The notes below the pieces were generated by a model. It did no database searches and had not been told where the DNA came from. It saw only the letters and a program-made list of their open reading frames with translations. Positions 1 to 64,000 of a stretch of 64,000 nt of DNA are shown one piece after another. Origin of the DNA: Escherichia virus TH43. Made by a program: the position numbers and the translations under genes. Numbering within the stretch: position 1 is the first letter of the stretch; the number at the start of each line of letters is the position of its first letter. The stretch lies in sequence record MT446414.1; one strand, written 5' to 3'.

Positions 1-2
1 TA

Positions 3-599
3 ATGAGTAAACCATTAGTAGTAATTCTGAATGGACCTCCGGGTTGTGGTAAAGACACAATCGCTAATGCTTGGCTAGAATTCACTAAAGAGAACATCGA
101 ATTTAAGCCACATATAAAGGCTTTTAAGGAGCCTATGTACCGAGTTGCTGCTGCTGCATTAGGTATTCCTATTGACGAGTTCATGGAGCTGTATAGCGAC
201 CGTGAGTGGAAAGAACGAAGCCGTCCTGAATGGGGCGGTAAGTCAGTTCGAGATTTAATGATTGCAACTAGTGAGAGCTACTTGAAGCCAATGTTTGGTG
301 ACACCTGTATGGGTAAATTGGCTGTTAGTAGTATCAAACAACAACTGTTAGGACAGAAAGATGTTATCGTCTTCTCTGATGGTGGATTCAAAGCAGAGGT
401 TTCAGAACTGGAAGAACAATTCCATGTTCAAGTAGTTCAGATTCTTCGTGATGGTTGCACTTTTGAAGGAGACTCTCGTTCTTACATCGAAGGCAGTCAG
501 AGAAACACATATTACCTAGTAAACGATTCTACTGTAGAAGATGCAATAGACTATTTAAATTGGATTGTTGTACGGACACGGAGAGATCTCTATGTCTGA
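3..599 (+). CDS. P-loop kinase, deoxynucleoside monophosphate kinase-like
   Basis: Walker A GPPGCGKDT at residues 11-19 and overall pattern resembling T4-type dNMP kinases; motif-level only. Confidence 0.55.
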   Translation: MSKPLVVILNGPPGCGKDTIANAWLEFTKENIEFKPHIKAFKEPMYRVAAAALGIPIDEFMELYSDREWKERSRPEWGGKSVRDLMIATSESYLKPMFGDTCMGKLAVSSIKQQLLGQKDVIVFSDGGFKAEVSELEEQFHVQVVQILRDGCTFEGDSRSYIEGSQRNTYYLVNDSTVEDAIDYLNWIVVRTRRDLYV

Positions 600-1413
600 T
601 GTAATTTATCCTGAAGTAGCAATTGTGGATGCAGATGTTCTGCGATATGAAGTCGGTGCTCTTACACAAGAGCATCCTTTTCTAGACACAGGTCGTGTTC
701 CAGTTGATTATGGATTCTTGATTGAACGACTTCAACATAAAATAGATGTAATCATTGCAAGGTCTGGTTGCGAGAAAACAATCTTTTACTTCAGCGAAGG
801 TGGTAATTTTCGGTTTGATATTGCTAAGCAGCAAGGTTATAAAGCTAATCGACCACCGGGAGAAAGACCTCACCACTGGCAAAATGTTAGTGATTACATT
901 AAAGAGAATTATGAATTCGTTGAAGTTTTTGGGAGAGAGGCAGATGACGCCTTAGCTGAAAGACAGAGACGTGATAAGAACACTATCATTTGCACCCGTG
1001 ATAAAGATTTGTTAATCACCCCCGGATGGCATTACCGTTGGGCTTGCGGGGAGAGACAGAAAGAAGTACCTCCTCACTATGTACCAGAGGAAGTAGCATG
1101 GCAGAACTTCTTCTATCAGATGTTGATTGGGGACAGTACAGATAACATCCCCGGATGTGGTGAGAAAGTTGAAATGATGTGGGGCGGTAACTTAGTTATG
1201 CGTCGTAAGGGTATTGGTAGCAAAGCTGCTATCAAGCTTATTGAGAAGGTATTCGATAAGTGGACTCTTTATCATATTATACGAATGGAATACTATAAGA
1301 GGTTCGAGGAAGAAGCAGAAGCTAAGATGTTAGAAAATGCTCGATTGCTCTTCGTTGGACAAGCTGAAGGCGACCTCTTTGATTGGTCGTGGTTAGATAA
1401 ATCTTGGGAATAA
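592..1413 (+). CDS. 5'-3' exonuclease / flap endonuclease (FEN family)
   Basis: Motifs GREADDALA and GDSTDNIPG...GIGSKAAIKL (H3TH) typical of T5 D15 / T7 gp6-type FENs; ATG 592 preceded by GGAGAG; track start 565 is TTG. Confidence 0.75.
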   Translation: MSDVIYPEVAIVDADVLRYEVGALTQEHPFLDTGRVPVDYGFLIERLQHKIDVIIARSGCEKTIFYFSEGGNFRFDIAKQQGYKANRPPGERPHHWQNVSDYIKENYEFVEVFGREADDALAERQRRDKNTIICTRDKDLLITPGWHYRWACGERQKEVPPHYVPEEVAWQNFFYQMLIGDSTDNIPGCGEKVEMMWGGNLVMRRKGIGSKAAIKLIEKVFDKWTLYHIIRMEYYKRFEEEAEAKMLENARLLFVGQAEGDLFDWSWLDKSWE

Positions 1414-1423
1414 GGATATTATA

Positions 1424-1615
1424 ATGGGTAAATTTGACTATCGTTCGTATGATGAAAATTCCTCTAATCGTGAGTCTCGTAAAGACCAGAAGATTAAACA
1501 TCAAGCATTTGATCGTCGTACTGGACGTATCCCTCGTGCTGAAAAAGAATCACATCGTATTAACAAACGTATTTGGGAAGATGCTGATATGGATGTAGGT
1601 TATGGCGAAAGCTGA
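1424..1615 (+). CDS. hypothetical basic protein
   Basis: ORF with AAGGA upstream of ATG; no recognisable motif. Confidence 0.35.
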   Translation: MGKFDYRSYDENSSNRESRKDQKIKHQAFDRRTGRIPRAEKESHRINKRIWEDADMDVGYGES

Positions 1616-2006
1616 GAAAACTAGATGCTCCGGTCAGTGGACTGAAGCACGATATAACTCCTTCATCAAATCAGGGATTCGTTCTCTGACTAGAAAATGG
1701 AAGCCTATGTTTGACTCTCTTAAAGAGGCTCAGACAGAGCGTAAGATCAACCCTAAAACTGGCAAGCTGGCAATGCACTATAAGTGTGCCTTGTGTGGTA
1801 ATGACTCTCCTCTGAAAGAGGTAGCTGTCGACCATATAGAACCTATTGTTCCAGTGGACCATGAAGCTACTTGGGATGAAATTATCGAGAGAGCTTTGGT
1901 TGAAGTAGATGGCTTTCAAGTCTTGTGTAAAGAACCTTGTCATAAGATTAAAACTAAGGAAGAGAATGATGCAAGACGAGAATTTAAAAAATCTAGAGAC
2001 TCCTGA
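1602..2006 (+). CDS. HNH endonuclease
   Basis: CxxC ... DHIEP ... H ... N ... LC..CH pattern of the HNH metal finger. Confidence 0.55.
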   Translation: MAKAEKTRCSGQWTEARYNSFIKSGIRSLTRKWKPMFDSLKEAQTERKINPKTGKLAMHYKCALCGNDSPLKEVAVDHIEPIVPVDHEATWDEIIERALVEVDGFQVLCKEPCHKIKTKEENDARREFKKSRDS

Positions 2007-2028
2007 AGAAAGAGAAGTCTTTGAATCT

Positions 2029-2268
2029 ATGAATAAGGAAAACACCTATGATCAAGTATCTACGAAACAAGTTCTTCGCTTTAGCTATCGTAATTGGAGA
2101 GGTGAAATTGCAGACCGCTCCGTTGTTCCTATACGAACCTCAGTTGCTTCTTCCCGTTATCATAATGGGGGCAAACCTTGTTGGATAATGACCGCTTGGG
2201 ACAACGATAAGAATGACATTAGAGAGTTTAAGCTCTCTGATATTATTAAGTATTATGATTTAATCTAG
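2029..2268 (+). CDS. hypothetical protein
   Basis: In-frame ATG at 2029 just after the HNH stop; track ORF 1909-2268 trimmed. Confidence 0.4.
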   Translation: MNKENTYDQVSTKQVLRFSYRNWRGEIADRSVVPIRTSVASSRYHNGGKPCWIMTAWDNDKNDIREFKLSDIIKYYDLI

Positions 2269-2276
2269 GAGAACAA

Positions 2277-2543
2277 ATGGATTTTAGTTCAGCACTTGTT
2301 AAAGTAAAAGAAGGGAAAAAGATCACCCGCTCTGGTTGGAATGGTGCAAACCAGTTCGTCTTTAAAGCAGGTGGTTATGAAGTAGAGGAAGCTCGACCGG
2401 GTTCTCTTTATGAAAAAGCTGATATTGTAGGTCAATTCTATATTGCCCCTCATTTAGTTTTAAAGAATGCTCAAGGTATTATACAGCCCGGATGGGTTCC
2501 ATCTCAAGGCGACCTGTTTGCAAACGATTGGGAGATTTTATGA
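2277..2543 (+). CDS. hypothetical protein
   Basis: ORF with GGAGAA upstream of ATG. Confidence 0.45.
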   Translation: MDFSSALVKVKEGKKITRSGWNGANQFVFKAGGYEVEEARPGSLYEKADIVGQFYIAPHLVLKNAQGIIQPGWVPSQGDLFANDWEIL

Positions 2544-2737
2544 TTGACTTCGAAGAAGAAAATTGGGATGTATGATGAATTCGATGGATTCTAGTAGCCT
2601 TGGGTTTTCTCTTTGTTCTAATAACTTCTATTAAGAGCAAGGACACACCCCTACTGTACAGTAGATATGGCAAGAGAAGTGGAAAAGGTTTGATATTTAA
2701 GTGTCGAATCTTTTCTTATTTATATCTAGAAATAAAG

Positions 2738-2776
2738 AAGCCCCCTTCCTTTTCAGGTTGGGGGCTTTTCTCGTTT
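2738..2776. terminator. bidirectional intrinsic terminator between convergent gene blocks
   Basis: Stem AAGCCCCC / GGGGGCTT with 14-nt loop, T-run downstream on + and T-rich tract on the complement; lies between + genes ending 2543 and - gene ending 2775. Confidence 0.6.
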
Positions 2777-5700
2777 ACTCTTTAGCTCGAACTCTAACCC
2801 GGAGTTTAGCTTGACGCTTACTTCTCTCCAACTTGTCAGACAGAGAACCACGTTTGACTTTCAACTCTCCCTCGTCATTATACTTCTCCAAGAACTGTAA
2901 ATACTCTTGTCGAGTAGTTGTCTTGTAAGAAGGAATCTTAACATCAGGATTCTCTTCAATCACACGTCTAATCTTCGCTACATCATCCCGCCCTAAAAGT
3001 TTCCCTTTAGCTTGTTCAGCAGTAGAACCAAAGATTTTCTCCAGTGCTCTAGATTTGTTACCACCCGCTGAAGCAGCACCAAGTTTCGCAATAGCAGAGT
3101 AATCGTCAGCACTAAACCAAGCCACTGGATTATCTCCATATTGTTTCTTGTTCTCCGCAGCAGTTTGTAAAGCACGCACAAAGCGACGGTTATTACCAGC
3201 TTTGTCAGCACCATGAACCCTATCTAGAACTTCTGCTACACTAGCCAGCTCCTGCAAGTCTTTCCCTTCGATAAAAGCTTTCTCTGCTTTGTTAGCAAAG
3301 TCATCTTCCTGCTTCTTAATACTTTCCAGTATATCAGAGGAGGCTTGAGACCTTTCATCTTCCGGCAACGCCGAACGAACTTTCTCCATTTCCAACTCTT
3401 CATCCTGAAGTTTCTTCAACTCAGAATCTACCTTCCTAGCATCTTCGATAGCTTTCGAAGTATCTGCATCCACCTCTACCTTCCCATCCATATCACCAGT
3501 TGCCTTAGCAATATCTTTCTCGATTGGTGTCATCTTCTCAAAATCCTTAGCAAACTTTGAAATATCCGATTCAATACGAGAACGAGCATTCTGGTGCTCA
3601 GTAGGAGTCATAGGTTTCTCCAGAAGAGAGTAACGGTTATCCATATAAGAACCTGCAAAGATTTCTGCATCTTCTTTAGGAATCCCTTTATCCTCCATAG
3701 AACGCATCAGGCGCTTATGAATGTCATCACGTTGGCGTTGTATTGCCATGCGATCGTTCTCTGCTTCCTGAGCTTCTTTGAGCTTCTTGTCACGTTGTAC
3801 ACGGGAATCAATGTCGTATTTACGGTTCATCTCTTCCGCCTGTTCGTACATCTTATTCCACTTAGCTTCTCGAGCATCTTCTTCCGCTTCAGTGAGACGA
3901 CGCTTACGGTCAATGTAATCACTTTCTGCGTTGTGGATACGTTCGATAATACTACGGAAACGCTCCGGTGGCACAGGAGAGTTCTTATCGTGGTGAGCTG
4001 CTAACTGTTTCAGTGTACGACCTTCCTGAGACTCACGTACCGACTCTGGTAAATCTTTCAACAGGTTCTCCATCTCCGATTTCTGAGCCGCTATAGCTTC
4101 GAGAGACTGTCTTTCTGTCTCTACTGCTGCCTTGGCATCACTACGAGCTTTAGCCCTGTTACGGAGCGTCTCAAGACGTTCTTGACGTGCTTGCAAATGT
4201 TTAGCTGCTGCTTCGTACTGAGAGTTCTTATTAGCTTTGTTGAACATGTTAACTTCACGGTTATATGTGTTAATGAAGCCATCCCATATATCCTTCATCT
4301 GTCCCACTTCCAAAGCATCTTCCCTTCCAGCCTTCTCTGAAGCTTTAAACTTCCCATCTACAAAGTCTTCCATCAACTTACGCATAGCATCTTTTTGAGC
4401 TGGACGTAATGGCTCTGCATCAAGAAGTAAATTGATTTCGCTGTGTAACTCTTTCTTCTGGTCAACCAGCTTAGGAGCATCAGCTTTATCAAGCTTCTTA
4501 TTCTCTGCAAGAGCTTCTTCATACATCCTATTAAATTCATCATCACGTTGTTTCTGATACAGACGTTCAGACCTACGCTTCAGTGAGTCTAGACTAGTCA
4601 CGTTCCCACCAATACCTTTCTCCTCAGCACGTAATGCCTTGGTAGCAATATCAGAAGGTAGACCACGTTCCTTAACCCAATCAGCAAACGAAGAACGAAC
4701 ACGTTGTGACTTAGCAGCAGCAATACCCTGTTGAGAAGCAAGTTGGTTACGAGCCATCTCAGCATGACGTTCAGCATTGTTGGCTTGGTCTTCCTGACGG
4801 ATACGACGCATCAACTCTTTCGGGTCACCTTTATAAGAAAGGAAGTTCTCAGCTGTGGCTTTAGCCTTAGCACCTGCCGTATACAGAGAACGAGCAAAGC
4901 GATCTGCACGATCTTTAGTAGCTTGACGGGCAGCACTTGACATAGCAGCCAGACGCTCTATTCCAGTAGCTGGTTTAACAGGCTCAGGCTCAACCTCAGG
5001 AGCTTTAGGAGCACGGGTAGGTAATGGCTCGGCTTGAACGATAGGCTCCTCAGGAACGCTCTCAGCAGCCTTGCTAGCCTCTTCTGCTTCTTGACGTTTA
5101 CGAGCTTCTGCAACAGCACGACGCTGAGCAACTAAATCCCTTGCGGTAGTAACTGGTTCTTGTGGAACTGGCTCTGGAGTTGGTTCTTCCTGAACCCTGT
5201 TAGCTTCGGCTTCTTGACGTCTAGCTTCAGCTTCCTTCAAAGCACGTCTCTGTGCGACCAAATCACGAGCAGTTAAAGGAGAGGTTTCTGGAGAGGAAAT
5301 TTCTTCCGTCACAGTAGTAGCAGAAGGCTCCCGAACCGGTTCGATTTCCGTGTCATTTTGAGTCTTAAATTTAATGTCATCAACTTCAGGTTCTTTCTCC
5401 ATCGCAGCACGGGCTTCATCAGCCTGAGCACGAGCACGAGTTACTTCCATATCACTACGAGCAAGAGAACGAATAGCTTCACTGTTAGCAGCCTGCTGGC
5501 TTTCACGTTGAGAGCGAGCACGGTCAGAACGGAAACGGTTAAGAACATGCTTAGCAGCACCAAGAGGATTCTTAATCAGAACTGGAGGAGCAGCTTCTTT
5601 AAAACCATCAGCAGTCAGAGAAGTCCAACCACGGTCTTGGTTACTCATTAACTTAGCTGTGTTATTCAGAGTGAAAGCATCTTGGATTGGGTTGAAACCT

Positions 5701-7193
5701 TCAGGCATTCCTTTAAGTTTCTTCAAACCACCAATAGCAGTTTTCATTTCTGGAGATACATTATCAGCCAGTTTCTGAAGCTCTGTAGCTTTCTCTATGA
5801 AGTTATTAAAGTCTTCACCATCACGAGCTTTGAATCGATTAGCTTCGTTATAGAAAGTTTTATAAGCATCAATGAAATCACGATCTGCTTGGGTACGATT
5901 CTTAATGTCCATAGCACTACCAGTAAAATCACCACTGGCACGAGCAGCTGTTAATTCACGATCAAGGTTATCCAGAACATCAGACAAAGATTTAGTGTTG
6001 TCTTTTGTATAATCAGCCATTGCATCTTTCATTGCCACAGCTTGTTTCTGGTTATGTTCGTTGTCTGCGTTAGCTTTACCTTGCTTCTTATTAGGAGCAG
6101 CAAGAGGATTTAAACCCGGAACATTAGAACGATCTTCCAGAATAGTAGCAGCCTTCTCGGCACGACTTTGATCAGTATTAAGGATACGCTGAGCAGCAGG
6201 AGAGTCCATAGCCACAGCATCAGTAACACGGAAACCGTTCTCATCGAGGAGATTAAGAGCAGAAGCTGTGTTAGCGTTATCAGCTTTAGAGTAAGCCTCT
6301 CTTAGTTCGTCTGCATTTTTAGCTGAGCGAATAGCTTCATCTTCAGCGGCAATGTCAGTCTTAACGTGTTCTGGAGTACGGTCAAAGACTTGAGGACTAG
6401 GACGACTTATCAATCCATGAACCCCACCAATAGCCCCACCGTAAGCAGCACCCATCGCACCTTCTTCTACAGCACCTTCAATGATATTAGCAAGAGTAGT
6501 GTCATCACCATATTTGTTCTGTGCTTCAGCAGCACCTACAAGAGCACCACCTTTAGCACCAGCCACTGCGTTAGATGCTACACTCTGACCAACACGACCT
6601 AGGGTAGTAGAAGCAGTGCCTGTCATCCCCGGAAGAATCTTCTGAGCTGCAAAGTTAGCACCACCAACTAAACCAGCATCAAGAACAGACTTCTCTTCAC
6701 CCTCTTCTGGAGTTTGGTCTGCATAAGCTCTACCTGTTTCACGAGCTGCAATAACAGCAGCAGCTACAGCTGGGTTAGCAACCGTAAGACCAATATCAGC
6801 GGCAACGCCAGCATACTGACCTACAGATTTACCTACACCATCTTCGATTTGAGAGAGACGTTCTTCTAGTAAGTTTTTAGAGTTGTCTTGAATACGCTTA
6901 CCGTAACTTGTCTGTGTACCAGCTAGATTTTCTCCAATCTCAACTAATCCACCAATACCTCTAGCAGCACTGGCTGCAATGTTTGCACCACCTGATTGAA
7001 TAGCGTTGGACACACCTTGGGCAAAATCACCAACCAACCCCGGTTGCTCTTCTTGTTTAGGAGCTGGAGCAGCCTCAGGAATCGTTCCACCCGCTGCTTT
7101 ATACTGTTCTCGCATCTGAGACTGTTGCTCAGGGGAGGCATTCAAATACGCAGGGCTTTTAGAAGCTTCTTCCCACGGTTTTAAGTTCGCCAT
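2775..7193 (-). CDS. large virion protein, 1472 aa (tape-measure-like or internal ejection protein)
   Basis: Very long Ala/Glu/Lys/Arg-rich coiled-coil-type protein with internal tandem repeat (ARDLVAQRRA... twice); last gene of the structural operon. Confidence 0.6.
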   Translation of the reverse strand: MANLKPWEEASKSPAYLNASPEQQSQMREQYKAAGGTIPEAAPAPKQEEQPGLVGDFAQGVSNAIQSGGANIAASAARGIGGLVEIGENLAGTQTSYGKRIQDNSKNLLEERLSQIEDGVGKSVGQYAGVAADIGLTVANPAVAAAVIAARETGRAYADQTPEEGEEKSVLDAGLVGGANFAAQKILPGMTGTASTTLGRVGQSVASNAVAGAKGGALVGAAEAQNKYGDDTTLANIIEGAVEEGAMGAAYGGAIGGVHGLISRPSPQVFDRTPEHVKTDIAAEDEAIRSAKNADELREAYSKADNANTASALNLLDENGFRVTDAVAMDSPAAQRILNTDQSRAEKAATILEDRSNVPGLNPLAAPNKKQGKANADNEHNQKQAVAMKDAMADYTKDNTKSLSDVLDNLDRELTAARASGDFTGSAMDIKNRTQADRDFIDAYKTFYNEANRFKARDGEDFNNFIEKATELQKLADNVSPEMKTAIGGLKKLKGMPEGFNPIQDAFTLNNTAKLMSNQDRGWTSLTADGFKEAAPPVLIKNPLGAAKHVLNRFRSDRARSQRESQQAANSEAIRSLARSDMEVTRARAQADEARAAMEKEPEVDDIKFKTQNDTEIEPVREPSATTVTEEISSPETSPLTARDLVAQRRALKEAEARRQEAEANRVQEEPTPEPVPQEPVTTARDLVAQRRAVAEARKRQEAEEASKAAESVPEEPIVQAEPLPTRAPKAPEVEPEPVKPATGIERLAAMSSAARQATKDRADRFARSLYTAGAKAKATAENFLSYKGDPKELMRRIRQEDQANNAERHAEMARNQLASQQGIAAAKSQRVRSSFADWVKERGLPSDIATKALRAEEKGIGGNVTSLDSLKRRSERLYQKQRDDEFNRMYEEALAENKKLDKADAPKLVDQKKELHSEINLLLDAEPLRPAQKDAMRKLMEDFVDGKFKASEKAGREDALEVGQMKDIWDGFINTYNREVNMFNKANKNSQYEAAAKHLQARQERLETLRNRAKARSDAKAAVETERQSLEAIAAQKSEMENLLKDLPESVRESQEGRTLKQLAAHHDKNSPVPPERFRSIIERIHNAESDYIDRKRRLTEAEEDAREAKWNKMYEQAEEMNRKYDIDSRVQRDKKLKEAQEAENDRMAIQRQRDDIHKRLMRSMEDKGIPKEDAEIFAGSYMDNRYSLLEKPMTPTEHQNARSRIESDISKFAKDFEKMTPIEKDIAKATGDMDGKVEVDADTSKAIEDARKVDSELKKLQDEELEMEKVRSALPEDERSQASSDILESIKKQEDDFANKAEKAFIEGKDLQELASVAEVLDRVHGADKAGNNRRFVRALQTAAENKKQYGDNPVAWFSADDYSAIAKLGAASAGGNKSRALEKIFGSTAEQAKGKLLGRDDVAKIRRVIEENPDVKIPSYKTTTRQEYLQFLEKYNDEGELKVKRGSLSDKLERSKRQAKLRVRVRAKE

Positions 7194-7258
7194 AATTTCT
7201 CCTTATAAATAAAAATGTCCTACCTCCTATATACATTATAAGAGATAGGACTTAGGTC

Positions 7259-8890
7259 TTACTGAGTCATCCAATCAGTGTTAGAAGACAAAGCACCGTT
7301 AAGTTTAGGATTGGTTGCTGAACCACCAACAGCTGCTTCAGACTCTGCTTCGAATACACCGAGAGGGTCATAGAAACCAGCAGAAGGAATAGCTCGGTTA
7401 ACAAGAGCAGTTGCACGTTTCTTGTCCATACCAGAACCAACATAAGCTTCAATAGTTGCTTTCTTAGAATCTTTAACACCTTTCTCAGCAGAAGTAGCAC
7501 CGACCGTCGCTTGTTTACGAGCATAAGACAGAGCAGCATCAGATGGACGATAACCAGCTTTAAGAGACCAAGTGTTACCTACCTTAACAAGAATGGATGG
7601 GTCTTCTGCGAAGTGTGACAAGTCATCAGCTTGCAGAGAACGGTTAGCTCCAATCTCAGCTCTTGCGGAGTTCATAATAGCCTGCATGTAAGCAGAACGA
7701 GCAGTCTGATAATCACCATCCTTAACTGCTTTGTCTGCCAAATCCAAATCTTTATGAGACTGGTTAAACAGTCCTGCCTTCTCTGCCCACTGTTTAGCAA
7801 CCGTACCTTCAGCAGTGTTCTGAGCAAGACGAACTTCTTTCGGGTTAAAGTTAAAACTTTGAGCAGCTTGTTCTGCACGGTCTGCCTTAACTTGATCACG
7901 ATAACCAATCAACTCTTTCTGTTTCTCAAACTGAGCATCAGCACGTTGTTCAGCAGCACGACGAGTTTCAGCAGCACGTTCCCGCATCGAATTCTCTTGA
8001 ATCTGTTGACGTCTGTCCCACTCTTGATTAGCACGAGCTTCGTCTTGAGCGGCTAGAGCCATCTTCTCTTGAGGACTAATCTGACGCATCTTCAGAAGAG
8101 AAGGATCACCAGCAGCTACAGCAGCAGCTACAGAATCCTGAGAGTAACCTTGTTCGATCAGGTTATCACGGTTCAGTTCTAATTGTTGTTTAGCTTCATC
8201 CTGAGATGCCATACCAGAGCCAATCTGGAATGCTTCAATCGGAGATTTACCAGACATAATAGAAAGACCCACACCCATCAATCCTGTATAGAAACTAGAG
8301 TTTTGATAGAAAGGTTGTTTCTGCATAGTCTTCCAAGCTTCTGCTGGATTCTTGGACTGTGCAACTTTAAGAATATCCTGATTCACACGTTCCTGATCAG
8401 CAGCACGAGTAGCACCACCCATACCTTCACCCTGAGGAACACCAGAAGCGATAGTATTCATGACACCTTGGGCCTGTTGTACTTGCTCAGGGGCAAACTC
8501 TTTATCTGACTCTTCAATTGGTTTAGCAGGAGCTGTAACCGGAAGAGGGTTAGAAGCAGGAGCTACGTCAGCAGGCATCATAGAGCCTTCATCACCCGGA
8601 TTAATGCCAGCATCAATACCAGCCAAACTAGTAGGAGTAGAAATACCCTGCTGTTCATAAAGACGTTGCTTGAATCCCGGATTCATCATAGCTTCTTGGT
8701 CAGCCTGTGCTTGTTCGACTGTAGCTCCTAAGACAGCAGGAAGAGCTGGACGCTGATACATAGATAAGTCAGCTGCTGGACCAGCAGGTCTGGACATGTA
8801 AGGAGAGGCCGTAACCCCTCTCTGACGATCACCATAAATCTGATTTCGCGGGTCTTGACTACGAAGATACGCGTAAGATGTTTGTTGCAT
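7259..8890 (-). CDS. virion structural protein, 543 aa
   Basis: Long ORF in the structural operon; Ala/Gln-rich; no specific motif. Confidence 0.5.
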   Translation of the reverse strand: MQQTSYAYLRSQDPRNQIYGDRQRGVTASPYMSRPAGPAADLSMYQRPALPAVLGATVEQAQADQEAMMNPGFKQRLYEQQGISTPTSLAGIDAGINPGDEGSMMPADVAPASNPLPVTAPAKPIEESDKEFAPEQVQQAQGVMNTIASGVPQGEGMGGATRAADQERVNQDILKVAQSKNPAEAWKTMQKQPFYQNSSFYTGLMGVGLSIMSGKSPIEAFQIGSGMASQDEAKQQLELNRDNLIEQGYSQDSVAAAVAAGDPSLLKMRQISPQEKMALAAQDEARANQEWDRRQQIQENSMRERAAETRRAAEQRADAQFEKQKELIGYRDQVKADRAEQAAQSFNFNPKEVRLAQNTAEGTVAKQWAEKAGLFNQSHKDLDLADKAVKDGDYQTARSAYMQAIMNSARAEIGANRSLQADDLSHFAEDPSILVKVGNTWSLKAGYRPSDAALSYARKQATVGATSAEKGVKDSKKATIEAYVGSGMDKKRATALVNRAIPSAGFYDPLGVFEAESEAAVGGSATNPKLNGALSSNTDWMTQ

Positions 8891-8904
8891 AATTAATCTC
8901 CTAA

Positions 8905-9873
8905 TTAAGAACTAGCCAACCCACCGATAACCCCACCTGCTAACGCACCCCAAGGTCCGAAGGAAGAGCCTGCTGCTGCGCCACTCATAGCACCACCTAA
9001 GAAACCACTCCCACCACCTGAAACCTTATTAGTAGTTGTAGTACCTAAAGCACCGTTGAGAACACCAGCTGCACCGAGTTGGTTGTTAATGTCTTGCCAG
9101 CCCCAATTGGCTGCATTCTGAGCATTTGTATAAGCATTATCCAGACCAGCTTGTTGCTGTTGCTGTTGCTGCAAACCTGCTGCCCACTGATTCTGCATCT
9201 GCTGCTGGGATAGTTGACCTGCTTGGGTTCCTAGATTAGATAAAGAACTACCAATTCCAGAGAGTCCACTTAGAGCAGAAGCTTGAGATTGTCTATTACC
9301 TGACAGAATGCTTTGAGCTTGATTAAGAGCTGAATCATAAGCACTGTTGGTAATATTGGTTGCTGTGTTCTGCATCTGATTAAGAGCATCACCTTGAGCA
9401 AAAGATTTAGCCATTCTAGCACCTGAACCTTGCTGTCCAGCATATTGCTGAGCCAACTGAGGTAGAGCATTACGAGCCAAATCCTGTTGTGTCTGTTCAT
9501 TGTTAGCTGTAATAGCAGCCTGAACAGCTTCATCGTCATAGAGCTGACCAGCCAAGGCACCAATCTGTTCACCAGTAATTTGACCAGAGTTAGATAGGTT
9601 GTTATATCCTGAATTGGCTTGGTCGAGATACCCCAGACCAGATTGAGCAGCATCCATATATTGAGAAGACAGAGCACCAAGTGCTCCTGATTGAGAAAGG
9701 TTATTCAGAGCCTCAGTTTGGTTCTGATTGAAACCTACATTATCTCTATAAACATAATCGCCTGAACTTGTGTTATTCACCTGATTAACCAGTTGGTCAA
9801 TATAGGATTGAATATATTCAGGTCTTGTCATTTTGGAAGTAGAAGAGCTACTCCCTCCACCGAATAAAGCCAT
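8905..9873 (-). CDS. Gln/Asn/Gly-rich virion protein, paralog 1
   Basis: Low-complexity Q/N/S/G-rich protein with Gly-rich hydrophobic C-terminus; N-terminus MALFGGGSS matches neighbour MSLFGSASK. Confidence 0.5.
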   Translation of the reverse strand: MALFGGGSSSSTSKMTRPEYIQSYIDQLVNQVNNTSSGDYVYRDNVGFNQNQTEALNNLSQSGALGALSSQYMDAAQSGLGYLDQANSGYNNLSNSGQITGEQIGALAGQLYDDEAVQAAITANNEQTQQDLARNALPQLAQQYAGQQGSGARMAKSFAQGDALNQMQNTATNITNSAYDSALNQAQSILSGNRQSQASALSGLSGIGSSLSNLGTQAGQLSQQQMQNQWAAGLQQQQQQQAGLDNAYTNAQNAANWGWQDINNQLGAAGVLNGALGTTTTNKVSGGGSGFLGGAMSGAAAGSSFGPWGALAGGVIGGLASS

Positions 9874-9882
9874 AAACCCTCC

Positions 9883-10932
9883 TTAGTTTGCCCCGAAGGC
9901 ACCTAGAACACCACCCAAAATATTACTCCCAGCTGTAGACAACCAGTTATTCTGATTACTCTGATTGGACAGGTTAGACCCACCGATCATAGGACCAGCC
10001 ATACCAGATTGACCACCCGAAGCATTATAAGAGTTCCAAGCATTCTGAGTTTGTTGACTAGGAGTGAAAGCACCCAATCTACCAGCAATACCTAGACCAG
10101 TCACTCCAGCACCGAGAATTTGCTGGGATGTGTTAGGAGAGGCTCCTTTATTAGTAATTGTATAACCAGCCATAGGGCTTACTGAGTTTAATACATTTAA
10201 TTGGTTGTTGAGTTGATTCCATCCGTACTGTTGACTACCAATAGCATTCTGCCAATTAAGGTCAGCTTGAGTCTGATCTTGCTGCTGCTGTAAGTTACCA
10301 GCAGTAAGTTGATTCTGGATAGCCTGTTGAGCTGCCTGAGTGCCTTGAGAGCCGAGGTTAAGGTTTTGTCCAGCCAACCCTGTTTGTGCGTTCAGAAGGC
10401 CTTGCTGGAAGGAACTGTTAGACCTTAAAGCGTCAACACCTAAGTTCTTACCAGAGATAGTACGAGACAGGTTGGTATTAGCAGAATTCAAAGCAGCACC
10501 CTGAGCAGCAGCCCTACGAAGAGACCCTGAATCAGAACCATTACCAAGAGATACGTTAGATGCAGCCTTTCCTGTTGCCTGAGCCAGTGCAGAACTGTTT
10601 AGACCAGAACTGAACTTGTTAACATCACTAGCACTGATTGAACTATTAGCCAAGTCTTGATATCTCTGAGCCAAAGTGTTCATCTGATCCAGACCTTGTT
10701 GTGTCCGAGGAGTATACATATTACTCAGTTGATTCAAGGTGGAAGAGTTAGCTAAGTTAGATAGAGCAGCTTGTTGGTTAGGGTTAAGGCCAGCTAGTTG
10801 CTGAGAAATAAATCCAGCATCATTGCTGTTCATATTCTGAGCATTAGCCACAATCTGTTTTAACAGAGCATCAACCTGAGAGGATGGAGCCACTGTAGTT
10901 TTAGTCTTAGAAGCAGACCCGAATAAAGACAT
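9883..10932 (-). CDS. Gln/Asn/Gly-rich virion protein, paralog 2
   Basis: Same composition and termini as 8905-9873; tandem paralog. Confidence 0.5.
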   Translation of the reverse strand: MSLFGSASKTKTTVAPSSQVDALLKQIVANAQNMNSNDAGFISQQLAGLNPNQQAALSNLANSSTLNQLSNMYTPRTQQGLDQMNTLAQRYQDLANSSISASDVNKFSSGLNSSALAQATGKAASNVSLGNGSDSGSLRRAAAQGAALNSANTNLSRTISGKNLGVDALRSNSSFQQGLLNAQTGLAGQNLNLGSQGTQAAQQAIQNQLTAGNLQQQQDQTQADLNWQNAIGSQQYGWNQLNNQLNVLNSVSPMAGYTITNKGASPNTSQQILGAGVTGLGIAGRLGAFTPSQQTQNAWNSYNASGGQSGMAGPMIGGSNLSNQSNQNNWLSTAGSNILGGVLGAFGAN

Positions 10933-10944
10933 ACGTCCTCCTTA

Positions 10945-11739
10945 TTATTTAATAACACCAACACTTGCCAAACGTCTAAGAACGGCTTGTGTCTGTGGGC
11001 TGTATTGAGAACCTGCTTGAGTTGGTGCATGTGCTCTCTGAACTGTTTGAGACTTAGGAGCCTTTCCTGCTAACATCGCAGCAGCAGCTAGTGCAGCATT
11101 ACCGAAGTTCTGTTGTGGTTTCTGATCTTCCCCAGCCTCTTCTGCATCGTCAGAATAGAACTCAGCAGGAGAACCTCCTAGAGCGCCTGTCTTAGCAGCA
11201 GCAATCTCAGCTTGAGTAGGAGCATTAGCAGCACCTTCTTTAGTAACCAACTCAGGAGAGAATTGGTTCACTGGCTGTGCTGATTGTAAAGCCCCAACAG
11301 GATTAGCCACCTGACCAGCAGCATCATTAGCTGTATAGAAAGGAAGGAAGTTCTTATTGTTCATAGAATCCAAGGCTTGAGGTGTAAACCCCTTCTTACC
11401 AGCGAACATTTGTTTTGCTCCACCAGTCCCTTCAGAGTATCCCACCATAGCTTTCTTCACATCACCATTAAAAGCTTTCAAATTATCACGAATATATCTA
11501 GCACCCATGTCAATGTTTTTGGCTGGGTCTAAACGATCTTCTAGTTTGTATCCATAGTCTTTAGCCAACCCTTTACTAATTTGCATTAAACCTACTGGCC
11601 CTGTACCTGATGCAACAGAAGGTCTACCACTAGACTCCCTCTGAATGACCGCATGGATAAGAGCAGCAGGAATGCCATACTTCTTAGAAGCTTGCTGGAC
11701 CATAGGGTCAAGCTCGGACACTCCCATGCGTATTGTCAT
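10945..11739 (-). CDS. lytic transglycosylase (SLT domain) virion protein
   Basis: SLT-like motif ESSGRPSVASGTGPVGLMQI near the N-terminus. Confidence 0.65.
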   Translation of the reverse strand: MTIRMGVSELDPMVQQASKKYGIPAALIHAVIQRESSGRPSVASGTGPVGLMQISKGLAKDYGYKLEDRLDPAKNIDMGARYIRDNLKAFNGDVKKAMVGYSEGTGGAKQMFAGKKGFTPQALDSMNNKNFLPFYTANDAAGQVANPVGALQSAQPVNQFSPELVTKEGAANAPTQAEIAAAKTGALGGSPAEFYSDDAEEAGEDQKPQQNFGNAALAAAAMLAGKAPKSQTVQRAHAPTQAGSQYSPQTQAVLRRLASVGVIK

Positions 11740-11751
11740 AAATCCTCCTTA

Positions 11752-12783
11752 TTATAGACCCGCAAAAACTTTAGCCGCATTTATTACCGGAATTGATATA
11801 TTAATGGCAGAGTTAGAACCTAGGTCATAATTGGTAGACCACTGGAACATATACCTACCATAGCCAGTACCTATAGAAGATCCTGTCATTACATGAGATC
11901 TCATTTGCTGATAGTACCAACCACTACCACTACCCCGAATAGCACCTACACCAGAGGAGAGTGGTATCATTGGGTATGCCATACCAGTATCACCTCCAGC
12001 AGAACCTACAAAATTATCAACAGTAAAAGGTGTTCTATTAGTAGAGAACACACACTGAGTTGTTCCGGGAGAATAAATATTTAATCCACCATTGTGCTCA
12101 GGAACTCCTGCTCCATTACAGAATACTGCGACCCTAGCAAATACAGAACCGCCTTCGTTAGAGTTTCCGTTATTATAAGATCTGTTCTGATATACACGGA
12201 TCACTCTATCTCCAGATGTATAAGAAAGGCCAACCCCTCCGTCAGACCAGTTAGCAAAGACTACAGCATTAGGCATATAAAACCCACCAATGTCAGGAAT
12301 CTGTAAAGCGCCGTTTATAGTCCCTTGCCAAGCCCAAATACACTGACCAACAACACCAGCATCAGAGATAGAGAAGTAATCAGCTGTATTAGAGAAGGTA
12401 ATACCATAATTTCTGTCAGCTCTTGGGTAGATTTGGTAAACGTTAAACCCACAATCAAACAGGGGGTTACTTCCGGGATTCTGGTTTAAGTTAACTCTGA
12501 AAGAGGAGTTATTCTCTACATAAATGTTATTAACACAATAAACATCAGGAACCAAGTTAGGAGGAACTTCCCACTGCCAGCACAGAGACCCAGTAGGGAC
12601 GATAATTATCTGACCGCTACCATCCCAACCATTAATAGGGAAAGATCTCCCACCCCCGTTAAAGTTGAAACTCCCACTAATAGAGTTCTTAATCTGAGGG
12701 AATGTACTCCCACTATCAATAAACAAAGGAGCCGGAGAGGCTGGCCCCGGTCCTACAGGTTGACACCATATTCCATATGCCAT
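11752..12783 (-). CDS. structural protein (tail-associated), 343 aa
   Basis: ORF in the tail module; no specific motif. Confidence 0.45.
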   Translation of the reverse strand: MAYGIWCQPVGPGPASPAPLFIDSGSTFPQIKNSISGSFNFNGGGRSFPINGWDGSGQIIIVPTGSLCWQWEVPPNLVPDVYCVNNIYVENNSSFRVNLNQNPGSNPLFDCGFNVYQIYPRADRNYGITFSNTADYFSISDAGVVGQCIWAWQGTINGALQIPDIGGFYMPNAVVFANWSDGGVGLSYTSGDRVIRVYQNRSYNNGNSNEGGSVFARVAVFCNGAGVPEHNGGLNIYSPGTTQCVFSTNRTPFTVDNFVGSAGGDTGMAYPMIPLSSGVGAIRGSGSGWYYQQMRSHVMTGSSIGTGYGRYMFQWSTNYDLGSNSAINISIPVINAAKVFAGL

Positions 12784-12784
12784 A

Positions 12785-13807
12785 TTACCAACTCCCTATT
12801 CTAATTCTCAAAGCACCACCACCGTCATAGAAATCAATCCTGTTACCATTCATCCACAGCTGTGCCCCACCTGTACCACCCATAACAAAATCCCCACCAA
12901 CTGTAAGTCTCCAGTTAGAACCACTCATAGAGCCAGCAGTAATCTTGTTAGCAGTAAGGTTAGCAATCTGTCCATCTTGAATCCACACGTTATCAATCTG
13001 AGCAAACTGGATTCGAGCATTAGCAATCTGAGCAGTTGTAATGTTGACATTCTTGATATCAGCGAATTCCATTCTAGCTCTACCACCTTCAAAAACAAAA
13101 GGAGTATTACCAGAGTTGCCATCACCAACAATAAACTTATTAGCCGTTACTTGGAATTGGCTGTTCGTGCCGTTGTTAGTTAGTTTAACACCAGCGTACT
13201 GACCATTAACAGAAGAGTTGACACCCCATGTAGCTTCGTAACTATCTAGTCTCATGTATTGAGAAAGAGAGTTCTGTACAGTAGTAACCTTACCATCCAC
13301 TTCGGCAATCTGAGTACCTTGAGCAGTAAGTTCTGTCTGAACTAAAGCAATCTCTTGTCCTTGTTCATTCACAATACCTTGTACTGTCTGAATCTTTAAA
13401 TCATTACCTTCAATAGAAGTTTTGAAACCTGCAACTGTACCATCTAGTTTAGTCGGAGGGTTAGTGCTTCTATCCCAAATATCTTCAGTAGAAAGATTAC
13501 CCATCTGTGTTTGGATATCAGCAATAGCTGTTTCAATCTCTGTAGTAATTCGGTTCTCAAGTTCATCAAACTGTAGGTTCATTGCATTAAGAGCTTTAAT
13601 ACGAACATCTATCTCTTCATGAATCTCGTCGATTGCTTGGAACATCTGGTTAGTTGCTGTACTGACTTTCTGTAATTCATCATAAACTGCAACGTTGTAT
13701 TTATCCGTATCCTCTACATTGTTTAGAAACCCAACGTTGTAGGGAAGTGTGGTGTTGTTTCTTCCAGTATTCTTACGAAAACCTCCAGCACCCATAAGTA
13801 CCTCCAA
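12785..13807 (-). CDS. tail fibre-like protein, 340 aa
   Basis: N-terminal coiled-coil segment followed by Gly/Asn-rich C-terminal region; tail-module position. Confidence 0.45.
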   Translation of the reverse strand: MEVLMGAGGFRKNTGRNNTTLPYNVGFLNNVEDTDKYNVAVYDELQKVSTATNQMFQAIDEIHEEIDVRIKALNAMNLQFDELENRITTEIETAIADIQTQMGNLSTEDIWDRSTNPPTKLDGTVAGFKTSIEGNDLKIQTVQGIVNEQGQEIALVQTELTAQGTQIAEVDGKVTTVQNSLSQYMRLDSYEATWGVNSSVNGQYAGVKLTNNGTNSQFQVTANKFIVGDGNSGNTPFVFEGGRARMEFADIKNVNITTAQIANARIQFAQIDNVWIQDGQIANLTANKITAGSMSGSNWRLTVGGDFVMGGTGGAQLWMNGNRIDFYDGGGALRIRIGSW

Positions 13808-13844
13808 TTATAAACAATAAAAGGGAGCCGAAGCTCCCTAGTTG

Positions 13845-16800
13845 TTATCTTCGACCGCCAACAGCAAACTCTATGGTTAAACCATTCATAGACGCATTAC
13901 TGTTAACATCATTATCTATAACATTATAGAATAGGTATGGATGGTTCAGTCTGACTGCTACGTGACGATCTACACCAACCCTAAACTCTTTAGTAGAATG
14001 GTTGTGTCCATACTCGTTAGAGAATTGACTACCACCTGCTTCAAAAGTATAAGTCCCTGTTCCTGTTACTTGAGGTCTAAATCGGTTAATGTGTTTCTGA
14101 TTCCATTCATTAGTGACGTTATCAAAATCAATCCCCGTTCTCTCTAGTCTCATTTCCAGAGGCTTCTCTATAACCACATCATTTGTTCTGTCATAGATAT
14201 AATCCAAAGCTCCTATATCAACTTGGTAGAATCCTTTCAAGAAAGAACCTATGATTGTAACTCTCTGACGGAAGTTAGTTGCATCTTTTCTCCACACCAG
14301 TTTGTCAATCGAAGGGTCATCCCAAGTGATCTCTTGGAAATCAGCCCAGATAGGACCACGTTCCAGAACCGGAGGATCAACCAGACCAATACAGTAAGAG
14401 TAAGGAATCGTACGGAAAGACCAAGTATCGAACTCATAATTCCATACTGCTGCTTTAGTACAGGCAAAACTTTCCTTAGGCTCACCCGGACCTACATAAA
14501 GAACCCATACTTCTTTCTTATCCTGATGAAGATGAACTCGTGTAGCAATTGGGTTCACCAGACAAATCTCATTAATGAGCATGTTCTTCACTCGGTTAGA
14601 AGCAATAGATTTCTTAGAAGCACCATTGTGCAGAATGACGTCGTTCTGAGTTACCACAAAGTGACCACCTTCAACTTCCACCACACACTCAGGAGCAAGT
14701 ATCCCTGAATCATTAAACAGCTTTTTAAACATCAAAGGCTGATATGTGTTGTTAGTAGGAGAGCCGATATAAGTTTCAAACTCAGTGTAAACGAACAGAT
14801 AATCTTTCAGAGGAAGAACATCTAACAAACTACCATTAGAGTCAGCCAAATCAATATATCCTGCATAACCATTCTCAAGAGCTTCTGTCTGTCCTACGAT
14901 GTTAGCTGCTAGGTCAGAACTCACTGCTCGGTCATATGCATAATCATCCCAAAGCTGAGGGGCTTTGTTTTCCTCTGCAAAGTTAGACCAACGCAAACGA
15001 AGAGGGTAGTGAGTAGTAACACCAGAGGCATTAGACTCTCTCATATTCAGAGCAAACAGTCTATTGTTAAAAGCTCTCACTCGTTCACATTTCCAGTTAT
15101 ACTTCTTAACAGAAGGATTACCATCTGCATCAACAACCGTCTGCTCACCCCATCCCGGAAGGTCAGTGAAGTATTCAGAATCGAATTCCTTAACCTGAGG
15201 AGTTTCGTAGTGAGTAGTTGCTACTGCACAGTTAGAGATGATCGCATGATACCAAGGATAATCTTCAAACGCATCATAGTCTTTCTGAACCATCTGGCTT
15301 ACAGTACAAGTCACTTTAACCTCACCCTTACGAATAGCAGTAAGTTTCAAAGTTGAGTTAGTTGTAGAAGTAGTAGAAACATAACCACTCTTATCAACTG
15401 TCCACTTGTAAGTATAGCTTCCAGTAGGAGATGCTGTAGCTGTGATAACAATCTCTTCACCTACATCAAGAGAGGCATCAATAACATCAAGAGTAACTCC
15501 AGTCAAAGGTGGATCATTAGCAAGCATTGCTGCTCTACCAAAACCTTCCAAGTCCATGACGTTAGAGTAGTCGTAGAAGTTGTTTCCTTCCGCCATCCCT
15601 GTTGTATCAATGCCAATTGTATCAGCGTCAAAATAAGTAACTTCTTCTGACTCAACAATTGGTTCTTCTACAGGAGCTTCTGTAGTGATAGTCATTGCTG
15701 ACATAGCCCTACTTGCCAGACGAGAAGATAAATCAACACGTACAGTACAAACTGCTGAACGACCTCCTTCCGCTGTAACTGCTGTAATCTCTGTATACCC
15801 CGCAAGCAATCCAGTTATTGTAGCTTCTGTACCTGTACCACTTACTGTAGCAATGTTGGTGTTAGAAGAAGTCCAAGTGATCGTTTGGTTGGGTGCGTTA
15901 GCTGGACTAACTGTTGCAGTTAAGATGTACTGAGTACCACGACTCATTTGAATATCTGTCTGACTTAATGTGATGCTATCAATTTGAGGTATTGCTGTTA
16001 CTGTACAAGATGCAGTCTTTGTTCCATTATCAGCAGTTATAGTTACCTGTCCTTCTCCAAGAGCTGTAAGAACAACTGTCTTTGTATTAGCATTAGGAGA
16101 AACAGAAACTAAGGATGGGTTAGAGGAAGACCAAGTTACAGACGGTTTGCCTGTAATTGCTGTAAGGGTTGATGTACCACCTTTACGCACAGTCAAAGTG
16201 TCTTGGCTCAAATAGATACCTGAATCACTATCAAGGATGTTAACTGCAATCTGAGCTGAGATAGATTCATCAGATGTGCTCACTGTCACAACTAAATTAC
16301 CTTCAACAGACTTAGAAGTTAGGGTAGCCTTCTTGGAGTCAGTAGGGTCAACTTCAATACTACCATAAGAAGAGTTGCTTACTTCCCAAACTAGATTAGC
16401 ATTTTGAGCATCTGTAGGGGTGACTTCAACTTCGAGAATCTTGGTCTGGTTAAAATTCATAGATACAGAAGTCTCTTTAGGAACAATATTTGAGACTACT
16501 GGATAAATCTTAATTGTCGCTGATGCTTTCTTTGTCGCTGTAGCAACCTTACGGCTGATATCAGTTAAACTCTCGTCGGTAAGTTTATACAGTTTCTTAT
16601 CTGTACCTACCACAAGAAAGCTATTACCTGCGCTATAATAATCGAAAGGCATTGAAAGGAATGAGAGAGGAGTCAGATCTTTATCTTCGTCTACATAAGA
16701 AAGAGGGGCATTGCCCCCCGTCTTAAAGACTCTCTGCTCAACAAACCGAGCATTAATAGCGTTAGTGAAAGCATTTGGTGCTAAGTCAGTAGGTGCTTGG

Positions 16801-16850
16801 TCAGCGATAACCCCAACTGCGCCTAGTGATTTAATTGGATAGAGAGCCAT
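13845..16850 (-). CDS. tail protein with Ig-like (Big_2-type) repeats, 1001 aa
   Basis: Repeated Thr/Ser/Val-rich ~80-aa segments resembling bacterial Ig-like domains. Confidence 0.55.
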   Translation of the reverse strand: MALYPIKSLGAVGVIADQAPTDLAPNAFTNAINARFVEQRVFKTGGNAPLSYVDEDKDLTPLSFLSMPFDYYSAGNSFLVVGTDKKLYKLTDESLTDISRKVATATKKASATIKIYPVVSNIVPKETSVSMNFNQTKILEVEVTPTDAQNANLVWEVSNSSYGSIEVDPTDSKKATLTSKSVEGNLVVTVSTSDESISAQIAVNILDSDSGIYLSQDTLTVRKGGTSTLTAITGKPSVTWSSSNPSLVSVSPNANTKTVVLTALGEGQVTITADNGTKTASCTVTAIPQIDSITLSQTDIQMSRGTQYILTATVSPANAPNQTITWTSSNTNIATVSGTGTEATITGLLAGYTEITAVTAEGGRSAVCTVRVDLSSRLASRAMSAMTITTEAPVEEPIVESEEVTYFDADTIGIDTTGMAEGNNFYDYSNVMDLEGFGRAAMLANDPPLTGVTLDVIDASLDVGEEIVITATASPTGSYTYKWTVDKSGYVSTTSTTNSTLKLTAIRKGEVKVTCTVSQMVQKDYDAFEDYPWYHAIISNCAVATTHYETPQVKEFDSEYFTDLPGWGEQTVVDADGNPSVKKYNWKCERVRAFNNRLFALNMRESNASGVTTHYPLRLRWSNFAEENKAPQLWDDYAYDRAVSSDLAANIVGQTEALENGYAGYIDLADSNGSLLDVLPLKDYLFVYTEFETYIGSPTNNTYQPLMFKKLFNDSGILAPECVVEVEGGHFVVTQNDVILHNGASKKSIASNRVKNMLINEICLVNPIATRVHLHQDKKEVWVLYVGPGEPKESFACTKAAVWNYEFDTWSFRTIPYSYCIGLVDPPVLERGPIWADFQEITWDDPSIDKLVWRKDATNFRQRVTIIGSFLKGFYQVDIGALDYIYDRTNDVVIEKPLEMRLERTGIDFDNVTNEWNQKHINRFRPQVTGTGTYTFEAGGSQFSNEYGHNHSTKEFRVGVDRHVAVRLNHPYLFYNVIDNDVNSNASMNGLTIEFAVGGRR

Positions 16851-16859
16851 GCTACCTCC

Positions 16860-17663
16860 TTAGCTAATACGTCTCCAAATATGTGCTGCTCGGAATGGCG
16901 GTAATGTGTTGATAGGCTGACGAGAAATGTCATCATAACCAAAACTAACAGAACCTGAGATTGAGTGTGAGTGAGTGTTTGTGTCAGTTACTTGAGTATA
17001 ACCACCACCCGGACTATACCAGTTAGGGCTGCTGTTATGACCACTAGCATCCCCTCGGCCCATCGTAATGTTATGTGCGTGAGAGTAGGAGCTAACTTGG
17101 AAACTAGAACCATTGATTGTAGTTAGAGGCATATTCTCAGTACGAACTGTATTAAACACACGACCACCTGTACCGCCTGCTTGGAACTCAACACGCTGGG
17201 CGTTAGGAACAGACCCATCGGGGTTGACAACACCAGTACCCATAACAACACCAGTAACTTTAGCCCAAGAGCCAAAGCCGAGAGAGCTAGAATCACCGGG
17301 GTTGATATCTTCTTCAGTGATGTAGTAAGCACCAATACGATACAGCTTGTTCTGCATCCAATTCAACATGAAAGCTTCCATCTGACCTTTGGTTACAGCG
17401 TCTTTATCACCAGTGCCCGGAGTCAGGTTTTTAATCATCAGATTACCAACATCCATAGCATCGCCAGTAAAAGTGATTTTCTCTGACAAAGCCTTAAAAG
17501 ATTCAGAAGAAAGGTTCACTGGTTCAGTAATGTTAGGGAATGTGTTAATCAAGACTTGTTTGATAAGGCGGAGTTGAGCCGCCCCTTCATAAATATAATC
17601 CCTGTCACGAGGGTACAGGGGGTTTAAATCGGTAGTGACTACCGCTGTAGTTTCAATAGCCAA
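16860..17663 (-). CDS. tail fibre / collar-domain protein
   Basis: Gly-rich C-terminal half with SLGFGSWAK and NTLPPFRAAHIW, reminiscent of tail-collar domains. Confidence 0.45.
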   Translation of the reverse strand: MAIETTAVVTTDLNPLYPRDRDYIYEGAAQLRLIKQVLINTFPNITEPVNLSSESFKALSEKITFTGDAMDVGNLMIKNLTPGTGDKDAVTKGQMEAFMLNWMQNKLYRIGAYYITEEDINPGDSSSLGFGSWAKVTGVVMGTGVVNPDGSVPNAQRVEFQAGGTGGRVFNTVRTENMPLTTINGSSFQVSSYSHAHNITMGRGDASGHNSSPNWYSPGGGYTQVTDTNTHSHSISGSVSFGYDDISRQPINTLPPFRAAHIWRRIS

Positions 17664-17675
17664 AAGGCACCTCCA

Positions 17676-18167
17676 TTAGTATTTACCTGTGGTGTATAGG
17701 TCTGCTTCTGCAACCCTTCGGTTGTGAAGTCCCGGACTCTGTTGTTTTACACCTCTGACTGTTATTTTATCCCAACGGAGGAATTCAGAATAAACATCAC
17801 CCTTCACATCTCCGTTAATAACTTTCCTAAGTTTAGAAGTTGATAAAGCCCCACCACCAACGTTGAAATTGAAAGAGGTGAGAGCATCAAACTCGTGGGT
17901 TAACAAAGGAACCCTAATATTTTTCTGAGTAGCACGAACAGAGTCTTGTGTGTCTCTATCTAGCAGAGCTAGACAATCCTCTATAGAATACGTTAATCCC
18001 TGTCTAACTGGATACCCATTCATATCGCGCGTAGCCCCAACACATATCGTCCAGATACCTGCGGAATCTCGGTAAGCACGAGTTCTCATACCTTCATGCT
18101 TCATGATGAATTCCATCCCTTCTGGGCTTAAGCTCAGTTGTATCGGTGGCAATGCGACATTATCCAT
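17676..18167 (-). CDS. lysozyme (glycoside hydrolase family 24-like endolysin)
   Basis: HEGMRTRAYRDSAGIWTICVGAT matches the catalytic E ... D ... T region of T4-type lysozymes. Confidence 0.75.
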   Translation of the reverse strand: MDNVALPPIQLSLSPEGMEFIMKHEGMRTRAYRDSAGIWTICVGATRDMNGYPVRQGLTYSIEDCLALLDRDTQDSVRATQKNIRVPLLTHEFDALTSFNFNVGGGALSTSKLRKVINGDVKGDVYSEFLRWDKITVRGVKQQSPGLHNRRVAEADLYTTGKY

Positions 18168-18197
18168 TTTTCACCTCCCTTTCCAGTCAGCCCTAAA

Positions 18198-18416
18198 TTA
18201 CTGAAGCATATTTCTCAGAGCACTAGAATCAGAGTCCGGACAAATAACCACAAGATTATTTTGAATTGTACGCTGCTTACATAATGCACTCAATTTCTCA
18301 ATTGGTGCAGGTTGTGTTACCAGAGGATGCACTGCGTTAACAGGAACAGCCACTGACACAGCAAAACCGGTAGCAACACAAGCTAGCCCATAACTGATTT
18401 GTTTCATCATTTTCAT
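18198..18416 (-). CDS. small secreted / membrane-anchored protein (possible lysis accessory)
   Basis: N-terminal hydrophobic signal-like segment; adjacent to the lysozyme gene. Confidence 0.4.
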   Translation of the reverse strand: MKMMKQISYGLACVATGFAVSVAVPVNAVHPLVTQPAPIEKLSALCKQRTIQNNLVVICPDSDSSALRNMLQ

Positions 18417-18487
18417 CTTTGTATCTCCTATGTGTATTCCTTTTGTGATATAGTAGTTTCATTACTTCTTGAACATACTCACTACTA

Positions 18488-18508
18488 AAGCCCCCCGAAG
18501 GGGCTATT
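18488..18508 (-). terminator. GC-rich hairpin (putative terminator or stability element) after the tail-spike gene
   Basis: AGCCCC ... GGGGCT stem with 4-nt loop just 3' of the stop at 18512; weak U-tract. Confidence 0.4.
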
Positions 18509-18511
18509 AGA

Positions 18512-20686
18512 TTACTTCTCTGCTAACTTAGCTTCCAACAACTCAATACGCTTAAGCAAATCTTGAACAACCTGCATGGTATCTAAAAGCATCGGAGTTG
18601 CATCCAACTCTTTCTGTTCCTGCTCTACCCCATCGTTGCCATGGAAGTTACGAGTCTTAACATAAAGAGGTTCAACTTTCTCTGCCTGTTGTGCAATGAT
18701 ACCACGACGAGTTCTTCCTTGTTCATCGTTGTTGTACACAAACGATTTGAAATCCAAACCTTTTATCGCACGAATTGCTTCATCAGGTGAGATATCTTGG
18801 ATGTTATGTTTCAACCTTTCATCAGATACAGGATTCATAGCAAGAGTATAAGTTCCAGCGGAACCGGGCTGCCATGTGTAATAGAAAATCTCATTTCTGT
18901 TTGGTCGAAGGGTTAAACGACAACCGTACTTGTTGTCTTCATTCCCCGAAATATGCCAGCAGGAGTCAGCAAAAGTTCCATTATCATTATGAATCATACC
19001 AATGTGAGTTGAGGTTTTATACCCACCACTAGATGATTGAGCTGCACTCAGTATAGAATTGAAAGAGTAGGTATTTCCTATTGCTTGATTGTCTATAGAG
19101 AAGGTGCCTTTTTTGAATCCAGTCTCATTCCAACCCATCGATGTCCCAAACCGAGCAACATATCTATCAGAGTTCAGGGTTCCAGAATCGTCAAAAGCTA
19201 ATTGCTTAGTAACTCCTTTGGTTTTATTATAAACATTGATAATCCCATAATAAGCTCCGTCGATATAAGCATCAGTTTGGAGCGTAGTAGAAGCCTCTAC
19301 TTCTGAACCAATTTTATATTCAGCAACAACAGAACCACTAGAAGCTCTGGTTCCACCAGCAGGGCGATTTGCATCACTGTTAATAACACTCCAAGAAGTG
19401 TTAGCAGCAGTAAAACCGCCATTAGCACGGATAGTCCAAACACCTATAAAGTTACGAGGTATTACGTTTGATGTAATTCCATATCTACCATAGGTAGGAT
19501 CAGATTGATTAGCATCAAAACGAATGTTAGTATAAAGACCAGCCCCTCCACTAACAGGCCATACACCTTGAGTTGATGTGGTTGAAGTGAAAGCTCCATC
19601 AGTTGCCACCTGTCCTTGAGAGCTCGCCGCTGTTAGCAGGGTATGTGCGGTATAGCCCACGATATTAGGAAGAGCTGCATCATACATCATACCGTTATTA
19701 GAAGAATTACCACCGTCGCCACGGGCAAACAATTCTTTAAGAGACCCTGCTTGTACGCCGTTTCTATCCGGAACCCTGAAAGTGGTTGTACCATCACCAG
19801 TAGAGTATTTACCCCTCTGCTGTGCATCCGCCAACCAAGCAGCGTCACTGATTGGAGTTAAGAGTTGAGCATAAGCCCATAAATCTGGGTAGTCAGCGCG
19901 ATTCAAAAGCTGTCCATCAGAGACTACCTCAAAAGCGGGGATGAAAGCACGACTGTCACGTAGGTGAAAATCACCAATACCAAAGTTAGAAATACCACTC
20001 ATGGTAGGACCACCAGAACCACCACTATTACGAAGCTGTCTCAAAGTTACTGCATCATAATCACCTACAGCATCTGCAACAGTTACTGGTTGAGTGAAGG
20101 TTACTTTCTGAGTCATCTGAGTTATATCAGAGTTAATGCCAGTACGAGTTACACCAATAGTGCGACCCTTGGAATCCTTAACATATGAACCAATAGCTGC
20201 AAAAGGGAGTTCATCAATCTCAGGACGATAGCGTTTGGAGTAGATAGGATATTTAGTTTCTACACCACCGTCATTCAAATCTACAACCTGAAGACGACCA
20301 GCAGTGTGAACTTCTACTCCCTGAACAGAAGAAGCGTAGCTACCGATTTTGATAGTGTTCTCTGGTGTAACTTTAATCATATCGACAGACTCTACACCAT
20401 TAGCCCCAGCAGCGCGGAATGGTACATCGTTAGCTACAAAAGGGTCAGATTTAAACAGAGCACCTTCCATAATAGGAGCAATAGAGTCTGCAACATAAAC
20501 CTTAGTAGCACCTTCAGTTTTTGTCATATAGGTGTTTTCAGCTGCAGTCTTCTGTAAATATTTATTAGTTAGGTCGATAGCGCCAGCAACACCATCAACA
20601 GTTGAGACACCCACCACCGCAGCATCTCGGTTAATAACAACATGAGGCATCATTATGCCAGATTTGGGCATTAATTCTCTAGACAT
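18512..20686 (-). CDS. tail spike / fibre with C-terminal peptidase S74-type chaperone domain
   Basis: C-terminal DERLKHNIQDI ... GLDFKSFVYN segment typical of the self-cleaving chaperone of endosialidase-type tail spikes; start moved to ATG 20686 preceded by AAGGAG. Confidence 0.7.
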   Translation of the reverse strand: MSRELMPKSGIMMPHVVINRDAAVVGVSTVDGVAGAIDLTNKYLQKTAAENTYMTKTEGATKVYVADSIAPIMEGALFKSDPFVANDVPFRAAGANGVESVDMIKVTPENTIKIGSYASSVQGVEVHTAGRLQVVDLNDGGVETKYPIYSKRYRPEIDELPFAAIGSYVKDSKGRTIGVTRTGINSDITQMTQKVTFTQPVTVADAVGDYDAVTLRQLRNSGGSGGPTMSGISNFGIGDFHLRDSRAFIPAFEVVSDGQLLNRADYPDLWAYAQLLTPISDAAWLADAQQRGKYSTGDGTTTFRVPDRNGVQAGSLKELFARGDGGNSSNNGMMYDAALPNIVGYTAHTLLTAASSQGQVATDGAFTSTTSTQGVWPVSGGAGLYTNIRFDANQSDPTYGRYGITSNVIPRNFIGVWTIRANGGFTAANTSWSVINSDANRPAGGTRASSGSVVAEYKIGSEVEASTTLQTDAYIDGAYYGIINVYNKTKGVTKQLAFDDSGTLNSDRYVARFGTSMGWNETGFKKGTFSIDNQAIGNTYSFNSILSAAQSSSGGYKTSTHIGMIHNDNGTFADSCWHISGNEDNKYGCRLTLRPNRNEIFYYTWQPGSAGTYTLAMNPVSDERLKHNIQDISPDEAIRAIKGLDFKSFVYNNDEQGRTRRGIIAQQAEKVEPLYVKTRNFHGNDGVEQEQKELDATPMLLDTMQVVQDLLKRIELLEAKLAEK

Positions 20687-20700
20687 TAAAATCTCCTTAA

Positions 20701-20717
20701 AGCTCCCCGAAGGGAGC
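20701..20717 (-). terminator. hairpin between the tail-fibre and tail-spike genes
   Basis: GCTCCC cgaa GGGAGC stem-loop followed on the - strand by T-run, then RBS and ATG of the spike gene. Confidence 0.45.
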
Positions 20718-20726
20718 ATATATTAT

Positions 20727-23504
20727 TTACTCGGTTGGCATCTCTACACGAAGATCTACCCAACGGCCCTCTGGAATGTCAACAGGTTCTCCATCAACAA
20801 CCCCTTCTTTTTCATTACTAGCAAAAGAAGGAACCTCACTGTGAACTCTGTGGTAAGTCTTAAGGGTTATATCACCAATCTCATCCACTTCATAATCCAC
20901 CCACAGTAAAGGGAGTCCATTAGAGTTTTGAGGAATAGAGAATCCACCCCCATTACCACCCCAAGAAGGGTCGGAGTTAAAACCTAAGACTCCAGAGATC
21001 TTATAAACACCAACATCTAATCTTTCTGTGATTACGCCTTGTGCTTGATCATTAACTTCAGAGGAGCCATCTGGTTTAAGCTTGACAATAGGGGATGCTA
21101 TTTTAACAAAACCGTTAACATCCACAGTTGTGTTTAAGTCTCTGACCAAGAAGTCTCTCCAGTTAGTAATCAAAGCTGGGTCATTAGTTCTTTGACGATA
21201 CCGAGGAGCTTGGTTGGTGATGGTAGAGAAACCAATCTGAGACCAATTCCCACCACGACCTCCTTCAGAGATGGTCATAATCTCTGCATAGGAGTAGGGT
21301 GCTCCATTACCCCCGGGGAACGGGGAAACATCTTGACTGTAGAATCCAATACCTGTTGGCAAATCTTCACTACCATAAAAAGTCGATTGACCATACTGAT
21401 AGTGCATAGCTCCTAGTTTTTCAGAACCCTCGGCTGGAGTCTTCCCTCCTGTACCACCACTTATTACCGGCAAAGCTATTCGAGAAGAATCGGAGTTATT
21501 GAAATACCCCCAATCTGCATCTGTAATAAAGAAGGTGTGTTCTCCAGAACCGTCCAGAAGTTTTGTGTCTGTTGAACTTTGAACAAGCTTATCCACCTTC
21601 AGATTGACACGAGCAGCAGCTTCAGAGGTCGCTCCTGTACCTCCTTGAGCAATATTCAAAGCTACGGTCCCTTTTGATGCACTGTAACACCCCCAAGATA
21701 CGTCATTGATATAGATGTACGATCCGTAGTCAGGAGAAATAACTTTGGTTTCCCCAACCTCTTCCCTAAATCTCCCCAAACCTAAAGAAATACGGGCATC
21801 ATAAGCAGAGGTAGCTCCTGTTCCACCGGAATCTAAAGAAACAGGCACTGTAGAGCCATCAGAAACTTTGATTACTTGAGCAATGCCAGAGTTATTCATC
21901 TTCCACGCATATTGTGTATTCGGGGAATGGAAACTATTATAACTCTCTGGTCCCGTCTGATCGTTACACTCTACACCTTGGACCAAGGTGGCCCTACGGA
22001 GTGCACCAATATCAGTAACACCTGTACCTCCCTGAGCAACAGAAAGAGGGGTAGTCAATCCACTAAGGGATGTGATATCAGAGTTAGCGCCTGAAGATGC
22101 TGCCCCAACATTAGCTGCTGTTAGAATCACATTCCCGTTAGCATCATCAGGAGCTTTACCGTTAACTGTAACAATATAAGGAACCTGAGACAAAACACGA
22201 CCTTTGTAGTTAGCATCTTTATCAGAGTCAGGGGAGCGAATAGCTTCGCCACCTGTCCAATCAGGAAGTCTTATGTTAATAAAATTAGAAGAATCAGCAT
22301 CAGTAATACCATCAGCCAATTTACCCCAAGAAAAATATTGACGAGCACCAGCTTGCCACTCTGTTTCAGAAACTACAGGCAATTGACCACTGACTAAAGA
22401 GGGTCCAAGGTCTGCTGCGGTTGCTTTCGGAACAAGACGACCGTCCGCAGGAAGAACTCCCGGATATGAAACAGTTTTAGCTGGGTCATAAGGGAACATC
22501 ACCATCTCACCTAGATATAAAGATGGGTTTCCTGTTGGAATGGTAATGTCGATGTTACCTGTTGAATCAGGAGCACGAGAGTTAACAGTTAGGATACGGC
22601 CTTCTGTTTTAACTGGAGTGAGGGTCTTATCCGCTGCAACAGTATAGAATTCATACTTCGTTGAGTCCCACACCAAAACCTTTTCCCCTACCTGTCGGTA
22701 TTGAGCATCTAAATCAGCTTCAGCTTTCGATTGGTATGTTTTAGTTGTTTTATCAAACTTATCGTTAATCTCTTGGCGACTATACTGAGCCACGTTCAAA
22801 ACATTACCAAGACCTACAGTTTCTTTGTTGATCGTAAGAGATACTTCACCGTCAAGTGTAGGGCCTCCGTTAACAGAAATAGAACGAACAGATGGTATCA
22901 AGTTGGCAATATCTTCGAGAGTTGTTTTGTGAACAGTATTATCATCTTTGTCAACATAGAAACCAATGTCCCCCAATTCTGGTGTACCGGTAGGAGCAGT
23001 AGATAGGTCAGTAACAGAACCATCTGCACCTTTCTCACCTTCAGGAATACCAAGTTTGATTTCACCAGTTTGGTTATTGAAAGAACCAGTAGCTTCAGAA
23101 CCCGGAGGAAGGGTAGTCACTGTAACTTTCATAGCCAACAGGATATCAAGTTGCTGATCGACTTCAATCAGTTTTTGGTTAATCAAAGCAATAGAGTTGT
23201 TAGCATTAGCAACAGCTGCGTTAGTCTGTGCAATCAGTTGCATCAGTCGAGCATCTTGATCTTTAAAGTCCTGTTTCAGATCTTCAATATCTTGCTGTAA
23301 TAGAATACCTTGCTTATAAAGTTTCTCCACTTCAGCAATAAGATCATCAACTGTACCAAACTTAGACTCAGCTAAAAGTGCCCAATATTTAGAATCAGCA
23401 GCATACTCAGCTGCTTGTTTATAGGCTCCGATAGAGCCTTCTGTTGCACCAAATTGGCCTACATTATTTACTGTAGTAGGTTCTTGGTTGTTATAAACGA
23501 TCAT
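20727..23504 (-). CDS. tail fibre protein, 925 aa
   Basis: N-terminal coiled coil followed by long Gly/Thr/Ser-rich region; adjacent to the spike gene. Confidence 0.6.
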   Translation of the reverse strand: MIVYNNQEPTTVNNVGQFGATEGSIGAYKQAAEYAADSKYWALLAESKFGTVDDLIAEVEKLYKQGILLQQDIEDLKQDFKDQDARLMQLIAQTNAAVANANNSIALINQKLIEVDQQLDILLAMKVTVTTLPPGSEATGSFNNQTGEIKLGIPEGEKGADGSVTDLSTAPTGTPELGDIGFYVDKDDNTVHKTTLEDIANLIPSVRSISVNGGPTLDGEVSLTINKETVGLGNVLNVAQYSRQEINDKFDKTTKTYQSKAEADLDAQYRQVGEKVLVWDSTKYEFYTVAADKTLTPVKTEGRILTVNSRAPDSTGNIDITIPTGNPSLYLGEMVMFPYDPAKTVSYPGVLPADGRLVPKATAADLGPSLVSGQLPVVSETEWQAGARQYFSWGKLADGITDADSSNFINIRLPDWTGGEAIRSPDSDKDANYKGRVLSQVPYIVTVNGKAPDDANGNVILTAANVGAASSGANSDITSLSGLTTPLSVAQGGTGVTDIGALRRATLVQGVECNDQTGPESYNSFHSPNTQYAWKMNNSGIAQVIKVSDGSTVPVSLDSGGTGATSAYDARISLGLGRFREEVGETKVISPDYGSYIYINDVSWGCYSASKGTVALNIAQGGTGATSEAAARVNLKVDKLVQSSTDTKLLDGSGEHTFFITDADWGYFNNSDSSRIALPVISGGTGGKTPAEGSEKLGAMHYQYGQSTFYGSEDLPTGIGFYSQDVSPFPGGNGAPYSYAEIMTISEGGRGGNWSQIGFSTITNQAPRYRQRTNDPALITNWRDFLVRDLNTTVDVNGFVKIASPIVKLKPDGSSEVNDQAQGVITERLDVGVYKISGVLGFNSDPSWGGNGGGFSIPQNSNGLPLLWVDYEVDEIGDITLKTYHRVHSEVPSFASNEKEGVVDGEPVDIPEGRWVDLRVEMPTE

Positions 23505-23513
23505 ATGTTCTCC

Positions 23514-24260
23514 TTATCTGTATCTACGAATGCCGTACACTTCTCGTGAGCTATTAAGACGGCTAATAGTATTAGGGATTACTAGAGGGGAACCTGAGTA
23601 TTCTGCTTTCTTACTCTGCTCCACAATCTCGTCAAGGATTGCTTTACCAAGTGCTGACCACTTTTGAACTCCATTATCATCTTGAACGAATAAAGAAGCA
23701 TGACGCAGCGTAAAATATAGAAGCAGCTCAGGAGCAATAGTTAGAATAGCACTGGTATCTTCATCAGAGTGGAACTCCGGTGGGTCTGCATAATAACTTA
23801 AAACTACAGCATTCTCAGCAGGGATTTCAGGTGCTCCATCATCAGGATAAACAGGAGTATCTGCATCAATTAGAGGGTAGAACATAAACCGACTACCTAA
23901 ACGAGCAAAAACAACTTCCCCTTGATTCCAATTGGATGGGTTGACTGAGTTATTTCTCTTCAACCAGTCAAGTTCTTCAGGAGAGGTTACTCTGAACATC
24001 ATCCCATTTGAAGCTCTCATAATCCATTGTGCTTCTAAAAAGTCAGGAGGGATAAAAGCAATACCATCCTTGATATCTAAATATACTTCTTTTTCCAGAG
24101 GAGGAATTCGTAAGTTACGATAAATTTCCTTCTCTGCAAAGTTGATGAAATTTGGAATTTGATTAACAAATTCGTCGTCATCCCTATCGGCCCAGAGTGA
24201 CACAGCCTTTTTAAGCCAGCCATAGGTGTTGATAGGATACTGAACTTCAGGCATTGCCAT
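23514..24260 (-). CDS. hypothetical structural protein (possible head-tail adaptor)
   Basis: Position between capsid module and tail fibres; no motif. Confidence 0.4.
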   Translation of the reverse strand: MAMPEVQYPINTYGWLKKAVSLWADRDDDEFVNQIPNFINFAEKEIYRNLRIPPLEKEVYLDIKDGIAFIPPDFLEAQWIMRASNGMMFRVTSPEELDWLKRNNSVNPSNWNQGEVVFARLGSRFMFYPLIDADTPVYPDDGAPEIPAENAVVLSYYADPPEFHSDEDTSAILTIAPELLLYFTLRHASLFVQDDNGVQKWSALGKAILDEIVEQSKKAEYSGSPLVIPNTISRLNSSREVYGIRRYR

Positions 24261-24360
24261 AGTGTGTCCTCCTAATTATGTATAGACAAAGAGAGTACAT
24301 TACATATCTCCTTATAAGGGTCTTAAAATGAGAAAAGGCCACCCGAAGGCAGCCTTAGTT

Positions 24361-25479
24361 TTAAGCACCAGATTTAACGGTGTAGGTTTTGAACACTGTA
24401 GAACCTGGGTCAGTTCTCAGGGTTACTTTAGTATCTTCACTAGTGATAGCACCAGAGAGCGTAATTGTTAAAGCATCACCAGAAATGGTAATACTCAATT
24501 TGTCTGCATCTGTGCCTTCTACATCATATACGATAGTTCCTAGTGGAGCACCTTGAGGAACAGAAGCTATGTTAAAAACTCCTGGTTGGCTTGGGTCTGA
24601 GATTGTCAAAGTATCACCAGCTACTGACCCATCAGACACTGCTGAAACAACTAAACCAGTAAGTTTAGGTATTACGTCTTCTATGGTAGAAGTTGCAGTT
24701 ACTGAAGTCTGGGTTTTATGAGTAGCCTTAACAGTTACATTGTCATTCGCTGTATCTGACAAGGTTAACAAGCCAGAGGTAGCATTAACAGAACCGGCAG
24801 CAGTAGGGGTTACTACAAAATTATAGTCACTAGCAGCTGAGCGTTGAACAGTAAACATATCTGTAAAAGCGACACTGTCTCCACCAGATTTTCCAGTAAT
24901 AGCAGCTTTAGCCGCGATAGTTGGAGGCTGAGGGTTGACAACAACGTTAATCACTTTAGTGACAGAAGGTTTAGTAGAAGATTTAACTGTAAGAGTAGTA
25001 CTACCTGCTGCAACAGCAGTTACACGACCAGCAGTTGTTACCGTAGCCTTAGTCGGATCTGCAATTTCCCAAGTAACACCTTGAGGTGCACCAGCAGGAG
25101 ATACAGAAGCAGTCAGATTGGTAGCATCTGGAACAGTTATGGTAAGAGTATCACCAGTTAGACCACCACCAGTTACAGCAATGGAAGCTGGGTCAGGGAT
25201 TGGAGCTTTAATTTCCGAGATAACGGCAGTACCTGATACATCTTTAAGAGTAGCAGTCACTGTAATATCAGCGGTTTGAGGCGAACCCGGAGCAGTGAAC
25301 AGTCCAGAAACAGAAATGGCCCCACCACCGGCTACTGACCAATCGAAGCCTGTAGTAGATGTGGAGCCATCGCTTAGTTCTGCTTCAGCTGTAAACTGTT
25401 GGGTAGCCCCGGTCAGCAGACTAGCCACTGACGCGGGACTAACAGTTACGCTGTCAACTGTTACGCCCCCGCCTTTCCC
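24361..25479 (-). CDS. Ig-like domain ORF, predicted C-terminal extension of the major capsid protein via -1 frameshift
   Basis: Thr/Ser/Val-rich Ig-like repeats; frame overlaps the capsid gene 3' end by 90 nt; no ATG or Shine-Dalgarno near its 5' end; slippery heptamer sits in the overlap. Confidence 0.55.
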   Translation of the reverse strand, partial: GKGGGVTVDSVTVSPASVASLLTGATQQFTAEAELSDGSTSTTGFDWSVAGGGAISVSGLFTAPGSPQTADITVTATLKDVSGTAVISEIKAPIPDPASIAVTGGGLTGDTLTITVPDATNLTASVSPAGAPQGVTWEIADPTKATVTTAGRVTAVAAGSTTLTVKSSTKPSVTKVINVVVNPQPPTIAAKAAITGKSGGDSVAFTDMFTVQRSAASDYNFVVTPTAAGSVNATSGLLTLSDTANDNVTVKATHKTQTSVTATSTIEDVIPKLTGLVVSAVSDGSVAGDTLTISDPSQPGVFNIASVPQGAPLGTIVYDVEGTDADKLSITISGDALTITLSGAITSEDTKVTLRTDPGSTVFKTYTVKSGA

Positions 25480-26519
25480 GCAGCGGTGAACAGTACACCA
25501 GAAGCATACGGGTTGCGGTGACGCAGACCAACTTCCATTTCGATCATCCACTTCTCGTAAGAACCATCTTTAGCCAGTTCAGTACGCTTCGGAGCACGAA
25601 GGACCATCTGAGTCCAGTCAGAGCTGCGGAAGAAGTAAACTGCATCAGTAGGCATCCAACGGTTAACGATGATTTTATAGCTCTGACCCAGCGGGTCGGT
25701 GATGCTGTTAACTTCGTAGATGAATTGTTTAGTGTTCTCAAAGATACGCTGACGAGAACCAACAGAGTTTTCCTGCAGCTTAGCAAAAATGCTAGCGTGA
25801 GCAGGGTTAATCATGATGATATCAGCTTCAGAACCTGCGGTATACAGCTGAAGAGTCATATCAAAGATATCTGCTTCATCAAAGCCTACGTTAGTGGTAG
25901 GGTTAGATGCGTTCTGTGCAACTTTAACAGTTACTGCACCGGTATCCGGGTCAGCAGGGCCGTTCTTAGTCTTATCAACAACGCTACCAGACAGACCACC
26001 ATGAGCACACAGGAACTGGAAAGCACCAGTCTTACGAGCTGCATGAGTATCATTCAGACCAGCCAGAGCAGGATCAGCTGCTGAGTTAGTCAGATACTGG
26101 TCAGCCAGAACGTCGGTACGAGCCTGACCGGACAGCAAGATTTTCTCGAGATCACGTTTAATCTCTTTACCTTTCTTCTCCAGCTGATACATCAGTTCAC
26201 GACCACGACCGTAGTTAGCGGTGGTGTTAGCAGTATCAGAAACACGAACTACTTTACGCAGGATCTGAGTTACGTTAGATTTGATAACAGTCGGTTGCAT
26301 TTCACCGTCATCAGCGCGAGAGCCTTCAACGTGTGCGTTGTTAGCATCAACACTTGCCAGTGCATCGGTCTGCCAGCTGAAAATAGTCTGGTTGATAGAC
26401 TCTTTACCAGTCATAGACACAAACGGAGTATCTTGCGGAGAGAGGACAGAAATCCAGTTAGCAAAAGAAAGTTTTTTACCGTTCTGGTCGTAAGATACAA
26501 ATAAAGTTGGATTTGCCAT
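25461..26519 (-). CDS. major capsid protein
   Basis: 352-aa protein directly downstream of the acidic scaffold gene; GGAG upstream of ATG; order terminase-portal-scaffold-capsid. Confidence 0.65.
   Translation of the reverse strand: MANPTLFVSYDQNGKKLSFANWISVLSPQDTPFVSMTGKESINQTIFSWQTDALASVDANNAHVEGSRADDGEMQPTVIKSNVTQILRKVVRVSDTANTTANYGRGRELMYQLEKKGKEIKRDLEKILLSGQARTDVLADQYLTNSAADPALAGLNDTHAARKTGAFQFLCAHGGLSGSVVDKTKNGPADPDTGAVTVKVAQNASNPTTNVGFDEADIFDMTLQLYTAGSEADIIMINPAHASIFAKLQENSVGSRQRIFENTKQFIYEVNSITDPLGQSYKIIVNRWMPTDAVYFFRSSDWTQMVLRAPKRTELAKDGSYEKWMIEMEVGLRHRNPYASGVLFTAAGKAGA
25473..25479 (-). other. candidate -1 programmed ribosomal frameshift site G_GGA_AAG
   Basis: X_XXY_YYZ heptamer in the capsid frame 4 codons before its stop; the -1 frame continues GKGGGVTVD into the Ig-like ORF; nested hairpin immediately downstream (25432-25472). 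Confidence 0.55.
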
Positions 26520-26559
26520 GTTATGTTAGCTCCTATACTATTTAAAAATAATTTGTCGA

Positions 26560-27639
26560 TTAATCTACGAGATACTTAAATGCATCTTCGTGACGAATGC
26601 GACCCTCTGAAAATGCCTTGGCAACCTTAGCGTTGTCTGGCGTATTGGAAGTACGAGACTTAGAAGAGTCGGACTTCACAACCTTACGTGGAGAACCCGG
26701 ACGTTTAATCTTAGCCATTACCTGTTGCTTACCTTTATCGAATTGGTATGCTTTGTGCAAAGCTAGGAAAATAGACGGACGATTCTCTTTCAAGACTTCT
26801 TCTTCTGTAGCACCGAGATCAATTGCATATTGCATCAGATTCTGATAAACACTGTCATCCCAATTAGGAATTTCACGTTTCAATACATTAACACATTCGG
26901 TACATTTAGCTTGGAAGGCTTGCTGTTCTTTTGCTGCTGCATCTTGCTTGATCTTAACTTGCGCTTGTTCAAGCTGCTGACGACGAGCAGTGTACTTCTC
27001 TAAAAAGCGTTTGTTTTCAACATAGGCTTGTGGATCTTCAACTGCTAGCTTGTCCCAATCAAAACCGTTATAATCTTCAATTACTCGGTCTGCTTCTAAG
27101 GACGCTAATTCTAATACATCCGCTAAACCACCTACACGCTCTTCAAAAGCTTCAACATGACGCTGAAGAACAGCTTCCCGTTCAGTCATATCGGAGCCAG
27201 TAACATAGCCATTTGATAACTCTTCAATAGTCATCTCACGACCATCAGGAAGGGTGATAACAGTTTCATAATCTACGTCGAAAGCATCACCTTCTTCGTA
27301 TTCACTGTCAGTAGAATCATCGTGATCTACATCACTTGGTTCTTCATCTTCAACAACTTCATCAGAGTCGTCGTCTGAATCACCTTCATCGTCTTCTCCT
27401 TCCTCTTCTGAATCATCCCATCCTTCTTCATCTTCGAACGTGAGTTCATCACCCTTACCGAGAAGGTCGGAATCAAAGTCAAAGTTATCTCCAGTATCTT
27501 CTGGAAACTCACTGTCAATGTCCACTTCTGGTTCTTGTTCAGATTCTAATCGACTTAGGTCTTCTTTAAAAGATCCTTTCAAGTCATCAAGTTGGAGGAA
27601 TGATTTAAAATCGTTTGGGTCTAAAAATTCATTTGCCAT
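26560..27639 (-). CDS. scaffolding protein
   Basis: Extremely Asp/Glu-rich protein with coiled-coil C-terminus, between portal and capsid genes. Confidence 0.5.
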   Translation of the reverse strand: MANEFLDPNDFKSFLQLDDLKGSFKEDLSRLESEQEPEVDIDSEFPEDTGDNFDFDSDLLGKGDELTFEDEEGWDDSEEEGEDDEGDSDDDSDEVVEDEEPSDVDHDDSTDSEYEEGDAFDVDYETVITLPDGREMTIEELSNGYVTGSDMTEREAVLQRHVEAFEERVGGLADVLELASLEADRVIEDYNGFDWDKLAVEDPQAYVENKRFLEKYTARRQQLEQAQVKIKQDAAAKEQQAFQAKCTECVNVLKREIPNWDDSVYQNLMQYAIDLGATEEEVLKENRPSIFLALHKAYQFDKGKQQVMAKIKRPGSPRKVVKSDSSKSRTSNTPDNAKVAKAFSEGRIRHEDAFKYLVD

Positions 27640-27875
27640 TAGGAATTATCTCCTGCACTATTGATAGCAGCTTTTATGACCTCTTTTAAGCTACCAACCA
27701 TTTTATACTTTTGATAACACTCTTCGCGTTTCTTTGACTCATGCACATCAGTTAAAACTATGTCTTTCATGAGGGTTTCTTTTAATGCCTCTAATGCTGC
27801 GTCAAGAATGCCGTTATGATTGAGAGCCGCCAAAGCGGCGGCATGCTCTTTATTGAATTGTTGTCTAGTATTCAT
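27639..27875 (-). CDS. hypothetical protein, 78 aa
   Basis: Small ORF between portal and scaffold, stop/start overlap. Confidence 0.4.
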   Translation of the reverse strand: MNTRQQFNKEHAAALAALNHNGILDAALEALKETLMKDIVLTDVHESKKREECYQKYKMVGSLKEVIKAAINSAGDNS

Positions 27876-27884
27876 TTAGTGTCC

Positions 27885-30128
27885 TTATTTTCTACTACCA
27901 AGCTTTCTATTAGGAATCCTAGAATCTTTGAGAGAACTCTGTTGTTCTTTCTTAGTTTCATTTGCTTCTTTCTTTTGGAGTTCCAAAGTCTTATCTTGAA
28001 TTTTAGCTTGCTGGTCTACCTTCTCAAGATCAACCTGATGATTCATGGTCATCTGAAGTTCTTTCAGTATAGATTCATATTGACGAACCTGTTGCTGAAG
28101 GAGAGAAAGCTTATGCTTAGCTTGTTCAAGAGTAGCTGAGTTATCTTCCTTACGATTTTCAAGAGTCATCTGATCAGCAGCATTCTCTTGCTTGAATTGC
28201 AATTCTTCTTGACGTAAGCTGAACTCGTCCGCAGCTTTCTGCTGTTCAAACGTAGTACGTTCACGCTGGTCGAATGCATCAGCAATCATCTTCTGAGAAG
28301 AAGCCTGTACGTTCTCAACCTGAGCTTTAGTCATCTCGAGCTGGAGGATTTCCATCGGAGAAGGCTGAGGAGGTTGATACTGTTCAAGAGGCATAAGATA
28401 TTTATGAGTGTCTTTAATACCCATCAACTCAAAGATCTGTGCAGTCATATAACGATCTTGCTCCAGAGTAAAGAGAGGTGCAAGCTGAGCATCAGCAGCA
28501 ATCAATTGCTTCAGGCTAATCAGTTTCTGTGCACGTTCTGATTTCTCAGTAGGAGAGATAGCTACAACAACTTGTAAATTATGACGAGCTGGTAATTGTT
28601 TAGGATTTACTTCAACCATACCACGAGGGGTTTGAACCTGTAAAGGAACTTCACCATTTTCTCTGATAAGGTTGTAAATACCACGCATTAATTCAACCAT
28701 ACCATTATGAGCAATGTTACGACAGACCATACGGAGACGGTTCTGTGCAGCATTCATCATTAGACCTACGGTTGCATATGCGTTATCATTCTTAAATACA
28801 TCAGGGTTAATACCCATACCAAGTTTAGTAACACCTGTACGAGTTTCTTTCAACTCTTCAGACATTCCTAACAGACCATCAATACCTTGAGGTAGATTGT
28901 GGTAAGGGAAGAGATCAATCGCATCCTGACGCTCCATTTCAACTACACCACCCGGACGGTTGTCTAGTAAAGAACGACGGTCATAGGCTCCTACAATGGC
29001 TTTATATCGACCATAGTTTGCGTTGTTAACGTTATCAATGTAACCACGGACAAGTGCTGTACGTAGGTCTTGAATATCTTTAGTAATGTCATACACGGAT
29101 TGACCATAGAAGGAACCCGGAATAGGATAAGGACAGAAAGTAACAAACGGAATGCTAGTTACTTCTTCACAAGAGAGAATATGCTCACCTGCTTGGATTA
29201 CTTGATAGAGTTTAGATTCTTTGTTATTATCCAATACACCTGTACGGATGTAATGCTCATAAACCCAAACCATGCAAGCCACATCTTCAGTGTCCACACC
29301 AATGTCTGCATCAATGTCCTGTCTCCAGTCAGTACGTGACCAAGCAACTGTAGACTGAGTGGTGTCCATTGTATCAGTCCAGTCGTTAAACGCTTCGATC
29401 TCGTCTTTAGGGAAGCCCATTGCTAATAAATCATCTTTAGATTTACGTGTGCGATGACAGAAATACTGAGCATCTGCAAAAGAGGTAGCATGTTCATCAA
29501 CAAAGATTTGCTCTGAAGGAACATATTCTACTTTAACACGTTTTACTGTTTGTTTGTAAGTTACTTTAACATCCACTGTTCCATCATCGTTTTCAGTGGT
29601 AAAAATTTCTAAATCTTGAAGTCCGCCTGCTTCCATACCTTGTACGTATGCAGCCAAAGCTTCTGGAGGTACGCCCTCAGCCTCTTCTGTTTGAGTGGAG
29701 GTTTGTTCATCCCAATAGTATTTGATAAAAGAGTTACGTGTAACCAAACATTCCTGAGCCGCTGAGGAAATGATGTTATATCCCGGATTATCACGAAGCA
29801 AAATTTGGTTTACCAGCTTAGTTGCTACATCAGCTGCATCAGAATCTGCTTGGTTGTCCGCAACAAACGTCACCGCTTCATCGCCTGAACAGAATACGTT
29901 AATGATATCTTGGAGAGTTCCGTTAACAGACTCCCATACTGTACGGTCTACCCAACTAGAGCTTCCAGCAGTTACTGGAGCTGGTAAGTTTCCGTAGAAA
30001 TATTCCCATGCTTCACGAGAATAGCCTTTTACAGCGAGGTCTACATAACCTTGTGCATAATTGAATCGACGTTGAAGGTCAACGCGTAATTCATCCAAAA
30101 TATCTTCACTAAATTTCTTCTTAGCCAT
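27885..30128 (-). CDS. portal protein
   Basis: 747-aa protein directly downstream of the terminase large subunit; C-terminal coiled coil; assigned by size and synteny. Confidence 0.6.
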   Translation of the reverse strand: MAKKKFSEDILDELRVDLQRRFNYAQGYVDLAVKGYSREAWEYFYGNLPAPVTAGSSSWVDRTVWESVNGTLQDIINVFCSGDEAVTFVADNQADSDAADVATKLVNQILLRDNPGYNIISSAAQECLVTRNSFIKYYWDEQTSTQTEEAEGVPPEALAAYVQGMEAGGLQDLEIFTTENDDGTVDVKVTYKQTVKRVKVEYVPSEQIFVDEHATSFADAQYFCHRTRKSKDDLLAMGFPKDEIEAFNDWTDTMDTTQSTVAWSRTDWRQDIDADIGVDTEDVACMVWVYEHYIRTGVLDNNKESKLYQVIQAGEHILSCEEVTSIPFVTFCPYPIPGSFYGQSVYDITKDIQDLRTALVRGYIDNVNNANYGRYKAIVGAYDRRSLLDNRPGGVVEMERQDAIDLFPYHNLPQGIDGLLGMSEELKETRTGVTKLGMGINPDVFKNDNAYATVGLMMNAAQNRLRMVCRNIAHNGMVELMRGIYNLIRENGEVPLQVQTPRGMVEVNPKQLPARHNLQVVVAISPTEKSERAQKLISLKQLIAADAQLAPLFTLEQDRYMTAQIFELMGIKDTHKYLMPLEQYQPPQPSPMEILQLEMTKAQVENVQASSQKMIADAFDQRERTTFEQQKAADEFSLRQEELQFKQENAADQMTLENRKEDNSATLEQAKHKLSLLQQQVRQYESILKELQMTMNHQVDLEKVDQQAKIQDKTLELQKKEANETKKEQQSSLKDSRIPNRKLGSRK

Positions 30129-30195
30129 CTAATCTCTCCCTCGGTTGATAGCTTGGAGTAAACTACTAAAGGGAGGACTAGCCTCCCCACTATAT

Positions 30196-31737
30196 TTAGT
30201 AGCTTTGATTCCATCTGTTAATATTTTCTTGATAAAGCGACGAGCTACCATAGCTAGCGTCATGCTTAGACCGACCTCTGTGTGTAACAGAACAAGCTGA
30301 ATATCGCATTGCGTCCATAAGGTCATCATGTTCTTTAATAATCTTACCAACTTTTCGATGGTAACGTGCTTTCTCTTCAAAGAGCTTAGCACATGCGGTA
30401 GTATTAAAGACTTTGAATCGACCTGACATCATACGCTCACGAATATCAGTAATTCCTGGCTCCACAAAGAAGTTCTTCTTACCATCCATTCCGATCTTGT
30501 TATGGAAGGTATCATTTTGTACGTTTACTCCTGCATTTTTATAGAATTGTGCTACAGAAGCACCACTTCCCTTCTCAATGTTATCAGCATCGTGAGGAAG
30601 AATGACTGGAATCCACTGACCACGACCATTAATAGCTGGTGCATGATACACTGGAGTAAAGCCACTTTCTTTATAGCAGTCATAAATGTAGATTGTATCG
30701 GTGTTAGCATCATAAGCTGACCATACAGCTGCCGTCGGGTGATCAATACCAATATCAATGGCACAAACACGTTTCCACGTATCAGGAATTTCAAACGGGT
30801 CACACTTAATTGAATCATCAGATACATCATAAATCAAACCTGAACCCAACAGAGGCATACCTTTAGAGCGCATCTCTAGCTGCCATGCCGGAATACCTTC
30901 TGTCATATCCTTTATGTCTTGGTCAGAGATGTGACCACCTAGGTCCACATGAGCATCCCACCAAGAAGCATTTTGGAAATATAGAGAACCTGTGTTCTCG
31001 TCCCCTTCACCTTTCATAAACTTGTCCACCAGCTCTGTTAATCCGTTCTCTGGTGTAGCTGTAATCGTAACTAAACCTTTAGTAGTAAGTGTACGTGTTA
31101 CGCACTGAGAGAAGATTGCCATACTTTCATAAGGATCTTCTTCGTCCAGCCAAATGTAATCCACTGTAGCACCCATTAATGTGTGTTCACCCTGTTGGGT
31201 AGAACGAAACTCTAACGTACTCAGCCCATCAAATTCGCCTCTAGCATTTTGGTGCTTGATTTGTACGATCTGTAATTTGTTTCCATCTCGTTCTATCGTG
31301 TCAATGACGATAGCGTCACGAGGAATAACACCCGTCCCTAATAAGTTTGTATCCTTTCCGATAGGTGTTCCAAATAATTCCTTTTGCAATACCTTTCTTG
31401 TAGAGTCCCCTGTAATCCCTACTGCCCAAGCCAATATGGGTCGATTAAATCTATATCCTGTCCACCAAGTTGGGTAGCGACCTGTGACATGACAAGCAAA
31501 CTCGTATGCCTCGCTGTAAGATTTACCAACACGGTTAGCTGCACACAGGAATCTAAAGCGATGCTTCAGTCCCGCTGCATAAAAGTCTTTCTGAAACTGG
31601 TATGCTTTAAAAGAAAGAATCCTATTATACTTTCTCCATTGATCTCTATCCTTCAGCATTTCAAGCAGAGCCTTCTTCTCCTCTACCGATAGCTTGTCTC
31701 CAGTTAGTGCTTCATATATTTCTTTATCTAATGACAT
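30196..31737 (-). CDS. terminase large subunit
   Basis: N-terminal ATPase region (CAANRVGKS Walker A-like, WLDEED Walker B-like) and C-terminal nuclease-like region with conserved acidic residues. Confidence 0.75.
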   Translation of the reverse strand: MSLDKEIYEALTGDKLSVEEKKALLEMLKDRDQWRKYNRILSFKAYQFQKDFYAAGLKHRFRFLCAANRVGKSYSEAYEFACHVTGRYPTWWTGYRFNRPILAWAVGITGDSTRKVLQKELFGTPIGKDTNLLGTGVIPRDAIVIDTIERDGNKLQIVQIKHQNARGEFDGLSTLEFRSTQQGEHTLMGATVDYIWLDEEDPYESMAIFSQCVTRTLTTKGLVTITATPENGLTELVDKFMKGEGDENTGSLYFQNASWWDAHVDLGGHISDQDIKDMTEGIPAWQLEMRSKGMPLLGSGLIYDVSDDSIKCDPFEIPDTWKRVCAIDIGIDHPTAAVWSAYDANTDTIYIYDCYKESGFTPVYHAPAINGRGQWIPVILPHDADNIEKGSGASVAQFYKNAGVNVQNDTFHNKIGMDGKKNFFVEPGITDIRERMMSGRFKVFNTTACAKLFEEKARYHRKVGKIIKEHDDLMDAMRYSACSVTHRGRSKHDASYGSSSLYQENINRWNQSY

Positions 31738-31803
31738 GTTTCCTCCAATTAAAACAGAAAAGGGAGAGATCCCTCGCGAAAAGAACCCTCCCCTTTATTC
31801 CTA

Positions 31804-32271
31804 TTAACTCTCGTCCGCTTCCTCCTCCTTTTCAGCGTCCTCAGAGTCCTCTGGAGGTAGCACATCTGCACCTAATGCTCCAGCCAAGAAGTCCTTGATT
31901 TGTGCGTTCAATGAATCTTCATTAATTACATTCTCTTCCTCAATCTTAATCTCAACAGAAGCTGCCTTCGGATATACCAGATCTGCAACTTTACTTGCAG
32001 CCTTGAATCTAAGATCAGGTGGAATATTTGGATCTTCATAAATTTGAATCAACACTTCATCAGGGGACAGATGACTTGAAGCAACTCGGTCCAACATGAG
32101 CTGTGTCAACTTACCTCTACTACCTTTGGGTCGTCCGAACTTATTTCCCTTTTGGAACTTCCCTGTGCTTGGCTCCATACCACGGTTTTCCAATTCATCA
32201 GTTACACCGGGCAATCTTCCTGTAACCTCAGCTACCTGTGCAGGCGTGAGTTCTCCTTTTTCTCCAAACAT
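31804..32271 (-). CDS. putative terminase small subunit
   Basis: Small protein immediately upstream of the large subunit with basic central segment and acidic tail; positional inference. Confidence 0.4.
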   Translation of the reverse strand: MFGEKGELTPAQVAEVTGRLPGVTDELENRGMEPSTGKFQKGNKFGRPKGSRGKLTQLMLDRVASSHLSPDEVLIQIYEDPNIPPDLRFKAASKVADLVYPKAASVEIKIEEENVINEDSLNAQIKDFLAGALGADVLPPEDSEDAEKEEEADES

Positions 32272-32336
32272 CTTATACTCCTTCTACATTATCGTTATAA
32301 CAAAAAGCCTCCCACTAGAGGAGGCAACACTTTTTA

Positions 32337-33023
32337 TTAATCTACATTACCTACGTGCAGGTTGAACAAAGTCTGGAGAGCTACGGTTTCACCTTCCCAA
32401 GTCACTGGAACAGATTTGTCATTCTCTACATCAAAAGAAGAGGACGCCAAAAATTTTTTGTATTCTTCAAGCTCGGGGTCCAGAGCTTGTTCACTAGCAT
32501 GTACCCACGTAACTACTTCATTACCTTCTTCATCAATTACTACATTACGTGACCATTGATCTTTTGAATTTAAATAATTATTCAGAGCCTCATACTCGGC
32601 TTCTTCAATCATCTCAATCATCTCACGGGCATAATCCGGTAGGTGTGCATGTTTGTCAGCTACATACGGAACAACTTCTAAATTGGATGGACACTTACGT
32701 TTAACTTCTTTTGCTACAGTGAAATAGTCTTTCACATCTTTAGCTTCTGTACGAGGAATCAAACCTTCCCATAGTTCACGGGTTGAAGGAGCGTGACCAT
32801 ACACAGAACCATGAGCCAATTGTTTTACCATCTCAACTCGGGATTTACCTCCAGTGGTTTCATGAACACGATTCAGATAGAGAGTGTCCTCTGATAAAGG
32901 ACGGAGATTACCATTGTAAACAACCTCACCTTTACATCCCATGTTCTCGTAGATTGCGTTCAGTGTACTAGTTCCTGTCATATTGTTATTCATCATTCTC
33001 TCCTTCAGTGTCAGTGTTATCAC
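32337..33023 (-). CDS. hypothetical protein
   Basis: ORF at the head of the late operon; start uncertain (several in-frame Met). Confidence 0.4.
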   Translation of the reverse strand: MITLTLKERMMNNNMTGTSTLNAIYENMGCKGEVVYNGNLRPLSEDTLYLNRVHETTGGKSRVEMVKQLAHGSVYGHAPSTRELWEGLIPRTEAKDVKDYFTVAKEVKRKCPSNLEVVPYVADKHAHLPDYAREMIEMIEEAEYEALNNYLNSKDQWSRNVVIDEEGNEVVTWVHASEQALDPELEEYKKFLASSSFDVENDKSVPVTWEGETVALQTLFNLHVGNVD

Positions 33024-33252
33024 TATAACGATAGTCTTTATAAGTCTCAGCTTTGTAGGTTACAAAGCATCTCATGTACAACCAGCCCAATGAACTCAGG
33101 TCTATTGTAACATCAAAATCTTCATCATCGTCTAGGTCTACTAATCTACCCAAACAAGTTATTACTTCAGTGTCCCCAACTTCTTCAACTTTAAATGCAC
33201 ATTTTTCAGTGCGGAAGTAAGGAATCAACTCTGATAAAAAGTCTAGAATCAT
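32986..33252 (-). CDS. hypothetical protein, 88 aa
   Basis: Small ORF, weak evidence. Confidence 0.3.
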   Translation of the reverse strand: MILDFLSELIPYFRTEKCAFKVEEVGDTEVITCLGRLVDLDDDEDFDVTIDLSSLGWLYMRCFVTYKAETYKDYRYSDNTDTEGENDE

Positions 33253-33282
33253 TTTTATATCTCCTCTGATAAACGAGAGTGG

Positions 33283-34410
33283 CTAACCCATAAAGGCGTA
33301 TTCATCTAAAGGCCCACCCATGTATGAACCCATGTACGCTGATGTAAAGGGGACTCTATAAAGGCATACCCATAAAGGCCATGTCACATTAAGGCCACCT
33401 CATACCCATGAGCATGTCTCCACTCTACTTCATAATCCTCTTCGGTGAAGCTACCGTAGTCTTCTTCAGTCATGTTAAGGCCTATCCACCCATTTACTAT
33501 TCCTCACCTTACCACAGTCTGCACATCTCCATGTACTCTTGTAATAAGCGTGTAATCGTTCATCACCTCTTGATATCCGGATTGGATAGTACTCGTGATT
33601 ACATTTGAATTGCTTAACTAGTAACTTAATCTTCCACATAAAGTTGTTCCTCACTCTTAAATCCACAACTAACGTTGGGGCATATAGTTATATATAAGGG
33701 TTTTAAATTCTGATTTGACCGAGTGGACCTAGCCCCTCCGAGCGCGTTTCCTAAAAAGGGGGAGTCCTCATTTAAAAAAGGGTTATTACCAATGCAATTG
33801 CCTTTAGGAAATCAATCAGCCTTTAAGCTCTAAGCCTTGCCCTACCTGCTATCAGTGGCATGCCTACCCATAAATACCCTACCCATTAATATAAGCCATC
33901 TATTTAATACCCATGTATATCTAACCAGTGATTTCCTACCCGTATTTCTCTTACTCATATTGAGAAGGGATGAAAGGCTAGACTCTGATGCACTGTTAAG
34001 GGGTTATAATAAGAGGGCTAATAGTAAGGGCTATTATAGTAAGGTTAGTGATGGTAACACCATGCAATTATATCAATCCTCACACTACCCCACGTTTAAT
34101 AGTAATAACCTATGTTAATGTTTCATGAGTGGATTATTGATGTATGTATCATTAGACTGGAAGTAATAACTTTCTTTTATTATTCTCTTTTAATCTTTTC
34201 TTTTTCAGCGTGCTGTTGGTCTTTTTCTTTTGTTGTTTGAGTAAATTATTTGACTGGTAATTAACTCCCGCATGGTCTGGTCTGTCATCTGTAACTAACT
34301 TACATTATACCCTACCCGTTTCCCCTTCCTCGTTAGGCTTCTTACCCATTGGCTAACCTATGCGGCACGTTCTACCCATCTGTCGTTGCCGTTGGTCTGC
34401 TACCCGTTCT
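33283..34410. repeat. array of about 13 short ACCC[AG]T-core motifs in the divergent control region
   Basis: Repeated CTACCCAT / CTACCCGT / ACCCATAAAGG copies around 33285, 33316, 33329, 33368, 33404, 33867, 33880, 33910, 33938, 34312, 34343, 34374, 34401. Confidence 0.6.
33475..33666 (-). CDS. small Cys-rich (zinc-ribbon-like) protein
   Basis: CNHEY ... CADCGK spacing suggests a zinc ribbon. Confidence 0.3.
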   Translation of the reverse strand: MDLRVRNNFMWKIKLLVKQFKCNHEYYPIRISRGDERLHAYYKSTWRCADCGKVRNSKWVDRP

Positions 34411-34524
34411 ATAAGTGTTATAAAGTAACATTCTGTTAGTAAGCTGTACCTCTGAGTAAGAAAGTTTAGTAAATTAAATTCCTTTTAGATTCAATGAGTT
34501 ATGAAATAGTTTGAAAATAAGTGG

Positions 34525-34552
34525 TTGACATGTTTTTCCTTTAATATATAGT
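34525..34552 (+). promoter_or_regulatory. sigma70-like promoter upstream of the first early gene
   Basis: TTGACA, 16-nt spacer, TATAGT, about 40 nt upstream of ATG 34591. Confidence 0.5.
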
Positions 34553-34590
34553 TGCGACTGTAGTTCACATCAACCGAAAGGATTAATGAA

Positions 34591-35454
34591 ATGTCAAAGT
34601 TAGCAATTAAATACTTGAATCAGGCAAATGATGTACTTTCTCTGTTAGGTCTTTCCGTTGGTGTGCCTTCTCAATGGATGGATAACCAGCAAGCTCGTAC
34701 CAGCTTTAAAAACTCTGTCATTCTGGCTTGTCTTATCATAGATTCCGCTGCGAACGCCTTACAGTGTGAAGATGAGCAGTCAATGAAAGAGAATGGTTTT
34801 ACAGATATGCAAGATGCTATCAACTGTTACATTCAGGCTAATTTAGATAGTTGGACTCAGAATGATTGGCCTGAATCTTGCCGCGATGTTAACGCAGTAT
34901 TATCCCGCTTGTCTGCTATGGTTGAAGCTGTTCAGAACAAGAAGAAGAAAGATAGCAAGCCTTCTATTGCAAGTAAGATTATGAAGTCTGTCAACCTTGC
35001 AAGTTATGCACTGGTTGCAGCTATCGGTGTCAGTGCTATCGCTCCCAATGTGCAGGCAAAAGACTCTCTTTCTACTGGTCTGCAATCCTTTGTTAGCACG
35101 TTTAAGAATGCTCCTGATATGGCTTGCCGTGACGTTGGCAGTGATGGTAATGATTCATTCTGGAAGGTGCATTTTAACTCTGTAACCGTAAAAGATGTGC
35201 GTGTCACTCTTACCCCGTTAGGTGAGAAATCAGGCATTCAGTCGGTTATTAATTTAAAGCGTGCTGACAGTGATCATGATATGGTTACTTATTCTCTATA
35301 TCAGAAGATTGAGAAAGAGAAATTACAGTTTGTAACTAATCTCGTTAGTTATGGTGATGTGAGTGAAACTGTACTCGCTACCACTGCTTACAATGACGGT
35401 GTAGCAGTTTATACAACCTTTATTAACTTTGCTAATTGCGAGGCTATCCAGTGA
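34591..35454 (+). CDS. hypothetical early protein, 287 aa
   Basis: ORF with AGGA upstream; one hydrophobic segment. Confidence 0.5.
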   Translation: MSKLAIKYLNQANDVLSLLGLSVGVPSQWMDNQQARTSFKNSVILACLIIDSAANALQCEDEQSMKENGFTDMQDAINCYIQANLDSWTQNDWPESCRDVNAVLSRLSAMVEAVQNKKKKDSKPSIASKIMKSVNLASYALVAAIGVSAIAPNVQAKDSLSTGLQSFVSTFKNAPDMACRDVGSDGNDSFWKVHFNSVTVKDVRVTLTPLGEKSGIQSVINLKRADSDHDMVTYSLYQKIEKEKLQFVTNLVSYGDVSETVLATTAYNDGVAVYTTFINFANCEAIQ

Positions 35455-35699
35455 ACGAATCATTTGCAACCGTAATAAACTCTCATATGTGCATTCAGCA
35501 TGGTGATTTGGTTATCAGCGGTAAATATGGGCTTGTACTGATCCCTATCCGTGCGCTAGTGTCTTTATCTTCATTGCGTGCACGCATGACCATCGCTCAG
35601 TTGTCCGGCCTTGATCCGATGGATGCTAACGAATATCGTGATTTGCTGGTTAAATCTGGTCTATCGCTGGAAGAATTACTAACCATTGAGGATAATTAA
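35451..35699 (+). CDS. hypothetical protein
   Basis: GTG start overlapping the upstream stop (GTGA); track start 35436 is TTG. Confidence 0.4.
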   Translation: MNESFATVINSHMCIQHGDLVISGKYGLVLIPIRALVSLSSLRARMTIAQLSGLDPMDANEYRDLLVKSGLSLEELLTIEDN

Positions 35700-35701
35700 C
35701 G

Positions 35702-35974
35702 ATGGAAACTATTGCCATTATTGAAACACATAATTACGGCGTAGGCATTACACTGAATTATGATGCTATGGCTGACGTTGGTAATTTGTTATTGATCACC
35801 CCTAGCGATATGAAAATTATTGCCTTCACTGGTATTATGCTTATTGGTGCGGATTATCTTGAGCTAGCCCAATTCTTTGCCCGTAATGGCCTACTATTGG
35901 ACGTTGACGAGGTGCAAGCCATTTGTGAAACCTTTGATAACTATCTAGATAAGGTAGTAAGTGGTGAGCAATGA
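35702..35974 (+). CDS. hypothetical protein, 90 aa
   Basis: ATG two nt after the preceding stop. Confidence 0.45.
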   Translation: METIAIIETHNYGVGITLNYDAMADVGNLLLITPSDMKIIAFTGIMLIGADYLELAQFFARNGLLLDVDEVQAICETFDNYLDKVVSGEQ

Positions 35975-36073
35975 TTCATAAATATTTCTTGCATTGCCTG
36001 ATTGCTTTCTGTATCATGTTATTTACCTATGACATGATTTCTTATGTTGCACGTTCCTTGTAAGGGTTGGATT

Positions 36074-36400
36074 ATGAAAATTAAATTAGCTGTATGTGCT
36101 GCCTTGTTCGCTGTTTCTTCCGTGTCACATGCTGCCGTATTCAATGAGGCTAGCCTTGATGGTCTGCAATGCACCTATCTAATGGAAAATTACGACACTG
36201 GCAAAAAGTCTAGCAAGGTAGTATTGATTGACCTGAATGATTATGATCATCGTGTCGTTGATGGCAAGCATGCAATGCTAGTCAATGAAACTACAGGCAA
36301 GCAAATTACTATTGATCACATGATGCGGTCTAGCATGACGTTGTTCGATGAGTCGATGAACGAAATAGCATCAGGTAACGGCACTTGCACCAATCCGTAA
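36074..36400 (+). CDS. secreted protein (N-terminal signal peptide)
   Basis: MKIKLAVCAALFAVSSVSHA is a signal-peptide-like N-terminus; start moved to ATG 36074. Confidence 0.5.
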   Translation: MKIKLAVCAALFAVSSVSHAAVFNEASLDGLQCTYLMENYDTGKKSSKVVLIDLNDYDHRVVDGKHAMLVNETTGKQITIDHMMRSSMTLFDESMNEIASGNGTCTNP

Positions 36401-36419
36401 CCAACCCGTAAGACTCTCT

Positions 36420-36446
36420 AAGCGCCCTTTTGAGGCGCTTTTTTCA
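36420..36446 (+). terminator. intrinsic terminator
   Basis: AGCGCC cttttga GGCGCT stem-loop followed by TTTTTC. Confidence 0.6.
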
Positions 36447-36694
36447 TTTCTAAGGTGATTGCACATCTTGCCCCTGTTTATCTCGTTAGAACGCCTCCTA
36501 CATGCCTAGCTTTTGATTATAATGCTTGTTTTCTTCCTCCCTTGATGTTATTCGTGCGCGTGCTCATCTATACCTAAAAGAAAGTGAAATTATTTTAGAA
36601 AAAGGTATTGCTTTCTTTGCTTGATAGATTTATATTTGAATCTCAGGTTTAGTTATGCAGTCGGTAGCAAGCCTGATAGGCTAGACTTTTAGCC

Positions 36695-36708
36695 TTGCTC
36701 TTTAAAAA
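36695..36708 (+). promoter_or_regulatory. boxA-like element (copy 0)
   Basis: TTGCTCTTTAAAAA compared with rrn boxA GCTCTTTAACAA; preceded by hairpin GCCTgatAGGC. Confidence 0.45.
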
Positions 36709-36723
36709 CTCGATTAGTGTATC

Positions 36724-36750
36724 TTGATAAACTCCCAACCATGCCATAAT
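36724..36750 (+). promoter_or_regulatory. sigma70-like promoter (extended -10 type)
   Basis: TTGATA ... TGcCATAAT with short 15-nt spacer, upstream of ATG 36763. Confidence 0.35.
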
Positions 36751-36762
36751 GAGGATTTATCA

Positions 36763-36963
36763 ATGAACATCTATACCTTCTCAAGCAAAGACACACAAAT
36801 CACTTGCACTAGCATTAACGTTACTAACATGATTATGAGAATAGTCGGTAGTACATTACAGCAAGCGAAAGAAATGGTAGCCGATGCCGATAAAGGTAAA
36901 GCTATCGCGGTCTTATCGCTGGTAAGTACAGATAAAGATTTAACCTTTAAACGTATGAACTAG
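36763..36963 (+). CDS. hypothetical protein, 66 aa
   Basis: ATG with GAGGA upstream; track ORF 36724 trimmed. Confidence 0.35.
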   Translation: MNIYTFSSKDTQITCTSINVTNMIMRIVGSTLQQAKEMVADADKGKAIAVLSLVSTDKDLTFKRMN

Positions 36964-37030
36964 GGTAAGGTAAGGTTAGCGGCCTTAATGGTCGCTAGTT
37001 TATCAAGATGCATTAATCGAAAAATAGTTG

Positions 37031-37058
37031 TTGACACGTCGAATCGTTATGATAAGAT
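37031..37058 (+). promoter_or_regulatory. strong sigma70-like early promoter P1
   Basis: TTGACA (37031-37036), 16-nt spacer, TAAGAT (37053-37058); A-rich tract upstream. Confidence 0.6.
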
Positions 37059-37104
37059 GTGCACATGGTCAGCGATGACATAAAACATCCGGCACTAAGT
37101 GCCC

Positions 37105-37117
37105 CGCTCTTTAATAA
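37105..37117 (+). promoter_or_regulatory. boxA-like antitermination element (copy 1)
   Basis: CGCTCTTTAATAA, one mismatch to rrn boxA core; preceded by hairpin GGCACtaaGTGCC (37091-37103), i.e. rrn-like boxB-then-boxA order. Confidence 0.55.
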
Positions 37118-37192
37118 TTTATCGTCTTGCCCTTTCGCAAAGATTCACGCGAGATAAGGGAAGAGAACAAAAAGAAGACGATAAAAAAAGAG

Positions 37193-37220
37193 TTGACAAG
37201 GTGAAACGTTCTGATAGAAT
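37193..37220 (+). promoter_or_regulatory. strong sigma70-like early promoter P2
   Basis: TTGACA (37193-37198), 16-nt spacer, TAGAAT (37215-37220); A-rich tract upstream. Confidence 0.6.
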
Positions 37221-37243
37221 GTTCACTAAGCAGTAAGAAACAC

Positions 37244-37256
37244 CGCTCTTTAAAAA
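37244..37256 (+). promoter_or_regulatory. boxA-like antitermination element (copy 2)
   Basis: CGCTCTTTAAAAA about 25 nt downstream of the P2 -10. Confidence 0.5.
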
Positions 37257-37360
37257 TATGAATCAGAAAGTTAAGCGCAACCGCTTACAATCTTGTTAAT
37301 CCAATACGTGATTAACTGGTCATTCGAAAGAATAGACGAGAAAAAGATTTAAAAAAGTGG

Positions 37361-37389
37361 TTGACACGCTAAACAGGATGATTCATAAT
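37361..37389 (+). promoter_or_regulatory. strong sigma70-like early promoter P3
   Basis: TTGACA (37361-37366), 17-nt spacer, CATAAT (37384-37389); A-rich tract upstream. Confidence 0.6.
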
Positions 37390-37478
37390 GAGCACTCACT
37401 AAGCAAATCACCGCGAAGTGAACAGCGTAACAACGGCTAACAGTTGCATAGTGTGAGAAAGCACACTGATAGATTTAC

Positions 37479-37491
37479 CGCTCTTTAACAA
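37479..37491 (+). promoter_or_regulatory. boxA-like antitermination element (copy 3)
   Basis: CGCTCTTTAACAA followed by TTTA matches the rrn boxA consensus as recalled; preceded by hairpin GTGTGagaaagCACAC (37451-37466). Confidence 0.6.
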
Positions 37492-38305
37492 TTTAAACAT
37501 TCTCCTATATCGGTTGAATATGCTAGATGATAATAACCATCGGATAGCATACCAGATAAAACGGTGTAAGATTCTCTAAGTTATCAGAGTAAACAATCTC
37601 ACAATCCCTTACTGGAAACGTCACCACTGATAAGCAGATTCATCGAGTGCACGCAAAGACTTAAGCTAATCGCCCACGGTTAAGGGTAGCGGCGGTCATC
37701 GCTAACAAGGCGCTACGGTGAAAGAAGTTAATCAGGGTAGACAAGCCCGACTAATTAACGCTCAATTGAGAGCGGCGGGGAGTGGTTAAAAAGTGGCAAA
37801 TTGCTATTTAACAATAAGGTTTAGTGTGAACGTTTACGAAGTGAATGATTTGAGGCCACTATTGATGGCGTACATAATCAGTTTATGTAGTAAACCTGCT
37901 GAAAGATATAAAACGTCAATGTATCAGGCGGCTAATGACTCTTTCGCAATAACCTCCCGTAGTGGGCGATGGTTAGCGATTGAGAGTTGGTATAAAAGGA
38001 TAGGCGGGAGCGAAAGCAAAGTAAACGATATTACCGACGGTTACAATAAAGTAACTAATTAGAGTCGGGCACACTGCCTTATTGTGATGATTGATCATCG
38101 CTATCAGGTCGGCTTCGTTTATAGCGACTAATTAAAGATACCAGATGAAACATCACGGATAATGGGGCGGCTAGGTTAACTCCTGATAAGACCGCCCCAC
38201 TTACCTATAACTACTTAATAACGAGCGGTTATAGTTAAGTCATTGTGACTTGAATAGCTCATAGAGAGCGGCGCATAGAGCGTTTCAATTAAAAGGTAAA
38301 TTATC

Positions 38306-39208
38306 ATGGCTAAATCTTTCAATCTGGTTAACGAATCTGGCTTTAACGCACTGGCTAACAACATTCGTAGCAACAACGCAGCGATTAAGCAAGATGTTTC
38401 TAACTTCCTGTTAGGTCACTTACAGCACTTCCGTGCTAACGGTAAGAAGTTAGATGTATTGCAGGCGGCAGTAGACTTCCTGTTAACCGAGCGTTACCGT
38501 GATTTAGATGTGATTGCGGTTGCAATCTCTTTCCTCACTCCTATCAAGTACAACAGCGACGGGGCGAACGGTAAAAAGAAATGGATTAATCTGGAAGGTG
38601 AAGCGAAAGCGAAAGAAGACGCTAAGCCGGAACAAGTTAAGGCCAAAATGGAACAAAACCGTGCCCGCTGGTCTAACTCCTTTGAACGCTTTGCGAAAGG
38701 TGAAGACGTGCAGGTTGATAATCCAGCTTTCTATAAAGGTTGCAATGACAACGTGCCAGTTGCCAACCAAATCAACCAGAAAGTTGGCGAAAACTTCAGC
38801 CAGGATATTTACGCCTTAACTGATCGTTTGGCTGCAATCCGTATTGAAGCGGCCTTACTGGCTGATGAGCGCAACGGTGCATCTTCTGATAACACTATCG
38901 CATTGAGTGAAGAGGTAGGCAAAGTTAAGAAAACTTTTGATTCACTCCTTAAGAAAGTAACCGCATCAACTGTATCTATCAGCGATGACTATCTGATCAA
39001 TGCCTCAGCCAAAGAGCTTGAATCTCTGGATTCATACGCTGATGAAATGGAGAAAGCGATCAACGAAATGACTGAAAAATTGTCTAACCTTCGCGGTCGT
39101 ATCTCAAATGCTTCAACTGTCAAAGCGAACGAGAAGGCGGCGGCAGATGAGGAAGAAGTATTGCGCAAAGCTGCCGCAATCATGGCAGCACGCCAACAAG
39201 CTGCATAA
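38306..39208 (+). CDS. hypothetical early protein, 300 aa
   Basis: First substantial ORF downstream of the promoter/boxA block; ATG with AAAGG upstream; Ala/Lys/Glu-rich. Confidence 0.55.
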   Translation: MAKSFNLVNESGFNALANNIRSNNAAIKQDVSNFLLGHLQHFRANGKKLDVLQAAVDFLLTERYRDLDVIAVAISFLTPIKYNSDGANGKKKWINLEGEAKAKEDAKPEQVKAKMEQNRARWSNSFERFAKGEDVQVDNPAFYKGCNDNVPVANQINQKVGENFSQDIYALTDRLAAIRIEAALLADERNGASSDNTIALSEEVGKVKKTFDSLLKKVTASTVSISDDYLINASAKELESLDSYADEMEKAINEMTEKLSNLRGRISNASTVKANEKAAADEEEVLRKAAAIMAARQQAA

Positions 39209-39228
39209 CTTACAATAAAGAACATATA

Positions 39229-39262
39229 AGGCGCTATTCGAAAGGGTAGCGCCTTTTCTTTT
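39229..39262 (+). terminator. intrinsic terminator
   Basis: AGGCGCTA ... TAGCGCC stem with 10-nt loop followed by TTTTCTTTT. Confidence 0.6.
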
Positions 39263-39316
39263 ACTAGTGCATTGATTCAGTGTACTAATCAAAGAAGCTA
39301 AAAAGAGATAAACACC

Positions 39317-39541
39317 ATGCCAAAATTGAAAACAGAAGTTAAGATGTATCGTAATATCTTAAACAACATGACCTATCGTAAAACCGATAAGTATGGAATC
39401 GAGTGTAAATGCATCCTTACCGGTGAATGGTATCCGTCACCGATTCAAGAACAAGCATTGATTGAAAACTCTGTTACTTACACCATCACGCAGGAAACTA
39501 AGCTAGGCCGATTCCTTCGTAAGTTAGGGCTACGCAAATGA
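39317..39541 (+). CDS. hypothetical protein, 74 aa
   Basis: ATG with AAGAGA upstream. Confidence 0.4.
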   Translation: MPKLKTEVKMYRNILNNMTYRKTDKYGIECKCILTGEWYPSPIQEQALIENSVTYTITQETKLGRFLRKLGLRK

Positions 39542-39759
39542 TCTTAACTCAATCCCACCTTTGCCCTATCTGTAAGAAAGCGCGTGCTAATAACAACCAT
39601 CGCAAGTGTAGTAGAATCTTACAACGACGTCGTAATGATGCCGAGATGGATAAGCTGCACAAAAATCAGCATGAGCACGAAAGAAAACAAGCGGCGATTA
39701 GTGCATCTTCTGTAATGTATCGTCGTGTAAGATCACTCCAATATAGGGAGGTTATTTAA
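39538..39759 (+). CDS. hypothetical basic protein, 73 aa
   Basis: ATGA overlap with upstream gene; CPICKK ... HRKC Cys/His cluster. Confidence 0.4.
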   Translation: MILTQSHLCPICKKARANNNHRKCSRILQRRRNDAEMDKLHKNQHEHERKQAAISASSVMYRRVRSLQYREVI

Positions 39760-39968
39760 TGACCAGCTTAAGCACGTTAGAGAAGAAAGCTACTCGTTTG
39801 TTAGGGCGTCGTGTCCGCTATCACTACCTGAATAAAGGCAAGGCATTAACCGGACGTATTACCACGGTATCCAGTTGTCGCGGTAAACTGATCTCTGTAA
39901 GTGTTCTCTTTGATGGCGAACGGGTAGCAATTACGCGTAGCTGGAAGTCGTTTAGTTTGATTGATTAA
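39759..39968 (+). CDS. small protein with SH3/KOW-like barrel signature
   Basis: LGRRVRYHY ... GRITTV ... V.FDGERV pattern; shares the GRRV core with 40039 and 41664 ORFs. Confidence 0.4.
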   Translation: MTSLSTLEKKATRLLGRRVRYHYLNKGKALTGRITTVSSCRGKLISVSVLFDGERVAITRSWKSFSLID

Positions 39969-40038
39969 GTTATTTGGTTAAGCCTTGCTATGTGGTAAGG
40001 CTTGCACGATATAATTTATCAGCGAAAGGAATAAAGCA

Positions 40039-40482
40039 ATGGCTAAATCTAAAATCAGCATGAAAGGCGGGCGTGTGTTCTCGATGAGTGAACTGGAAAA
40101 AGATAAGCCAGTCGCCACTAACCACGTTAGCAAACGTAGCCTTAAACGTAGAGCTATCAAACAAGCCGCTCAAGAACATAAACCGTCTACCGTAGCAAAG
40201 GTGTTAGGGCGTCGTGTTCACCGTGCTGATGCGCTTCTTCTTGCTGATCATAAGCGTTCCTTGTTAACCAACGGTGCAGCGAAAACAGAAGAAGAGAAAC
40301 GTTTAGAAATCTTCTGTAATGGTCGCACTAAGGGTAAGCAAAAGAATAAAGGTAGCACTAAGCCACCGAAAGCTTTCCCTACTACCAGCCAATGTGCACC
40401 TGATGTTTTCTACGCTGACAGTCAGCATAAATGGGGAGTCGAAAAATACATCGACCCCATCAAGGAAGCGAGAGTGAAGTAA
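40039..40482 (+). CDS. basic, probably nucleic-acid-binding protein, 147 aa
   Basis: Lys/Arg-rich; AAAGGA upstream of ATG. Confidence 0.45.
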   Translation: MAKSKISMKGGRVFSMSELEKDKPVATNHVSKRSLKRRAIKQAAQEHKPSTVAKVLGRRVHRADALLLADHKRSLLTNGAAKTEEEKRLEIFCNGRTKGKQKNKGSTKPPKAFPTTSQCAPDVFYADSQHKWGVEKYIDPIKEARVK

Positions 40483-40514
40483 GCCTCTTCTCTGTACCAG
40501 TAGTCAACTACTAT

Positions 40515-40540
40515 GACGCTCTTCTTGAGCGTCTTTGTGT
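40515..40540 (+). terminator. intrinsic terminator 1 of a cluster
   Basis: GACGCTC ttctt GAGCGTC followed by TTTGTGT. Confidence 0.5.
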
Positions 40541-40542
40541 CT

Positions 40543-40564
40543 GCCGCCTTTGTGCGGCTTTTTG
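40543..40564 (+). terminator. intrinsic terminator 2 of a cluster
   Basis: GCCGC ctttgt GCGGC followed by TTTTTG. Confidence 0.5.
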
Positions 40565-40713
40565 CGTAGCTAGTGATGCCTAAAGGGAAAGCCCTTTGTG
40601 AATCATTGGCATGGTTCAATCCCTATTGGATGGTCATTTGACCGGGCCTTTAACGAGGCCGCTTTTTTAAGAGTCTTTACGAGGATTCTTAAATGAGTGA
40701 GGTCATGTTCACT

Positions 40714-40741
40714 CTTTCAGGTCGCCCCGTCTTCGGATGGG
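40714..40741 (+). terminator. intrinsic terminator 3 (strongest)
   Basis: GCCCC gtcttcggat GGGGC followed by TTTTTTAT. Confidence 0.65.
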
Positions 40742-40801
40742 GCTTTTTTATGCCCGTAAAACAGGAGGTAGTAAGTTCTGATAACGACAGCCCAGCTACT
40801 T

Positions 40802-41188
40802 TTGACATTGACTATTTATTATGAGGCAGGGAATCAGCCAACCGCTTGCAAAGCATTAGTAGCGGATACCGTAATAAACAGAATGTCACAACGAAAACTG
40901 ACTGCCGAGCAGGTTATAAACCAACGAAACCAGTTCGAGTGGATACCCGTCTTATTAAAGAAGGAGAAACCTTTCAAACGTTATGTAAAGCTAATTCGTG
41001 ATGATAACCCTCTGACGAAGAAGTCAATCAGGGAGAGCGAGCAGCTTGCAAGACGTGCACTGAAGAAAAGTTATGTGCCTTTGTATAGCGGTACATACTT
41101 TCAGAGTAAGAGCGAAGGGGTGCCAAAGTGGTATACCAATCCAATGTATTGTGGTGATTTAGTGTTCAATAATAGTGCCCGTGACTGA
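40802..41188 (+). CDS. putative SleB-like cell-wall hydrolase domain protein
   Basis: LTIYYEAGNQ ... LVADTVINR ... NQFEW resembles the Hydrolase_2 signature as recalled; strong AGGAGGT at 40762-40768 implies a non-AUG start upstream of the track TTG start. Confidence 0.4.
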   Translation: MTLTIYYEAGNQPTACKALVADTVINRMSQRKLTAEQVINQRNQFEWIPVLLKKEKPFKRYVKLIRDDNPLTKKSIRESEQLARRALKKSYVPLYSGTYFQSKSEGVPKWYTNPMYCGDLVFNNSARD

Positions 41189-41389
41189 TTCATAGGTGCC
41201 AAGATTGACAAACTAAATTCCCTTATAAATCACCTACTTATGATTTTCTCTGCAAAAAGTGGTAGTGATTCGGAACCAGAGGTAATGACTGTATATAGAC
41301 CTCTGAAAATTATTGATAGAAATTAAGTTTAGAAATAATAAATTCTAAATAATATTTCTTATAATATCTTACTTTAAGAGGATAAAGAT

Positions 41390-41695
41390 ATGACTTTAGA
41401 GGTTTATAAGCTCCTTCTCGTACTCACTGTAACGATTTCTACTCTAGGATTTATTGCTTTAAGTAATAAGTCAGCAAGCTGGAAGCGTCGTTATGAGTTC
41501 CTTCTTAAGCAAGAGGAAGTCTTTAATGCTGATATTCGTTCCAAGTTGGTCAAGATGCAGGAGCAAATTGAAGCACGTAATGATCGTTTGGCTTCTTTGG
41601 GTTGGGAGATTAAGCGTATTCAAGATCTCAATAAGCAACTCACTGAAGAAATTAAACGCCAGAATGAGGAAACAGAGGATGCGCTCAAGGGTTAA
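41390..41695 (+). CDS. membrane-anchored coiled-coil protein, 101 aa
   Basis: N-terminal transmembrane segment LLLVLTVTISTLGFIAL then charged coiled coil; AGAGGA upstream. Confidence 0.45.
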   Translation: MTLEVYKLLLVLTVTISTLGFIALSNKSASWKRRYEFLLKQEEVFNADIRSKLVKMQEQIEARNDRLASLGWEIKRIQDLNKQLTEEIKRQNEETEDALKG

Positions 41696-41855
41696 GTTCA
41701 CCACTGGTCACACTGTTCGCCTTGTTGGCGGTACTCAAACAGGTGTTATTCGTCGGAGAACAACGATTGATGGTGTTCTCTGTTATCTTGTTCAGTGGAA
41801 TGGTGAATCCTCTCCTTCCTTCGAACGTCGTACTGATTTGGTGTTAATCAAATGA
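41664..41855 (+). CDS. small SH3/KOW-like protein
   Basis: HTVRLVGGTQTGVIRRRT ... YLVQWNG pattern; start uncertain (ATG 41664 or 41679). Confidence 0.35.
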   Translation: MRKQRMRSRVKFTTGHTVRLVGGTQTGVIRRRTTIDGVLCYLVQWNGESSPSFERRTDLVLIK

Positions 41856-42082
41856 AAATTAATCTCCCATCTTTAGTTGTTACTAAAAAGCTCAGCGATC
41901 TACGTCCGGGTGATGTATTCCGTCTACCAACTAACTCTGAACACCTCTATCTAAAGACAGACACCTGCCTGAATGATATGCATCGTGTGGTTGGTCTTCG
42001 TCAGGGAACACTATTCCAGTTACAGGAACATCATGAAGTTATCCCTGTATTTGATGTTCAAGTGACTAATATTGGTGGTTAA
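41852..42082 (+). CDS. small protein, PGDVF-motif family member 1
   Basis: LSDLRPGDVFRL motif; ATGA overlap with upstream gene. Confidence 0.5.
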   Translation: MKINLPSLVVTKKLSDLRPGDVFRLPTNSEHLYLKTDTCLNDMHRVVGLRQGTLFQLQEHHEVIPVFDVQVTNIGG

Positions 42083-42307
42083 ATGAAGATTGACATTGAT
42101 AGTACGCCAGAGGTTGTAACTCTCGGAGACCTAAATCCGGGTGAAGTCTTCCAGTTTAACTACAATGAAACTCAATACTACATGCGTACTGCGTGTTATG
42201 GTGAAAACAAAAGTTATTTTGTTAACCTTTATACAGGTAAGCGTGATTCTGAGTGTAAATCGACTGTAGTCAGACCTGTACCTAACGCACAACTAACCAA
42301 CAAGTAA
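42083..42307 (+). CDS. small protein, PGDVF-motif family member 2
   Basis: LGDLNPGEVFQF motif; tandem to member 1. Confidence 0.5.
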   Translation: MKIDIDSTPEVVTLGDLNPGEVFQFNYNETQYYMRTACYGENKSYFVNLYTGKRDSECKSTVVRPVPNAQLTNK

Positions 42308-42431
42308 CATCGACTTATAGCCCTTGTGCTTATCAGAGGGCTATGTGAGGATGTTCCTCAATTAACTATAATCTCAATGCCATATGGCTCACCGCTAGGG
42401 CGAGACTTGTCTCAAACATCCGGTGATAGAC
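42308..42431 (+). repeat. conserved structured intergenic element, copy A
   Basis: Hairpin ATAGCCCT-12nt-AGGGCTAT (42317-42344), then GCTAGGG and second hairpin GAGAC..GTCTC, then AACATCCGgtGATAG; near-identical copy at 48221. Confidence 0.6.
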
Positions 42432-42609
42432 TAAAACCTGTTAATTTTCGAATGGCATTCCGATATGTAGGGGTATGTATCGGTTTGGGATAGAGAACAA
42501 TCTAGGGGTAGAAAGTTCTCGACAGTTTGTACAAGCGGAAGCCTTAACGTGTAGGGCTTCCCTTTATATTAACTGGCAATCCTGCCTCCATTAACAAAGA
42601 GAGAACGTT

Positions 42610-42750
42610 ATGAAAAAGACAACCAAACGTATGAACCGTCCTGAACGTATGGATGCAGTAGCAAATGGTGCTCTGAAGATTGAGTCTGCCATGCTCCGTC
42701 TGACAACTAACATCCGTAAACGTCAGGGTGATTGGTTCTATGGCGGCTGA
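42610..42750 (+). CDS. small basic ORF, 46 aa
   Basis: ATG with AGAGAG upstream; below the track length cutoff. Confidence 0.3.
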   Translation: MKKTTKRMNRPERMDAVANGALKIESAMLRLTTNIRKRQGDWFYGG

Positions 42751-42943
42751 GCATGACATTGGTATTCGTGAGATTATTCGTCTTGCGATAATTGACCATC
42801 CTAATAGTCGTGATGGTTTGTTGTTACAGATCTCTAAATGTCTCAATTGCGATCGGGATGTAGCAAAAGAGTTGTTCTATGCATTCCTGTATAATGCAGA
42901 AGATCGCTTCTTGAATAACAAACTGCGTAGTGCTTGCACTTAA
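42740..42943 (+). CDS. hypothetical protein, 67 aa
   Basis: ATG at 42740; track start 42728 is GTG. Confidence 0.35.
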   Translation: MAAEHDIGIREIIRLAIIDHPNSRDGLLLQISKCLNCDRDVAKELFYAFLYNAEDRFLNNKLRSACT

Positions 42944-42949
42944 ATAAGA

Positions 42950-42980
42950 GGCTGCCCTTCGGGGTGGCCTTTGTTGTTTT
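42950..42980 (+). terminator. intrinsic terminator
   Basis: GGCTGCCC ttcg GGGTGGCC followed by TTTGTTGTTTT. Confidence 0.55.
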
Positions 42981-43023
42981 AATTAAGGGGCAACTCTTAC
43001 TTAAACTAACAAGAGAGGTTGGT

Positions 43024-43233
43024 ATGAACATTCGTTTAGTTCGTAAACAAGATGGCAGACAGGTTGTGCTAGGTGAGATTGTTTGTGCTGCACACAACCT
43101 ACTCCCTGAAAAAGATGAAACTATCTGGTTTGATGGAGAACAGCGCCGAGTATTATCGGTTGTTAAATCCTTTGAGCCAAAACGCAACAATGAAAAAGCT
43201 CTTACCTGTTGGTTTGAGGTTGACATTACATAA
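43024..43233 (+). CDS. hypothetical protein, 69 aa
   Basis: ATG with GAGG upstream; track ORF 42934 trimmed. Confidence 0.45.
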   Translation: MNIRLVRKQDGRQVVLGEIVCAAHNLLPEKDETIWFDGEQRRVLSVVKSFEPKRNNEKALTCWFEVDIT

Positions 43234-43242
43234 GGGGTTGAT

Positions 43243-43494
43243 GTGTTCAATCGTTTATTTGACCGTAAAGGTCGCACTGACATACTGATACCTTCTATCG
43301 GTGTGCCAGCTAAGTTCGGTGAGATACGTGCTGGTGACTTCTTCATGGAATCAGGTCGTCTTCATCTGAAGATCAACCTCGATCACGCTGTTGAAATCCT
43401 CAGTGATGATAAGCCAATCATCGGCACTTCGGTGTACAGTGCAAACCATACTGTATTTGTTGTCAATGTTCAGATTGAGATTAAATCACCATGA
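43243..43494 (+). CDS. small protein, PGDVF-motif family member 3 (divergent)
   Basis: GEIRAGDFFME motif; GTG start with AAGGGG upstream. Confidence 0.45.
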   Translation: MFNRLFDRKGRTDILIPSIGVPAKFGEIRAGDFFMESGRLHLKINLDHAVEILSDDKPIIGTSVYSANHTVFVVNVQIEIKSP

Positions 43495-43748
43495 AGACAA
43501 ACTTCCGAGCAGCAGTTATTACGAAAGTAATAGCAGTTGGCGATGTAATGATGCAGGTTCCTCTGAACACTCGTTACATTGCCATTGACCGAATGGGTTA
43601 TGTGTGGGCTTGGAAGTGGAAGCCTACTTATAACGAACTGTTCGACGAATACCAGTGCGCTGGACCTTACATGCCAACCTTAATCGGTGTGTATGAAGAT
43701 GGTCCTTGTCGTACTCCTCAGTTAATCGAACTACCGGCGTGTGCTTAA
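43491..43748 (+). CDS. hypothetical protein, 85 aa
   Basis: ATGA overlap with upstream gene. Confidence 0.45.
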   Translation: MKTNFRAAVITKVIAVGDVMMQVPLNTRYIAIDRMGYVWAWKWKPTYNELFDEYQCAGPYMPTLIGVYEDGPCRTPQLIELPACA

Positions 43749-43749
43749 T

Positions 43750-43911
43750 ATGATTAAGTGGCTAAAGCGTGTCTTCCATTGTCATGATTGGAAGATTATT
43801 AACACCCGTCCTCTGGTCTATACAGATTCAGATGGGAACAATGACAAGGGCACACGTTACGTTATTCAGTGTAAGGTGTGTGGTGATGTTAGTCATCGTG
43901 ATGTAATCTAA
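43750..43911 (+). CDS. small zinc-ribbon-like protein, paralog 1 (53 aa)
   Basis: MIKWLKRVFHCHDW ... CKVCGD; below track cutoff. Confidence 0.45.
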   Translation: MIKWLKRVFHCHDWKIINTRPLVYTDSDGNNDKGTRYVIQCKVCGDVSHRDVI

Positions 43912-43920
43912 GGAATCATT

Positions 43921-44085
43921 ATGATTAAATGGTTCAAACGTCTATTTCATTTCCATGAGTGGGAAGATCTTTCTACTTATGAACTGACGATCACAAATAA
44001 ACTTACTGACAGAGAGCGACAAGGGTTGCGTATCTACTCTCGCTGTAAAGTGTGTGGTCTGCACAAGAAAACAGACCTGATTTAA
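43921..44085 (+). CDS. small zinc-ribbon-like protein, paralog 2 (54 aa)
   Basis: MIKWFKRLFHFHEW ... CKVCGL; AAGGA upstream. Confidence 0.45.
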   Translation: MIKWFKRLFHFHEWEDLSTYELTITNKLTDRERQGLRIYSRCKVCGLHKKTDLI

Positions 44086-44093
44086 GGGGTGTT

Positions 44094-44303
44094 ATGTTCT
44101 TTCGTAAGAAAAAGCCCGAAGATTCTGGATGTAAACACGAGTGGGTGATCACTGAAAACCTTCAAATCACTCACGCTAAAGACACTCCAGTCGAGAGAAA
44201 AGAGTCTCGTGTATCTCGTATCTGTAAACGCTGTTTGAAAATAGAACAGCATAAAGTTCCCGGTCATATCGGTCACGATGTGGCCTTGCGTATCTTCAGT
44301 TAA
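44094..44303 (+). CDS. small zinc-ribbon-like protein, paralog 3 (69 aa)
   Basis: CKHEW ... CKRC; AAGGGG upstream; track start 44052 trimmed. Confidence 0.45.
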   Translation: MFFRKKKPEDSGCKHEWVITENLQITHAKDTPVERKESRVSRICKRCLKIEQHKVPGHIGHDVALRIFS

Positions 44304-44337
44304 ACAAACTCAGCATCCTTAGCTCAATGGAGGGGTT

Positions 44338-44760
44338 TTGAAGATAGAGTTAGAATACCCCTTCGTTAATGACTGGCGATTGGGCTACTTAAGAACAAGC
44401 AGAGACGGTAGGAAGCGTGTTGATTTGTATAATACCGACACGGAGAGGACAACCATTTCTTACGCAAGATATTTAATGTCTTGTCACATAGGCAGGTACC
44501 TAACTGAAGACGAGGAGGTTGATCATATTGACAGAAATAAAACTAATGATGACATATCTAATCTTCAGATACTTTCCATAGAAAATCACAGAAAGAAGTC
44601 AACATTAGAAGCAACTACTGGAAGAACAATGATTTCAGTTGTTTGCTCTTATTGTGGAAGATCTTTTGAAAAAGAAAAGCGAAATGTTAAATATGCAAAT
44701 TCTTTTTGTAACAGATCATGTGCAGGTAAGTATAACGGTTTCAAATCTATCGGGGCGTAG
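44338..44760 (+). CDS. HNH homing endonuclease
   Basis: EVDHIDRNKTNDDISNLQILSIENHRKK is a classic HNH core, plus C-terminal CxxC ... C...C; TTG start with GGAGGGG upstream. Confidence 0.65.
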   Translation: MKIELEYPFVNDWRLGYLRTSRDGRKRVDLYNTDTERTTISYARYLMSCHIGRYLTEDEEVDHIDRNKTNDDISNLQILSIENHRKKSTLEATTGRTMISVVCSYCGRSFEKEKRNVKYANSFCNRSCAGKYNGFKSIGA

Positions 44761-44826
44761 TCTAGTGGAACAGGCAGCGAGCTTCTAACTCGCCTTACGA
44801 GGGTTCGAATCCTTCCGTCCCGACCA
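44751..44826 (+). tRNA. tRNA-Arg (anticodon UCU)
   Basis: Manual cloverleaf: acceptor CGGGGCG/CGTCCCG, D-arm GTCT-AGTGGAAC-AGGC, anticodon arm GCGAG-CTTCTAA-CTCGC, T-arm GAGGG-TTCGAAT-CCTTC, discriminator A, encoded CCA; 76 nt. Confidence 0.8.
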
Positions 44827-44837
44827 ATTTTAAACAA

Positions 44838-44952
44838 GGGCTAGTATGGGTACGGCACCAGAGTTAGTGTATCCCTGTTGAGGCAAGTGCTTTTATAACA
44901 GTGGGAATTGCTTTCTTAGTGAGCTTCTGGTTCGATTCCAGATAGTCCACCA
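44838..44952 (+). ncRNA. tRNA-like element of aberrant length (about 115 nt)
   Basis: Canonical T-arm TCTGG-TTCGATT-CCAGA and CCA end; acceptor pairing GGGCTA/TAGTCC only if the 5' end is at 44838; internal hairpin 44872-44906; no standard cloverleaf found by hand. Confidence 0.35.
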
Positions 44953-44971
44953 AATCAAATAGGAGGTGCTT

Positions 44972-45298
44972 ATGAGTTGGGGTGGTGTAATTACCTTAAC
45001 CTGTATCTTTATCGCCTGTGTAGCTCTTACAGGCTGCGTACAGCATCGTCCTGATGGATGGTGTGCATTATCGGTAGAAGGTGTCTGTGTTTCCCGTTGG
45101 CATAGCGGGGAGAAGATTCCTAGTGGTGAAATTGATATGCGTTATGCTGGTGCTTCTTGTTCCAATGGCGGTGCTGTTGACGAGAAGGCTTATGCAAAGC
45201 GTGATATGGCTACCCAAGGTGATTGGTCACGTTATGACTTCATCTCCCGTGGTGAGCTGTGTGGTGGCTCTGTGACAACAACAGGTAAGGAGTGGTGA
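44972..45298 (+). CDS. putative lipoprotein (Cys-rich)
   Basis: Signal peptide ending in lipobox-like LTGC; AGGAGGT upstream of ATG 44972. Confidence 0.5.
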   Translation: MSWGGVITLTCIFIACVALTGCVQHRPDGWCALSVEGVCVSRWHSGEKIPSGEIDMRYAGASCSNGGAVDEKAYAKRDMATQGDWSRYDFISRGELCGGSVTTTGKEW

Positions 45299-45299
45299 T

Positions 45300-45554
45300 A
45301 TGTCCGGTCATTATTCTGATACGAAAGCTCTACTTGAAACAGCGGCTCAAACTTCATGCCAACAGCAAGTAAAAATGCTGTTGGTTGATATCCGTAATCT
45401 TCGTTGGCTTATTAAAGAAGGTCATCTCGGTAACGCTGCCTATTACAACGTTAAAGATATCCTTCGCCGCCAGCACTTTCTTATCCACGGAAACGTGGTA
45501 ACTCGCAACTATCAATGGAACGGTGAATGGTTACAGCAGCGTATGTCCTCCTGA
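45300..45554 (+). CDS. hypothetical protein, 84 aa
   Basis: ATG two nt after the upstream stop. Confidence 0.4.
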   Translation: MSGHYSDTKALLETAAQTSCQQQVKMLLVDIRNLRWLIKEGHLGNAAYYNVKDILRRQHFLIHGNVVTRNYQWNGEWLQQRMSS

Positions 45555-45781
45555 TTTATGTTATTGGTTGGTGGTTGGCAGCCATTGTAGTTAAATGGTG
45601 CTTCAAAACCAATACACTCTACAACTTCTTCCATTCCTCATGGAGTGGTAAGCCTGATGAATACTCTATTTGGACGGTGATATTCTTCTGGCCTTTTATG
45701 CTGATCTTTATCCTCTTCTTACCTTTACTTATGTTGATAGGCTGGGTAATGGATAAGGTGACAGTCTTTATTACTAAGTAA
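45527..45781 (+). CDS. small integral membrane protein
   Basis: Two or three hydrophobic helices (WWLAAIVV..., IFFWPFMLIFILFLPLLMLIGWV). Confidence 0.4.
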   Translation: MVTAAYVLLIYVIGWWLAAIVVKWCFKTNTLYNFFHSSWSGKPDEYSIWTVIFFWPFMLIFILFLPLLMLIGWVMDKVTVFITK

Positions 45782-45800
45782 TATCATCCTTGGAGTTTTT

Positions 45801-46049
45801 ATGTCTTCTAAAAAGAAAGAACTGTTCAACAAACGCCTTTCTGATGCCCTTCAGTGGCGTCGTGATGTTGCTAATGGCTGCGTAAAAGCAAGCTATGAAA
45901 CATTCAGTGGGTTTGATGAAACCTATGCAGGGTTCAAAGGAAGCATCTCCTGTGATGATCTCGATAAGATTTGTGAAAAGTCTTATGAGATGGAAGATAA
46001 TCTTTGTATTGGCTGGAGCATGGGGGAGCTTCGTCCCAACACTAAGTAA
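45801..46049 (+). CDS. hypothetical protein, 82 aa
   Basis: ATG with GGAG upstream. Confidence 0.45.
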   Translation: MSSKKKELFNKRLSDALQWRRDVANGCVKASYETFSGFDETYAGFKGSISCDDLDKICEKSYEMEDNLCIGWSMGELRPNTK

Positions 46050-46325
46050 TATCGTGAAGGATTCTTACGAGAGTCCTTTGAGATAGGACTTCAGATCTCC
46101 TATCAACTAACCGCTCAATGTTGAGCATTTTAATCACATAAGCCCCTCATGGGCTGGGTTTAATGCCGGTAAGCGTTTTATGCTATCCACTACAGCATCG
46201 GATTGTTAGGTCTTACATGCAACATTAATTAATAGGATATGGGAGGATTCGTCCCCTCCCCCTATTTATGAAAGCATTCTTCCGAGAGTTCTCTCATAAA
46301 TTGGTCCATAACTAAAGGTGGTAAA

Positions 46326-46580
46326 ATGAAAGTTAACATGCCAGCAGGTAAAAATTCAATACCCCTCAGTGCTTTGCGACTTGGGGATTGCTTCATGTAC
46401 CCTAACAGTGAAGATGGTGATTTGTACATCTTACTGTCTACCGAGTTCTCAACTCGCTTGTGCATTAAGGGTGCGGACGAGCACAGACTTGTAGCCTGTC
46501 TTAACACAGGCCGAGCGACAGCGCCTCGTAAAGATGTTGCTGTTATTCCTATTAAAGCTGAAGCAATTATTAAGGAATAA
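46326..46580 (+). CDS. small protein, PGDVF-motif family member 4
   Basis: LSALRLGDCFMY motif; AAGGTGG upstream. Confidence 0.45.
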   Translation: MKVNMPAGKNSIPLSALRLGDCFMYPNSEDGDLYILLSTEFSTRLCIKGADEHRLVACLNTGRATAPRKDVAVIPIKAEAIIKE

Positions 46581-46583
46581 GCA

Positions 46584-46850
46584 ATGACAGTTCTTACTAT
46601 CAATAAGACTCGTGTTGCAGATATCCCTCTGACTGTTCAGGGGATTCTTCCCGGCTCTTTCTTTACCCTTAAAGAAGATAAAGAACAAACCCTTTACATG
46701 AAGGTAAACAAAAGCTCTAACGGTTCTGAATACTCTCGAGCCGTGTCTATGCAGAGTGGGTACGTTCGTAATATGGCACCTAATATGCCAGTTGGTGTTG
46801 TATTTGAATCAGCAACTCTGGATTTAGTGGAGAAGGTTAGTGAAACGTAA
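46584..46850 (+). CDS. small protein, PGDVF-motif family member 5 (divergent)
   Basis: GILPGSFFTL motif; tandem to member 4. Confidence 0.4.
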   Translation: MTVLTINKTRVADIPLTVQGILPGSFFTLKEDKEQTLYMKVNKSSNGSEYSRAVSMQSGYVRNMAPNMPVGVVFESATLDLVEKVSET

Positions 46851-47112
46851 AGATCATCCAAAATATGTGTCACTATTGGATGCAGCCCTTCTCTGCACAT
46901 ATTGGCTCCTCATTGTTGTTGGTGTCGTGCTAATAATATGTGGTGTCGTACAGTTCTTTATGTATCTGCAAAGCGTGTTAGATATCACATTAGCTAACAC
47001 TATAATCCTTGCAATTCTCGGTATTATTGCTTTCTGTGTGATTGTCTTCTTCGTTTGGTTATCTATGAACGACGACTCTACACACCTTCTATTGACAGGA
47101 GAAAATCAGTGA
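46840..47112 (+). CDS. small membrane protein (two transmembrane helices)
   Basis: Two hydrophobic helices; GTG start overlapping upstream gene. Confidence 0.4.
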   Translation: MKRKDHPKYVSLLDAALLCTYWLLIVVGVVLIICGVVQFFMYLQSVLDITLANTIILAILGIIAFCVIVFFVWLSMNDDSTHLLLTGENQ

Positions 47113-47293
47113 GAAAACGTGCCTACTCTGAAGAAGAAATGGTTAACCTGAAAGGCTTTGGTCAGCGACAGCCTGATGGCTCAGTTATCTGGTACATTAA
47201 CGGACAGAAAAAGGCAAGTAAATAAGCCCTCTTCTCTCCTCCCTTTAGCTACTATGACGCCTCTCTTTTCGGCGCTGTTTTGGAGCTTCAAAA

Positions 47294-47707
47294 ATGGCTG
47301 GGAAACTCCCCAACGTAAGCAAGAAATTGGCCTACCTCACGTATAAAGAAAACATTGATCTTCTGGTCAAGCTTTATCCGGCTTCATTCAACAAGCAATT
47401 CCCTCTTCCTTTGGAGCTTAACATCCATAAGGAAATAGCCCGTAAGACCGGTTGGTCAGCGGAGAAAACAAGCATGGTGCTCAACATCTGGACTACTCGT
47501 ATGGAGTATGTGATGATGGCCTGTAGCACTGGTAAACGCTTCAAGCTGCACTCTGTAGCTATGAAGATTCGTAGTCCTATTGACCCTGAGCCAATGGCTG
47601 GGTTCAGCAGCCGTCTGAAATCTTTCCGTGATCGTGGTCGTGTAGTGAAGTTTAAGCACGACTTCTCTTATAAGTTTGGATACGAAGCGTTCCAATTCGT
47701 TGTTTAA
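47294..47707 (+). CDS. FinO/ProQ-like RNA-binding protein
   Basis: LYPASFNKQFPLPLELNIHKEIA ... LNIWTT ... GKRFKLHS parallels the ProQ N-terminal FinO-domain pattern; GGAG upstream of ATG. Confidence 0.5.
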   Translation: MAGKLPNVSKKLAYLTYKENIDLLVKLYPASFNKQFPLPLELNIHKEIARKTGWSAEKTSMVLNIWTTRMEYVMMACSTGKRFKLHSVAMKIRSPIDPEPMAGFSSRLKSFRDRGRVVKFKHDFSYKFGYEAFQFVV

Positions 47708-47735
47708 TCTCTCTTTAATATAAGGTAATAGAAAC

Positions 47736-47969
47736 ATGTCTAAAGTTAGCGCAATTGATGCCATCCGCCAGCCGTTCCAGTTCCAGTCCAAATCAACCCA
47801 AACCTTCAGCGAACCTCGCCAGATTCGTCTGGGCGGCACAGAGAAATCTGTGTTTGATATTGCGAAAAATAAAAGCGTGACCATCGTCGAAGGTGGTGAG
47901 CTGGTTAATGTTTCCCATCGTATCCGCACTGGTAAAACTGCCAAAGATCGTGCTAAGAAAGGTCTGTAA
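47736..47969 (+). CDS. hypothetical protein, 77 aa
   Basis: ATG with AAGGTAA upstream. Confidence 0.45.
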   Translation: MSKVSAIDAIRQPFQFQSKSTQTFSEPRQIRLGGTEKSVFDIAKNKSVTIVEGGELVNVSHRIRTGKTAKDRAKKGL

Positions 47970-48220
47970 TGCAAATTGCTAATAAAACCCCTCCTGAATC
48001 AATTATCCAAGTAAAGGATATGTCACCGGGAGATGTATTTCGTGCAACGGAATATCCGGGGGATTTCTTTATTCGAATCCCCTCAGCATCTGTTGGTGGT
48101 ATCGCTAAACCGGTAACAGCAGTTCAGCTAAGTACGGGTCATCTCTTCCGTTTAGAGATTGATATGATTGTGATTCCTGTTCCAACAGCAATCCTCCGCT
48201 TCGACGGAGCCACAGAGTAA
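47969..48220 (+). CDS. small protein, PGDVF-motif family member 6
   Basis: VKDMSPGDVFRA motif; followed by repeat copy B, as member 2 is followed by copy A. Confidence 0.5.
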   Translation: MQIANKTPPESIIQVKDMSPGDVFRATEYPGDFFIRIPSASVGGIAKPVTAVQLSTGHLFRLEIDMIVIPVPTAILRFDGATE

Positions 48221-48354
48221 CATCTATAGCCCTTGTGAGTATCAGAGGGCTATGTGAGCTATTCTGGCTCAACTAACCTAAACTTAATTTAATCTTACCC
48301 GTATGGGGCCGATGCTAGGGAGAGGAACAGTCCTCGAACATCCGTCGGATAGAA
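48221..48354 (+). repeat. conserved structured intergenic element, copy B
   Basis: Hairpin ATAGCCCT-12nt-AGGGCTAT (48226-48253) nearly identical to copy A; second hairpin GAGGA..TCCTC covaries with GAGAC..GTCTC of copy A. Confidence 0.6.
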
Positions 48355-48461
48355 TATTTTAAGAGCAGGTTATCCACAGATATTGGGTGATATCTATTTA
48401 ATTGGCCTTAAAGCTTGGCTCTCTTAGGAGAGTCCTTTTTTAAGTTCAAAGAAGAGGTTGT

Positions 48462-48629
48462 ATGGATAATAAGTTGAAAGTTAAGTTCTTATTGGCAGCA
48501 ATCTTTATTTGCTTAGCCACCGTGGGGTTTGCCCGTGTGACTTCCTTTGTATCTTGTGAATTAAGCAAGAACAACAGAGGGTCTTATAACTGGCTTACCA
48601 ATCAATGTGATAAACAGGAGAAGTTATGA
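48462..48629 (+). CDS. small secreted protein, 55 aa
   Basis: Signal-peptide-like N-terminus; GAAGAGG upstream; ATGA-type overlap with next gene. Confidence 0.35.
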   Translation: MDNKLKVKFLLAAIFICLATVGFARVTSFVSCELSKNNRGSYNWLTNQCDKQEKL

Positions 48630-48988
48630 ACCTACGCCCCATCAAAGGCCATGTGAACCTGTCTACGCTGCATAAAGTAGCAAATGATTTGGGTGGCATG
48701 GACGAGAATGATTTGGAGCAGCAATTGCTCTGGATTGCTCATGGCATCAAGGCGGCAAAGGCCAAAATGGCTCGTGCACAAAGCAAGTTAAAGGCGAATA
48801 AATATCTTATTCGTCGTCGTAATACCTTACCTCAGGATGTGGTGAGTTTGGCTGTGGCAGGATACAATGCAGCAGAGGTAGAACTTCAGGAAGCAGAATT
48901 CGAAAAAATGCGCTTCCAAGAAAACTACCGAAACTTCCGTAGCATTGCCTACATTCGCAAATCTCTGGGCCTTCTGGTAGCAGAGTAA
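48626..48988 (+). CDS. hypothetical protein, 120 aa
   Basis: ORF with GGAG upstream. Confidence 0.5.
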   Translation: MNLRPIKGHVNLSTLHKVANDLGGMDENDLEQQLLWIAHGIKAAKAKMARAQSKLKANKYLIRRRNTLPQDVVSLAVAGYNAAEVELQEAEFEKMRFQENYRNFRSIAYIRKSLGLLVAE

Positions 48989-48999
48989 AGAGGTAAAAG

Positions 49000-50220
49000 A
49001 TGTTCCCTGTAACACTTCAAAGCTGGAAAGAATCAGAAGATGTTGTAACCGTCTGGCCTCCTTGTTATGGTTTCCTTAAAGCAGGTTACTATCAGGGTGG
49101 TGATTATGATGAAGATGATGAAGACGGTGATCCTGACTACTACAACACGTATGACAGCAACTACGGCTGGAATATCCGCATCAAGGTGTGGAGTACAAAT
49201 ATGATGGTTCGTCAAGGCACTGCTGAAGAGAATGTTCTTGAGAATATGTTGCCTATGTCTGAAATCAAGTATATCTGGAACTCCGGAACACATCTTCCAG
49301 CTCACGGTGTAAGACGTTATGGTGATACTGAATATATCGCTACTCAGTATTTCCGTGAAGGGTTAGAAAATGAAGACCCTCGTCCTCCTTCTCATGTAGA
49401 AACATGGGCAGAAGAAAACAACCGTCCTGACATCACTGATCGTGTTGTTATGGAAACCTTTGCAGCATTTATGGACAAAGACTCTGACTCATGTCTGGTG
49501 TGGCATGAAGTGGGGTTCATGGGTGTTTGCACTGATGGCTGTCCCGCTGATCGTGCTCTGTTCTATCTGATGTTGAATCGCACATTCTATACAGATGATG
49601 AAAAATCTGCTGTGTATGAAATGTTGAACAAGATGTATAAGAAGGGCTGGTCTCCTTTAGCCTCTCTTGCATTCAGCCGACTGATCAACTCTTCAGTGGA
49701 TGTGTTCGGTAACGAACGTGTTGCTTTAACAGGGAATGATTACGATTCCTGTATCTTCCAAGCATCTCTGTATACAGTGGGTGTTGGTAGTACAATGGTT
49801 GAGCCTCGCCAGACCAAATGGCGACAGTGTGAATACACTGAAGGTGAAGGTCATCTTCGTGATGAAGACTTCTCCAGTCTGATCTATCGCAGTGAAGGTG
49901 TTCGTGATTGTCGAGTGAACAACTCGATGTTCTTGCCAATCCTTTTGCCTCAATATTGCCATCTGTCGGAAGATACCCGCCCAATCATCACAGAAAAGTC
50001 ACTCTTGGTTGAATTTATCCGAGAGGTGGCTGAATCTGAAACATCTTTTGCTAAAATTGTGTTCGGTTATAACTGGAACAATGAAACAGCTTCAGCTCGA
50101 AGCTACAACATGTATAACATTATCAGTAGTATGTCCAATGGACTGACAGGTAGTAATTATACAGTACGTCCCTCAGAAGAGTGGGAAAACATTTTGGAAA
50201 AATTATTCTTCAATAAATAG
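49000..50220 (+). CDS. hypothetical protein, 406 aa (first gene of enzyme cluster)
   Basis: Acidic N-terminal stretch; AAAGAGG upstream; no motif recognised. Confidence 0.55.
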   Translation: MFPVTLQSWKESEDVVTVWPPCYGFLKAGYYQGGDYDEDDEDGDPDYYNTYDSNYGWNIRIKVWSTNMMVRQGTAEENVLENMLPMSEIKYIWNSGTHLPAHGVRRYGDTEYIATQYFREGLENEDPRPPSHVETWAEENNRPDITDRVVMETFAAFMDKDSDSCLVWHEVGFMGVCTDGCPADRALFYLMLNRTFYTDDEKSAVYEMLNKMYKKGWSPLASLAFSRLINSSVDVFGNERVALTGNDYDSCIFQASLYTVGVGSTMVEPRQTKWRQCEYTEGEGHLRDEDFSSLIYRSEGVRDCRVNNSMFLPILLPQYCHLSEDTRPIITEKSLLVEFIREVAESETSFAKIVFGYNWNNETASARSYNMYNIISSMSNGLTGSNYTVRPSEEWENILEKLFFNK

Positions 50221-50228
50221 AGGCGAAT

Positions 50229-51179
50229 ATGTCAATCTCCGCATCGACTGCTCCGGTAACACCATCAGAGGACTTTGGTGAGTCAGTGTTCAGAGGGCGA
50301 GCTTGTTTTGGTACTTTCAACTGTCAGCATATGTATGCTGTTACAGACATTAATGGCGACAGTATCAATCTCTCAAGCCTTCGTGATAGAACTTCAGAAG
50401 TTGGAGTTATCAACTTCTGGCCTCACAATTTTTATGGCGTACCAGCTAAAGATATCGAAAGAGCTTTAGTTGAAGCAACAGACATTTTTAACTCAATGTC
50501 TTGCTATAAAAACATGTTCTCTGTCACTTCGGTGAACTCAGTTGCCGTGAACCTTCGAGACCACCCAGCAGACAAGGTGTTTACTGGATTAATGACCCTC
50601 CGTAGTTATCTGGATGGGGATTTTATGGGAATGGAGTTCCTTCAGGAAGGCGTTCAAGACAAGGAAGAGTTACTCAAGCGACAACGAATCGGCTTAGCTT
50701 TACGCTTAGCTGGTTTAAGTCGTAACTTCTTTGGTCGTTGGGATTATTCACATGATGTGGATACTGATGATGAATCAGCAGCGACCTATTTTACTGGCGA
50801 AATGAGTGCAATTGCATTCTTGCCACTGGTCTGTACCACTGACGAATTTTCTGAAAACGTATGGGTTCAGAACGTGTTCGGTGTTGGTGATAACAGAGAT
50901 GGTTATGTACGAAACCATAATGACGGAGTTCTTCGTAGTATGGCTCGTCGTCGTGACCAAGACCCTGACTATTACGAGAGTATGAGTGAGTGGTTGCGTC
51001 TCTGGTCAATGTGTGCAGGCCATAAACGTGAAGTATTAGATCAGCGTATGGACAGAATTACTGTTCGCAGTTTTATTGAACGCTTGATGCAAGCAGTACC
51101 TTCCTCAATGACACCAGAAGAAGCTGGTGCCCGTGTTGTTTCCCTTTTTGATGAACTTGTGGAGTATTACAATGACTAA
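50229..51179 (+). CDS. hypothetical protein, 316 aa
   Basis: Co-linear, tightly spaced with neighbours; no motif. Confidence 0.55.
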   Translation: MSISASTAPVTPSEDFGESVFRGRACFGTFNCQHMYAVTDINGDSINLSSLRDRTSEVGVINFWPHNFYGVPAKDIERALVEATDIFNSMSCYKNMFSVTSVNSVAVNLRDHPADKVFTGLMTLRSYLDGDFMGMEFLQEGVQDKEELLKRQRIGLALRLAGLSRNFFGRWDYSHDVDTDDESAATYFTGEMSAIAFLPLVCTTDEFSENVWVQNVFGVGDNRDGYVRNHNDGVLRSMARRRDQDPDYYESMSEWLRLWSMCAGHKREVLDQRMDRITVRSFIERLMQAVPSSMTPEEAGARVVSLFDELVEYYND

Positions 51180-51978
51180 GCGTGCTTTCCTTATTGGTTC
51201 TGACCCTGAAATGTTTGTTCGTACTGCTTCTGGTGTTATCACCTCTGTGGCTGGTAAGCTGGGCTGTTCTAAAGATAACAAAATTGATCTGGCCCCTGAT
51301 GTTCGTCTTCAAGAAGACAACGTTCTGGCTGAATTCGATATTAACCCACAGAAAGGGTTCGAAGCGTTTGATGATAACATCCAGCGTGGTATTGATCTGA
51401 CCAACAAAGTTCTTAATGAACGTGGTATGGAAGCTGCACTTGGGATTAGTTCTCATGTGTACACTTCTGAAGAGCTGCAATCATTCCATCCATCAGCCTT
51501 TGTGTTTGGCTGTACTCCTGATTTCAACGCCTTCACTGGTCAGAAAAACCCATCTCCGGTAGCGACAGACAAAGGTCTTCGTACTGCTGGCGGTCACGTA
51601 CACCTCGGTGTTGCAGGGTCTTTGGAAGTAACTCGACAGACTCAGATGATGCTGGGTGTTCTGTGTGATTACTTCTTGTCACTTCCAGCGGTAATTATGG
51701 ATAAGGACACTCGTCGTAAAGAGCTTTACGGCAAGGCATCTGCTATTCGTTATAAAGATTATGGTATTGAATACCGTTCTCTGTCGAACTTCTGGATTGG
51801 TGAACAGTCCACTCGTAAGTTTGTTTACGATCAAGTTGATAAGGTTATTCAGGGCTGTGATATGGAAATTCTCATGTCTCTGCACTCCCGTCTGCCTATC
51901 GAAAAGCTTCACAACATCATCAATAGCAACGATGTTAAAGAAGCGGATAAGTTCTCCTCTAAACTCCAGATTATCTAA
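51172..51978 (+). CDS. amidoligase-like protein (GCS2 / glutamine-synthetase-like fold), paralog A
   Basis: N-terminal LIGSDPEMFV and central GGHVHLGV resemble carboxylate-amine ligase metal/ATP motifs; ATG 51172 with GGAG upstream. Confidence 0.45.
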   Translation: MTKRAFLIGSDPEMFVRTASGVITSVAGKLGCSKDNKIDLAPDVRLQEDNVLAEFDINPQKGFEAFDDNIQRGIDLTNKVLNERGMEAALGISSHVYTSEELQSFHPSAFVFGCTPDFNAFTGQKNPSPVATDKGLRTAGGHVHLGVAGSLEVTRQTQMMLGVLCDYFLSLPAVIMDKDTRRKELYGKASAIRYKDYGIEYRSLSNFWIGEQSTRKFVYDQVDKVIQGCDMEILMSLHSRLPIEKLHNIINSNDVKEADKFSSKLQII

Positions 51979-51987
51979 GGTGTTATC

Positions 51988-52614
51988 GTGAGCCTGTTAA
52001 GAGATTTTCAGCATTATTATTGCGGAACATGGATTGCCCAACGTGCAGAACGAGGGATTAATTTACCTCTTTATGTACTCAACGTGAACCAAGCAAACCG
52101 CTTTGGAGAAGATGACTTCTCTCACGAAGCAGAAATGGCCTTAACTTTTGAAGTTGAACGCTGGTCTAAGAACGCCGAAGGGCAGTTTGAACGACAGGTT
52201 GTTCAGGGCATTCCTGTGTTTGATCAAAGCCTTATTCTGGAATCTCCAGATGTGGGATACTTACAACACGGCAACAACATGGTAAGCTGGACTCATATCA
52301 ACCCTGTTCGTCAGCGAGCTAAAGGTCTGATGGGGAACAAATTACGTGGTGCACCTCCTTCAATGGGTCGTTCGATTCCGGGAGAGCTGGTGTATAATCT
52401 GTTTAATCCTGACTTCGAAGGTCTGGTTACTCGCTTCATCTACATCAACCCTGTCGATGGTAAAGTTTATTACAAAGGGGCACTTGTAGGTCAAGTTGAT
52501 CTTTCTGCTGGTTACGGCGACAATGGTCGTCAATCTTTAAATCTTCTGGAGAAGTTCAAGCATATTTCTTCAGATCTGTCATCATATAATGTAGAGTTGG
52601 TGGAAACGTTATGA
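51988..52614 (+). CDS. hypothetical protein, 208 aa
   Basis: GTG start with AAGGTG upstream; stop overlaps next start. Confidence 0.5.
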   Translation: MSLLRDFQHYYCGTWIAQRAERGINLPLYVLNVNQANRFGEDDFSHEAEMALTFEVERWSKNAEGQFERQVVQGIPVFDQSLILESPDVGYLQHGNNMVSWTHINPVRQRAKGLMGNKLRGAPPSMGRSIPGELVYNLFNPDFEGLVTRFIYINPVDGKVYYKGALVGQVDLSAGYGDNGRQSLNLLEKFKHISSDLSSYNVELVETL

Positions 52615-53711
52615 CAACCGTAGCACAAGTTTTTGGATACCGTAATGCTCGTCTGGCTGAGCCGCACCCAAGCATCGCTTTTCAGTGTGGTATTGGCATC
52701 GAGCTGGAAGTTGAAGGAACCTCTGAAATTGATGCAGACCTTTGGGTTTGTACTGAAGATGGTTCACTTCGTGATGGCTGTGAGATGGTTTGTGCACGGC
52801 CTTATAACGGTGTAGAATTGCTTAGTGCTATTAACAATCTGAGTGAAGCAGTACAAGACTCTGAAGCTGAAGGGACTTGGCGCTGCTCTACTCACGTTCA
52901 TATGGATATGCGTGACGCTGATAGTAACATCCTGAAGAAAGTAATTCTTGGATGGACGTTCTATGAAAAGATGATGTTCAAATGTTCTGGATACCATCGC
53001 TATCGTAGCAACTTCTGTCCTGCCTTTGCTGTTGTTCAAGCACAGGTAATGAATGCTTCCGCAGCGTTCAACCGAGATGGTGAAGCCTTCTTCAATACTC
53101 TTGTTAATAGCTGGGACAAGTACACCTCCCTTAACCTATTACCTCTGGCTCAGTTTGGTTCTGTTGAATTTCGTATCTCAGAGCCAAAGTGGAAGAAAAG
53201 CCAACTCCTTAATCTGGTCAACCGCTTCTTGGTTCTCAAGAAACTAGCTGTTGAGTATGCAGATTTGGACAATGAAGCATATGTTGAGAAACTGAATGAG
53301 CTACGCTTCGCTCCTATGATTCAGTATCTGCCTCTGGACTACACACCTAATGATGATGACCTGACTGGCGGTTATCGTTTGGCTCGTGATATTCTGTTCT
53401 GTCGTGAACATTCTGTTACTCTGGTTGGTCGTGTTCGTGTACAGCAGACTGGACCTGATGGTGAAATCCTTATCAACTTGCGTGACATGGGTGACTTCTA
53501 CGGTTTCTTGGGATATGTACGAGGTAATGCTAACTCTGTTTATGAAGAGATCATGACCTATTACACCCCTCAGATTGAAAACACTCGAATCGCAACGGTT
53601 CGTGAAATTCGTCACATGTTTGCTCTGATGCGTGAATCAGGTAGCAGTGATAATAACATCACCGATTACATTCCAGACCATCTGGAAATGCAATTAGAAC
53701 GACTGCTGTAA
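52611..53711 (+). CDS. amidoligase (GCS2-like carboxylate-amine ligase), paralog B
   Basis: GIGIELEVEG near N-terminus and CSTHVHMDM downstream, the E-x-E ... H-V-H arrangement of GCS2-type ligases. Confidence 0.5.
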   Translation: MTTVAQVFGYRNARLAEPHPSIAFQCGIGIELEVEGTSEIDADLWVCTEDGSLRDGCEMVCARPYNGVELLSAINNLSEAVQDSEAEGTWRCSTHVHMDMRDADSNILKKVILGWTFYEKMMFKCSGYHRYRSNFCPAFAVVQAQVMNASAAFNRDGEAFFNTLVNSWDKYTSLNLLPLAQFGSVEFRISEPKWKKSQLLNLVNRFLVLKKLAVEYADLDNEAYVEKLNELRFAPMIQYLPLDYTPNDDDLTGGYRLARDILFCREHSVTLVGRVRVQQTGPDGEILINLRDMGDFYGFLGYVRGNANSVYEEIMTYYTPQIENTRIATVREIRHMFALMRESGSSDNNITDYIPDHLEMQLERLL

Positions 53712-53818
53712 CACAATGGGCGCTCTGATAAAGGGCGCATTTAAAGGTTAATTAGATGAAAGGGTTTACCCTTCAGGTGGATTAGAAAATTTGTGGTATC
53801 GTATTAGCTGGGGGCAAC

Positions 53819-55822
53819 ATGACCTCCACAGACTTAGACGTATTCAACCAGCTTCTGTATGCTGGGGTCTTCCGTGGTCAGCACTCAACTGGTGTGTTCG
53901 GTCAGCGTAAAGGTGATGAAAAAGTATTTTCTTATAAAGAAGCACTTCCTTCCTATGCCTTCATGCTCCAGACAGGGTACACGAATCTTACTAAGGGGCT
54001 TACGAACTATGTAGTTCCTCCATCGTGGATTGTTGGTCATAGCCGACATGCCACACGTGGTGCTGTCAATGCTCGAAATGCTCACCCATTCTCTCATGGT
54101 GACATTACTCTGGTTCATAATGGTACACTGTTAGATCAGGAACTGTTACCAGATCATAAGAATTTCGAAGTTGATAGCGAAAACATCTGTCATTCAATCA
54201 ACACCATCGGCGCAGCAGAGACTATCCAGAAGTTGGATGGTGCGTTCACTTTAATCTGGCATGACGCCAAAGACAATACTCTGCATATCATTCGTAACGA
54301 TGAACGTCCTTTCCATCTGGCCCGTTGTGGTCTGGATTGGTTTGGTGCTTCTGAAGAAGATATGTTGATGTGGATTCTTAATCGTTCCAAGTCACACAAG
54401 AACCGTATCAATGATCACTTTGAGTGTAAAGTGGGAACTGAATACATCTTTGATTTGTCTGGCAACCGTATGACTCTGACTCAAGAGGTGGAGCACAAGC
54501 TTCCGGTTTTTACGGTAACGAGTCGCTGGGGCGGCTATTACTCGAACTCCTCTCTATATCAGAACCAACAGACAAACAAGTCAAGCAGCAGCACAAGCGA
54601 CATTTACGGAAACAAAGACGACAAGCCCGGCGTGACAAGCGGGGACATTCGTCGTCGTAAAGCGATTGAAGATCAGAATAAACTGGCTGCCGATCGTGGT
54701 CTTCCGTATCGTCGTGACGGTCGTGTGGATATCATCCCTCACGAGTTCCACGCTTACAACAACACTGACCGTGGTAAGATGGTTGGTTATATTTATGATG
54801 ATGCTGCTCAAGAGTATGTTGAGGGTGATGTTCATAATGTAGCCAAGAGTGAATACTTGAAGGCTCTCGAAAACCCAAAGGTGGTGTATCGCGGGACGGT
54901 TGCTTGTATCTCCGAAGTGGACAGTATGATTCGCCTCGTACTCACTTCAGGGCTGTTTGTTGATGCTACCGATAAGGAGCCTCAAAGCACCACCGCTGAT
55001 TTTGATGATGATATCCCTTTTGATTTAGAAGACTCCTTCATCACTAAGAATGGTGTGGAAGTCACCCGTAAGTTCTGGGAATCACATTCTCATGGTGATT
55101 GTGGCGGTTGTGACAAGCACATTGAATGGAAAGATGCTAAGAAAGCTGTGTTCGCTTACCAAGCATATTGGCATCCGGCCTGTTTCGAAGCATTGTCCAA
55201 ACCGTCTGAAGAAGATGAAGACATTCCTTTGGGTGTCTGTGCTGTATGTGGCAATGTTAAAACTGATTTCGAGTTTGATAACGAAATGAGTAAACTTCGT
55301 GGTGAAGATATTTGTTATGTCTGTGCCAAAGAGATCAAAGACAAAGTGACTAACACTACATTGTCTGAAGGTTACATTTGGACTAAAGCAGTTGACACAA
55401 CCAACCCACGTCGCCCTGAAGTAGCAGTTCGTGTTGATCAGCGTATGCTTAGCCGAATGACTGTAATGGCTAGTTCAGCTAAACGTTCTGGTGATATTGA
55501 GCTGTCTGATGTTCCAAACTCTTATTTGGAAAAACGTGGTGGCGATACCTATGCCATCTCTGTTTATGGTCCAAAGAATGCCCCAAAGGAGGTGCCCGCT
55601 GAGAAAGCGGAAACATTTCCAGAAAAGCAAACAACTCTCCGAAAAACAGTTGTCAGTTACGACGGACAACGAACAGCTGAGTTCACAAAAGCCCTCTGGA
55701 CTTCAATTGGGTTTTGTGCAGTCTGTTATAAACAAATTCCGTGGCGTGATGCAGAAGTTTGCTCACTAAACAAAGAAAACAGGGTGATCTGTAATTCAGA
55801 TTACTGTAAAGGTAAACATTAA
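53819..55822 (+). CDS. class-II glutamine amidotransferase-like (Ntn fold) domain fused to a Cys-rich C-terminal module
   Basis: FRGQHSTG, GHSRHATRGAVNARNAHPF, VHNGTL, DSENICH align to conserved blocks of GlmS/AsnB-type GATase domains, but no N-terminal Cys; C-terminal half has several CxxC clusters. Confidence 0.55.
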   Translation: MTSTDLDVFNQLLYAGVFRGQHSTGVFGQRKGDEKVFSYKEALPSYAFMLQTGYTNLTKGLTNYVVPPSWIVGHSRHATRGAVNARNAHPFSHGDITLVHNGTLLDQELLPDHKNFEVDSENICHSINTIGAAETIQKLDGAFTLIWHDAKDNTLHIIRNDERPFHLARCGLDWFGASEEDMLMWILNRSKSHKNRINDHFECKVGTEYIFDLSGNRMTLTQEVEHKLPVFTVTSRWGGYYSNSSLYQNQQTNKSSSSTSDIYGNKDDKPGVTSGDIRRRKAIEDQNKLAADRGLPYRRDGRVDIIPHEFHAYNNTDRGKMVGYIYDDAAQEYVEGDVHNVAKSEYLKALENPKVVYRGTVACISEVDSMIRLVLTSGLFVDATDKEPQSTTADFDDDIPFDLEDSFITKNGVEVTRKFWESHSHGDCGGCDKHIEWKDAKKAVFAYQAYWHPACFEALSKPSEEDEDIPLGVCAVCGNVKTDFEFDNEMSKLRGEDICYVCAKEIKDKVTNTTLSEGYIWTKAVDTTNPRRPEVAVRVDQRMLSRMTVMASSAKRSGDIELSDVPNSYLEKRGGDTYAISVYGPKNAPKEVPAEKAETFPEKQTTLRKTVVSYDGQRTAEFTKALWTSIGFCAVCYKQIPWRDAEVCSLNKENRVICNSDYCKGKH

Positions 55823-55833
55823 GAGGTGAAGTT

Positions 55834-56067
55834 ATGGAAGTTCGTAAATTGATGTTGGATAACGTTGTAACCACTCGACGTATCCCAATGACAAGCACAG
55901 GATGTGACAACCTTCGAGCTATTCAGAAATGGATGCAAGAGGGTATTGGGGGACTGGTTAACTCTCCAGTTGAAATCCCTTTCCCAACCGTTATCAACAA
56001 CGTGTTGGCTGACTATGTGAAATTGAAGGGGATTAAAGTTGAGCCTCATGTCAAGCAAGGGAGCTAA
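55834..56067 (+). CDS. hypothetical protein, 77 aa
   Basis: ATG with GAGGTG upstream. Confidence 0.45.
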   Translation: MEVRKLMLDNVVTTRRIPMTSTGCDNLRAIQKWMQEGIGGLVNSPVEIPFPTVINNVLADYVKLKGIKVEPHVKQGS

Positions 56068-56269
56068 GCCTCACCTGACAATGCTGGAGTATCAACAACT
56101 CCGACTTCAACAACTGGTAACGGAGCAGCGAAAGCTGTATCCGTTTGCTTTTAACCTAATTGATTCACCAAGCGATGACCAAGAAGACGAGATGTTCGCC
56201 AAGTATTGGGAAATCGAAGTTAAAATTCAATCCTGTCGTAACGAAATTCTTAAACTAAAAGGTATCTAA
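56048..56269 (+). CDS. hypothetical acidic protein, about 73 aa
   Basis: Overlaps the previous ORF by 20 nt in another frame; start uncertain. Confidence 0.35.
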   Translation: MSSKGAKPHLTMLEYQQLRLQQLVTEQRKLYPFAFNLIDSPSDDQEDEMFAKYWEIEVKIQSCRNEILKLKGI

Positions 56270-56271
56270 AA

Positions 56272-57519
56272 ATGACTACTCGTATCCGTGTTCTTCCGTA
56301 TGGCCCTTCTGATTCTGTTAACGCTCTGGTAACTGCCATTAACGATACTATCCGTGATGAACGTATCAACGCTAACGTAATGGGTCTTCTTTCAGAGAAC
56401 AGTCGCTGGCGTTCTCGTGAGGGTGATGTGGTTGTGAACTACGGGAACCGTCGCTATCCTGAATCCTTCTTTGGTTCTGCAACTGTTCTTAACCGTACCG
56501 CAGCCTTACATATGGCAGCGAACAAACGTCGCGCTTTCAGTGTGATGGACCAAGCAGGTGTTAAAACTGTTGAGTATACAGATGTTCAATCAACTGCTCA
56601 GGAGTGGTCAAACTCTGGCAACATTGTGTATGAACGTCATGAACTGACTGGTCACTCTGGTTCAGGTATCATTGTTGTAGAGCCTCGTGATTCAGTTGGT
56701 CAAGCTGAACTGTACACCAAAGGTATTCTAGGCCCACGTCGTGAATGGCGTGTCCATGTGTTCAAAGGTGCTATCACCTATGTTCAGAAAAAGATTCGTC
56801 GTAACGGTTATCGTGAAGACCCTAACTATCGTGAAGATGTTCGTAACCATCACACTGGTTGGGTTTACTCAAGTTCCTTCACAGACGTTCCGAACGATGC
56901 CTCTCTGATCAACGCAGTGAAAGCTGTTGAATCAATGGGTCTAGATTTCGGTGCAGTTGATATCATCACCAAAGGTCAAGAAGCATGGGTACTGGAAGTT
57001 AATACAGCACCGGGCCTAACTGGCACAACTCTGGATATCTACCGTCACAATATCCTTGAGTTTGTTAAAGCTCAAAACCCTCTCTATACTCCTCAGTATA
57101 AAGTGGTTTATGCAACACCTGTTGAAGCTTCAATCGAAGATGGAGACGGTGAGTTGGTGGATGATATTGAAAGTGCTGGCGATGAAAACTTTGCACTGGA
57201 AGGTCAGACAGCACAACCGGTTGATTCAGTTGATGTGGTTCCTGAAGAAATGCAATTAGAAGGTCAGATGAATACTCAAACTATTCGTAATGCACCTACT
57301 GGTTATACTTTGTCTCGTGGTTACTGGATTGCAAATATTCGTCATGTTCACAACAACCTGCAACCTAATGCAATGTCTGCCAATGTCATTCTGTTCTGCG
57401 ACGGTCGTAACTTCTACCGCAGTGGTTGGAACGTTCCAGTCCATCCAGCACAGATTAATAACCCTCGTAAGTTAGAGTCTGTAACTGTTGAAGGTAGTGA
57501 AGTAGCAGTAACTCTGTAA
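56272..57519 (+). CDS. ATP-grasp ligase (RimK / glutathione-synthetase-like)
   Basis: GNIVYERHELTGHSGSGIIVV, EWRVHVFKG, LDFGAVDII ... WVLEVNTAPGL are the characteristic ATP-grasp blocks. Confidence 0.65.
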   Translation: MTTRIRVLPYGPSDSVNALVTAINDTIRDERINANVMGLLSENSRWRSREGDVVVNYGNRRYPESFFGSATVLNRTAALHMAANKRRAFSVMDQAGVKTVEYTDVQSTAQEWSNSGNIVYERHELTGHSGSGIIVVEPRDSVGQAELYTKGILGPRREWRVHVFKGAITYVQKKIRRNGYREDPNYREDVRNHHTGWVYSSSFTDVPNDASLINAVKAVESMGLDFGAVDIITKGQEAWVLEVNTAPGLTGTTLDIYRHNILEFVKAQNPLYTPQYKVVYATPVEASIEDGDGELVDDIESAGDENFALEGQTAQPVDSVDVVPEEMQLEGQMNTQTIRNAPTGYTLSRGYWIANIRHVHNNLQPNAMSANVILFCDGRNFYRSGWNVPVHPAQINNPRKLESVTVEGSEVAVTL

Positions 57520-57541
57520 TTAAAAACAAAAGGAATTTGTA

Positions 57542-57784
57542 ATGTTGTCTATCGAAGATTTGATCAGTCGTGGAATGACCGAACAAAAAGAACCTCTGAT
57601 TGTCGGTTCTCGTAAAGCTATTAACCAACTCTGTGAAGAGTTTGGAATCACAAACAAGAGAATGATTGGTAATCAGTTCTCTGCAATTATCACCTTCCTT
57701 AAACGAGGTGATAAATATTCAATGGAATGTGTTGAGCGTATCATCGCAATTGCACAAGAAGATAAGGGAGTAACAACTCTGTGA
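57542..57784 (+). CDS. hypothetical protein, 80 aa
   Basis: ATG with AAGGAA upstream. Confidence 0.45.
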   Translation: MLSIEDLISRGMTEQKEPLIVGSRKAINQLCEEFGITNKRMIGNQFSAIITFLKRGDKYSMECVERIIAIAQEDKGVTTL

Positions 57785-57966
57785 ATAAATACACAATCAT
57801 GTTTCGTACAGTAAACTCAGAAGGGAATATTCAATCTCTGGACATTCAAGCAGAACGCTTTGAATCACTTGGAACAAGTGTTAACTTCTTCCGAGGAGTA
57901 GAGTTGGTAGGTACATTCCAATCTGATGTGTTGACTGGTGTGATCAAACACTTCGAAGTAGAATAA
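57781..57966 (+). CDS. hypothetical protein, 61 aa
   Basis: GTG start overlapping upstream stop. Confidence 0.35.
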   Translation: MNKYTIMFRTVNSEGNIQSLDIQAERFESLGTSVNFFRGVELVGTFQSDVLTGVIKHFEVE

Positions 57967-58031
57967 TTTGCTTTAGCCTCTTCGAAAGAGGAGGCTAGTT
58001 CGAATTTAACTGAAACACAAAAGGTAATATA

Positions 58032-58463
58032 ATGTCTGATAAAGTATTAGTTGCAACGTATGGTTCTCTTCGTAAAGGTCAACACAACCACGCTATCAAT
58101 GCTCGTGCCGGTGGTGTGTCTATTGGTGAAGGTTGGACAGTGAACAACTGTAACCTGTATCAGTATTGCACAGCATACTTCCCAAGTGTATCTCTGGAGC
58201 ACGACAGCAATGGTAAGCCTGTTCGTGTGGAAGTGTTTGAAACAACCCAAGCGGGTTTGGAAGGTCCGTATGACGGTCTGGAAGGTTATCGTGGTAAAGA
58301 CAATCCATACACTTTCTACAATCGTACACTGATTCCAGTGGTGCTGGATAGTGGTGAGACTGTGGAAGCATGGATTTATCATATCGACGAAGAACAAGAT
58401 GTTCTGGTTGAATCTGGCGACTGGACAGCGTATCTGGCAGGTGATCAGGATGACAGTAACTGA
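58032..58463 (+). CDS. gamma-glutamyl cyclotransferase-like (AIG2/GGCT fold) protein
   Basis: N-terminal VATYGSLRKGQ (YGSL motif) and central Glu (VEVFE) in GGCT-like arrangement; AAGG upstream. Confidence 0.55.
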   Translation: MSDKVLVATYGSLRKGQHNHAINARAGGVSIGEGWTVNNCNLYQYCTAYFPSVSLEHDSNGKPVRVEVFETTQAGLEGPYDGLEGYRGKDNPYTFYNRTLIPVVLDSGETVEAWIYHIDEEQDVLVESGDWTAYLAGDQDDSN

Positions 58464-58656
58464 GCGACAGAAGCTGAGAAAGCTCGAGTCTGACTACTTA
58501 AAGTTACGGTGGAAGATCAACCGCTATGACAAGTTTGTCAGTATGCTTGACCGCAATAAACATTCTGAAGATTTTATCATGAGAACCCAATCAGCTTTAC
58601 AGGGTTTTAAAAGTCTTCAAGATGATGTGTGGGAAGAAATACGTTCGTTTTATTGA
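58450..58656 (+). CDS. hypothetical protein, 68 aa
   Basis: In-frame ATG inside track ORF 58351; overlaps the end of the GGCT-like gene. Confidence 0.35.
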   Translation: MTVTERQKLRKLESDYLKLRWKINRYDKFVSMLDRNKHSEDFIMRTQSALQGFKSLQDDVWEEIRSFY

Positions 58657-58692
58657 AGAAGTCTGCTCAAGGAATTCCAAGGAGGATAGAGC

Positions 58693-60483
58693 ATGTCAAA
58701 GATCATTTTAGGGGATACAGGTTGTAAAGAATGTATCTCTCATGGTCGTGATAAGACCCACAATCACATGATTCTCTTCCGAAACGAAGAGTCCGGTGAA
58801 GAGTGGGGCAGTTGTAATCGTTGTGGCAGTTATGAAGTTTTCGAAAAGGGAACAACTCCTACACCGAATGAAAAGAAAGAACTATCCCCTGAAGAACTCC
58901 GAGAGATCTTAGACGATTGCTTAGAGCTGCCTCAGGGTGAGCTTACTCGTCGTTTGATTCCTAAAGCTGTCTCTGAACGGTATGAATGCCGTATTGGTTT
59001 GAGTCAGACAGATGGGCAAACTCCTGATAGTTACTTCTTCCCTCGTGAACGTGATGGAAACATTGTTGGTTATGAAGTTAAGCTTCTGGACAGCAAGAAA
59101 TTCTATTACATCGGCAGTGTTAAAGAAGCTGACCTATTCGGTATGGCTCAAGCACAACGTGGTGACGTGTACAACAAGAAGCTCTTCATCTTTGAAGACC
59201 CACTCTCTTGTATGTCTGGCTTCCATGTGCTCACTGCGTTTACGAACGCTACAAACATCAAACCTGCGTGTGTATCTCTACCGTTTGGTGCAGGTTCAAT
59301 CTCTTCCGTTCTCTCACGTAACCGTGACTTCTTGAATGGTTTTGAGGAGATTGTGCTCTGCATGGACAATGATGATGCAGGTGAGATTGCATTAACTAAA
59401 GGTCGTGCATTATATCCCCATGTTAAATTTGCTCGTATTCCGAAAGGAACCTTCACTTACAATGGTCAAGAGAAGGAAATCAAAGATGCAAATGACATGT
59501 TACTCGCTGGTCGAGGTCAAGAGTTATTCAACAATCTGAAATATTCAGCGAAGCGGGAATCACCTGCTGGTGCTGTTACTGTCTTTGATTGTTTAGAAGA
59601 TGCTCTGAAGAAAGCGGAGTGGGGTATTCCTTATCCGTGGAAAACTCTGAATGAAATGACCTTCGGTATTCGTTGGGGAGAGATGGTTGCAATCGGTGGT
59701 GGTGTTGGTTCAGGTAAAACCCTGATCGCACACGAACTGGTAGCATGGCTTTGCCTTGAACATGGGTTTAATGGTGGTGGCTTCTTCTTGGAAGAGAAGG
59801 TAGGCATGTCTGTTAAAAACATTGCAGGTAAGTCAGCATCTGTACCTTTCCACCGACCTGATGTTGAATATGAGGAATCTCAGCTACGTGATGAAGCACT
59901 TCGTTATGCTGATAAATTCTTCTTGTATGATAACTTCGGTCAGAATGAGTGGGATGATATTAAGCAGTGTATTCGCTTTTGGGTAGTTGAGAATCAGTGT
60001 AAGTTTATCATTCTTGATAACATCACTGCATTGGTATCTCACCTAACTCCTTCTGAAGTGAATACAGAAATCAGTAAGATTGCCTCAGAGCTTGCTGGTA
60101 TGTGTAAGGAATTAGACTTCACTGCTTTTGTATTATCTCACTTGAATGCTCCGGCAGGTGGTGCTCCTCACGAAGAAGGTGGACAGGTGAAAGAGGTTCA
60201 GTTCACTGGTTCACGTTCACTGATGCGTTGGTGTCAATGTATCATTGGTTTTGAACGAGATAAGCAAGCAGATGGGTTAGGCAAGAATTTGTCAATCATA
60301 CGACTCCTTAAGGAGCGTAACTATGGTCAGACAGGTGTTTGCTACACCAAATACATCAACGAAACAGGTCGTCTTGTAGAACGAGAAGATCATGAAGTTG
60401 ATGAAGCTAATCCGTTTGTCTTAACCAATGGTGAAGATGCAGCTTCCCTTCTAACACAAGACGGGGAGGCACGACCTTGGTAA
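58693..60483 (+). CDS. DNA primase-helicase (zinc finger, TOPRIM, DnaB-like helicase)
   Basis: N-terminal CxxC ... CxxC; TOPRIM-like [10 protein letters not shown]; Walker [10 protein letters not shown] and Walker B FIILDN; AAGGAGGA upstream. Confidence 0.8.
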
Positions 60484-61025
60484 AGAAAATATTCGCCTTC
60501 GATATTGAGGGTGATAATCTTTATGAGGGTATCCAAAATGTCTGGTGTATCTGGATATTTGATATTCTCTCAGGAGAGCGGTGGGGGTATCGCCCTCACC
60601 AAATTGAAGAAGCTCTTCACAAACTGAAGGAAGCTGATGTAGTTGTAGGACACAATATCATAGATTTTGACCTACCAGCTCTCTTTAAATTCTACTCTCA
60701 TGTAATACCCTTCCGTTTCAATGTTTTCGATACACTTTGCCTGAGTCGTTATCTCAAGCCTGACCGTATTGGAGACAATCCAGAATATCCCAAAGGTGAC
60801 CCAAGACATGGCCCTCGCGGTCATGGCCTCAAGCAATGGGGCGAATTTCTGGGGGAGCTGAAGGGTGACTATGGTGAGCAGGAAGAAGCATGGGATGCGT
60901 TCACTGAAGACATGTTCACATATTGTGAGCAAGACGTTAACTTGACGGTTAAGGTTTACATGTGTCTTTGCCAAATGGCTGGATTTGATTATAAGAATCC
61001 CCCATCTCTCAACTGGAAAATGTAG
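60477..61025 (+). CDS. 3'-5' exonuclease (DnaQ-like, DEDD family)
   Basis: Exo I FDIEGDN, Exo [14 protein letters not shown], Exo III YCEQDV. Confidence 0.65.
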
Positions 61026-61027
61026 AA

Positions 61028-62476
61028 ATGATTAAGATTCCATTGTCTGAATTAAACCTTCAAGAAGGAGAAGCCCTCAGTGTAGGGCTTGACCTGATTC
61101 GTAACCTGATCAGAGATAACGTAGTTCCTGATGGTATCTACCCTGTTATTGCAGGTGGTGCTATTCGTGACACGTTCTTCCAGAACCGAACTCCGAATGA
61201 TGTTGATATCTTCCTAGTTCAAGGAGGGTTTCGTTGGAACACTCGTCAGGAAAACAGCCCTGCTAACGTGGGTAATGCTGCACTGTTCCTTGACAACTTC
61301 TTGTCTTGGACAGAGAGTAAGGGACTTCAAGTAACATCTCGCCTAGTTCAGCCTGTTAGTGGGACAACTTACGCTGAAGCACTTTTCACTTTCCAAGAGA
61401 TTTTGGAAGTGGAGATTGACGAAGTGAAGATTCAGATGATGATTAACCTCCCTCTGGATATGGATACTCTGAGCGGTCGCTTCCCTATGATTTGTCAAGG
61501 GTTTATGACTCTCGATGATATGTATGTGTCGAACGAAGGTATGTTTGCAATGGCATATACTAATGATATCCCTGTGGTGACAAGTCGTGACATGAAGTAT
61601 GTCCACAAAAAGTGGCCTGAAGCAACAGTTGCAGTTTACAGCAGTTCTACTGAGTATATGCACCTTGCAATGGGAGCTTTTGGTGAACCAGAAGTTCATC
61701 TGATCAGTGATTTAGTTGGACCTATGGCTGGTGTAAACTTGTATCAGAATCAACGTCGCCACTACACCTTGAAGATGATGGAAACTGTATTAAATATTCC
61801 TAAGGAAGCGGGTCGTATCTATCTGGATGAAGAAGTTAACCTACAGACAGATTGGTCTAGTGAATTAACCACTATTGGTGTTGAAGCAATTACGCAGCCT
61901 TGGACTCCGGGAACTGACAGACGTGACTCTTGGCAACAGACAAGATTCGCAGCACCTGCTACAGAGGCACCTCGTGATACTTTCACTGGTAGTTTTGGTA
62001 GTGCCCGTTCTTCTGGAATGGGTACTCGTACATGGCACGTCACTCATGATACAGGTGGAGTAACTGTTCGACCTGCTTCTTCTCCATCTATGGGTGATTT
62101 GCAGCGCTCCCGTCGTTCATGGGAAACAGTTAGCTCTGTTGTTCAGGGTCTACGTTCTAGTGATATAGAACGTGTAGAAGTTGGTGATTTGCCAACCCCT
62201 ACGGAAGATCGGGTAGCAGCTATAGCCGCTCGTGAAGCTGCTCGTATTGGTTTTGCATCTTTAGCTAATGATGCTAACAATACTCCTCGACCTGTCGGTC
62301 GTCGTAATGGTCTGGCTCATTCTAACACTGCACTTGGTGCAGAACTCCGAGCAACAGCTCGTGAATTAGTTGGTGAACTTGATAGTAACTTAGCAGGTGT
62401 TACGCTGACTCGTGAAACAGCTCGTAACATGATTAACAATTTGGCATCATCTGTACAAGGAAACAGAAACTCATGA
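61028..62476 (+). CDS. nucleotidyltransferase (Pol-beta superfamily, CCA-adding-enzyme-like head) with long low-complexity C-terminus
   Basis: AGGAIRD ... NDVDIFL matches hG[GS] ... DxD and the GGAVRD head motif of tRNA nucleotidyltransferases. Confidence 0.5.
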   Translation: MIKIPLSELNLQEGEALSVGLDLIRNLIRDNVVPDGIYPVIAGGAIRDTFFQNRTPNDVDIFLVQGGFRWNTRQENSPANVGNAALFLDNFLSWTESKGLQVTSRLVQPVSGTTYAEALFTFQEILEVEIDEVKIQMMINLPLDMDTLSGRFPMICQGFMTLDDMYVSNEGMFAMAYTNDIPVVTSRDMKYVHKKWPEATVAVYSSSTEYMHLAMGAFGEPEVHLISDLVGPMAGVNLYQNQRRHYTLKMMETVLNIPKEAGRIYLDEEVNLQTDWSSELTTIGVEAITQPWTPGTDRRDSWQQTRFAAPATEAPRDTFTGSFGSARSSGMGTRTWHVTHDTGGVTVRPASSPSMGDLQRSRRSWETVSSVVQGLRSSDIERVEVGDLPTPTEDRVAAIAAREAARIGFASLANDANNTPRPVGRRNGLAHSNTALGAELRATARELVGELDSNLAGVTLTRETARNMINNLASSVQGNRNS

Positions 62477-63006
62477 GTCTTTTAGGTTCTCAAGAATTAC
62501 ACAGCGTTATTGATAATGGCTTTTTAGATGCGGAGCATAAATATGTTAACGCTGCTAGTGTGGATATCCGTATTGGTGATACTATCCTTGTTGAAGAACA
62601 GGCTGACGGCATTGTTGACATTGATGCTAAAGAAAACCTCAAGTGGAAAGAGGTGAAAATCCCTGAAGATGGTATTGTCATCACTCCGGGACAATTCTTC
62701 TTAGCGCACTCAATGGAAGAGTTTAACCTTCCAGATAACATCTCAAGTCTGTTTGTACTTCGCTCCTCAATGGCTCGTTGTGGTTTGAACCACTTACATG
62801 CTGGTTGGGCTGATGCAGGGTTTAACAGCAGTAAGCTGACCTTTGAATTCCATAACGTTACCCACAACCACAGCTTACGAGTTCGTGCTGGGATGCGTGT
62901 TGGTCAGATGGTTATGTTTGAACACTCTCACGCTGGTGATGATTCCTATGCAGTGAAGGGTCGTTACAATGGCAGCAATGGGGTAGTTGCATCTAAAGGT
63001 GTATAA
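62473..63006 (+). CDS. dcd: dCTP deaminase
   Basis: Full-length resemblance to bacterial dCTP deaminases (dUTPase fold), conserved SSMARCG and GWAD..F blocks. Confidence 0.7.
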   Translation: MSLLGSQELHSVIDNGFLDAEHKYVNAASVDIRIGDTILVEEQADGIVDIDAKENLKWKEVKIPEDGIVITPGQFFLAHSMEEFNLPDNISSLFVLRSSMARCGLNHLHAGWADAGFNSSKLTFEFHNVTHNHSLRVRAGMRVGQMVMFEHSHAGDDSYAVKGRYNGSNGVVASKGV

Positions 63007-63011
63007 CCAAG

Positions 63012-63203
63012 ATGAAAGAAGAAAAAGCTACTTACTTAGCTATTGGTTTTGTAGTTGGGGCATTTGCTATGGGAGTATTTATATCTAACGTTGGTCCAGA
63101 TTCTAGCGTTAAGATTGAGACGAGAAGAGCCGCTTGTGAAATAAATCTCCCTCGTAATCAGGTCTGTGTAATGCAGTTTGTCCCTAAATCGGTTGACAGA
63201 TAA
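63012..63203 (+). CDS. small membrane protein, 63 aa
   Basis: N-terminal transmembrane helix YLAIGFVVGAFAMGVFI. Confidence 0.4.
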   Translation: MKEEKATYLAIGFVVGAFAMGVFISNVGPDSSVKIETRRAACEINLPRNQVCVMQFVPKSVDR

Positions 63204-63415
63204 TGGAGTTTGGAACAATGAAAAGACGTTGGGTAGTTCGTATTCACTGGAGCAGTGGTACAGAGTCAATGGGTATTAGGAATACCCGTCAAGAAGCTCG
63301 CGCTCATAAGAAGTTCTTGTTAAGTTGTGAAAGCACAATTAATAAGATCACTATCCACAAAGCTCAAGACTTTAAATCAGGTCGTTTCTATATCAGCGGA
63401 AAGGTACATTACTAA
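63203..63415 (+). CDS. small protein, NTRQEAR-motif paralog 1
   Basis: IRNTRQEARAHKK; tandem paralog of next gene. Confidence 0.45.
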   Translation: MEFGTMKRRWVVRIHWSSGTESMGIRNTRQEARAHKKFLLSCESTINKITIHKAQDFKSGRFYISGKVHY

Positions 63416-63630
63416 TGGATAAATTATGGGCAGTTCGTACTAAATGGGCTAACAAAGCTCTTGGTGGTGATTGTATTCAATTATTCAACACAAGACAAGA
63501 GGCTCGTCTTGCTAAGAAAACTATAAAAGCTACAAAAGCTTTAGGAATCGCTGAAAAGGTGGAGATTCATCGTTGGATTGAAAATATCCAGAACAGTGCT
63601 GGATTCATATCCAGCAAGGTTTATTACTAG
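63415..63630 (+). CDS. small protein, NTRQEAR-motif paralog 2
   Basis: FNTRQEARLAKK; both paralogs end in K-V-(H/Y)-Y. Confidence 0.45.
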   Translation: MDKLWAVRTKWANKALGGDCIQLFNTRQEARLAKKTIKATKALGIAEKVEIHRWIENIQNSAGFISSKVYY

Positions 63631-63700
63631 TTGGTAGTAGATATGATAACTCTCAAATGTATATACAGTATAAGAATATTGTATGAAACAGGAGAGAGTT

Positions 63701-64000
63701 ATGTTAGATTTGAGTAAAGTGGCCCCGCCATCTGAAGAGATTAGCAAAGCTAAAGTTATGCAGCAGTTCTATCATCGTGATATGCTTGGTCGTTATATCA
63801 AGAATCGTGATGTTGTTGCATGGTCTATTGGAAATCAAGGTTATCTTCTCAAAGTGTTGCAAGTTACTGGCTCAACAGCCAAGCGTGTTAAGGTGTATGA
63901 CCCTGAAATGGGGCGTTCTAAGTCTGTAGACCCACAGAACTGCCTTGTTATTACCCAGCAGGTCATGGACAACATTGCTCGTAACGTAGCCAATTCAACC
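63701..64000 (+). CDS. hypothetical protein, 3'-truncated by window end
   Basis: ATG with GGAGAGAG upstream; open frame with no stop to the window end. Confidence 0.45.
   Translation, partial: MLDLSKVAPPSEEISKAKVMQQFYHRDMLGRYIKNRDVVAWSIGNQGYLLKVLQVTGSTAKRVKVYDPEMGRSKSVDPQNCLVITQQVMDNIARNVANST

Follow-up and report, generated by a model that had tools for sequence, protein, structure and literature searches.

In phage T4, genes 38 and 25 have split ribosome-binding sites that are bridged by a hairpin. The spore enzyme SleB acts on the muramic-delta-lactam of the spore cortex. For initiation at CTG, the closest described systems are the E. coli genes hda and yfjD, whose CTG starts are verified and of which yfjD has an irrelevant annotated TTG at codon 9 (PMC3531124), and the IncFIB rep gene, which pairs CTG with a good ribosome-binding site to achieve low expression and for which a GTG further downstream is widely, and wrongly, annotated as the start (PMC11983097). 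Initiation at CUG yields 1-2% of the output from AUG, with a range of 0.02-3% among constructs (bioRxiv 10.1101/063800).

The phage gene described here resembles hda, yfjD and IncFIB rep in having a good Shine-Dalgarno sequence (SD), a CTG at normal spacing, upstream codons conserved as coding, and database entries that pick a downstream start. The first canonical start downstream is a TTG at codon 9 in yfjD, a GTG 14 codons on in FIB rep, and a TTG at codon 9 in the phage gene; low expression is the presumed purpose throughout. Whereas the starts of hda, yfjD and FIB rep were verified by N-terminal sequencing or start-codon mutagenesis, that of the phage gene is proposed from comparative evidence. 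The phage gene also differs in that its CTG is fixed across a subfamily clade of about 100 genomes, with the ancestral TTG/ATG still visible in sisters. Searches of a paper library on phiEco32/Gordonclarkvirinae and on phage genes initiated at CUG turned up neither a paper specific to this hydrolase gene nor experimental data on it.

The window, a 64,000-nucleotide stretch of Escherichia virus TH43 (MT446414.1), belongs to a phiEco32-like coliphage of the Gordonclarkvirinae, in which the gene corresponds to its homologue phi32_117 of phiEco32. The locus comprises the following features:

40724..40749, plus strand: intrinsic-terminator-like hairpin, GCCCCGTCTTCGGATGGGGC and a T-run, 13 nt 5' of the SD; the last of four such plus-strand hairpins in the 40483-40762 gap
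40763-40769, plus strand: Shine-Dalgarno sequence AGGAGGT, read from the sequence and conserved in relatives
40769..40774, plus strand: two in-frame stops, TAG (40769) and TAA (40772), closing the hydrolase frame just 5' of GTT/CTG
40778..40780, plus strand: proposed non-canonical start CTG, 9 nt past the GGAGG core (40764-40768) and aligned with the orthologue starts
40778..40801, plus strand: proposed N-terminal extension of eight codons, (M)ITTAQLL, absent from the 128-aa ORF call
40778..41188, plus strand: proposed full coding sequence, 136 aa and TGA (41186-41188), for a SleB/CwlJ-type (Hydrolase_2) hydrolase homologous to phiEco32 phi32_117
40802..40804, plus strand: first canonical start-type codon, TTG, at codon 9 and without its own SD; a conserved internal Leu codon
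40823..40825, plus strand: GAG codon for Glu16, which lies in the invariant IYYEAGNQ motif where helix 1 ends and is presumed to be the catalytic glutamate
40835..41140, plus strand: match to PF07486 Hydrolase_2, profile positions 2-85 of 100

Past the two stops, the hydrolase frame reads GTT 40775, CTG 40778, ATA 40781, ACG ACA GCC CAG CTA CTT, TTG 40802, ACA and TTG 40808. Translation of the window yields no in-frame ATG, GTG or TTG between the stops and 40802. Much of this had been described in an earlier note on the same DNA, which can be amended in two details. The AGGAGGT site is present, at 40763-40769 and not at 40762-40768 as the note had it, and TTG 40802 is the first canonical start, lying 33 nt and not 34 nt from the last SD base. 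Its placement of GTT, CTG and ATA as the in-frame codons near the SD is borne out by sequence and translation.

Taken alone, the AGGAGGT motif is close to chance: the window contains 13 copies against 7.4 +/- 2.4 expected, a count reached in 2 of 100 shuffles. As the majority of these copies lie inside genes, the motif by itself was dropped as evidence. The copy at 40763-40769 is meaningful because it is intergenic and directly past a terminator, because every relative examined has a comparable SD (GGAGGT or GGGGGT), and because in the outgroups the same SD is followed by a canonical start.

Terminator-like sites are frequent in this part of the genome (5 in 40000-41800 against 1.5 expected); a terminator is annotated at the same place in relatives, and comparable terminator arrays occur in the outgroups. 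Scans found no sigma-70 promoter, whether at or close to TTGACATTGACT or elsewhere in the intergenic gap, and no tRNA remnant in the gap, and a search of 40300-41500 for known RNA families gave nothing near the gathering score. Coupling to, or frameshifting from, an upstream ORF was considered and rejected: the ATG ORF in another frame at 40693-40824 (phi32_118, Bas88_0109) crosses the terminator hairpin, shows nonsynonymous changes only, and is unconserved in its 5' part. Overlaps of the CTGA and TGATA type with a stop in the third frame were likewise set aside, there being no conserved upstream ORF.

The product belongs to the Hydrolase_2 family. It matches Pfam PF07486 with E = 2.6e-7 and 31.6 bits, above the gathering threshold of 27, and relatives of the gene have a precomputed PF07486 match on record too; the similarity to SleB-type hydrolases first suggested from a motif is upheld. 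Within this motif, Glu16 of IYYEAGNQ is invariant across the orthologue alignment and is presumably equivalent to the catalytic glutamate of SleB/CwlJ; in distant homologues the motif takes the canonical EARGE form (IYHEARGE). In the AlphaFold2 model, a confident helix covers residues 4-17, ending at Glu16, with pLDDT 81-84 for residues 1-20; overall, the model has a mean pLDDT of 75.5 and was built from a shallow alignment of 8 sequences. Its best Foldseek match, and its sole meaningful structural match, is the SleB catalytic domain (4FET_B), with a probability of 1.00 but weak statistics (E = 0.02, TM 0.49/0.53, rmsd 5.6 Å). A profile search of PDB sequences returned no SleB matches, only noise. 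Because the extension forms the first half of the predicted helix 4-17, a start at TTG 40802 would cut half of this helix away.

The gene is like SleB/CwlJ (PF07486; 4FET) in its above-threshold profile match and in a conserved Glu that ends the first helix within an E-A-x-G-x motif. It is unlike them in having EAGNQ and not EARGE, in encoding a single 136-aa domain with neither a signal peptide nor a peptidoglycan-binding domain, in having a Gram-negative host that lacks a spore cortex, and in the weakness of the fold match (TM about 0.5, E = 0.02). The product also matches PHROG 938 'endolysin' (E = 2.9e-7), and it would be expected to hydrolyse peptidoglycan.

The window has a lysozyme-like endolysin of its own at 17676-18167 on the minus strand (phrog_7, E = 8e-46), beside a holin; the relative Paul has its holin and endolysin genes side by side in the late region, with the spanins elsewhere. 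The SleB-like gene lies outside the lysis cassette, its neighbours being small genes of unknown function, and its cluster is classed as early in phiEco32 (PMC8948821). An identity as the lysis-cassette endolysin was rejected, as the gene is away from holin and spanin and a separate holin/endolysin cassette is present. The product shares 34-40% identity over part of its length with Hydrolase_2-type phage endolysins (Cronobacter phage A24, phage phiEcoM-GJ1), with E values from 6e-8 down to marginal; in contrast to these, its gene sits in an early-classed cluster of a phage that has its own endolysin. The N-terminus, (M)ITTAQLLLTLTIYY, is uncharged and Leu/Thr-rich and provides only ~15 residues before Glu16. 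The signal-arrest-release (SAR) type of endolysin is recognized by a weakly hydrophobic transmembrane segment of ~20 residues; here, the model places the N-terminus as helix 1 of the globular domain.

Analysis of diverged orthologues bears on the position of the start. Five lineages with 56-71% identity and the same synteny start at TTG (L098, L100, L102, L104) or ATG (L105), 3-4 nt past GGAGGT. Their start codon aligns codon-for-codon with CTG 40778, with N-termini of M-L-T-T-A-A-L-L-L-T-L-T-I-Y-H-E in the orthologues against L-I-T-T-A-Q-L-L-L-T-L-T-I-Y-Y-E in the window. By this alignment, the start positions are homologous, and the extension corresponds to the MLTTAALL-type N-termini of the orthologues. 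At the position of TTG 40802, four of the five outgroup lineages have TTG and one has CTG, whereas all five retain TTG 40808; in these orthologues, which start upstream, both codons plainly read as internal Leu codons. The N-terminus is likewise short in a family of more remote relatives (35-38% identity), where it reads MD(I/M)TQALFWLTLTIYHEARGE and starts one codon 5' of the CTG-equivalent position. The DNA just 5' of the SD is mosaic: the lineages have at least four different, unrelated sequences there, so that conservation begins at the SD. A scan of IMG/VR gave few close relatives; its distant matches carry long signal/anchor regions at the N-terminus and are uninformative on the start.

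The clade that carries CTG was sampled with 27 sequences, independently sequenced in many laboratories. In all 27 intact relatives, GTTCTGATAAC is invariant, as are CTG 40778 and ATA 40781 individually, and the region has matches in 98 GenBank phage records. Of 28 clade sequences, 27 have an intact ORF of 136 codons; in myPSH1131, outside this set of 28, the catalytic-motif segment is replaced, and one metagenomic contig has two 1-nt deletions. Across the clade, dS is about 1 and dN/dS about 0.05. The window compared with Kuravirus gives a dS of about 1.0-1.2 and a dN/dS of 0.06-0.07, and compared with Bas89, which like the window does not have the Kuravirus ATG, a dS of 0.92 and a dN/dS of 0.046. 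This ATG stands at codon 8 of Kuraviruses (CTT to ATG, two substitutions), which retain the SD, the CTG and an intact extension. Selection may thus have favoured a canonical start further downstream, in Kuravirus at least.

Among the clade members, codons 2-7 of the extension vary at four of the six third positions and at none of the 12 first and second positions, and all of this variation is synonymous. These counts, which rest on six informative codons and four variable sites, give a Fisher's exact P of about 0.005 by our own arithmetic. At the gene-wide dS, 12.7 nonsynonymous sites would all stay unchanged with a probability of about 4e-5 to 8e-5; this dS may overstate the local neutral rate: synonymous variation is depressed in codons 8-15 and 31-45, outgroups included, suggesting some non-coding, nucleotide-level constraint in the 5' part of the gene. 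Read in the other frame, the extension shows only nonsynonymous changes between lineages. As judged from these substitutions, the extension is under coding-type constraint and the gene under purifying selection.

Together, the comparative data point to a functional 136-codon SleB-type hydrolase gene whose translation probably starts at CTG 40778 and not at TTG 40802. Rare near-cognate initiation beside the SD, one of the two possibilities raised in the earlier note, is the best fit to these data. CTG is favoured as the codon homologous to the orthologue TTG/ATG and followed by coding-type substitutions, and it, rather than ATA, would be the codon used.

An unlikely alternative is that translation starts without SD help at TTG 40802, or at TTG 40808, to give 126-128 aa, the SD and the 24-nt stretch after CTG being an untranslated relic or an RNA/DNA element. 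TTG 40802 is the sole canonical start, it is annotated in several GenBank records (e.g. 4E8), and the Kuravirus ATG directly adjoins it. The TTG codons are also conserved at the nucleotide level in outgroups where local synonymous variation is low, which could reflect non-coding constraint; yet in those outgroups the same TTGs are internal Leu codons behind an upstream canonical start. Neither TTG 40802 nor the Kuravirus ATG is preceded by an SD. In the curated annotation of phage Paul, a ribosome-binding site is marked for each neighbouring gene and none for the hydrolase gene. Against this reading stand the three-periodic, synonymous-only changes of the extension at a dS of about 1 and its homology to the translated N-termini of orthologues, and the shorter protein would have a truncated helix 4-17. 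In E. coli yfjD, the formerly annotated codon-9 TTG 3' of the CTG is irrelevant to expression (PMC3531124).

It is quite unlikely that the extension is translated from one of the codons flanking CTG, ATA 40781 (AUA) or GTT 40775. AUA is a near-cognate codon with about the efficiency of CUG, and ATA is invariant in the clade; however, it aligns with codon 2 (Leu) of the five closest outgroup lineages, whose start aligns with CTG, and a distance of 12 nt from GGAGG is about the limit of what is useful. At 6 nt past GGAGG, the spacing of GTT is the most typical of the three, and its counterpart in the distant MDITQ family is the ATG start, but GUU is two mismatches from AUG, a class that initiates at 0.01-1% (bioRxiv 10.1101/063800).

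Dual initiation, in which a weak start at CTG 40778 is accompanied by a second at TTG 40802 (ATG in Kuravirus) to give long and short isoforms differing in the first helix, is very doubtful. The two substitutions by which Kuravirus gained its codon-8 ATG while keeping SD, CTG and extension would be consistent with it, as would the unusual nucleotide-level conservation of the TTG codons. Nevertheless, Leu to Met is a conservative change that needs no special explanation, the downstream start has no SD, and the short form, missing half of helix 1, may fail to fold; the reading is not distinguished here from a single start. A more elaborate and highly improbable proposal takes the stepwise weakening of the start (ATG in the most distant relatives, TTG in sisters, CTG here) as making early-region hydrolase synthesis dependent on initiation fidelity (IF3). 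Dual-start isoforms differing in a hydrophobic first helix would then form a holin/antiholin-like switch for a non-lytic wall function, such as entry-site remodelling or superinfection exclusion.

A split ribosome-binding site of the T4 gene 38/25 type, in which an mRNA hairpin brings the SD near TTG 40802 (ATG in Kuravirus), is extremely unlikely. The phage gene shares with the T4 genes a strong SD that is separated by over 20 nt from the first canonical start, its minimum-free-energy fold pairs GGAGGUAGU with GCUACUUUU, and some Kuraviruses have UAGC and GCUA on either side of the spacer. Unlike in T4, no stable or conserved hairpin bridges the gap, and the intervening sequence behaves as coding. 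Folds of four lineages are no better than shuffled (z = 0.37, -0.10, 1.01) and differ in structure among lineages, and the fold sequesters the SD instead of presenting it. Immediately 3' of the SD, G/T and T/C differences between sequences go uncompensated, there is no covariation, a Paul-type sequence has no such stem, and codon-periodic conservation is left unexplained.

A sequencing error, which the note had also allowed, is excluded, and a decaying pseudogene with a lost start is barely conceivable: a 1-nt insertion into the ancestral TTG (TT[C]TG) is formally possible and myPSH1131 and the metagenomic contig are disrupted, but the same sequence recurs in the 27 independently sequenced relatives and the 98 matching records, with the ORF intact in 27/28 and a dN/dS of about 0.05 at a dS of about 1.

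If translation starts at CTG 40778, the mechanism likely involves: positioning of the ribosome at the CTG by the strong SD 8-9 nt 5'; initiation by the initiator tRNA on CUG at roughly 1-2% of AUG output in the same context; and completion of the first helix, up to the catalytic-motif glutamate, by the eight added residues. The ancestral start at this position would have been canonical, as in sister lineages, of which most have TTG and one ATG. It may have become CTG, through a T-to-C change or a 1-nt insertion into TTG, in the last ancestor shared by the E. coli/Shigella Gordonclarkvirinae; the SD-start spacer would have lengthened at this switch, and the CTG state would have been maintained since. 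The enzyme level would be low, given a weak CUG and a transcript that needs read-through of the terminator cluster. Low expression of the hydrolase is plausible, because CUG gives about 1-2% of AUG output, most outgroups have a weak TTG, and a terminator array lies upstream. The earlier note linked low-level expression to a potentially toxic product; cytoplasmic toxicity is not obvious, since the protein has no signal peptide, and the phage has a separate canonical holin/endolysin cassette.

GenBank entries give at least five variants of the start of this gene (136, 129, 128, 110 and 101 aa), and those for Bas87, Bas88 and Bas89 already annotate CTG. As counterpoints to a CTG start, CUG is very weak as a start codon, and most gene callers and GenBank records pick other starts.

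Most likely, the hydrolase is annotated too short in most entries for about 100 related phages. With a start at CTG 40778, a conserved gene would have its model corrected in about 100 E. coli/Shigella phages with sequenced genomes, many of them therapy candidates, in which expression from the annotated ATG/TTG would delete half of the helix bearing the catalytic-motif glutamate. The combination of a strong SD without a canonical start, orthologue alignment and codon-periodic conservation may recover starts that standard gene callers miss. The gene would add a phylogenetically well-supported, fixed CUG start to a class with a handful of verified bacterial examples. As the ancestral canonical start is visible in sister lineages, the evolutionary weakening of a start codon would here be traceable.

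On the plus strand, the start of the hydrolase gene reads ...GCCCCGTCTTCGGATGGGGCTTTTTTATGCCCGTAAAAC AGGAGGT AG TAA GTT CTG ATA ACG ACA GCC CAG CTA CTT TTG ACA TTG ACT ATT TAT TAT GAG GCA GGG AAT CAG.... Its elements are:

40724-40749 (+), terminator-like hairpin and T-run, the last of four, 13 nt upstream of the Shine-Dalgarno (SD) sequence
40763-40769 (+), SD-like heptamer AGGAGGT
40769 and 40772 (+), TAG and TAA, two stops in the frame of the long ORF
40775, 40778 and 40781 (+), GTT, CTG and ATA, the next codons after the stops
40802 (+), TTG, the first in-frame codon of the ATG/GTG/TTG type
41188 (+), end of the hydrolase ORF

An earlier note had described an SD without a nearby canonical start, TTG 40802 as the first such codon, and a SleB-like product. 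This description is correct, because the sequence, the frame and the family match read as described: AGGAGGT lies 1 nt to the right of the position first assigned; in-frame codon reading leads to TTG 40802; and the translated frame passes the Pfam threshold for Hydrolase_2 (SleB/CwlJ family; 31.6 bits versus 27, E = 2.6e-7), a profile match that places the product in this family. AGGAGGT alone is unremarkable (13 copies in the window versus 7.4 expected, the majority inside genes); the position and conservation of the copy at 40763-40769 are what count.

Because TAG and TAA close the frame just upstream, translation of the extension (the codons from CTG 40778 up to TTG 40802) must begin at GTT, CTG or ATA. 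Of these three, CTG and ATA are near-cognate to AUG and GTT is not. Measured in E. coli, the near-cognates CUG, AUA, AUC and AUU reach ~1-2% of AUG initiation, or 0.02-3% in other constructs, against 0.01-1% for codons that are not near-cognate (bioRxiv 10.1101/063800). CTG is spaced 9 nt from the GGAGG core, and the orthologue start codon aligns with this CTG. Together, near-cognate status, spacing, orthologue alignment and initiation rates favour CTG 40778 as the start codon. Comparative evidence supports the rare-start interpretation raised earlier, CTG or ATA, and narrows it to CTG 40778.

The orthologue alignment rests on a protein search that returned five relatives at 56-70% identity (P0010-P0012, P0014, P0015), each of 135-136 aa, not 128-129 aa. 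A sixth, P0016, is of the 129-aa Kuravirus type but truncated to 113 aa, with a frameshifted C-terminus. The orthologue contigs share gene order: a 148-aa gene, a long terminator-bearing gap, the hydrolase, small genes, TerB and KilA-N. In their DNA, a canonical start (TTG in four lineages, ATG in one) stands 3-4 nt after GGAGGT, and the codons align as follows:

Outgroup: TTG CTT ACG ACA GCA GCC TTA CTT TTG ACA TTG ACT ATT
Window: CTG ATA ACG ACA GCC CAG CTA CTT TTG ACA TTG ACT ATT

Because this alignment pairs CTG 40778 with the outgroup start, CTG occupies the ancestral start position, and TTG 40802 and TTG 40808 are conserved internal leucine codons. A more distant family (35-38% identity) begins MD(I/M)TQALFWLTLTIYHEARGE, a similarly short N-terminal helix, its start codon lying one codon 5' of the CTG-equivalent site.

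Conservation begins at the SD. In a leader alignment of 22 GenBank or IMG/VR relatives, later extended by 7 metagenomic ones, the sequence from the SD onward is nearly invariant: GG(A/G)GGTA(G/T)(T/C)AAGTTCTGATAAC(G/A)AC(A/G)GC(C/A)CAGCT(A/G).... The DNA directly 5' of the SD is of at least four unrelated kinds, namely two terminator variants, GAGGGTGTTTATTGAAACAACAAAAC, ATACATGAAAGGTGTTTTATCCTGAG and GGCCCCCACAATTGGGGGCCTATAAACAAA. Because this mosaic junction falls immediately 5' of the SD, the SD behaves as the first element of the gene module.

The 136-codon frame from CTG is intact in all but one of 28 clade sequences. Over codons 9-136, the window differs from other lineages with dS of 0.9-1.2 and dN/dS of 0.05-0.07 (Nei-Gojobori; comparisons include Bas89, in which the Kuravirus ATG is absent, as it is in the window), values that mark the gene as clearly functional. 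In extension codons 2-7, the four variable sites (ACG/ACA, ACA/ACG, GCC/GCA, CTA/CTG) are all third-position and synonymous, with 0/12 first or second positions variable (Fisher's exact test, P ~0.005, our own arithmetic). Given gene-wide dS, the chance of zero change at 12.7 nonsynonymous sites is ~4e-5 to 8e-5, to be read with caution because local depression of synonymous variation may mean that the neutral rate is lower there. These substitution patterns show protein-level constraint on the codons after CTG.

The depression is strong at codons 8-15 (40799-40822) and 31-45 (40868-40912), even in outgroups; CTT TTG ACA TTG ACT ATT is identical in 4/5 outgroup lineages at 65-71% protein identity. 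TTGAC(A/T) is repeated in tandem in this stretch, and one copy, TTGACA, is a perfect -35 hexamer, but no -10 matches it at 16-18 nt. Both blocks may hide a constraint at the nucleotide level.

In Escherichia phage myPSH1131 (MG983840.1, locus L089, ~645-690), the QLMLTLTIYYEAGN-encoding segment is replaced by an unrelated 32-nt AGTTACGCACGCACGGATTTAAAACGCCCATT, which removes the catalytic-motif Glu and breaks the frame; either the gene is naturally knocked out in this phage or the sequence is an artefact of assembly. In the metagenomic contig L114 (MAVG01000004.1), one base is missing at each of two sites towards the 3' end of the gene (columns 312 and 347 when aligned with L113). The L114 and P0016 defects are isolated decay or assembly errors in a family otherwise intact.

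An SD-independent start at TTG 40802 is a less likely reading. It fails to account for three features: conservation of the SD, conservation with codon periodicity, and an extension homologous to N-termini that are translated in the orthologues. The AlphaFold2 model (8-sequence alignment; mean pLDDT 75.5, pTM 0.74) places a helix at residues 4-17, with pLDDT of 81-84 over residues 1-20. Within this helix lies Glu16 of the invariant IYYEAGNQ motif, which we take to be the counterpart of the catalytic Glu in SleB and CwlJ. By this model, a TTG 40802 start would remove residues 1-8, about half of the helix.

A second, downstream start used in addition to CTG is possible, especially at the Kuravirus ATG. 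Kuravirus loci (L003, L005-L007, L087-L094, L109-L114) carry ATG at the position of window 40799-40801, codon 8, where the window and all outgroups carry CTT or ATT. CTT is ancestral, and the ATG is derived by two substitutions. It is a canonical start seven codons downstream of CTG, without an SD, and could be a compensatory second start or mere Leu-to-Met replacement. Initiation at ATA 40781 is a minor alternative to CTG: ATA is spaced 12 nt from the GGAGG core and does not align with the orthologue start. A T4 gene 38/25-style hairpin linking the SD to a downstream start finds no support, with predicted folds no better than shuffles; these folds sequester the SD and differ among lineages, and SD-adjacent variation is uncompensated. 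Sequencing error, also suggested at the outset, is rejected by identical sequence in dozens of independent genomes, and a pseudogene is ruled out by dN/dS ~0.05.

The 280-nt gap before the gene (40483-40762) contains four plus-strand terminator-like hairpins (40515, 40543, 40645, 40724); a scan of the region found 5 such sites versus 1.5 expected. The gap yielded no Rfam family, no tRNA and no sigma-70 promoter. At outgroup orthologue loci the gaps are longer still, 270-660 nt, with comparable arrays (6 found versus 0.4 expected in lineage L098). Several relatives carry annotations of small ORFs that cross the terminator hairpin and, in a different frame, overlap the start of the hydrolase gene; the ORFs concerned, with the window's own, are:

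Window, 40693-40824 (+)
Locus L136, 292-423 (phi32_118)
Locus L002, 481-665 (Bas88_0109, Bas88_0110)

In this alternative frame through the extension (phi32_118 in phiEco32), the same between-lineage substitutions are all nonsynonymous. It is therefore rejected as coding, and the small ORFs are probably spurious calls.

In the proposed mechanism, the transcript would have to read through several terminators, and 30S subunits bound at the strong SD would use fMet-tRNA to start on CUG, a few percent as efficiently as on AUG, yielding a low amount of the 136-aa hydrolase. Outgroup starts are mostly TTG, itself weak, consistent with low expression having long been preferred. Toxicity of the hydrolase as the rationale is speculation.

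E. coli podophages of the subfamily Gordonclarkvirinae (phiEco32-like: Bas88, TH42, EK010, SU7, ECBP2) share 94-97% identity with the region, and Kuravirus members such as Paul and phiEco32 share ~80%; matches to it occur in 98 GenBank phage records. The gene is a homologue of phiEco32 phi32_117, labelled 'hypothetical protein', and its neighbours are small genes of unknown function, in a cluster classed as early in phiEco32 (PMC8948821). In Paul, the late region has adjacent genes for a holin and a lysozyme-like endolysin, and the spanins are encoded elsewhere. The hydrolase gene was rejected as the phage endolysin: it lies outside the lysis genes, and the window has a separate endolysin:

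17676-18167 (-), endolysin (phrog_7, E = 8e-46)

The sole meaningful Foldseek match in the PDB is the SleB catalytic domain 4FET, and it is weak (probability 1.0, E = 0.02, TM ~0.5). The 136-aa protein has no signal peptide or cell-wall-binding domain, unlike many distant phage homologues, which bear N-terminal anchors. It may act as an accessory lytic enzyme that the holin releases, or serve another cell-wall function.

Elsewhere in the window, a downstream 101-aa ORF (41390-41695, +) matches PHROG 12154 'DNA helicase', a name copied in Bas88; this looks like annotation drift, because 101 aa is far too small for a helicase. The early or middle region contains a tRNA-Arg(TCT) gene (44751-44826, +), the sole tRNA in the window. 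On the late-gene strand, at the place of the major capsid gene in relatives, two ORFs, 25461-26519 (-) and 24361-25551 (-), overlap each other; a programmed frameshift at GGGAAAG extends the capsid gene product of Paul, phiEco32 and SU10 (PMC4281155).

Database records place the hydrolase start variously:

Bas87, Bas88, Bas89: CTG, 136 aa
Paul, phiEco32, XT18, ShigP1, LAMP and others: Kuravirus-only ATG at the position of window CTT 40799, 129 aa
4E8: TTG, 128 aa
O18-011: further downstream, 110 aa
SU7, EP335, myPSH1131: internal ATG, 101 aa

The curated Paul record marks an RBS for every neighbouring gene and none for this one. The three Bas87-89 GenBank records already give the CTG start, without comment, and our literature search found no paper discussing it.

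CTG starts are rare, at 20 of ~85,000 annotated genes in one survey (as cited in PMC11983097). They are nonetheless established in E. coli: hda and yfjD both start at CTG, and in yfjD the TTG at codon 9, formerly annotated as the start, can be mutated without effect (PMC3531124). In IncFIB rep, CTG and a good RBS set low expression, and the gene is widely misannotated at a downstream GTG (PMC11983097). The anatomy and the annotation problem are alike here. Unlike these cases, the hydrolase gene is a phage gene, with CTG fixed across a clade of ~100 genomes and the canonical ancestral start still visible in relatives, a new setting for a CTG start. The mechanism is not new; the value of the case lies in correcting an annotation and in offering a clean evolutionary example.

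What the first reader, a model, noticed from the sequence alone, without database searches (positions are those of the whole stretch)
41852..48220. Six-member family of 74-88-aa proteins with a conserved L..PGDVF core, including two tandem pairs
ORFs 41852-42082, 42083-42307, 43243-43494, 46326-46580, 46584-46850 and 47969-48220 share length and an N-proximal block (LSDLRPGDVFRL, LGDLNPGEVFQF, GEIRAGDFFME, LRLGDCFMY, GILPGSFFTL, MSPGDVFRA) followed by a conserved aromatic residue. Six copies in 6.4 kb is unusual for a phage early region and suggests a diversifying host-takeover or anti-defence family in which each paralog targets a different host variant.
Basis: seen in the sequence. Interest (0 to 1): 0.5.

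Follow-up and report, generated by a model that had tools for sequence, protein, structure and literature searches.

The report
Small beta-barrel early-gene family in coliphage
Six small early genes of a phiEco32-like E. coli phage really are diverged copies of one gene family; they encode SH3-like beta-barrel proteins of unknown function that occur in 4-9 copies in all the relatives examined, so the family is real and uncharacterised, but its copy number in this phage is ordinary for the group.

The parts
41852..42082 (+). Family member 1 (76 aa; phrog_16423 lineage). First gene of tandem pair 1. Its ATG overlaps the stop of the upstream 58-aa ORF (ATGA).
   Evidence: Leave-one-out HMM E 6e-15. 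Distant-only profile 72 bits. AF2 model pLDDT 84.2 shows an SH3-like barrel. Ortholog dN/dS 0.27.
42083..42307 (+). Family member 2 (74 aa; phrog_9955 lineage). Second gene of tandem pair 1, starting immediately after the stop of member 1. Absent from SU7 and PAS59 as a clean whole-gene indel.
   Evidence: Leave-one-out E 3e-8. Distant-only profile E 2e-22. dN/dS 0.37. Presence/absence.
43243..43494 (+). Divergent family member 3 (83 aa; phrog_22099 lineage). GTG start here, ATG in relatives. The 'tG' turn motif is replaced (VEILSDDKP).
   Evidence: HMM E 0.02, N-terminal block only. hhalign 94.6%, rising to 96.1% (P 3.4e-9) with a deeper profile. 0 of 2,000 shuffles reach its score. The A24 homolog hits the family HMM, and the PKM.Lu.22.1 homolog ends a five-gene family array. 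dN/dS 0.06. The AF2 model failed (pLDDT 41).
46326..46580 (+). Family member 4 (84 aa; phrog_7832 lineage). First gene of tandem pair 2. Has a long insertion in the loop after the 'YxK' strand.
   Evidence: Leave-one-out E 6e-4. Distant-only profile E 4e-18. dN/dS 0.06.
46584..46850 (+). Family member 5 (88 aa; phrog_12612 lineage). Second gene of tandem pair 2, 3 nt after member 4.
   Evidence: Leave-one-out E 2e-5. Distant-only profile E 1e-12. dN/dS 0.16.
47969..48220 (+). Family member 6 (83 aa; phrog_6570 lineage). Its ATG overlaps the end of the upstream 77-aa gene.
   Evidence: Leave-one-out E 1e-6. Distant-only profile E 1e-17. dN/dS 0.24.
42316..42349 (+). Associated element, function unknown. 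Conserved hairpin (10-bp stem, no U-tract) 9 nt after the stop of member 2, at the end of the first family array.
   Evidence: One of exactly two copies in the window, with 0 expected by chance. RNA fold -22.1 kcal/mol, z -3.35. Conserved almost base for base at the same position in all 7 Gordonclarkvirinae loci.
48225..48258 (+). Second copy of the same hairpin element, 5 nt after the stop of member 6.
   Evidence: Fold -23.6 kcal/mol, z -2.73. This second copy is present in all five genomes with the Suseptimavirus-type early region that were examined (window, SU7, Bas88, ECBP2, PAS59).
37031..37389 (+). Context: three strong sigma70-like promoters (10-11 of 12 matches) at the head of the rightward early gene block that contains the family.
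   Evidence: Matches the 'three promoters in the spacer' described for SU10 and phiEco32 early transcription.

Best explanation
The six ORFs are genuine, translated early genes that encode single-domain SH3-like beta-barrel proteins of about 75-88 aa. They belong to one old, fast-diverging, phage-specific superfamily.

Shown:
- Homology among the six.
- Membership in a superfamily of at least 284 clusters at 50% identity, which includes N4 gp21 and phiEco32 gp95-98, gp104, gp109 and gp113-115.
- The barrel fold, for member 1.
- Purifying selection on every lineage.
- Location in the block that is early (sigma70-transcribed) in phiEco32 and SU10.
- Copy-number variation by whole-gene gain and loss.

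Inferred mechanism: the proteins are not enzymes but small binding modules. The conserved positions (L14, L17, G20, F23, Y33, V47, L49, G52, V63, P65 in member 1 numbering) build the hydrophobic core and turns of the barrel. Three surface loops vary in sequence and length. Each paralog lineage therefore probably presents a different binding surface to a different host (or phage) macromolecule during the first minutes of infection. That would modulate or inhibit host processes, meaning host takeover, possibly including neutralisation of host defence or toxin proteins.

The arrays arose by ancient tandem duplication and are now reshuffled between related phages as gene-sized cassettes.
For: Homology.

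Breadth of the family and lack of annotation: 284 clusters, mostly 70-90 aa; nine or more PHROGs, all of unknown function; no Pfam or NCBIfam model; no PDB relative by sequence; uncharacterised viral relatives, including N4 Gp21.

Real genes: dN/dS 0.06-0.37 in all lineages. Shine-Dalgarno-like sequences and tight packing.

Early timing.

Binder rather than enzyme or nucleic-acid binder: the conserved columns are hydrophobic or Gly/Pro, and there are no conserved catalytic-type residues. Family median pI is 5.8, with 76% of members below 7.

Two-domain tandem fusions of about 140-160 aa exist in metagenomes, as is common for SH3/Tudor-type interaction modules.

Accessory behaviour: 4-9 copies per genome and a clean indel of member 2.

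The BASEL paper reports that Gordonclarkvirinae are highly resistant to the tested defence systems and poorly studied. This is compatible with an early anti-defence repertoire but does not demonstrate one.
Against: - No partner, phenotype or expression measurement exists for any member, so the binding-module role is inferred from fold, conservation pattern, charge and timing only.
- Gene-wide dN/dS below 1 gives no sign of an arms race.
- Only member 1 was modelled. The member 3 model failed.
- Early timing rests on synteny with phiEco32 and SU10, not on data from this phage. The phage-sigma promoter motif search could not place the early/middle boundary.
Confidence: 0.5

Rival explanations
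1. The proteins are RNA-binding LSm/KOW/uL2-like small barrels. [quoted passage not shown]
Against: The family is neutral to acidic (median pI 5.8), with no conserved basic or aromatic surface patch. The model has no N-terminal helix and no Sm motifs. There is no sequence link to GoF, MotB.1 or Frd.2: HMM E > 0.29, hhalign <= 1.6%. Wild-type GoF itself showed no RNA effect.
Confidence: 0.2
2. The proteins are antitoxin-like or anti-abortive-infection neutralisers. Each barrel binds and blocks a particular host toxin or defence effector, in the manner of the SH3-like antitoxin VapX. This is a specific sub-case of the binder model.
Confidence: 0.12
3. The proteins are Tudor-like RNA-polymerase-binding modules, like the CarD/Mfd RID or the UvrD/PcrA C-terminal domains. 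They would redirect host transcription early in infection.
Confidence: 0.06
4. The resemblance is a chance or compositional artefact, or the ORFs are not real genes.
For: Pairwise BLASTP scores among the six are low (at most 34 bits), and member 3 is weak by HMM.
Against: The profile, leave-one-out, shuffle and empirical-null tests are all decisive. All lineages have dN/dS of 0.06-0.37. There are hundreds of database homologs of the same length. The structure model is confident.
Confidence: 0.01

Closest known systems
PHROG families phrog_16423, 9955, 7832, 12612, 6570, 7431, 8365, 10911, 34455 (and phrog_22099 for member 3), all 'unknown function'
   Same: Each window protein hits its own PHROG at E 1e-19 to 1e-40, and five cross-hit each other's PHROGs. 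125 diverse relatives hit the same set. These are the same proteins, already clustered in a public resource.
   Different: PHROGs splits them into separate families with no function, fold or superfamily link. phrog_22099 (member 3) is not connected to the others there. No Pfam, NCBIfam or PDB entry exists.
phiEco32 gp95, gp96, gp97, gp98, gp104, gp109, gp113, gp114, gp115 and N4 gp21 (uncharacterised proteins of model phages)
   Same: All match the family HMM at E 1e-5 to 1e-18. They have the same length, lie on the same strand as the early/middle genes, and occur in tandem arrays in the syntenic part of the early block. N4 Gp21 is also a structural match.
   Different: They share under 50% identity with the window copies and form different lineages. 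N4 has a single copy in the first 30 kb of its genome, the only part scanned. None has a known function.
T4 GoF / MotB.1 / Frd.2 'LSm-like fold' early-protein family (Kim et al. 2025, PMC12152347)
   Same: Several uncharacterised early phage proteins in one genome share a five-stranded SH3-like barrel. Their nearest solved neighbours are FeoA and the IdeR/SloR SH3-like domains, the same neighbours found here. In T4 they are non-essential in the laboratory.
   Different: No detectable sequence relationship. The T4 proteins are 119-141 aa, with a C-terminal domain after a linker, whereas these are single-domain proteins of 74-88 aa. The phage groups differ. This is analogy, or at most very remote homology, not membership.
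Generic SH3-like small beta-barrels (uL2 C-terminal domain, FeoA, KOW, Tudor, EF-P domain I, VapX, HspQ)
   Different: Sequence identity is 2-20%. There is no Pfam hit to any of these families and no Foldseek hit at E <= 0.001. The family's own motif (L..L.pGDvF ... YMK ... VnL.tG ... ViPv) is not that of any of them.

Membership tests
Phage small-barrel superfamily defined here (alignment A4; PHROGs 7832/6570/7431/8365/9955/12612/16423) | Significant match to a family profile that was built without the sequence being tested | tested here: met
   Five members score E 1e-12 to 2e-22 against a profile of distant relatives only and 6e-15 to 6e-4 in leave-one-out tests. Member 3 scores E 0.02 by HMM, but hhalign gives 96.1% (P 3.4e-9) with its own 7-sequence profile.
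Phage small-barrel superfamily defined here | Motif pattern L..L.pGDvF / aromatic-x-K / V.L.tG / V.PV across one domain of about 70 aa | tested here: met
   All four blocks are present in members 1, 2, 4, 5 and 6. Member 3 keeps blocks 1, 2 and 4, but its window sequence lacks the tG turn. The A24 and PKM homologs have 'PDGS' and 'PQGS' at that position.
SH3-like small beta-barrel fold | Five antiparallel strands forming a closed or bent barrel, with structural matches to SH3-like domains | tested here: met
T4 GoF/MotB.1/Frd.2 LSm-like family | Detectable sequence homology of the barrel domain (the family was found by deep PSI-BLAST) | tested here: not met
T4 GoF/MotB.1/Frd.2 LSm-like family | Two-part architecture: N-terminal barrel, flexible linker, C-terminal domain (119-141 aa) | tested here: not met
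   The window proteins are 74-88 aa and the barrel spans essentially the whole length.
T4 GoF/MotB.1/Frd.2 LSm-like family | Nearest solved structural neighbours are FeoA and the IdeR/SloR-type SH3 domains | tested here: met
Hfq/Sm (LSm) proteins | N-terminal alpha-helix followed by the five-strand Sm fold, Sm1/Sm2 motifs, ring oligomer | tested here: not met
FeoA (PF04023) and other curated SH3-like Pfam families | Score above the Pfam gathering threshold | tested here: not met
   No family at E <= 0.01 in any of 125 members apart from 5 scattered single chance hits. For the six window proteins the best hit was FliMN_C, 12.9 bits against a cut-off of 23.8.
Tudor-like RNAP-interacting domains (CarD/Mfd RID, UvrD/PcrA CTD) | Physical association with RNA polymerase | not testable with these tools
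Early (sigma70-transcribed) gene class of phiEco32-like phages | Located between the sigma70 early promoters and the first phage-sigma (gp36) promoter on the same transcription path | tested here: inconclusive
   The genes lie 4.5-11 kb downstream of three strong sigma70-like promoters. They are syntenic with phiEco32 genes 91-115 and SU10 CDS 69-125, which are classed as early. The gp36 motif search did not define the boundary in this genome, and there are no expression data for this phage.

The most novel reading that the evidence does not exclude
The family is a phage 'binder scaffold' superfamily. On this reading, an SH3-like barrel with hypervariable loops has been multiplied into arrays of 4-9 genes, and each member neutralises a different host defence or stress-response protein. 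This repertoire, swapped between phages as single-gene cassettes, would contribute to the unusually broad resistance of Gordonclarkvirinae to bacterial immunity. The conserved hairpin that closes the arrays would be a dedicated RNA processing or stabilising signal for these transcripts, possibly read by the phage's own ProQ/FinO-like protein.
Probability: 0.15. Interest if true: 0.7.

Novelty: new variant of a known kind. Interest (0 to 1): 0.38.

Why it matters
Phage early regions are the largest reservoir of genes of unknown function, and the main source of host-takeover and anti-defence proteins.

This work joins nine or more separate 'unknown' PHROGs, N4 gp21, nine phiEco32 genes and hundreds of metagenomic proteins into one SH3-like barrel superfamily that has no Pfam model. 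It shows that the superfamily is systematically expanded in Gordonclarkvirinae and Grimontviridae.

That gives a defined, tractable target set of six small genes. A close relative, Bas88, plates on E. coli K-12 with restored O-antigen, so pull-down, toxicity and deletion experiments are feasible.

If the members prove to bind distinct host factors, the family would be a natural library of small protein inhibitors. If not, the result is still a useful annotation: a new domain family with a predicted fold.

Tried and rejected
1. The search for related loci with alignments A4 and A3 failed because no stretch is conserved enough. Comparative genomics used annotated phage records instead.
2. The AFDB50 fold library was unavailable.
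3. The AF2 model of member 3 from a 5-sequence alignment gave pLDDT 41 and is unusable. Its membership therefore rests on sequence profiles and gene context.
4. Searching for the phage-sigma promoter consensus TAATGTATA to place the early/middle boundary gave 16 hits against 18.8 expected, which is uninformative.
5. phiEco32 gp79, the only characterised small protein in this gene block, was considered as a relative. It is four alpha-helices and unrelated.
6. The T4 GoF/MotB.1/Frd.2 family was tested as a possible homolog. There is no sequence signal.
7. The HIDEN-SEQ essentiality preprint was checked for data on these phages. It has none.
8. Literature searches for paralog families in phiEco32 and for N4 gp21 found nothing relevant.
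9. Very long database hits (7,296, 1,397, 1,295 and 768 aa) match only the short PGDVF-type segment repeatedly. They were set aside as motif-level matches, not homologs.
10. Weak recurring HMM hits at 59804-59983, 16583-16723 and 2259-2540 disappeared with the deep profile and with hhalign. They were rejected as additional members.
11. The D5 repeat (21 nt, 76%) near the two hairpins is not collinear with them and is treated as chance.
Full report
**What the window is.** The 8-kb stretch around the finding matches 109 phage records. The best is Escherichia phage StefiGeyer_Bas88 (95.9% identity), followed by HC-25922, NC-B, IME267, ECBP2, EK010 and SU7. SU7 and ECBP2 are classified as Gordonclarkvirinae, genus Suseptimavirus. 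These are the phiEco32-like C3-morphotype podophages. In the window, minus-strand genes fill about 2.8-33 kb, and from about 34.6 kb a plus-strand block runs to the end of the window. Three strong sigma70-like promoters lie at 37031-37389 on the plus strand.

**Check of the observation.** All six ORFs exist with the stated coordinates and lengths, and the quoted motif strings are correct. Members 1 and 2 abut with no gap, and members 4 and 5 are 3 nt apart. Pairwise identities among the six are only 22-38%, and pairwise BLASTP scores are at most 34 bits. The case therefore has to be made with profiles. It holds on four independent tests.
- Each of members 1, 2, 4, 5 and 6 hits its own PHROG at E 1e-19 to 1e-30 and also cross-hits the PHROGs of the others.
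- Leave-one-out HMMs searched against all 605 ORFs of the window recover the omitted member as the best non-training hit, at E 6e-15, 3e-8, 6e-4, 2e-5 and 1e-6.
- A profile built only from distant database relatives, containing no window sequence, scores the five at E 1e-12 to 2e-22. The first unrelated ORF is at E about 1.
- None of 2,000 shuffles of any member reaches its real score.

**The sixth ORF.** ORF 43243-43494 is the weak one. It hits only phrog_22099, fails the leave-one-out test (E 0.5), and matches the family profile only over the N-terminal block (E 0.02). It is nevertheless the best non-member among all window ORFs. Against an empirical null of 592 ORFs by hhalign it reaches 65% as a single sequence, against 14.8% for the next ORF. 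With its own orthologs the probability is 94.6%. tblastn found more distant homologs in Grimontviridae phages, at 47-49% identity. Adding two of them raises the probability to 96.1%, P 3.4e-9, over 62 columns spanning the whole domain. The Cronobacter phage A24 homolog hits the family HMM on its own at E about 1e-5. In phage PKM.Lu.22.1 the 43243-type gene directly follows four canonical family genes. I conclude it is a real but divergent member. Its structure model failed for lack of alignment depth (pLDDT 41). No further copies were detected in the window.

**The genes are real.** Orthologs of each of the six lineages in SU7, Bas88, ECBP2 and PAS59 give gene-wide dN/dS of 0.27, 0.37, 0.06, 0.06, 0.16 and 0.24. 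Kuravirus lineages give 0.05-0.30. Most copies have Shine-Dalgarno-like sequences, and they are tightly packed or overlap their neighbours.

**What the proteins are.** An exhaustive HMMER search of 1.84 billion representative proteins with the five-member profile finds 284 clusters at E <= 0.001. Nearly all are 70-90 aa and share the pattern MKI...L..L.pGDvF...YMK...aVNL.tG...ViPv. About ten are two-domain tandem fusions of 136-161 aa, and one is fused to a KTSC domain. None of 125 diverse members hits a Pfam family. The six window proteins hit no NCBIfam model. The family profile finds no PDB sequence. The ten clusters examined carry at most the name 'hypothetical protein'. The 125 members distribute over nine or more PHROGs, all of unknown function.

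**Copy number and evolution.** The family HMM run on six-frame ORFs of the fetched genomes gives these counts:
- SU7: 4, plus the divergent member.
- Bas88: 5+1, the same as the window.
- ECBP2 and PAS59: 6+1.
- phiEco32: 9 (gp95-98 in a row, gp104, gp109, gp113-115 in a row).
- SU10-like CHD5UKE1: 8-9.
- MN05: 8.
- Salmonella phage 7-11: 3-4.
- N4: 1 (gp21), in the first 30 kb, the only part scanned.

Six copies is therefore typical of this subfamily, not unusual. At 50% identity the copies fall into 23 clusters, 15 of which contain more than one genome. The lineages of the Suseptimavirus-type genomes (window, SU7, Bas88, ECBP2, PAS59) and of the Kuravirus genomes (phiEco32, CHD5UKE1, MN05) do not merge, except that PAS59 also carries one gp104-type copy. 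Arrays nevertheless occupy syntenic positions: after the gp116 homolog, and around gp95-98.

At DNA level the only similarity among the window paralogs is the 31-nt stretch encoding the L..L.PGDVF block, at 65-77% in four copies. The duplications are therefore ancient. Turnover is by whole genes. Member 2 is missing from SU7 and PAS59 as a clean gene-sized indel, and only six phage records carry it at 90% identity or more. ECBP2 and PAS59 carry an extra gp98-like copy, and PAS59 also carries a gp104-like copy.

**Timing.** In phiEco32 the gene cluster that contains mostly genes of unknown function and is most variable between phages is the experimentally defined early class. Phage-sigma promoters lie only upstream of genes 6, 13, 26, 40, 58 and 68. 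In SU10, CDS 69-125 are called early, driven by three sigma70 promoters in one spacer. The window's three promoters at 37.0-37.4 kb, and the synteny of the family genes with phiEco32 genes 91-115, place them in this class. This is inference by synteny. A search for the phage-sigma motif did not define the boundary here.

**Mechanism.** The conserved columns are hydrophobic or Gly/Pro: L14, L17, G20, F23, Y33, V47, L49, G52, V63 and P65. No set of catalytic-type residues is conserved. Variable sequence and indels concentrate in the segments 24-31, 37-45 and 53-62. The family is neutral to acidic, with median pI 5.8. Together with the fold, the early timing, the accessory behaviour and the existence of tandem fusions, this points to non-enzymatic binding modules, each presenting a different surface to a host or phage macromolecule. 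I rate this at about 0.5.
- RNA binding (rival 1, 0.2) is favoured by the ribosomal and KOW-type neighbours and by the T4 GoF precedent. It is disfavoured by the charge and by the absence of Sm features.
- An antitoxin-like or anti-defence role (rival 2) is a specific sub-case that is compatible with the data but unsupported.

**Comparison with known systems.** The closest described analogue is the T4 GoF/MotB.1/Frd.2 'LSm-like fold' early family. It shows the same phenomenon and has the same structural neighbours. Homology was tested and not detected, and the architecture differs. The family is therefore a distinct, unnamed SH3-like barrel family. It is already present in databases as unlinked PHROGs and hypothetical proteins.

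**Verdict.** The family is real and uncharacterised but ordinary in copy number for its phage group, and there is no evidence yet for diversifying selection or for a specific function. Interest is moderate (0.38).

Noticed in passing
window 42316-42349 and 48225-48258 (+); also L001 4098/8910, L002 4319/9528, L003 37995, L004 7549/13195, L005 8671, L006 9350, L007 8219/14206: A hairpin element, GTAACATC..TTA-TAGCCCTTGTGnnTATCAGAGGGCTA-TGTGAG (10-bp stem, no U-tract), occurs exactly twice in the window with 0 expected by chance. Each copy lies 5-9 nt after the stop of a family gene. It is conserved almost base for base in all seven Gordonclarkvirinae loci at the end of the first family array (after gp113 in phiEco32), although the flanking genes share under 50% identity. 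A second copy follows the member-6 lineage in all five genomes with the Suseptimavirus-type early region. It is absent from the 7-11, A24, PKM.Lu.22.1 and N4 loci. There is no Rfam match. It could be an RNA processing, stabilising or protein-binding site.
   Followed up: partly
window 47294-47707 (+): A 137-aa early protein carries a ProQ/FinO domain (PF04352, 27.2 bits against a cut-off of 27). This is a phage-encoded RNA-chaperone-like protein sitting between family members 5 and 6. It is a speculative partner for the conserved hairpins.
   Followed up: no
window 43741-43911, 43921-44085, 44091-44303 (+): A second small paralog family: three tandem ORFs of about 54-70 aa sharing an H-x-W ... 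C-K-x-C pattern, possibly a zinc-ribbon-like motif. Identity to the first is 42% and 24%. The first two also share a 43-nt DNA repeat at 77%.
   Followed up: partly
window 44338-44760 (+) and tRNA 44751-44826: An HNH_3 endonuclease gene (PF13392) is inserted between the third Cys/His paralog and tRNA-Arg(TCT), and overlaps the tRNA by 10 nt. It is absent at this position in Bas88 and SU7, where the tRNA follows directly. It is a likely mobile homing endonuclease.
   Followed up: partly
window 40802-41188 (+): A SleB-type cell-wall hydrolase domain (PF07486, 31.9 bits) is encoded in the early block, far from the lysis genes.
   Followed up: no
window 41679-41855 (+): A 58-aa beta-rich ORF (KFTTGHTVRLVGG...VQWNGE) whose stop overlaps the ATG of member 1. 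It gives a weak hit to a Tudor-type domain (Mtf2_C, E 0.004, below cut-off). It may be another small-barrel protein, but it does not match the family profile.
   Followed up: no
window 41390-41695 (+); Bas88_0107, phi32_116: This 101-aa protein is annotated 'DNA helicase' in several relatives. It has an N-terminal hydrophobic segment, a charged coiled-coil-like tail and no Pfam hit. The annotation looks like an error that has been propagated.
   Followed up: partly
window 43243: Member 3 begins with GTG in this phage, whereas all seven genome-derived relatives compared have ATG at the same codon. This is a start-codon substitution that may lower its translation.
   Followed up: partly
window 36000-50000: Terminator-like hairpins are enriched in the early block (27 found against 10.8 +/- 4.3 expected). 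They include strong ones at 39228-39255, 40724-40743, 42537-42561, 42947-42972 and 48417-48434. Sigma70-like promoter matches are depleted (16 against 28.8). This suggests a segmented or attenuated early operon.
   Followed up: no
L013 (phage PKM.Lu.22.1) 1450-3225; L009 (7-11) gp110, gp112, gp131, gp133: Grimontviridae phages also carry multi-copy arrays of the family: five genes in a row in PKM.Lu.22.1, with the 43243-type copy last. The expansion therefore predates, or has spread beyond, Gordonclarkvirinae.
   Followed up: partly

Follow-up and report, generated by a model that had tools for sequence, protein, structure and literature searches.

Paired structured RNA modules in the early region of phiEco32-like phages, one with complementarity to the host nrdD leader

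The early-gene region of the phage analysed here is a run of small + strand ORFs, and a non-coding element that follows one of them recurs about 5.9 kb further on, after another. What kind of element is kept in two copies, where does it end, and does it work as DNA or as RNA? We addressed these questions in the window (the whole 64,000-nt stretch of DNA), whose source was identified by megablast of both loci as a phiEco32-like podophage of E. coli (Suseptimavirus/Kuravirus, Gordonclarkvirinae) with HC-25922, MLP3, NC-B, IME267, ECBP2 and Bas88 as nearest relatives. Virulent coliphages of this group are under development for therapy, yet no explanation exists for about 50 of their early genes or for any of their non-coding regions. 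No annotation or paper describing the two elements, here called A and B, was found, and the literature search on Kuravirus ncRNA or on sRNA regulation of nrdD returned nothing relevant. Judged from sequence comparison, A and B are probably phage regulatory RNAs acting on the host.

Two related modules in the early-gene region

The proposed duplication was confirmed: exactly two copies lie in the window, and a third was not found there. They share a 34-nt block (TATAGCCCTTGTGNNTATCAGAGGGCTATGTGAG; 42316-42349 and 48225-48258), for which 100 shuffles gave 0 matches, and the string GCTAGGG...AACATCCG (42394-42422 in A, 48314-48344 in B), also found 0 times in shuffles. The covariance-model search suggested as a check was performed with a model built from A copies alone, and it retrieved only A and B, both in the window and in the near-complete Bas88. 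The copies had been described as beginning at the stop codon; they do adjoin the upstream gene (TAA at 42305-42307 for A and at 48218-48220 for B), but precisely they begin a few bases past the stop. In every copy the first hairpin, H1, starts 4-8 nt past the stop codon, which itself lies within the conserved block. The H1 loop differs between A and B at two positions (CT vs AG) and not at the one first reported; the near-identity of H1, correct for this phage, is limited to the Suseptimavirus clade, phiEco32-type copy B having a shorter hairpin 1 capped by a cUUCGg or similar loop.

The end originally placed at 42431 was too early, as homology runs on through another G-loop hairpin to terminator-type hairpins that close both copies (Table 1). 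Module A is a structured RNA module of about 265 nt (42316-42571, + strand), and the stretch first delimited as copy A (42308-42431) covers only its 5' scaffold, the part shared with B. Module B is a paralogue of about 225 nt (48225-48441, + strand) that ends in a canonical terminator. The remark that the element has no U-tract and is not a terminator holds within 42308-42431, but the module proceeds to a terminal hairpin. The following genes start at 42610 after A and at 48462 after B.

Table 1. Features of modules A and B, in window coordinates
Feature	Position	Strand	Description
A-H1	42316-42345	+	10-bp hairpin UAUAGCCCUU/GAGGGCUAUG, 10-nt loop, 8 nt past the stop of 42083-42307
A-H2	42346-42360	+	6-bp hairpin UGAGGA-ugu-UCCUCA
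A linker	42361-42378	+	A/U-rich
A-H3	42379-42388	+	small hairpin GCC-auau-GGC
A-P4	42390-42425	+	outer stem CACCG/CGGUG, 7+7 internal loop CUAGGGC/AAACAUC, inner hairpin GAGA-cuug-UCUC
A-specific segment	42426-42459	+	34 nt between P4 and H6, AUAGACUAAAACCUGUUAAUUUUCGAAUGGCAUUC
A-H6	42460-42483	+	10-bp hairpin, GGGG loop; 98.8% paired
A-H7	42493-42520	+	10-bp hairpin, loop UAGGGGUA; missing from B
A-H8	42537-42571	+	terminal G+C-rich hairpin, then CUUUAUAUU (weak U-tract, 5 U in 8); end of module A
B-H1 and B-H2	48225-48271	+	B-H2 is UGAGC-uauucug-GCUCA
B-P3, 5' strand	48274-48287	+	UAACCU ... CUUAA, pairs with 48359-48372
B-H3	48298-48307	+	
B-P4	48309-48348	+	internal loop CUAGGGA/GAACAUC; inner hairpin GAGGA-acag-UCCUC
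B putative effector segment	48354-48387	+	34 nt antisense to the E. coli nrdD leader; includes UUAUCCACA
B-H6	48379-48394	+	6-bp hairpin, loop GGGU
B intrinsic terminator	48417-48441	+	7-bp stem, then U6; complete as an intrinsic terminator

The two modules diverge past P4. The A-specific segment occupies the place of the nrdD-antisense segment of B; it opens with a conserved stretch, UAGACUAAAACCUGUUAAUUUUCG, and its 5' half is conserved among A copies while its 3' half is variable. The motif yUAGGG(G/C)U appears 4-5 times in A, in the 5' strand of the P4 internal loop and in the loops of H6, H7 and H8, every occurrence being in a loop or at a loop edge and conserved across A copies; B has fewer motifs of this type. 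A long-range helix, P3, encloses H3 and P4 in B and is well supported in B and in Salmonella phage 7-11, where it shows the compensatory pairing UCUUUU/AAAGA and was also predicted independently by MFE folding. In A, AAUUAAC at 42360-42366 may pair with GUUAAUU at 42440-42446 in the same way, a tentative assignment made by eye, and this pairing is not retained in phiEco32 itself.

B-H1 of the Suseptimavirus clade (48225-48258) carries a long loop of A type, and phiEco32-type B (1209-1237 of the compared locus) a short cUUCGg hairpin. By sequence, A and B of the Suseptimavirus clade seem to have undergone gene conversion, and such exchange between copies would fit recombination as a by-product.

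The protein-coding ORF at 42326-42493 (55 aa) was rejected as an explanation of the locus, since its frame is broken by 1-2 nt indels among A copies. Public records annotate small hypothetical proteins across module A, including Bas88_0102 and Bas88_0103; the modules are best annotated as RNA and not as the small ORFs presently called over copy A.

The genes 5' of A (42083-42307) and B (47969-48220) are distant paralogues (29% identity, E 2e-6), and the non-coding block is much better conserved than the small proteins encoded upstream. Together with 41852-42082 they belong to one paralogous family of small early proteins of 74-83 aa (PHROGs 16423, 9955 and 6570, which cross-match), two members of which precede the RNA modules. 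A recombination site that duplicated the flanking gene had also been proposed; this would be at most a by-product, as the same elements follow unrelated genes elsewhere. The upstream gene is swapped and the elements are kept in SU10, where B follows a membrane-protein gene, in LAMP, where A follows a homologue of gene 116, and in MN05. Because unrelated genes precede the same elements in other phages, each element is kept independently of its upstream gene. No alignment across phages was possible 5' of the stop codon, whereas the module itself reached 91-92% column-wise identity. The phages differ in which genes lie upstream of A and B and in those between them, yet the elements stay. Modules A and B are useful as conserved landmarks bracketing the hypervariable early region.

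The window holds several other features. A tRNA-Arg(UCU) gene is located at 44751-44826. About 400 nt past module A, a strong intrinsic-terminator-like hairpin of 11 bp with a GTTGTTTT tail (42947-42972, + strand) is an additional stop signal within the early operon. An imperfect 41-nt direct repeat (GGCTAACCCATAAAGGC...; 33281-33321 and 33363-33403) has a spacing of 82 nt and is 71% identical. About 500 nt upstream of B, the product of the + strand gene 47294-47707, an early protein of 137 aa, matches the ProQ/FinO RNA-chaperone domain (PF04352, 27.2 bits vs a cut-off of 27). Suseptimavirus, 7-11-like, Erwinia phiEa21-4-like and Aeromonas phages have homologues, some of them annotated proQ. 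The gene was not found in phiEco32-type Kuraviruses, which carry both RNAs, and the ProQ-like protein is therefore not an obligatory partner of the RNAs.

The promoter scan detected no sigma-70-like site before copy A or B and no promoter between either terminal hairpin and the following gene. TATAAT at 42367-42372 was rejected as a promoter because it is absent from other A copies. For SU10, the genome paper places the promoters of the early genes far upstream, between CDS 120 and 121 (PMC4281155). The gp36 promoter motif tAATGTAtA has been reported only upstream of phiEco32 genes 6, 13, 26, 40, 58 and 68 (PMC4331800); A-H6 is alike at 7/9 positions, but it varies as a helix and was rejected as such a motif.

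Conservation among relatives and selection on RNA pairing

The prediction implied that related genomes should carry the element, and about 100 Kuravirus/Suseptimavirus records proved to contain both modules, which in phiEco32 come after gene 113 (A) and gene 91 (B). All contigs that a strict 26-base two-gap pattern retrieved from metagenomes and IMG/VR were Kuravirus-like; both copies occur in 16 stretches of metagenome and in 8 of IMG/VR, and the distinct instances numbered 32. A looser motif scan of IMG/VR had given almost only chance matches. Beyond these genera, the covariance model found one B-like copy in Salmonella phage 7-11 (Grimontviridae), syntenic with B (E 6e-5). It lies directly upstream of an annotated terminator and has the same architecture (fold z = -4.5). 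On the minus strand of 7-11, a 700-nt unannotated gap (37135-37845) is syntenic with copy A; it contains two tRNA-like T-arm/acceptor ends and a sub-threshold permuted tmRNA match (RF04321, 29.6 bits, E 4.5e-4), and ARAGORN reported nothing in it. No Rfam 15 family matches A or B, the only hit in the window to reach its gathering threshold being the tRNA-Arg (44751-44823). E-value Rfam scans of both copies gave sub-threshold terminator-like matches only, and ARAGORN reported one tRNA in the window and none at A or B.

The copies were aligned per type and with the covariance model, as a joint MAFFT alignment of A and B misplaced H2, P4 and H6. In 17 aligned A copies 97.5% of cells were paired and 5/48 pairs, in H3 and H7, had changed on both sides; in 15 B copies the figures were 100% and 1/52 (U-A/C-G in H2). 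The argument that selection acts on structure was upheld by the combined alignment of A, B and 7-11 (31 distinct rows), which was fitted to a covariance model that favours pairing: 99.5% of cells were paired and 10/27 pairs had changed on both sides. The covariation score of the combined alignment was 0.297, against 0.118 +/- 0.009 for shuffles (0/500 reached it) and at most 0.083 for slid partners. The hairpin singled out at first, GAGAC-tt-GTCTC in A versus GAGGA-acag-TCCTC in B, covaries as described, but covariation is not limited to it and is also present in H2, H3, the P4 outer stem, H6 and H7.

Individual helices show how pairing is kept. H1 is invariant among A copies; in B-H1, pair 8 varies as C-G/U.G/U-A and the apical part is replaced by cUUCGg-type loops in some copies. 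A-H2 shows A-U/G.U exchange within A, and its fifth pair is G-C in A vs C-G or U-A in B. H3 is compensatory, with GCC/GGC in this clade, GGC/GCC in phiEco32-type A and CCC/GGG in B. The P4 outer stem is CACCG/CGGUG in A, CCGAUG/CGUCGG in B and UUCGGUG/CGCCGAA in 7-11, and its internal loop CUAGGGN/NAACAUC (7+7, one variable base per strand) is kept in 31/31 distinct copies. In A-H6, four pairs change on one side and stay paired via G-U (CG/UG, GU/AU/GC, UG/UA/CG, GC/GU), and in A-H7, 4/10 pairs have changed on both sides among A copies. The stem sequence of A-H8 is clade-dependent and the hairpin itself is always there; the B terminator stem is kept through G.U/A-U and U.G/C-G changes.

Many positions in the helices of A and B are G.U or switch via G.U. 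Since these pairs would be A.C mismatches on the opposite strand, the + strand RNA is the selected form. MFE z-scores were -4.1 for A and -3.4 for B, and the cUUCGg loop is an RNA-specific tetraloop. Selection at the RNA level on + strand pairing is thus supported.

Complementarity of copy B to nrdD and the reading of the pair

When B was compared with 5,426 complete E. coli genomes, it matched one place per genome in 5423/5426, over 31-34 nt at 93.5-94% identity (E 4e-4 against 28 Gb). This place is the intergenic DNA directly upstream of nrdD, the gene of the anaerobic ribonucleoside-triphosphate reductase, on the strand opposite the gene. The B RNA is antisense to leader positions -44 to -11, stopping 1 nt before the GGAG Shine-Dalgarno, and the 34-nt duplex comprises 32 Watson-Crick pairs, 1 G.U and 1 mismatch. 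The segment is invariant in 15/15 distinct B copies. FNR and NrdR boxes lie at the same locus, 165-250 nt upstream of the nrdD ATG, in the arrangement given in PMC2892513; as these boxes lie further upstream, the target site would be within the transcribed leader.

Extended complementarity near a ribosome-binding site, as expected of a base-pairing sRNA, was found for B only and not for A, which, searched against all E. coli genomes, gave nothing of about 21 nt or longer. When A and B were compared with the transcripts of the phage itself, the longest complements were 11-13 nt, equal to those of shuffles, and the rest of the window contains no complement of the UAGGGGUA loops. A also has the octamer AACCUGUU, which is the sense sequence of the nrdD leader and complementary to B, a match that is possibly due to chance.

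The core of the B match, TGTGGATAA, is a perfect DnaA box. A comparison of leaders from 80 Enterobacterales species showed it to be conserved just upstream of the nrdD Shine-Dalgarno across the order; at least 60 leaders carry this same box upstream of nrdD, with species-specific flanks. Because of this core, part of the nrdD similarity could reflect a DNA-level site. The B segment also matches the E. coli-specific flanks, beyond the box conserved in other genera. The 7-11 copy retains AGGUUAUCCACAG, and 18 nt are pairable with the Salmonella leader (CUGUGGAUAACCUGUUCU, one G.U), the flanks not being pairable.

A DnaA-box motif of the nrdD leader, conserved order-wide and unreported, thereby also emerges from the analysis. 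Of the Enterobacterales examined, which range from Escherichia to Proteus and Yersinia, most have the box 15-25 nt 5' of the Shine-Dalgarno; the E. coli leader has a second DnaA box about 70 nt 5' of the first, and no account of nrdDG being under DnaA control was found. A candidate replication origin lies at the left genome end of the Crifsvirus ECO319P1, where 180 bp (310-490) contain five perfect TTATCCACA DnaA boxes.

An annotated ribonucleotide reductase is absent from Kuravirus/Suseptimavirus genomes and from phage 7-11. The Crifsviruses GAP52 and ECO319P1, relatives of the group, encode NrdD, and GAP52 also encodes NrdG; the element was not detected in either genome even with filters off. 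The complementary distribution of RNA element and phage NrdD fits a link to anaerobic dNTP supply, with a single lineage contrast behind it. The reductase loci are at 12156-17160 in GAP52, with a homing-endonuclease gene adjoining, and at 5090-7213 in ECO319P1.

In structure prediction, half of the B antisense segment is paired internally (in P3 and H6), with UCCAC left exposed; RNAduplex on the full-length RNAs was uninformative. In the predicted fold of the nrdD leader, the Shine-Dalgarno region is paired through its GGAGC to GUUCU, which belongs to the target. Pairing with B could consequently free the ribosome-binding site, although regulation might have either sign.

Of the candidates listed in the original prediction, a small RNA fits best. 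We propose, with about an even chance of being right, that A and B form a sibling pair of regulatory RNAs in phiEco32-like phages and that B base-pairs with host nrdD. Both would be made as + strand 3'UTRs of small early genes and would accumulate as discrete RNAs, and as there is no sigma-70-like promoter before either copy, their release would need processing of the early polycistronic transcript. The common scaffold (H1, H2, H3 and P4 with its conserved internal loop) could serve as a folding, stability or protein-docking platform, and the part past P4 as an effector that differs between the siblings. In B, the effector would be the 34-nt antisense beside the nrdD ribosome-binding site, followed by the canonical terminator, which is the layout of a base-pairing sRNA; its A/U-rich stretch, terminator and U6 look typical of Hfq binders. 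B may thus tune the host anaerobic ribonucleotide reductase, in either direction, and for phages that have no reductase of their own this host enzyme would be the dNTP supply in the gut. In A, the effector would consist of H6, H7 and H8, displaying UAGGG(G) loops, and the conserved single-stranded stretch, acting in trans on a partner RNA with a short seed or on a protein.

Several findings count against sibling regulatory RNAs: the weak U-tract at the terminal hairpin of A, the lack in A of detectable long complementarity to E. coli or phage transcripts, and the predicted self-pairing within the B antisense segment. The lack of a promoter before either copy, the DnaA-box core of the nrdD match, the association with the absence of phage nrdD and the model-fitted combined alignment, with the limits given above, belong here as well.

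The main rival is a cis-acting control of transcription elongation, in which the RNA modifies RNA polymerase or recruits factors (as in HK022 put and nut/boxA-boxB) or attenuates; we consider it unlikely. Early promoters lie far upstream (PMC4281155), and with no promoter after the terminal hairpins, transcription has to pass both of them (42537-42571 and 48417-48441) for the downstream early genes to be expressed. A long operon that holds the two copies, either one directly 5' of a terminator-type hairpin, would suit such control. Compared by eye, the H1 stem GCCCU/AGGGC is that of lambda boxB, and CUCAUUAAC after H2 is similar to boxA CUCUUUAAC. The lambda-type nut layout (boxA CGCUCUUUAACAA plus a boxB GNRA-like pentaloop) was nevertheless not found: the H1 loops (10 nt or UUCG) are not GNRA-like, and the best boxA-like string agrees, by eye, at 8/12 positions and lies partly inside H2. 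There is also no Rfam match and no evident antiterminator/terminator alternative pairing, and elongation control leaves the 34 nt of E. coli-specific nrdD leader antisense in B unexplained.

Roles in stability or processing, as a protein sponge and as DNA are each less likely than the sibling-RNA reading. Hairpins that shield the early mRNA or set RNase E/III cuts, with no function in trans, would explain why H1 lies so close to the stop codon in every copy and why A/U-rich single-stranded linkers separate stable hairpins. Simple stabilisers, however, need no conserved internal loop, single-stranded linkers or host-complementary segment, and the upstream gene is interchangeable. The RNase III site suggested originally is unlikely as well, since the longest supported helices are 10 bp, short of the roughly 20 bp or more of near-continuous duplex of a classic substrate. 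We regard a 3'UTR stability or processing element as improbable.

The yUAGGG(G/C)U loops, mainly of A, might instead titrate a phage or host RNA-binding protein. The repeated, conserved display of the motif in loops and the ProQ/FinO-domain gene near B speak for such a multi-site sponge. No known bacterial protein of such specificity was identified, however, the motif has GGG where CsrA sites have GGA, phiEco32-type phages with both elements lack the ProQ-like gene and B has fewer motifs, so that a sponge seems quite doubtful.

A DNA-level element, either a host-captured DnaA box with its flanks (B) or a homologous-recombination boundary shuffling early-gene cassettes in the manner of the T4 PeSL cassettes, is very improbable: although TTATCCACA at 48370-48378 is the perfect DnaA box conserved upstream of nrdD, gene content around A and B differs among phages and B-H1 looks converted to A type, selection for pairing in the + strand RNA is evident from the compensatory and G.U changes, the 64 kb hold one perfect DnaA box and no cluster, A has no box, no promoter accompanies the only two copies, and a 9-bp box cannot account for 34 invariant bases.

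Returning to sibling regulatory RNAs, a more elaborate form can be imagined, which we hold only tentatively and would not expect to be right in all its parts. A and B would belong to a scaffolded-RNA family with a conserved multi-helix platform and grafted effector cassettes; the B cassette would have been captured from, or evolved against, the host nrdD leader, allowing a phage that lacks a ribonucleotide reductase to reprogram the anaerobic dNTP supply of its host in the gut. Relatives that acquired nrdDG would have lost the RNA, and A would be a second effector built on the same platform, with a host partner of its own.

Comparison with known systems

Conserved non-coding blocks flanking hypervariable small early genes are known from the T4 PeSL cassettes, and A and B likewise show exchange between copies. 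A PeSL cassette consists of an early promoter and a stem-loop and is present in many copies, whereas neither A nor B has a promoter-like site, there are exactly two copies per genome, and selection acts on RNA structure. The likeness to the CsrB/RsmZ sponges is in layout only, since the loops carry UAGGG(G) and not GGA/ANGGA.

HK022 put and lambda/rrn nut also occur as two copies in early units, upstream of terminators, and their function is carried by folded nascent RNA; the equal boxB and H1 stems add to the likeness. The HK022 put site is an RNA of about 70 nt with two stems just past the early promoter that renders RNA polymerase terminator-resistant in cis, whereas A and B have no nearby promoter, their loops and boxA are off consensus and the module is 3-4 times larger; put and nut have no host-antisense sequence.

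Like 3'UTR-derived sRNAs of the CpxQ, SroC and RaiZ type, A and B lie directly past a stop codon and share the terminator of the mRNA, and like the sibling sRNAs OmrA/OmrB they are paralogous copies with common and divergent parts. These enterobacterial sRNAs are 50-120 nt with one or two hairpins, whereas A and B have 6-8 helices and a conserved internal loop.

The phage base-pairing sRNAs (lambda PreS/LPR1 on dnaN, and the prophage RNAs DicF and AsxR/AgvB) are likewise phage-encoded, and B further resembles them in its intrinsic terminator and its complementarity to a host leader near the ribosome-binding site. The lambda sRNA PreS raises translation of host dnaN (bioRxiv 10.1101/2024.10.31.621285). 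PreS on dnaN is the closest precedent for B on its predicted target nrdD, both targets being in DNA replication or precursor supply. Compared with these sRNAs, A and B are much longer (225-265 nt), more structured, embedded in 3'UTRs and without a promoter of their own; the antisense of B is 34 nt and not a short seed, and the two paralogues have a common scaffold. The RNA family, its scaffold-plus-cassette layout and the nrdD complementarity appear to be new, phage-encoded regulatory RNA being known as a kind. The conserved structured RNA pair, with a precise predicted host target in anaerobic dNTP synthesis for one of its members, would make host takeover at the RNA level by a strictly lytic phage open to direct testing.

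Follow-up and report, generated by a model that had tools for sequence, protein, structure and literature searches.

The window analysed here, the whole 64,000-nucleotide stretch of Escherichia virus TH43 in record MT446414.1, comes from a phiEco32-like podophage (Gordonclarkvirinae; Suseptimavirus/Kuravirus). Within a long rightward block of small open reading frames it carries an array of three short genes, here called P1, P2 and P3, which is followed directly by a homing endonuclease gene and a tRNA-Arg locus. A preliminary description of this DNA had reported three open reading frames, two of them shorter than 60 amino acids, with an HNH gene and a tRNA locus next to them; their coordinates are exact, P1 and P2 are the two that fall below that length, and both neighbours are where they were said to be. 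The features along the plus strand are as follows.

43750–43911, plus strand: P1, 53 amino acids, 'type A' allele with HCHDW...CKVCG; matches PHROG 8294 (E 2.5e-24)
43921–44085, plus strand: P2, 54 amino acids, 'type B' allele with HFHEW...CKVCG; matches PHROG 8294 (E 1.2e-17)
44094–44303, plus strand: P3, 69 amino acids, a divergent relative with CKHEW...CKRCL; matches PHROG 13426 (E 3.1e-37)
44313–44331, plus strand: 19-nt stump of the resident tRNA-Arg (GCATCCTTAGCTCAATGGA), recognised by comparison with L001, L011, L012 and L015
44332–44837: HNH cassette, 506 bp, delimited by sequence comparison
44338–44760, plus strand: HNH homing-endonuclease gene with a TTG start and the Shine-Dalgarno sequence GGAGGGG (PF13392, E 2.4e-6; PHROG 14913, E 4e-55)
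44751–44826, plus strand: replacement tRNA-Arg(TCT) allele (ARAGORN; Rfam RF00005, 52.9 bits)

A megablast search with positions 43000–45500 returned 64 phage records, all of them Escherichia or Shigella podophages of the phiEco32 group, at 80–96% identity. The block that contains the array corresponds to early genes of phiEco32 and SU10, whose homologous regions have been described as early genes with sigma-70 promoters in both phages (PMC4281155; PMC9965538). Orthologs of the array genes are annotated as 'hypothetical protein' coding sequences in about 90 GenBank phage records (for example phi32_107 of phiEco32 and gp105 of SU10). Our literature searches found no study of the P1–P3 genes, and the proteomics supplements for SU10 do not mention an ortholog of the array genes.

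P1, P2 and P3 are, as predicted from their sequences, real genes. Since the ATG of P1 lies 1 nt past the stop codon of the upstream open reading frame at 43491–43748, translational coupling of P1 to that frame is suggested. P2 is preceded by a Shine-Dalgarno sequence (AAGGA) 8 nt upstream and P3 by AAGGGG, both at normal spacing. The profile matches are significant and full-length, those of P1 and P2 covering positions 1–56 of the 56 in PHROG 8294, and both PHROG 8294 and PHROG 13426 are families of unknown function. Nei-Gojobori comparisons of orthologs extracted from eleven relatives gave pooled pN/pS values of 0.11 for type A (P1; this value rests on orthologs in 7 phages), 0.28 for type B (P2), 0.27 for type C, an alternative allele of the first slot, and 0.10 for P3. 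Within types, dS reaches 0.3–0.5 and there are many synonymous differences. Because the pooled pN/pS values lie between 0.10 and 0.28, we conclude that the reading frames of P1, P2 and P3 are under purifying selection.

Relationships among the array genes

Pairwise BLASTP aligns P1 and P2 from end to end with 41% identity (E 6e-14), so that the similarity which had been noticed between them is not confined to their common N-terminal peptide. The H.H[DE]W and CK[VR]CG blocks that had been attributed to all three proteins are present in P1 and P2; P3 departs from both, reading C-K-H-E-W and C-K-R-C-L, and the pattern that all three do have in common is [H/C]-x-H-[DE]-W ... C-K-x-C. The nucleotide sequences of P1 and P2 have about 54% identity, and the only stretches that rise clearly above this are the initial 43 nt (77%) and the codons for CKVCG (93%). 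P1 and P2 are, on the strength of their alignment, clear paralogs. Their duplication appears to be old, and the shared blocks appear to have been held by selection on the protein, since the DNA is only about 54% identical. A tandem repeat at the DNA level or a recent gene conversion was considered and ruled out, as many DNA differences leave the shared protein motifs intact.

The place of P3 is less firm. Its pairwise matches are weaker (E 4e-4 against P2 and 5e-3 against P1), and a family HMM built without P3 retrieves it at E 1e-5 among the 960 open reading frames of the window. We also built a profile of the P3 family from five Vequintavirinae sequences and five kuravirus P3 sequences, the set having been enlarged through tblastn matches from Vequintavirinae, and aligned it to the profile of the P1/P2 family with hhalign (E 9.7e-5); the alignment runs from the first ligand pair to the second. 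A word-indexed protein search for P3 relatives found near-identical sequences only. Relatives of P3 occur in 27 records outside the kuraviruses, from phages of Escherichia, Cronobacter, Pectobacterium, Enterobacter, Salmonella and other hosts, and all five of these records for which the taxonomy was read are Vequintavirinae. The P3 family keeps the C-x-H pair, which reads C-x-x-H in a single sequence of the ten, and all ten have C-x-x-C; Leu follows it instead of Gly, and a conserved H-x-V-x-G-H-I segment is added. P3 itself has a basic N-terminus and a C-terminal extension in which an H-x-VPGH-I segment is followed by a helix. What links P3 to P1 and P2 is thus a set of E-values of only 1e-4 to 1e-5, together with adjacency and motif order. 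We regard P3 as a probable, rather than a proven, divergent and distant paralog of P1 and P2; its likeness to them could also have come about by convergence of two small zinc-binding folds.

A further candidate member of the family lies outside the array, on the opposite strand:

33475–33639, minus strand: fourth, distant paralog, 54 amino acids, with ...FKCNHEY...WRCADCGKV...; family HMM E 1.6e-3 (among the 960 window open reading frames)

Profile comparison of this protein with the family by hhalign gave E 2e-4. It matches PHROG 7696 (E 1e-11), which is also matched by 21 of the 107 aligned family members, and it is conserved in 92 phage records. Its ortholog in phiEco32 is the leftmost gene of that genome, likewise a predicted early gene (PMC4281155).

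A family of predicted zinc-binding mini-proteins

A HMMER profile search over 1.84 billion representatives (E ≤ 1e-3) recovered 262 clusters of the family, compared with only 13 clusters in a word-indexed search, and the best 150 of the 262 are nearly all standalone proteins of 47–80 amino acids. The family signature is [H/C]-x-H-x-W...C-x-x-C-G. H12 and C45 never vary in an alignment of 107 members, and W14, C42 and G46 hardly do. Counts over 106 diverse members give His (85%) or Cys (14%) at position 10, and show H12 in 100%, C42 in 99%, C45 in 100% and G46 in 95%. Interchange of His and Cys at position 10, combined with three other invariant His/Cys positions, is the classic signature of a metal site, read here from an alignment, and the four conserved putative ligands form two pairs that are distant in sequence, as expected of a zinc ribbon. 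The N-terminal helix, Trp14, Gly35, Arg37/Tyr38 and a basic C-terminus are also conserved across the family, and the hairpin between strands 1 and 2 is its most variable region, with insertions and deletions. The family is basic: pI exceeds 8 in 87% of members and has a median of 9.2, and the median net charge is +4. A basic pI is compatible with nucleic-acid binding and a regulatory role, yet it is no evidence of function.

Nearly all members (106 of 107) match PHROG 8294. P1–P3 and the fourth paralog are no different in kind from the proteins of PHROG 8294, PHROG 13426 and PHROG 7696; they belong to the same families. What our analysis adds to these known PHROGs is the ligand signature, a predicted fold, a link between the three of them and the description of a variable array. 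Pfam scans with P1–P3, with the 107 family members and with 8 divergent members gave nothing above the cut-off, and the sub-threshold matches were to zinc-ribbon or generic zinc-finger models only. A profile search of PDB sequences detected no relative; its best match, the lasso peptide ubonodin (HIHDWQIM, E 0.11), was judged to be due to chance. Scanning 185,579 bacterial and archaeal species genomes with an N-terminal pattern likewise detected no relative, and no prophage or cellular reservoir is indicated, at least through the pattern used. Scans of IMG/VR found kuravirus-like contigs only, plus one match limited to the N-terminus. Among cultured phages outside the kuraviruses, family matches came only from Pseudomonas phage ventosus and Synechococcus phage S-SRM01.

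AlphaFold2 modelling of P2 with a 13-sequence alignment gave a model with a pLDDT of 78.5, in which a helix (residues 3–8) is followed by three strands (14–26, 31–42 and 48–53). H10 and H12 are placed at the junction between the helix and strand 1, and C42 and C45 in the hairpin turn between strands 2 and 3. The P3 model, of low confidence (pLDDT 59), repeats the three strands and adds a helix at the C-terminus. In its three-stranded antiparallel sheet and in the CxxC(G) knuckle within a hairpin turn, the P2 model resembles a zinc ribbon; its first ligand pair (H10, H12), however, lies off any beta-hairpin knuckle, and because of this we call the fold zinc-ribbon-like rather than a canonical member of that class, as far as the model allows. 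The predicted fold, taken together with the metal-ligand signature, therefore agrees with the preliminary description's term, 'zinc-ribbon-like'. A treble clef, the other fold under consideration, does not fit: in the P2 model the last two ligands sit in a hairpin turn that leads into a strand, with no helix after it. A structure-level search of BFVD returned the EP335 ortholog first, and below it many small uncharacterised proteins of Bacillus, Pseudomonas, Salmonella, Acinetobacter, crAss-like and Streptomyces phages. Neither structure nor sequence searches found significant similarity to an established zinc-ribbon protein or Pfam model; NrdR appeared among the weak fold matches.

Two groups of known proteins are useful for comparison. 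Classical zinc ribbons, such as the N-terminal ribbon of NrdR and the ribbons of TFIIB/TFIIS and ribosomal proteins, form a single metal site from two ligand pairs that are far apart in sequence, as is predicted here, and have a three-stranded antiparallel sheet with the second pair on a CxxCG knuckle in a hairpin turn, as in the P2 model. Small zinc proteins are also encoded by other phages: Mu Com and P2 Ogr / P4 Delta are about 60–70 amino acids long and hold a single zinc, Com binding RNA and Ogr binding RNA polymerase/DNA. P1–P3 are like them in size, in their predicted single zinc and in phage origin. This is an analogy only, as the ligands of Com, Ogr and Delta are four cysteines, unlike those of P1–P3, and none of our searches found sequence similarity between the two groups.

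Variation of the array and the HNH cassette

A tblastn search with P2 found a family member in 90 records and a second one in 29, making 119 places in total. All 90 belong to coliphages or to phages of Shigella; those for which the taxonomy was read are without exception phiEco32-like (Gordonclarkvirinae). The kuravirus type of P3 is present in 47 records. At the loci that were read the array always lies directly upstream of tRNA-Arg, and its gene content takes the following forms.

Type C alone: phiEco32, SU10, VTCCBPA_211
Type A and P3: NJ01, O18-011, KM01
Types A and B and P3: the window, 101114UKE3, Bas91, MLP3, ECBP2
Types C and B and P3: PAS59

The first slot thus holds either allele A or allele C, and each of B and P3 is either there as a whole gene or missing. 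These differences occur between genomes whose flanks are more than 90% identical (92–96%). Type B alleles fall into two groups that differ mainly in the hairpin (TITNKLTDRER versus KVTHRLAGGER), with a between-group pN/pS of 0.24–0.45. A tandem pair of family members has also arisen independently in an unrelated 102-kb metagenome contig (L018). The array had been portrayed as a locally expanding cassette. Copy number does vary at the locus between related phages, from one to three genes, which bears out one half of that picture; the copies themselves are old (about 54% DNA identity), which goes against the other half. Judging from these comparisons, whole gene cassettes seem to have been gained, lost or exchanged between phages, and continuing duplication fits the differences less well.

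The neighbouring HNH gene has a different history. In relatives that lack it, tRNA-Arg(TCT) starts 8–9 nt past the P3 stop codon, and the resident allele reads GCACCCTTAGCTCAATGGACAGAGCAG... In the window only the first 19 nt of this gene are left (27 nt in O18-011). The left edge of the cassette cuts into the old tRNA gene and lies beyond the stop codon of P3, on its downstream side, and homology to HNH-less phages picks up again at 44838. The tRNA-Arg(TCT) that the cassette brings is complete, is quite divergent from the resident allele in sequence and overlaps the end of the HNH gene, including its stop codon, by 10 nt. At the array site an HNH gene (at least 74% identity) is present in only 8 records, which represent 6 phages, and the distribution of the new tRNA-Arg allele coincides with these 8 exactly. 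As judged from these alignments, the cassette is of homing type and has replaced most of the resident tRNA-Arg with its own allele. ECBP2 and NJ01 carry instead, at the same junction between P3 and the tRNA, a signal-peptide-like open reading frame of about 100 codons, and the pattern of sequences across phages marks this junction as an insertion hot spot.

The adjacency of the array to the HNH gene had been taken as meaningful, and it is here that the preliminary description fails. The family is present in 90 records and the HNH gene in 8, and the small genes lie outside 44332–44837, upstream of the cassette edge. By these comparisons the HNH gene is an independent mobile insertion that is not linked to the P1–P3 array and has no functional tie to it. 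Free-standing homing endonucleases are known from the tRNA regions of phages, T4 SegB and the T5 HNH enzymes among them. The gene described here is similar in lying in or beside a phage tRNA gene and in occurring sporadically among close relatives, and it differs in that its cassette destroys the resident tRNA-Arg and brings in a complete, divergent tRNA-Arg(TCT).

Proposed role and alternatives

We think it probable, with some reserve, that P1–P3 are co-transcribed early genes, that they are old, diverged paralogs of one predicted zinc mini-protein family, and that their products are small basic binding modules. According to this proposal each protein would fold around a single Zn2+, held by [His/Cys]10 and His12 at the junction between a short amphipathic N-terminal helix and strand 1, and by Cys42 and Cys45 in the CxxCG knuckle between strands 2 and 3. 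The protein would serve as a scaffold in which the helix, W14, G35, R37/Y38 and the basic C-terminus are constrained and the hairpin between strands 1 and 2 is free to vary. P1–P3 would then serve as such binding modules during early infection. As to what they bind, nucleic acid or the replication/transcription machinery is our leading, if tentative, candidate on the basis of charge, zinc-knuckle chemistry and gene neighbours. A host protein, bound in takeover or counter-defence, is nearly as likely, judging from allele exchange, presence/absence and recurrent duplication. No homology of the family to a known nucleic-acid binder was detected. Early phage proteins with many different functions often have a basic pI and lie among replication genes. 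An arms race directed at a protein target would explain the exchange of alleles and the variable presence of genes at least as well as a nucleic-acid role.

The finding is genuine and fairly ordinary, a modest advance in which a catalogued family of hypothetical proteins is better described; P1–P3 form a better-described set within a known kind, the small phage proteins that are predicted to bind zinc. If confirmed, the work would give widespread phage mini-proteins a defining signature ([H/C]xHxW...CxxCG), a proposed fold and limits as a family, and it would join three PHROGs into one superfamily. An array of one to three genes in near-identical coliphages, several of which are in the BASEL collection, amounts to a natural experiment on the roles of early mini-proteins. 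A misleading association between the array and the HNH gene is removed, and the swapping of a resident tRNA for the cassette's own allele is arguably of greater biological interest than the array beside it.

Three other explanations, and a speculative extension, were weighed against this proposal. That P1–P3 are unexpressed chance open reading frames, or that their similarity is a DNA-level repeat, would sit well with their very short length and with the lack of a Pfam family. We give this next to no credence in view of the pN/pS of 0.10–0.28 with many synonymous differences, the conserved protein motifs that P1 and P2 have in common despite about 54% DNA identity, the 262 homologous clusters of the same length and motif, and the ribosome-binding sites. 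A more serious rival sees the array as a diversified locus for host takeover or counter-defence, in which a conserved zinc scaffold presents a variable hairpin that blocks different host proteins (a defence system, RNA polymerase, gyrase or a division protein are candidate targets) and alleles are swapped according to host. This is possible, though on balance we think it unlikely. It would account for the location of the genes within the early region, where dozens of small accessory open reading frames surround them, and for the alternation of A and C in one slot and the presence or absence of B and P3 between flanks that are more than 90% identical. The insertions and deletions in the strand 1–2 hairpin, the type B allele groups that differ mainly there at a pN/pS of 0.24–0.45, the independent tandem pair in the 102-kb contig and the occurrence of P3 relatives in phages outside the kuraviruses, Vequintavirinae included, point in the same direction. 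Selection within each allele type is clearly purifying, however; at least one copy is kept in all 90 records, which is more core-like than accessory, and no similarity to a known anti-defence protein was seen, the PHROG matches all being to families of unknown function.

The remaining two ideas draw on genomic neighbours, which we also read around nine family members sampled in metagenome contigs. All nine sit in runs of small overlapping phage genes, and the recognisable neighbours are mostly concerned with replication and nucleotide metabolism (DnaB, DNA and RNA ligases, a 5'-3' exonuclease, dCMP deaminase and nucleoside deoxyribosyltransferase), with a split DNA polymerase A and HNH genes in addition. 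One explanation would make P1–P3 working parts of the HNH/tRNA mobile element, such as a subunit that gives the homing endonuclease its DNA-binding specificity or that confers immunity. It gains something from the HNH gene that directly follows P3 in the window, from a family member that abuts an HNH gene in one metagenome contig (L019), and from a member in the gap of a split DNA polymerase A gene, a location typical of homing elements, in two contigs, one of which (L007) has HNH genes at a distance of about 2 kb. We hold it to be very improbable, and for the window it is already largely refuted: only 8 of the 90 records with the family have the HNH gene, the cassette boundaries at 44332–44837 leave out the small genes, and the HNH gene is perfectly linked to its own tRNA allele and to no allele of the array. 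HNH genes are also so common in phages that occasional adjacency is to be expected. The speculative extension is that the family supplies intervening or homing sequences with a minimal partner that binds DNA, be it a factor that targets such insertions, confers immunity or assists repair, or a helper that aids the split polymerase in trans; this too we judge very improbable. It draws on the recurrence of members where mobile DNA has entered phage genes: in the polymerase gap, directly upstream of HNH genes and beside the insertion hot spot at tRNA-Arg. The two split-polymerase contigs (L007 and L022) probably derive from one phage lineage, and the case is therefore counted once. In both, the polymerase gene is split at the same position of the Pfam model, the N-terminal fragment ending at about 133 and the C-terminal fragment starting at 154, and the start codon of the C-terminal fragment comes directly after the stop codon of the family member.

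A replacement tRNA-Arg downstream of the array

At window 44313-44837, just downstream of the tandem array of putative zinc mini-proteins (P1, P2 and P3), the resident tRNA-Arg(TCT) gene has had its 3' three-quarters replaced by a 506-bp cassette that includes the HNH gene.

Features of the HNH/tRNA-Arg cassette in the window
44313-44331, tRNA-Arg stump, remnant of the resident gene
44338-44760, HNH gene
44751-44826, tRNA-Arg(TCT), replacement allele

The tRNA-Arg(TCT) carried by the cassette is complete, divergent in sequence, and overlaps the stop codon of the cassette HNH gene. Exactly the same eight phage records contain the HNH gene and the new tRNA-Arg allele. Judging from this arrangement, the cassette looks like a homing endonuclease aimed at a phage tRNA gene and bringing with it a resistant replacement tRNA.

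In the related coliphages ECBP2 and NJ01, the place of the HNH gene at the junction between P3 and the tRNA is taken by an ORF of ~100 codons with a signal-peptide-like N-terminus (MKQKHFIISTLLLMTTIGIISVNSAE...).

Signal-peptide-like ORF at the P3/tRNA junction
ECBP2 (L004), 4400-4710
NJ01 (L005), 4376-4686

NJ01 carries a third tRNA-Arg allele, different again. The P3/tRNA junction is an insertion hot spot.

Upstream of the array, a strong terminator-like hairpin (window 42947-42972; 11 pairs followed by a T-run) lies in the gap preceding the gene at ~43024; the transcription unit holding the array and the tRNA may begin at this point.

Relatives of the array proteins in the window and in other phages

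The window encodes a fourth member of the superfamily, a distant relative of the array proteins.

Fourth superfamily member
Window 33475-33639, minus strand, 54 aa, FKCNHEY...WRCADCGKV, PHROG 7696

This ORF is kept in 92 phage records, and its counterpart in phiEco32 is the leftmost gene of the genome. P3-type proteins (PHROG 13426) are common to kuraviruses and unrelated large myophages (Vequintavirinae), at ~40-47% identity; one is found in Escherichia phage A7_1 (L025, 2492-2728) and further ones in four other records (L026-L029). They share a conserved C-terminal H-x-V-x-G-H-I...F-G-G segment that is absent from P1 and P2.

When PDB sequences were searched with the family profile, the only match was 6por_A, the lasso peptide ubonodin, which inhibits RNA polymerase (profile positions 6-23, E 0.11; HIHDWQIMDSG aligned with HvHeWeiieeg). 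This match is probably due to chance.

Family members in metagenome contigs

Two metagenome phage contigs each carry a split gene for a family-A DNA polymerase, and the break falls at one and the same Pfam model position (~133/154) in both.

Split family-A DNA polymerase
L007, 3431-5876
L022, 561-3037

Two to three small ORFs occupy each gap, and the last of these, adjoining the C-terminal polymerase fragment, is a member of the zinc mini-protein family. Two further members stand in tandem on an unrelated, phage-like 102-kb metagenome contig (L018, 3817-4174); tandem duplication of the family gene therefore happened more than once.
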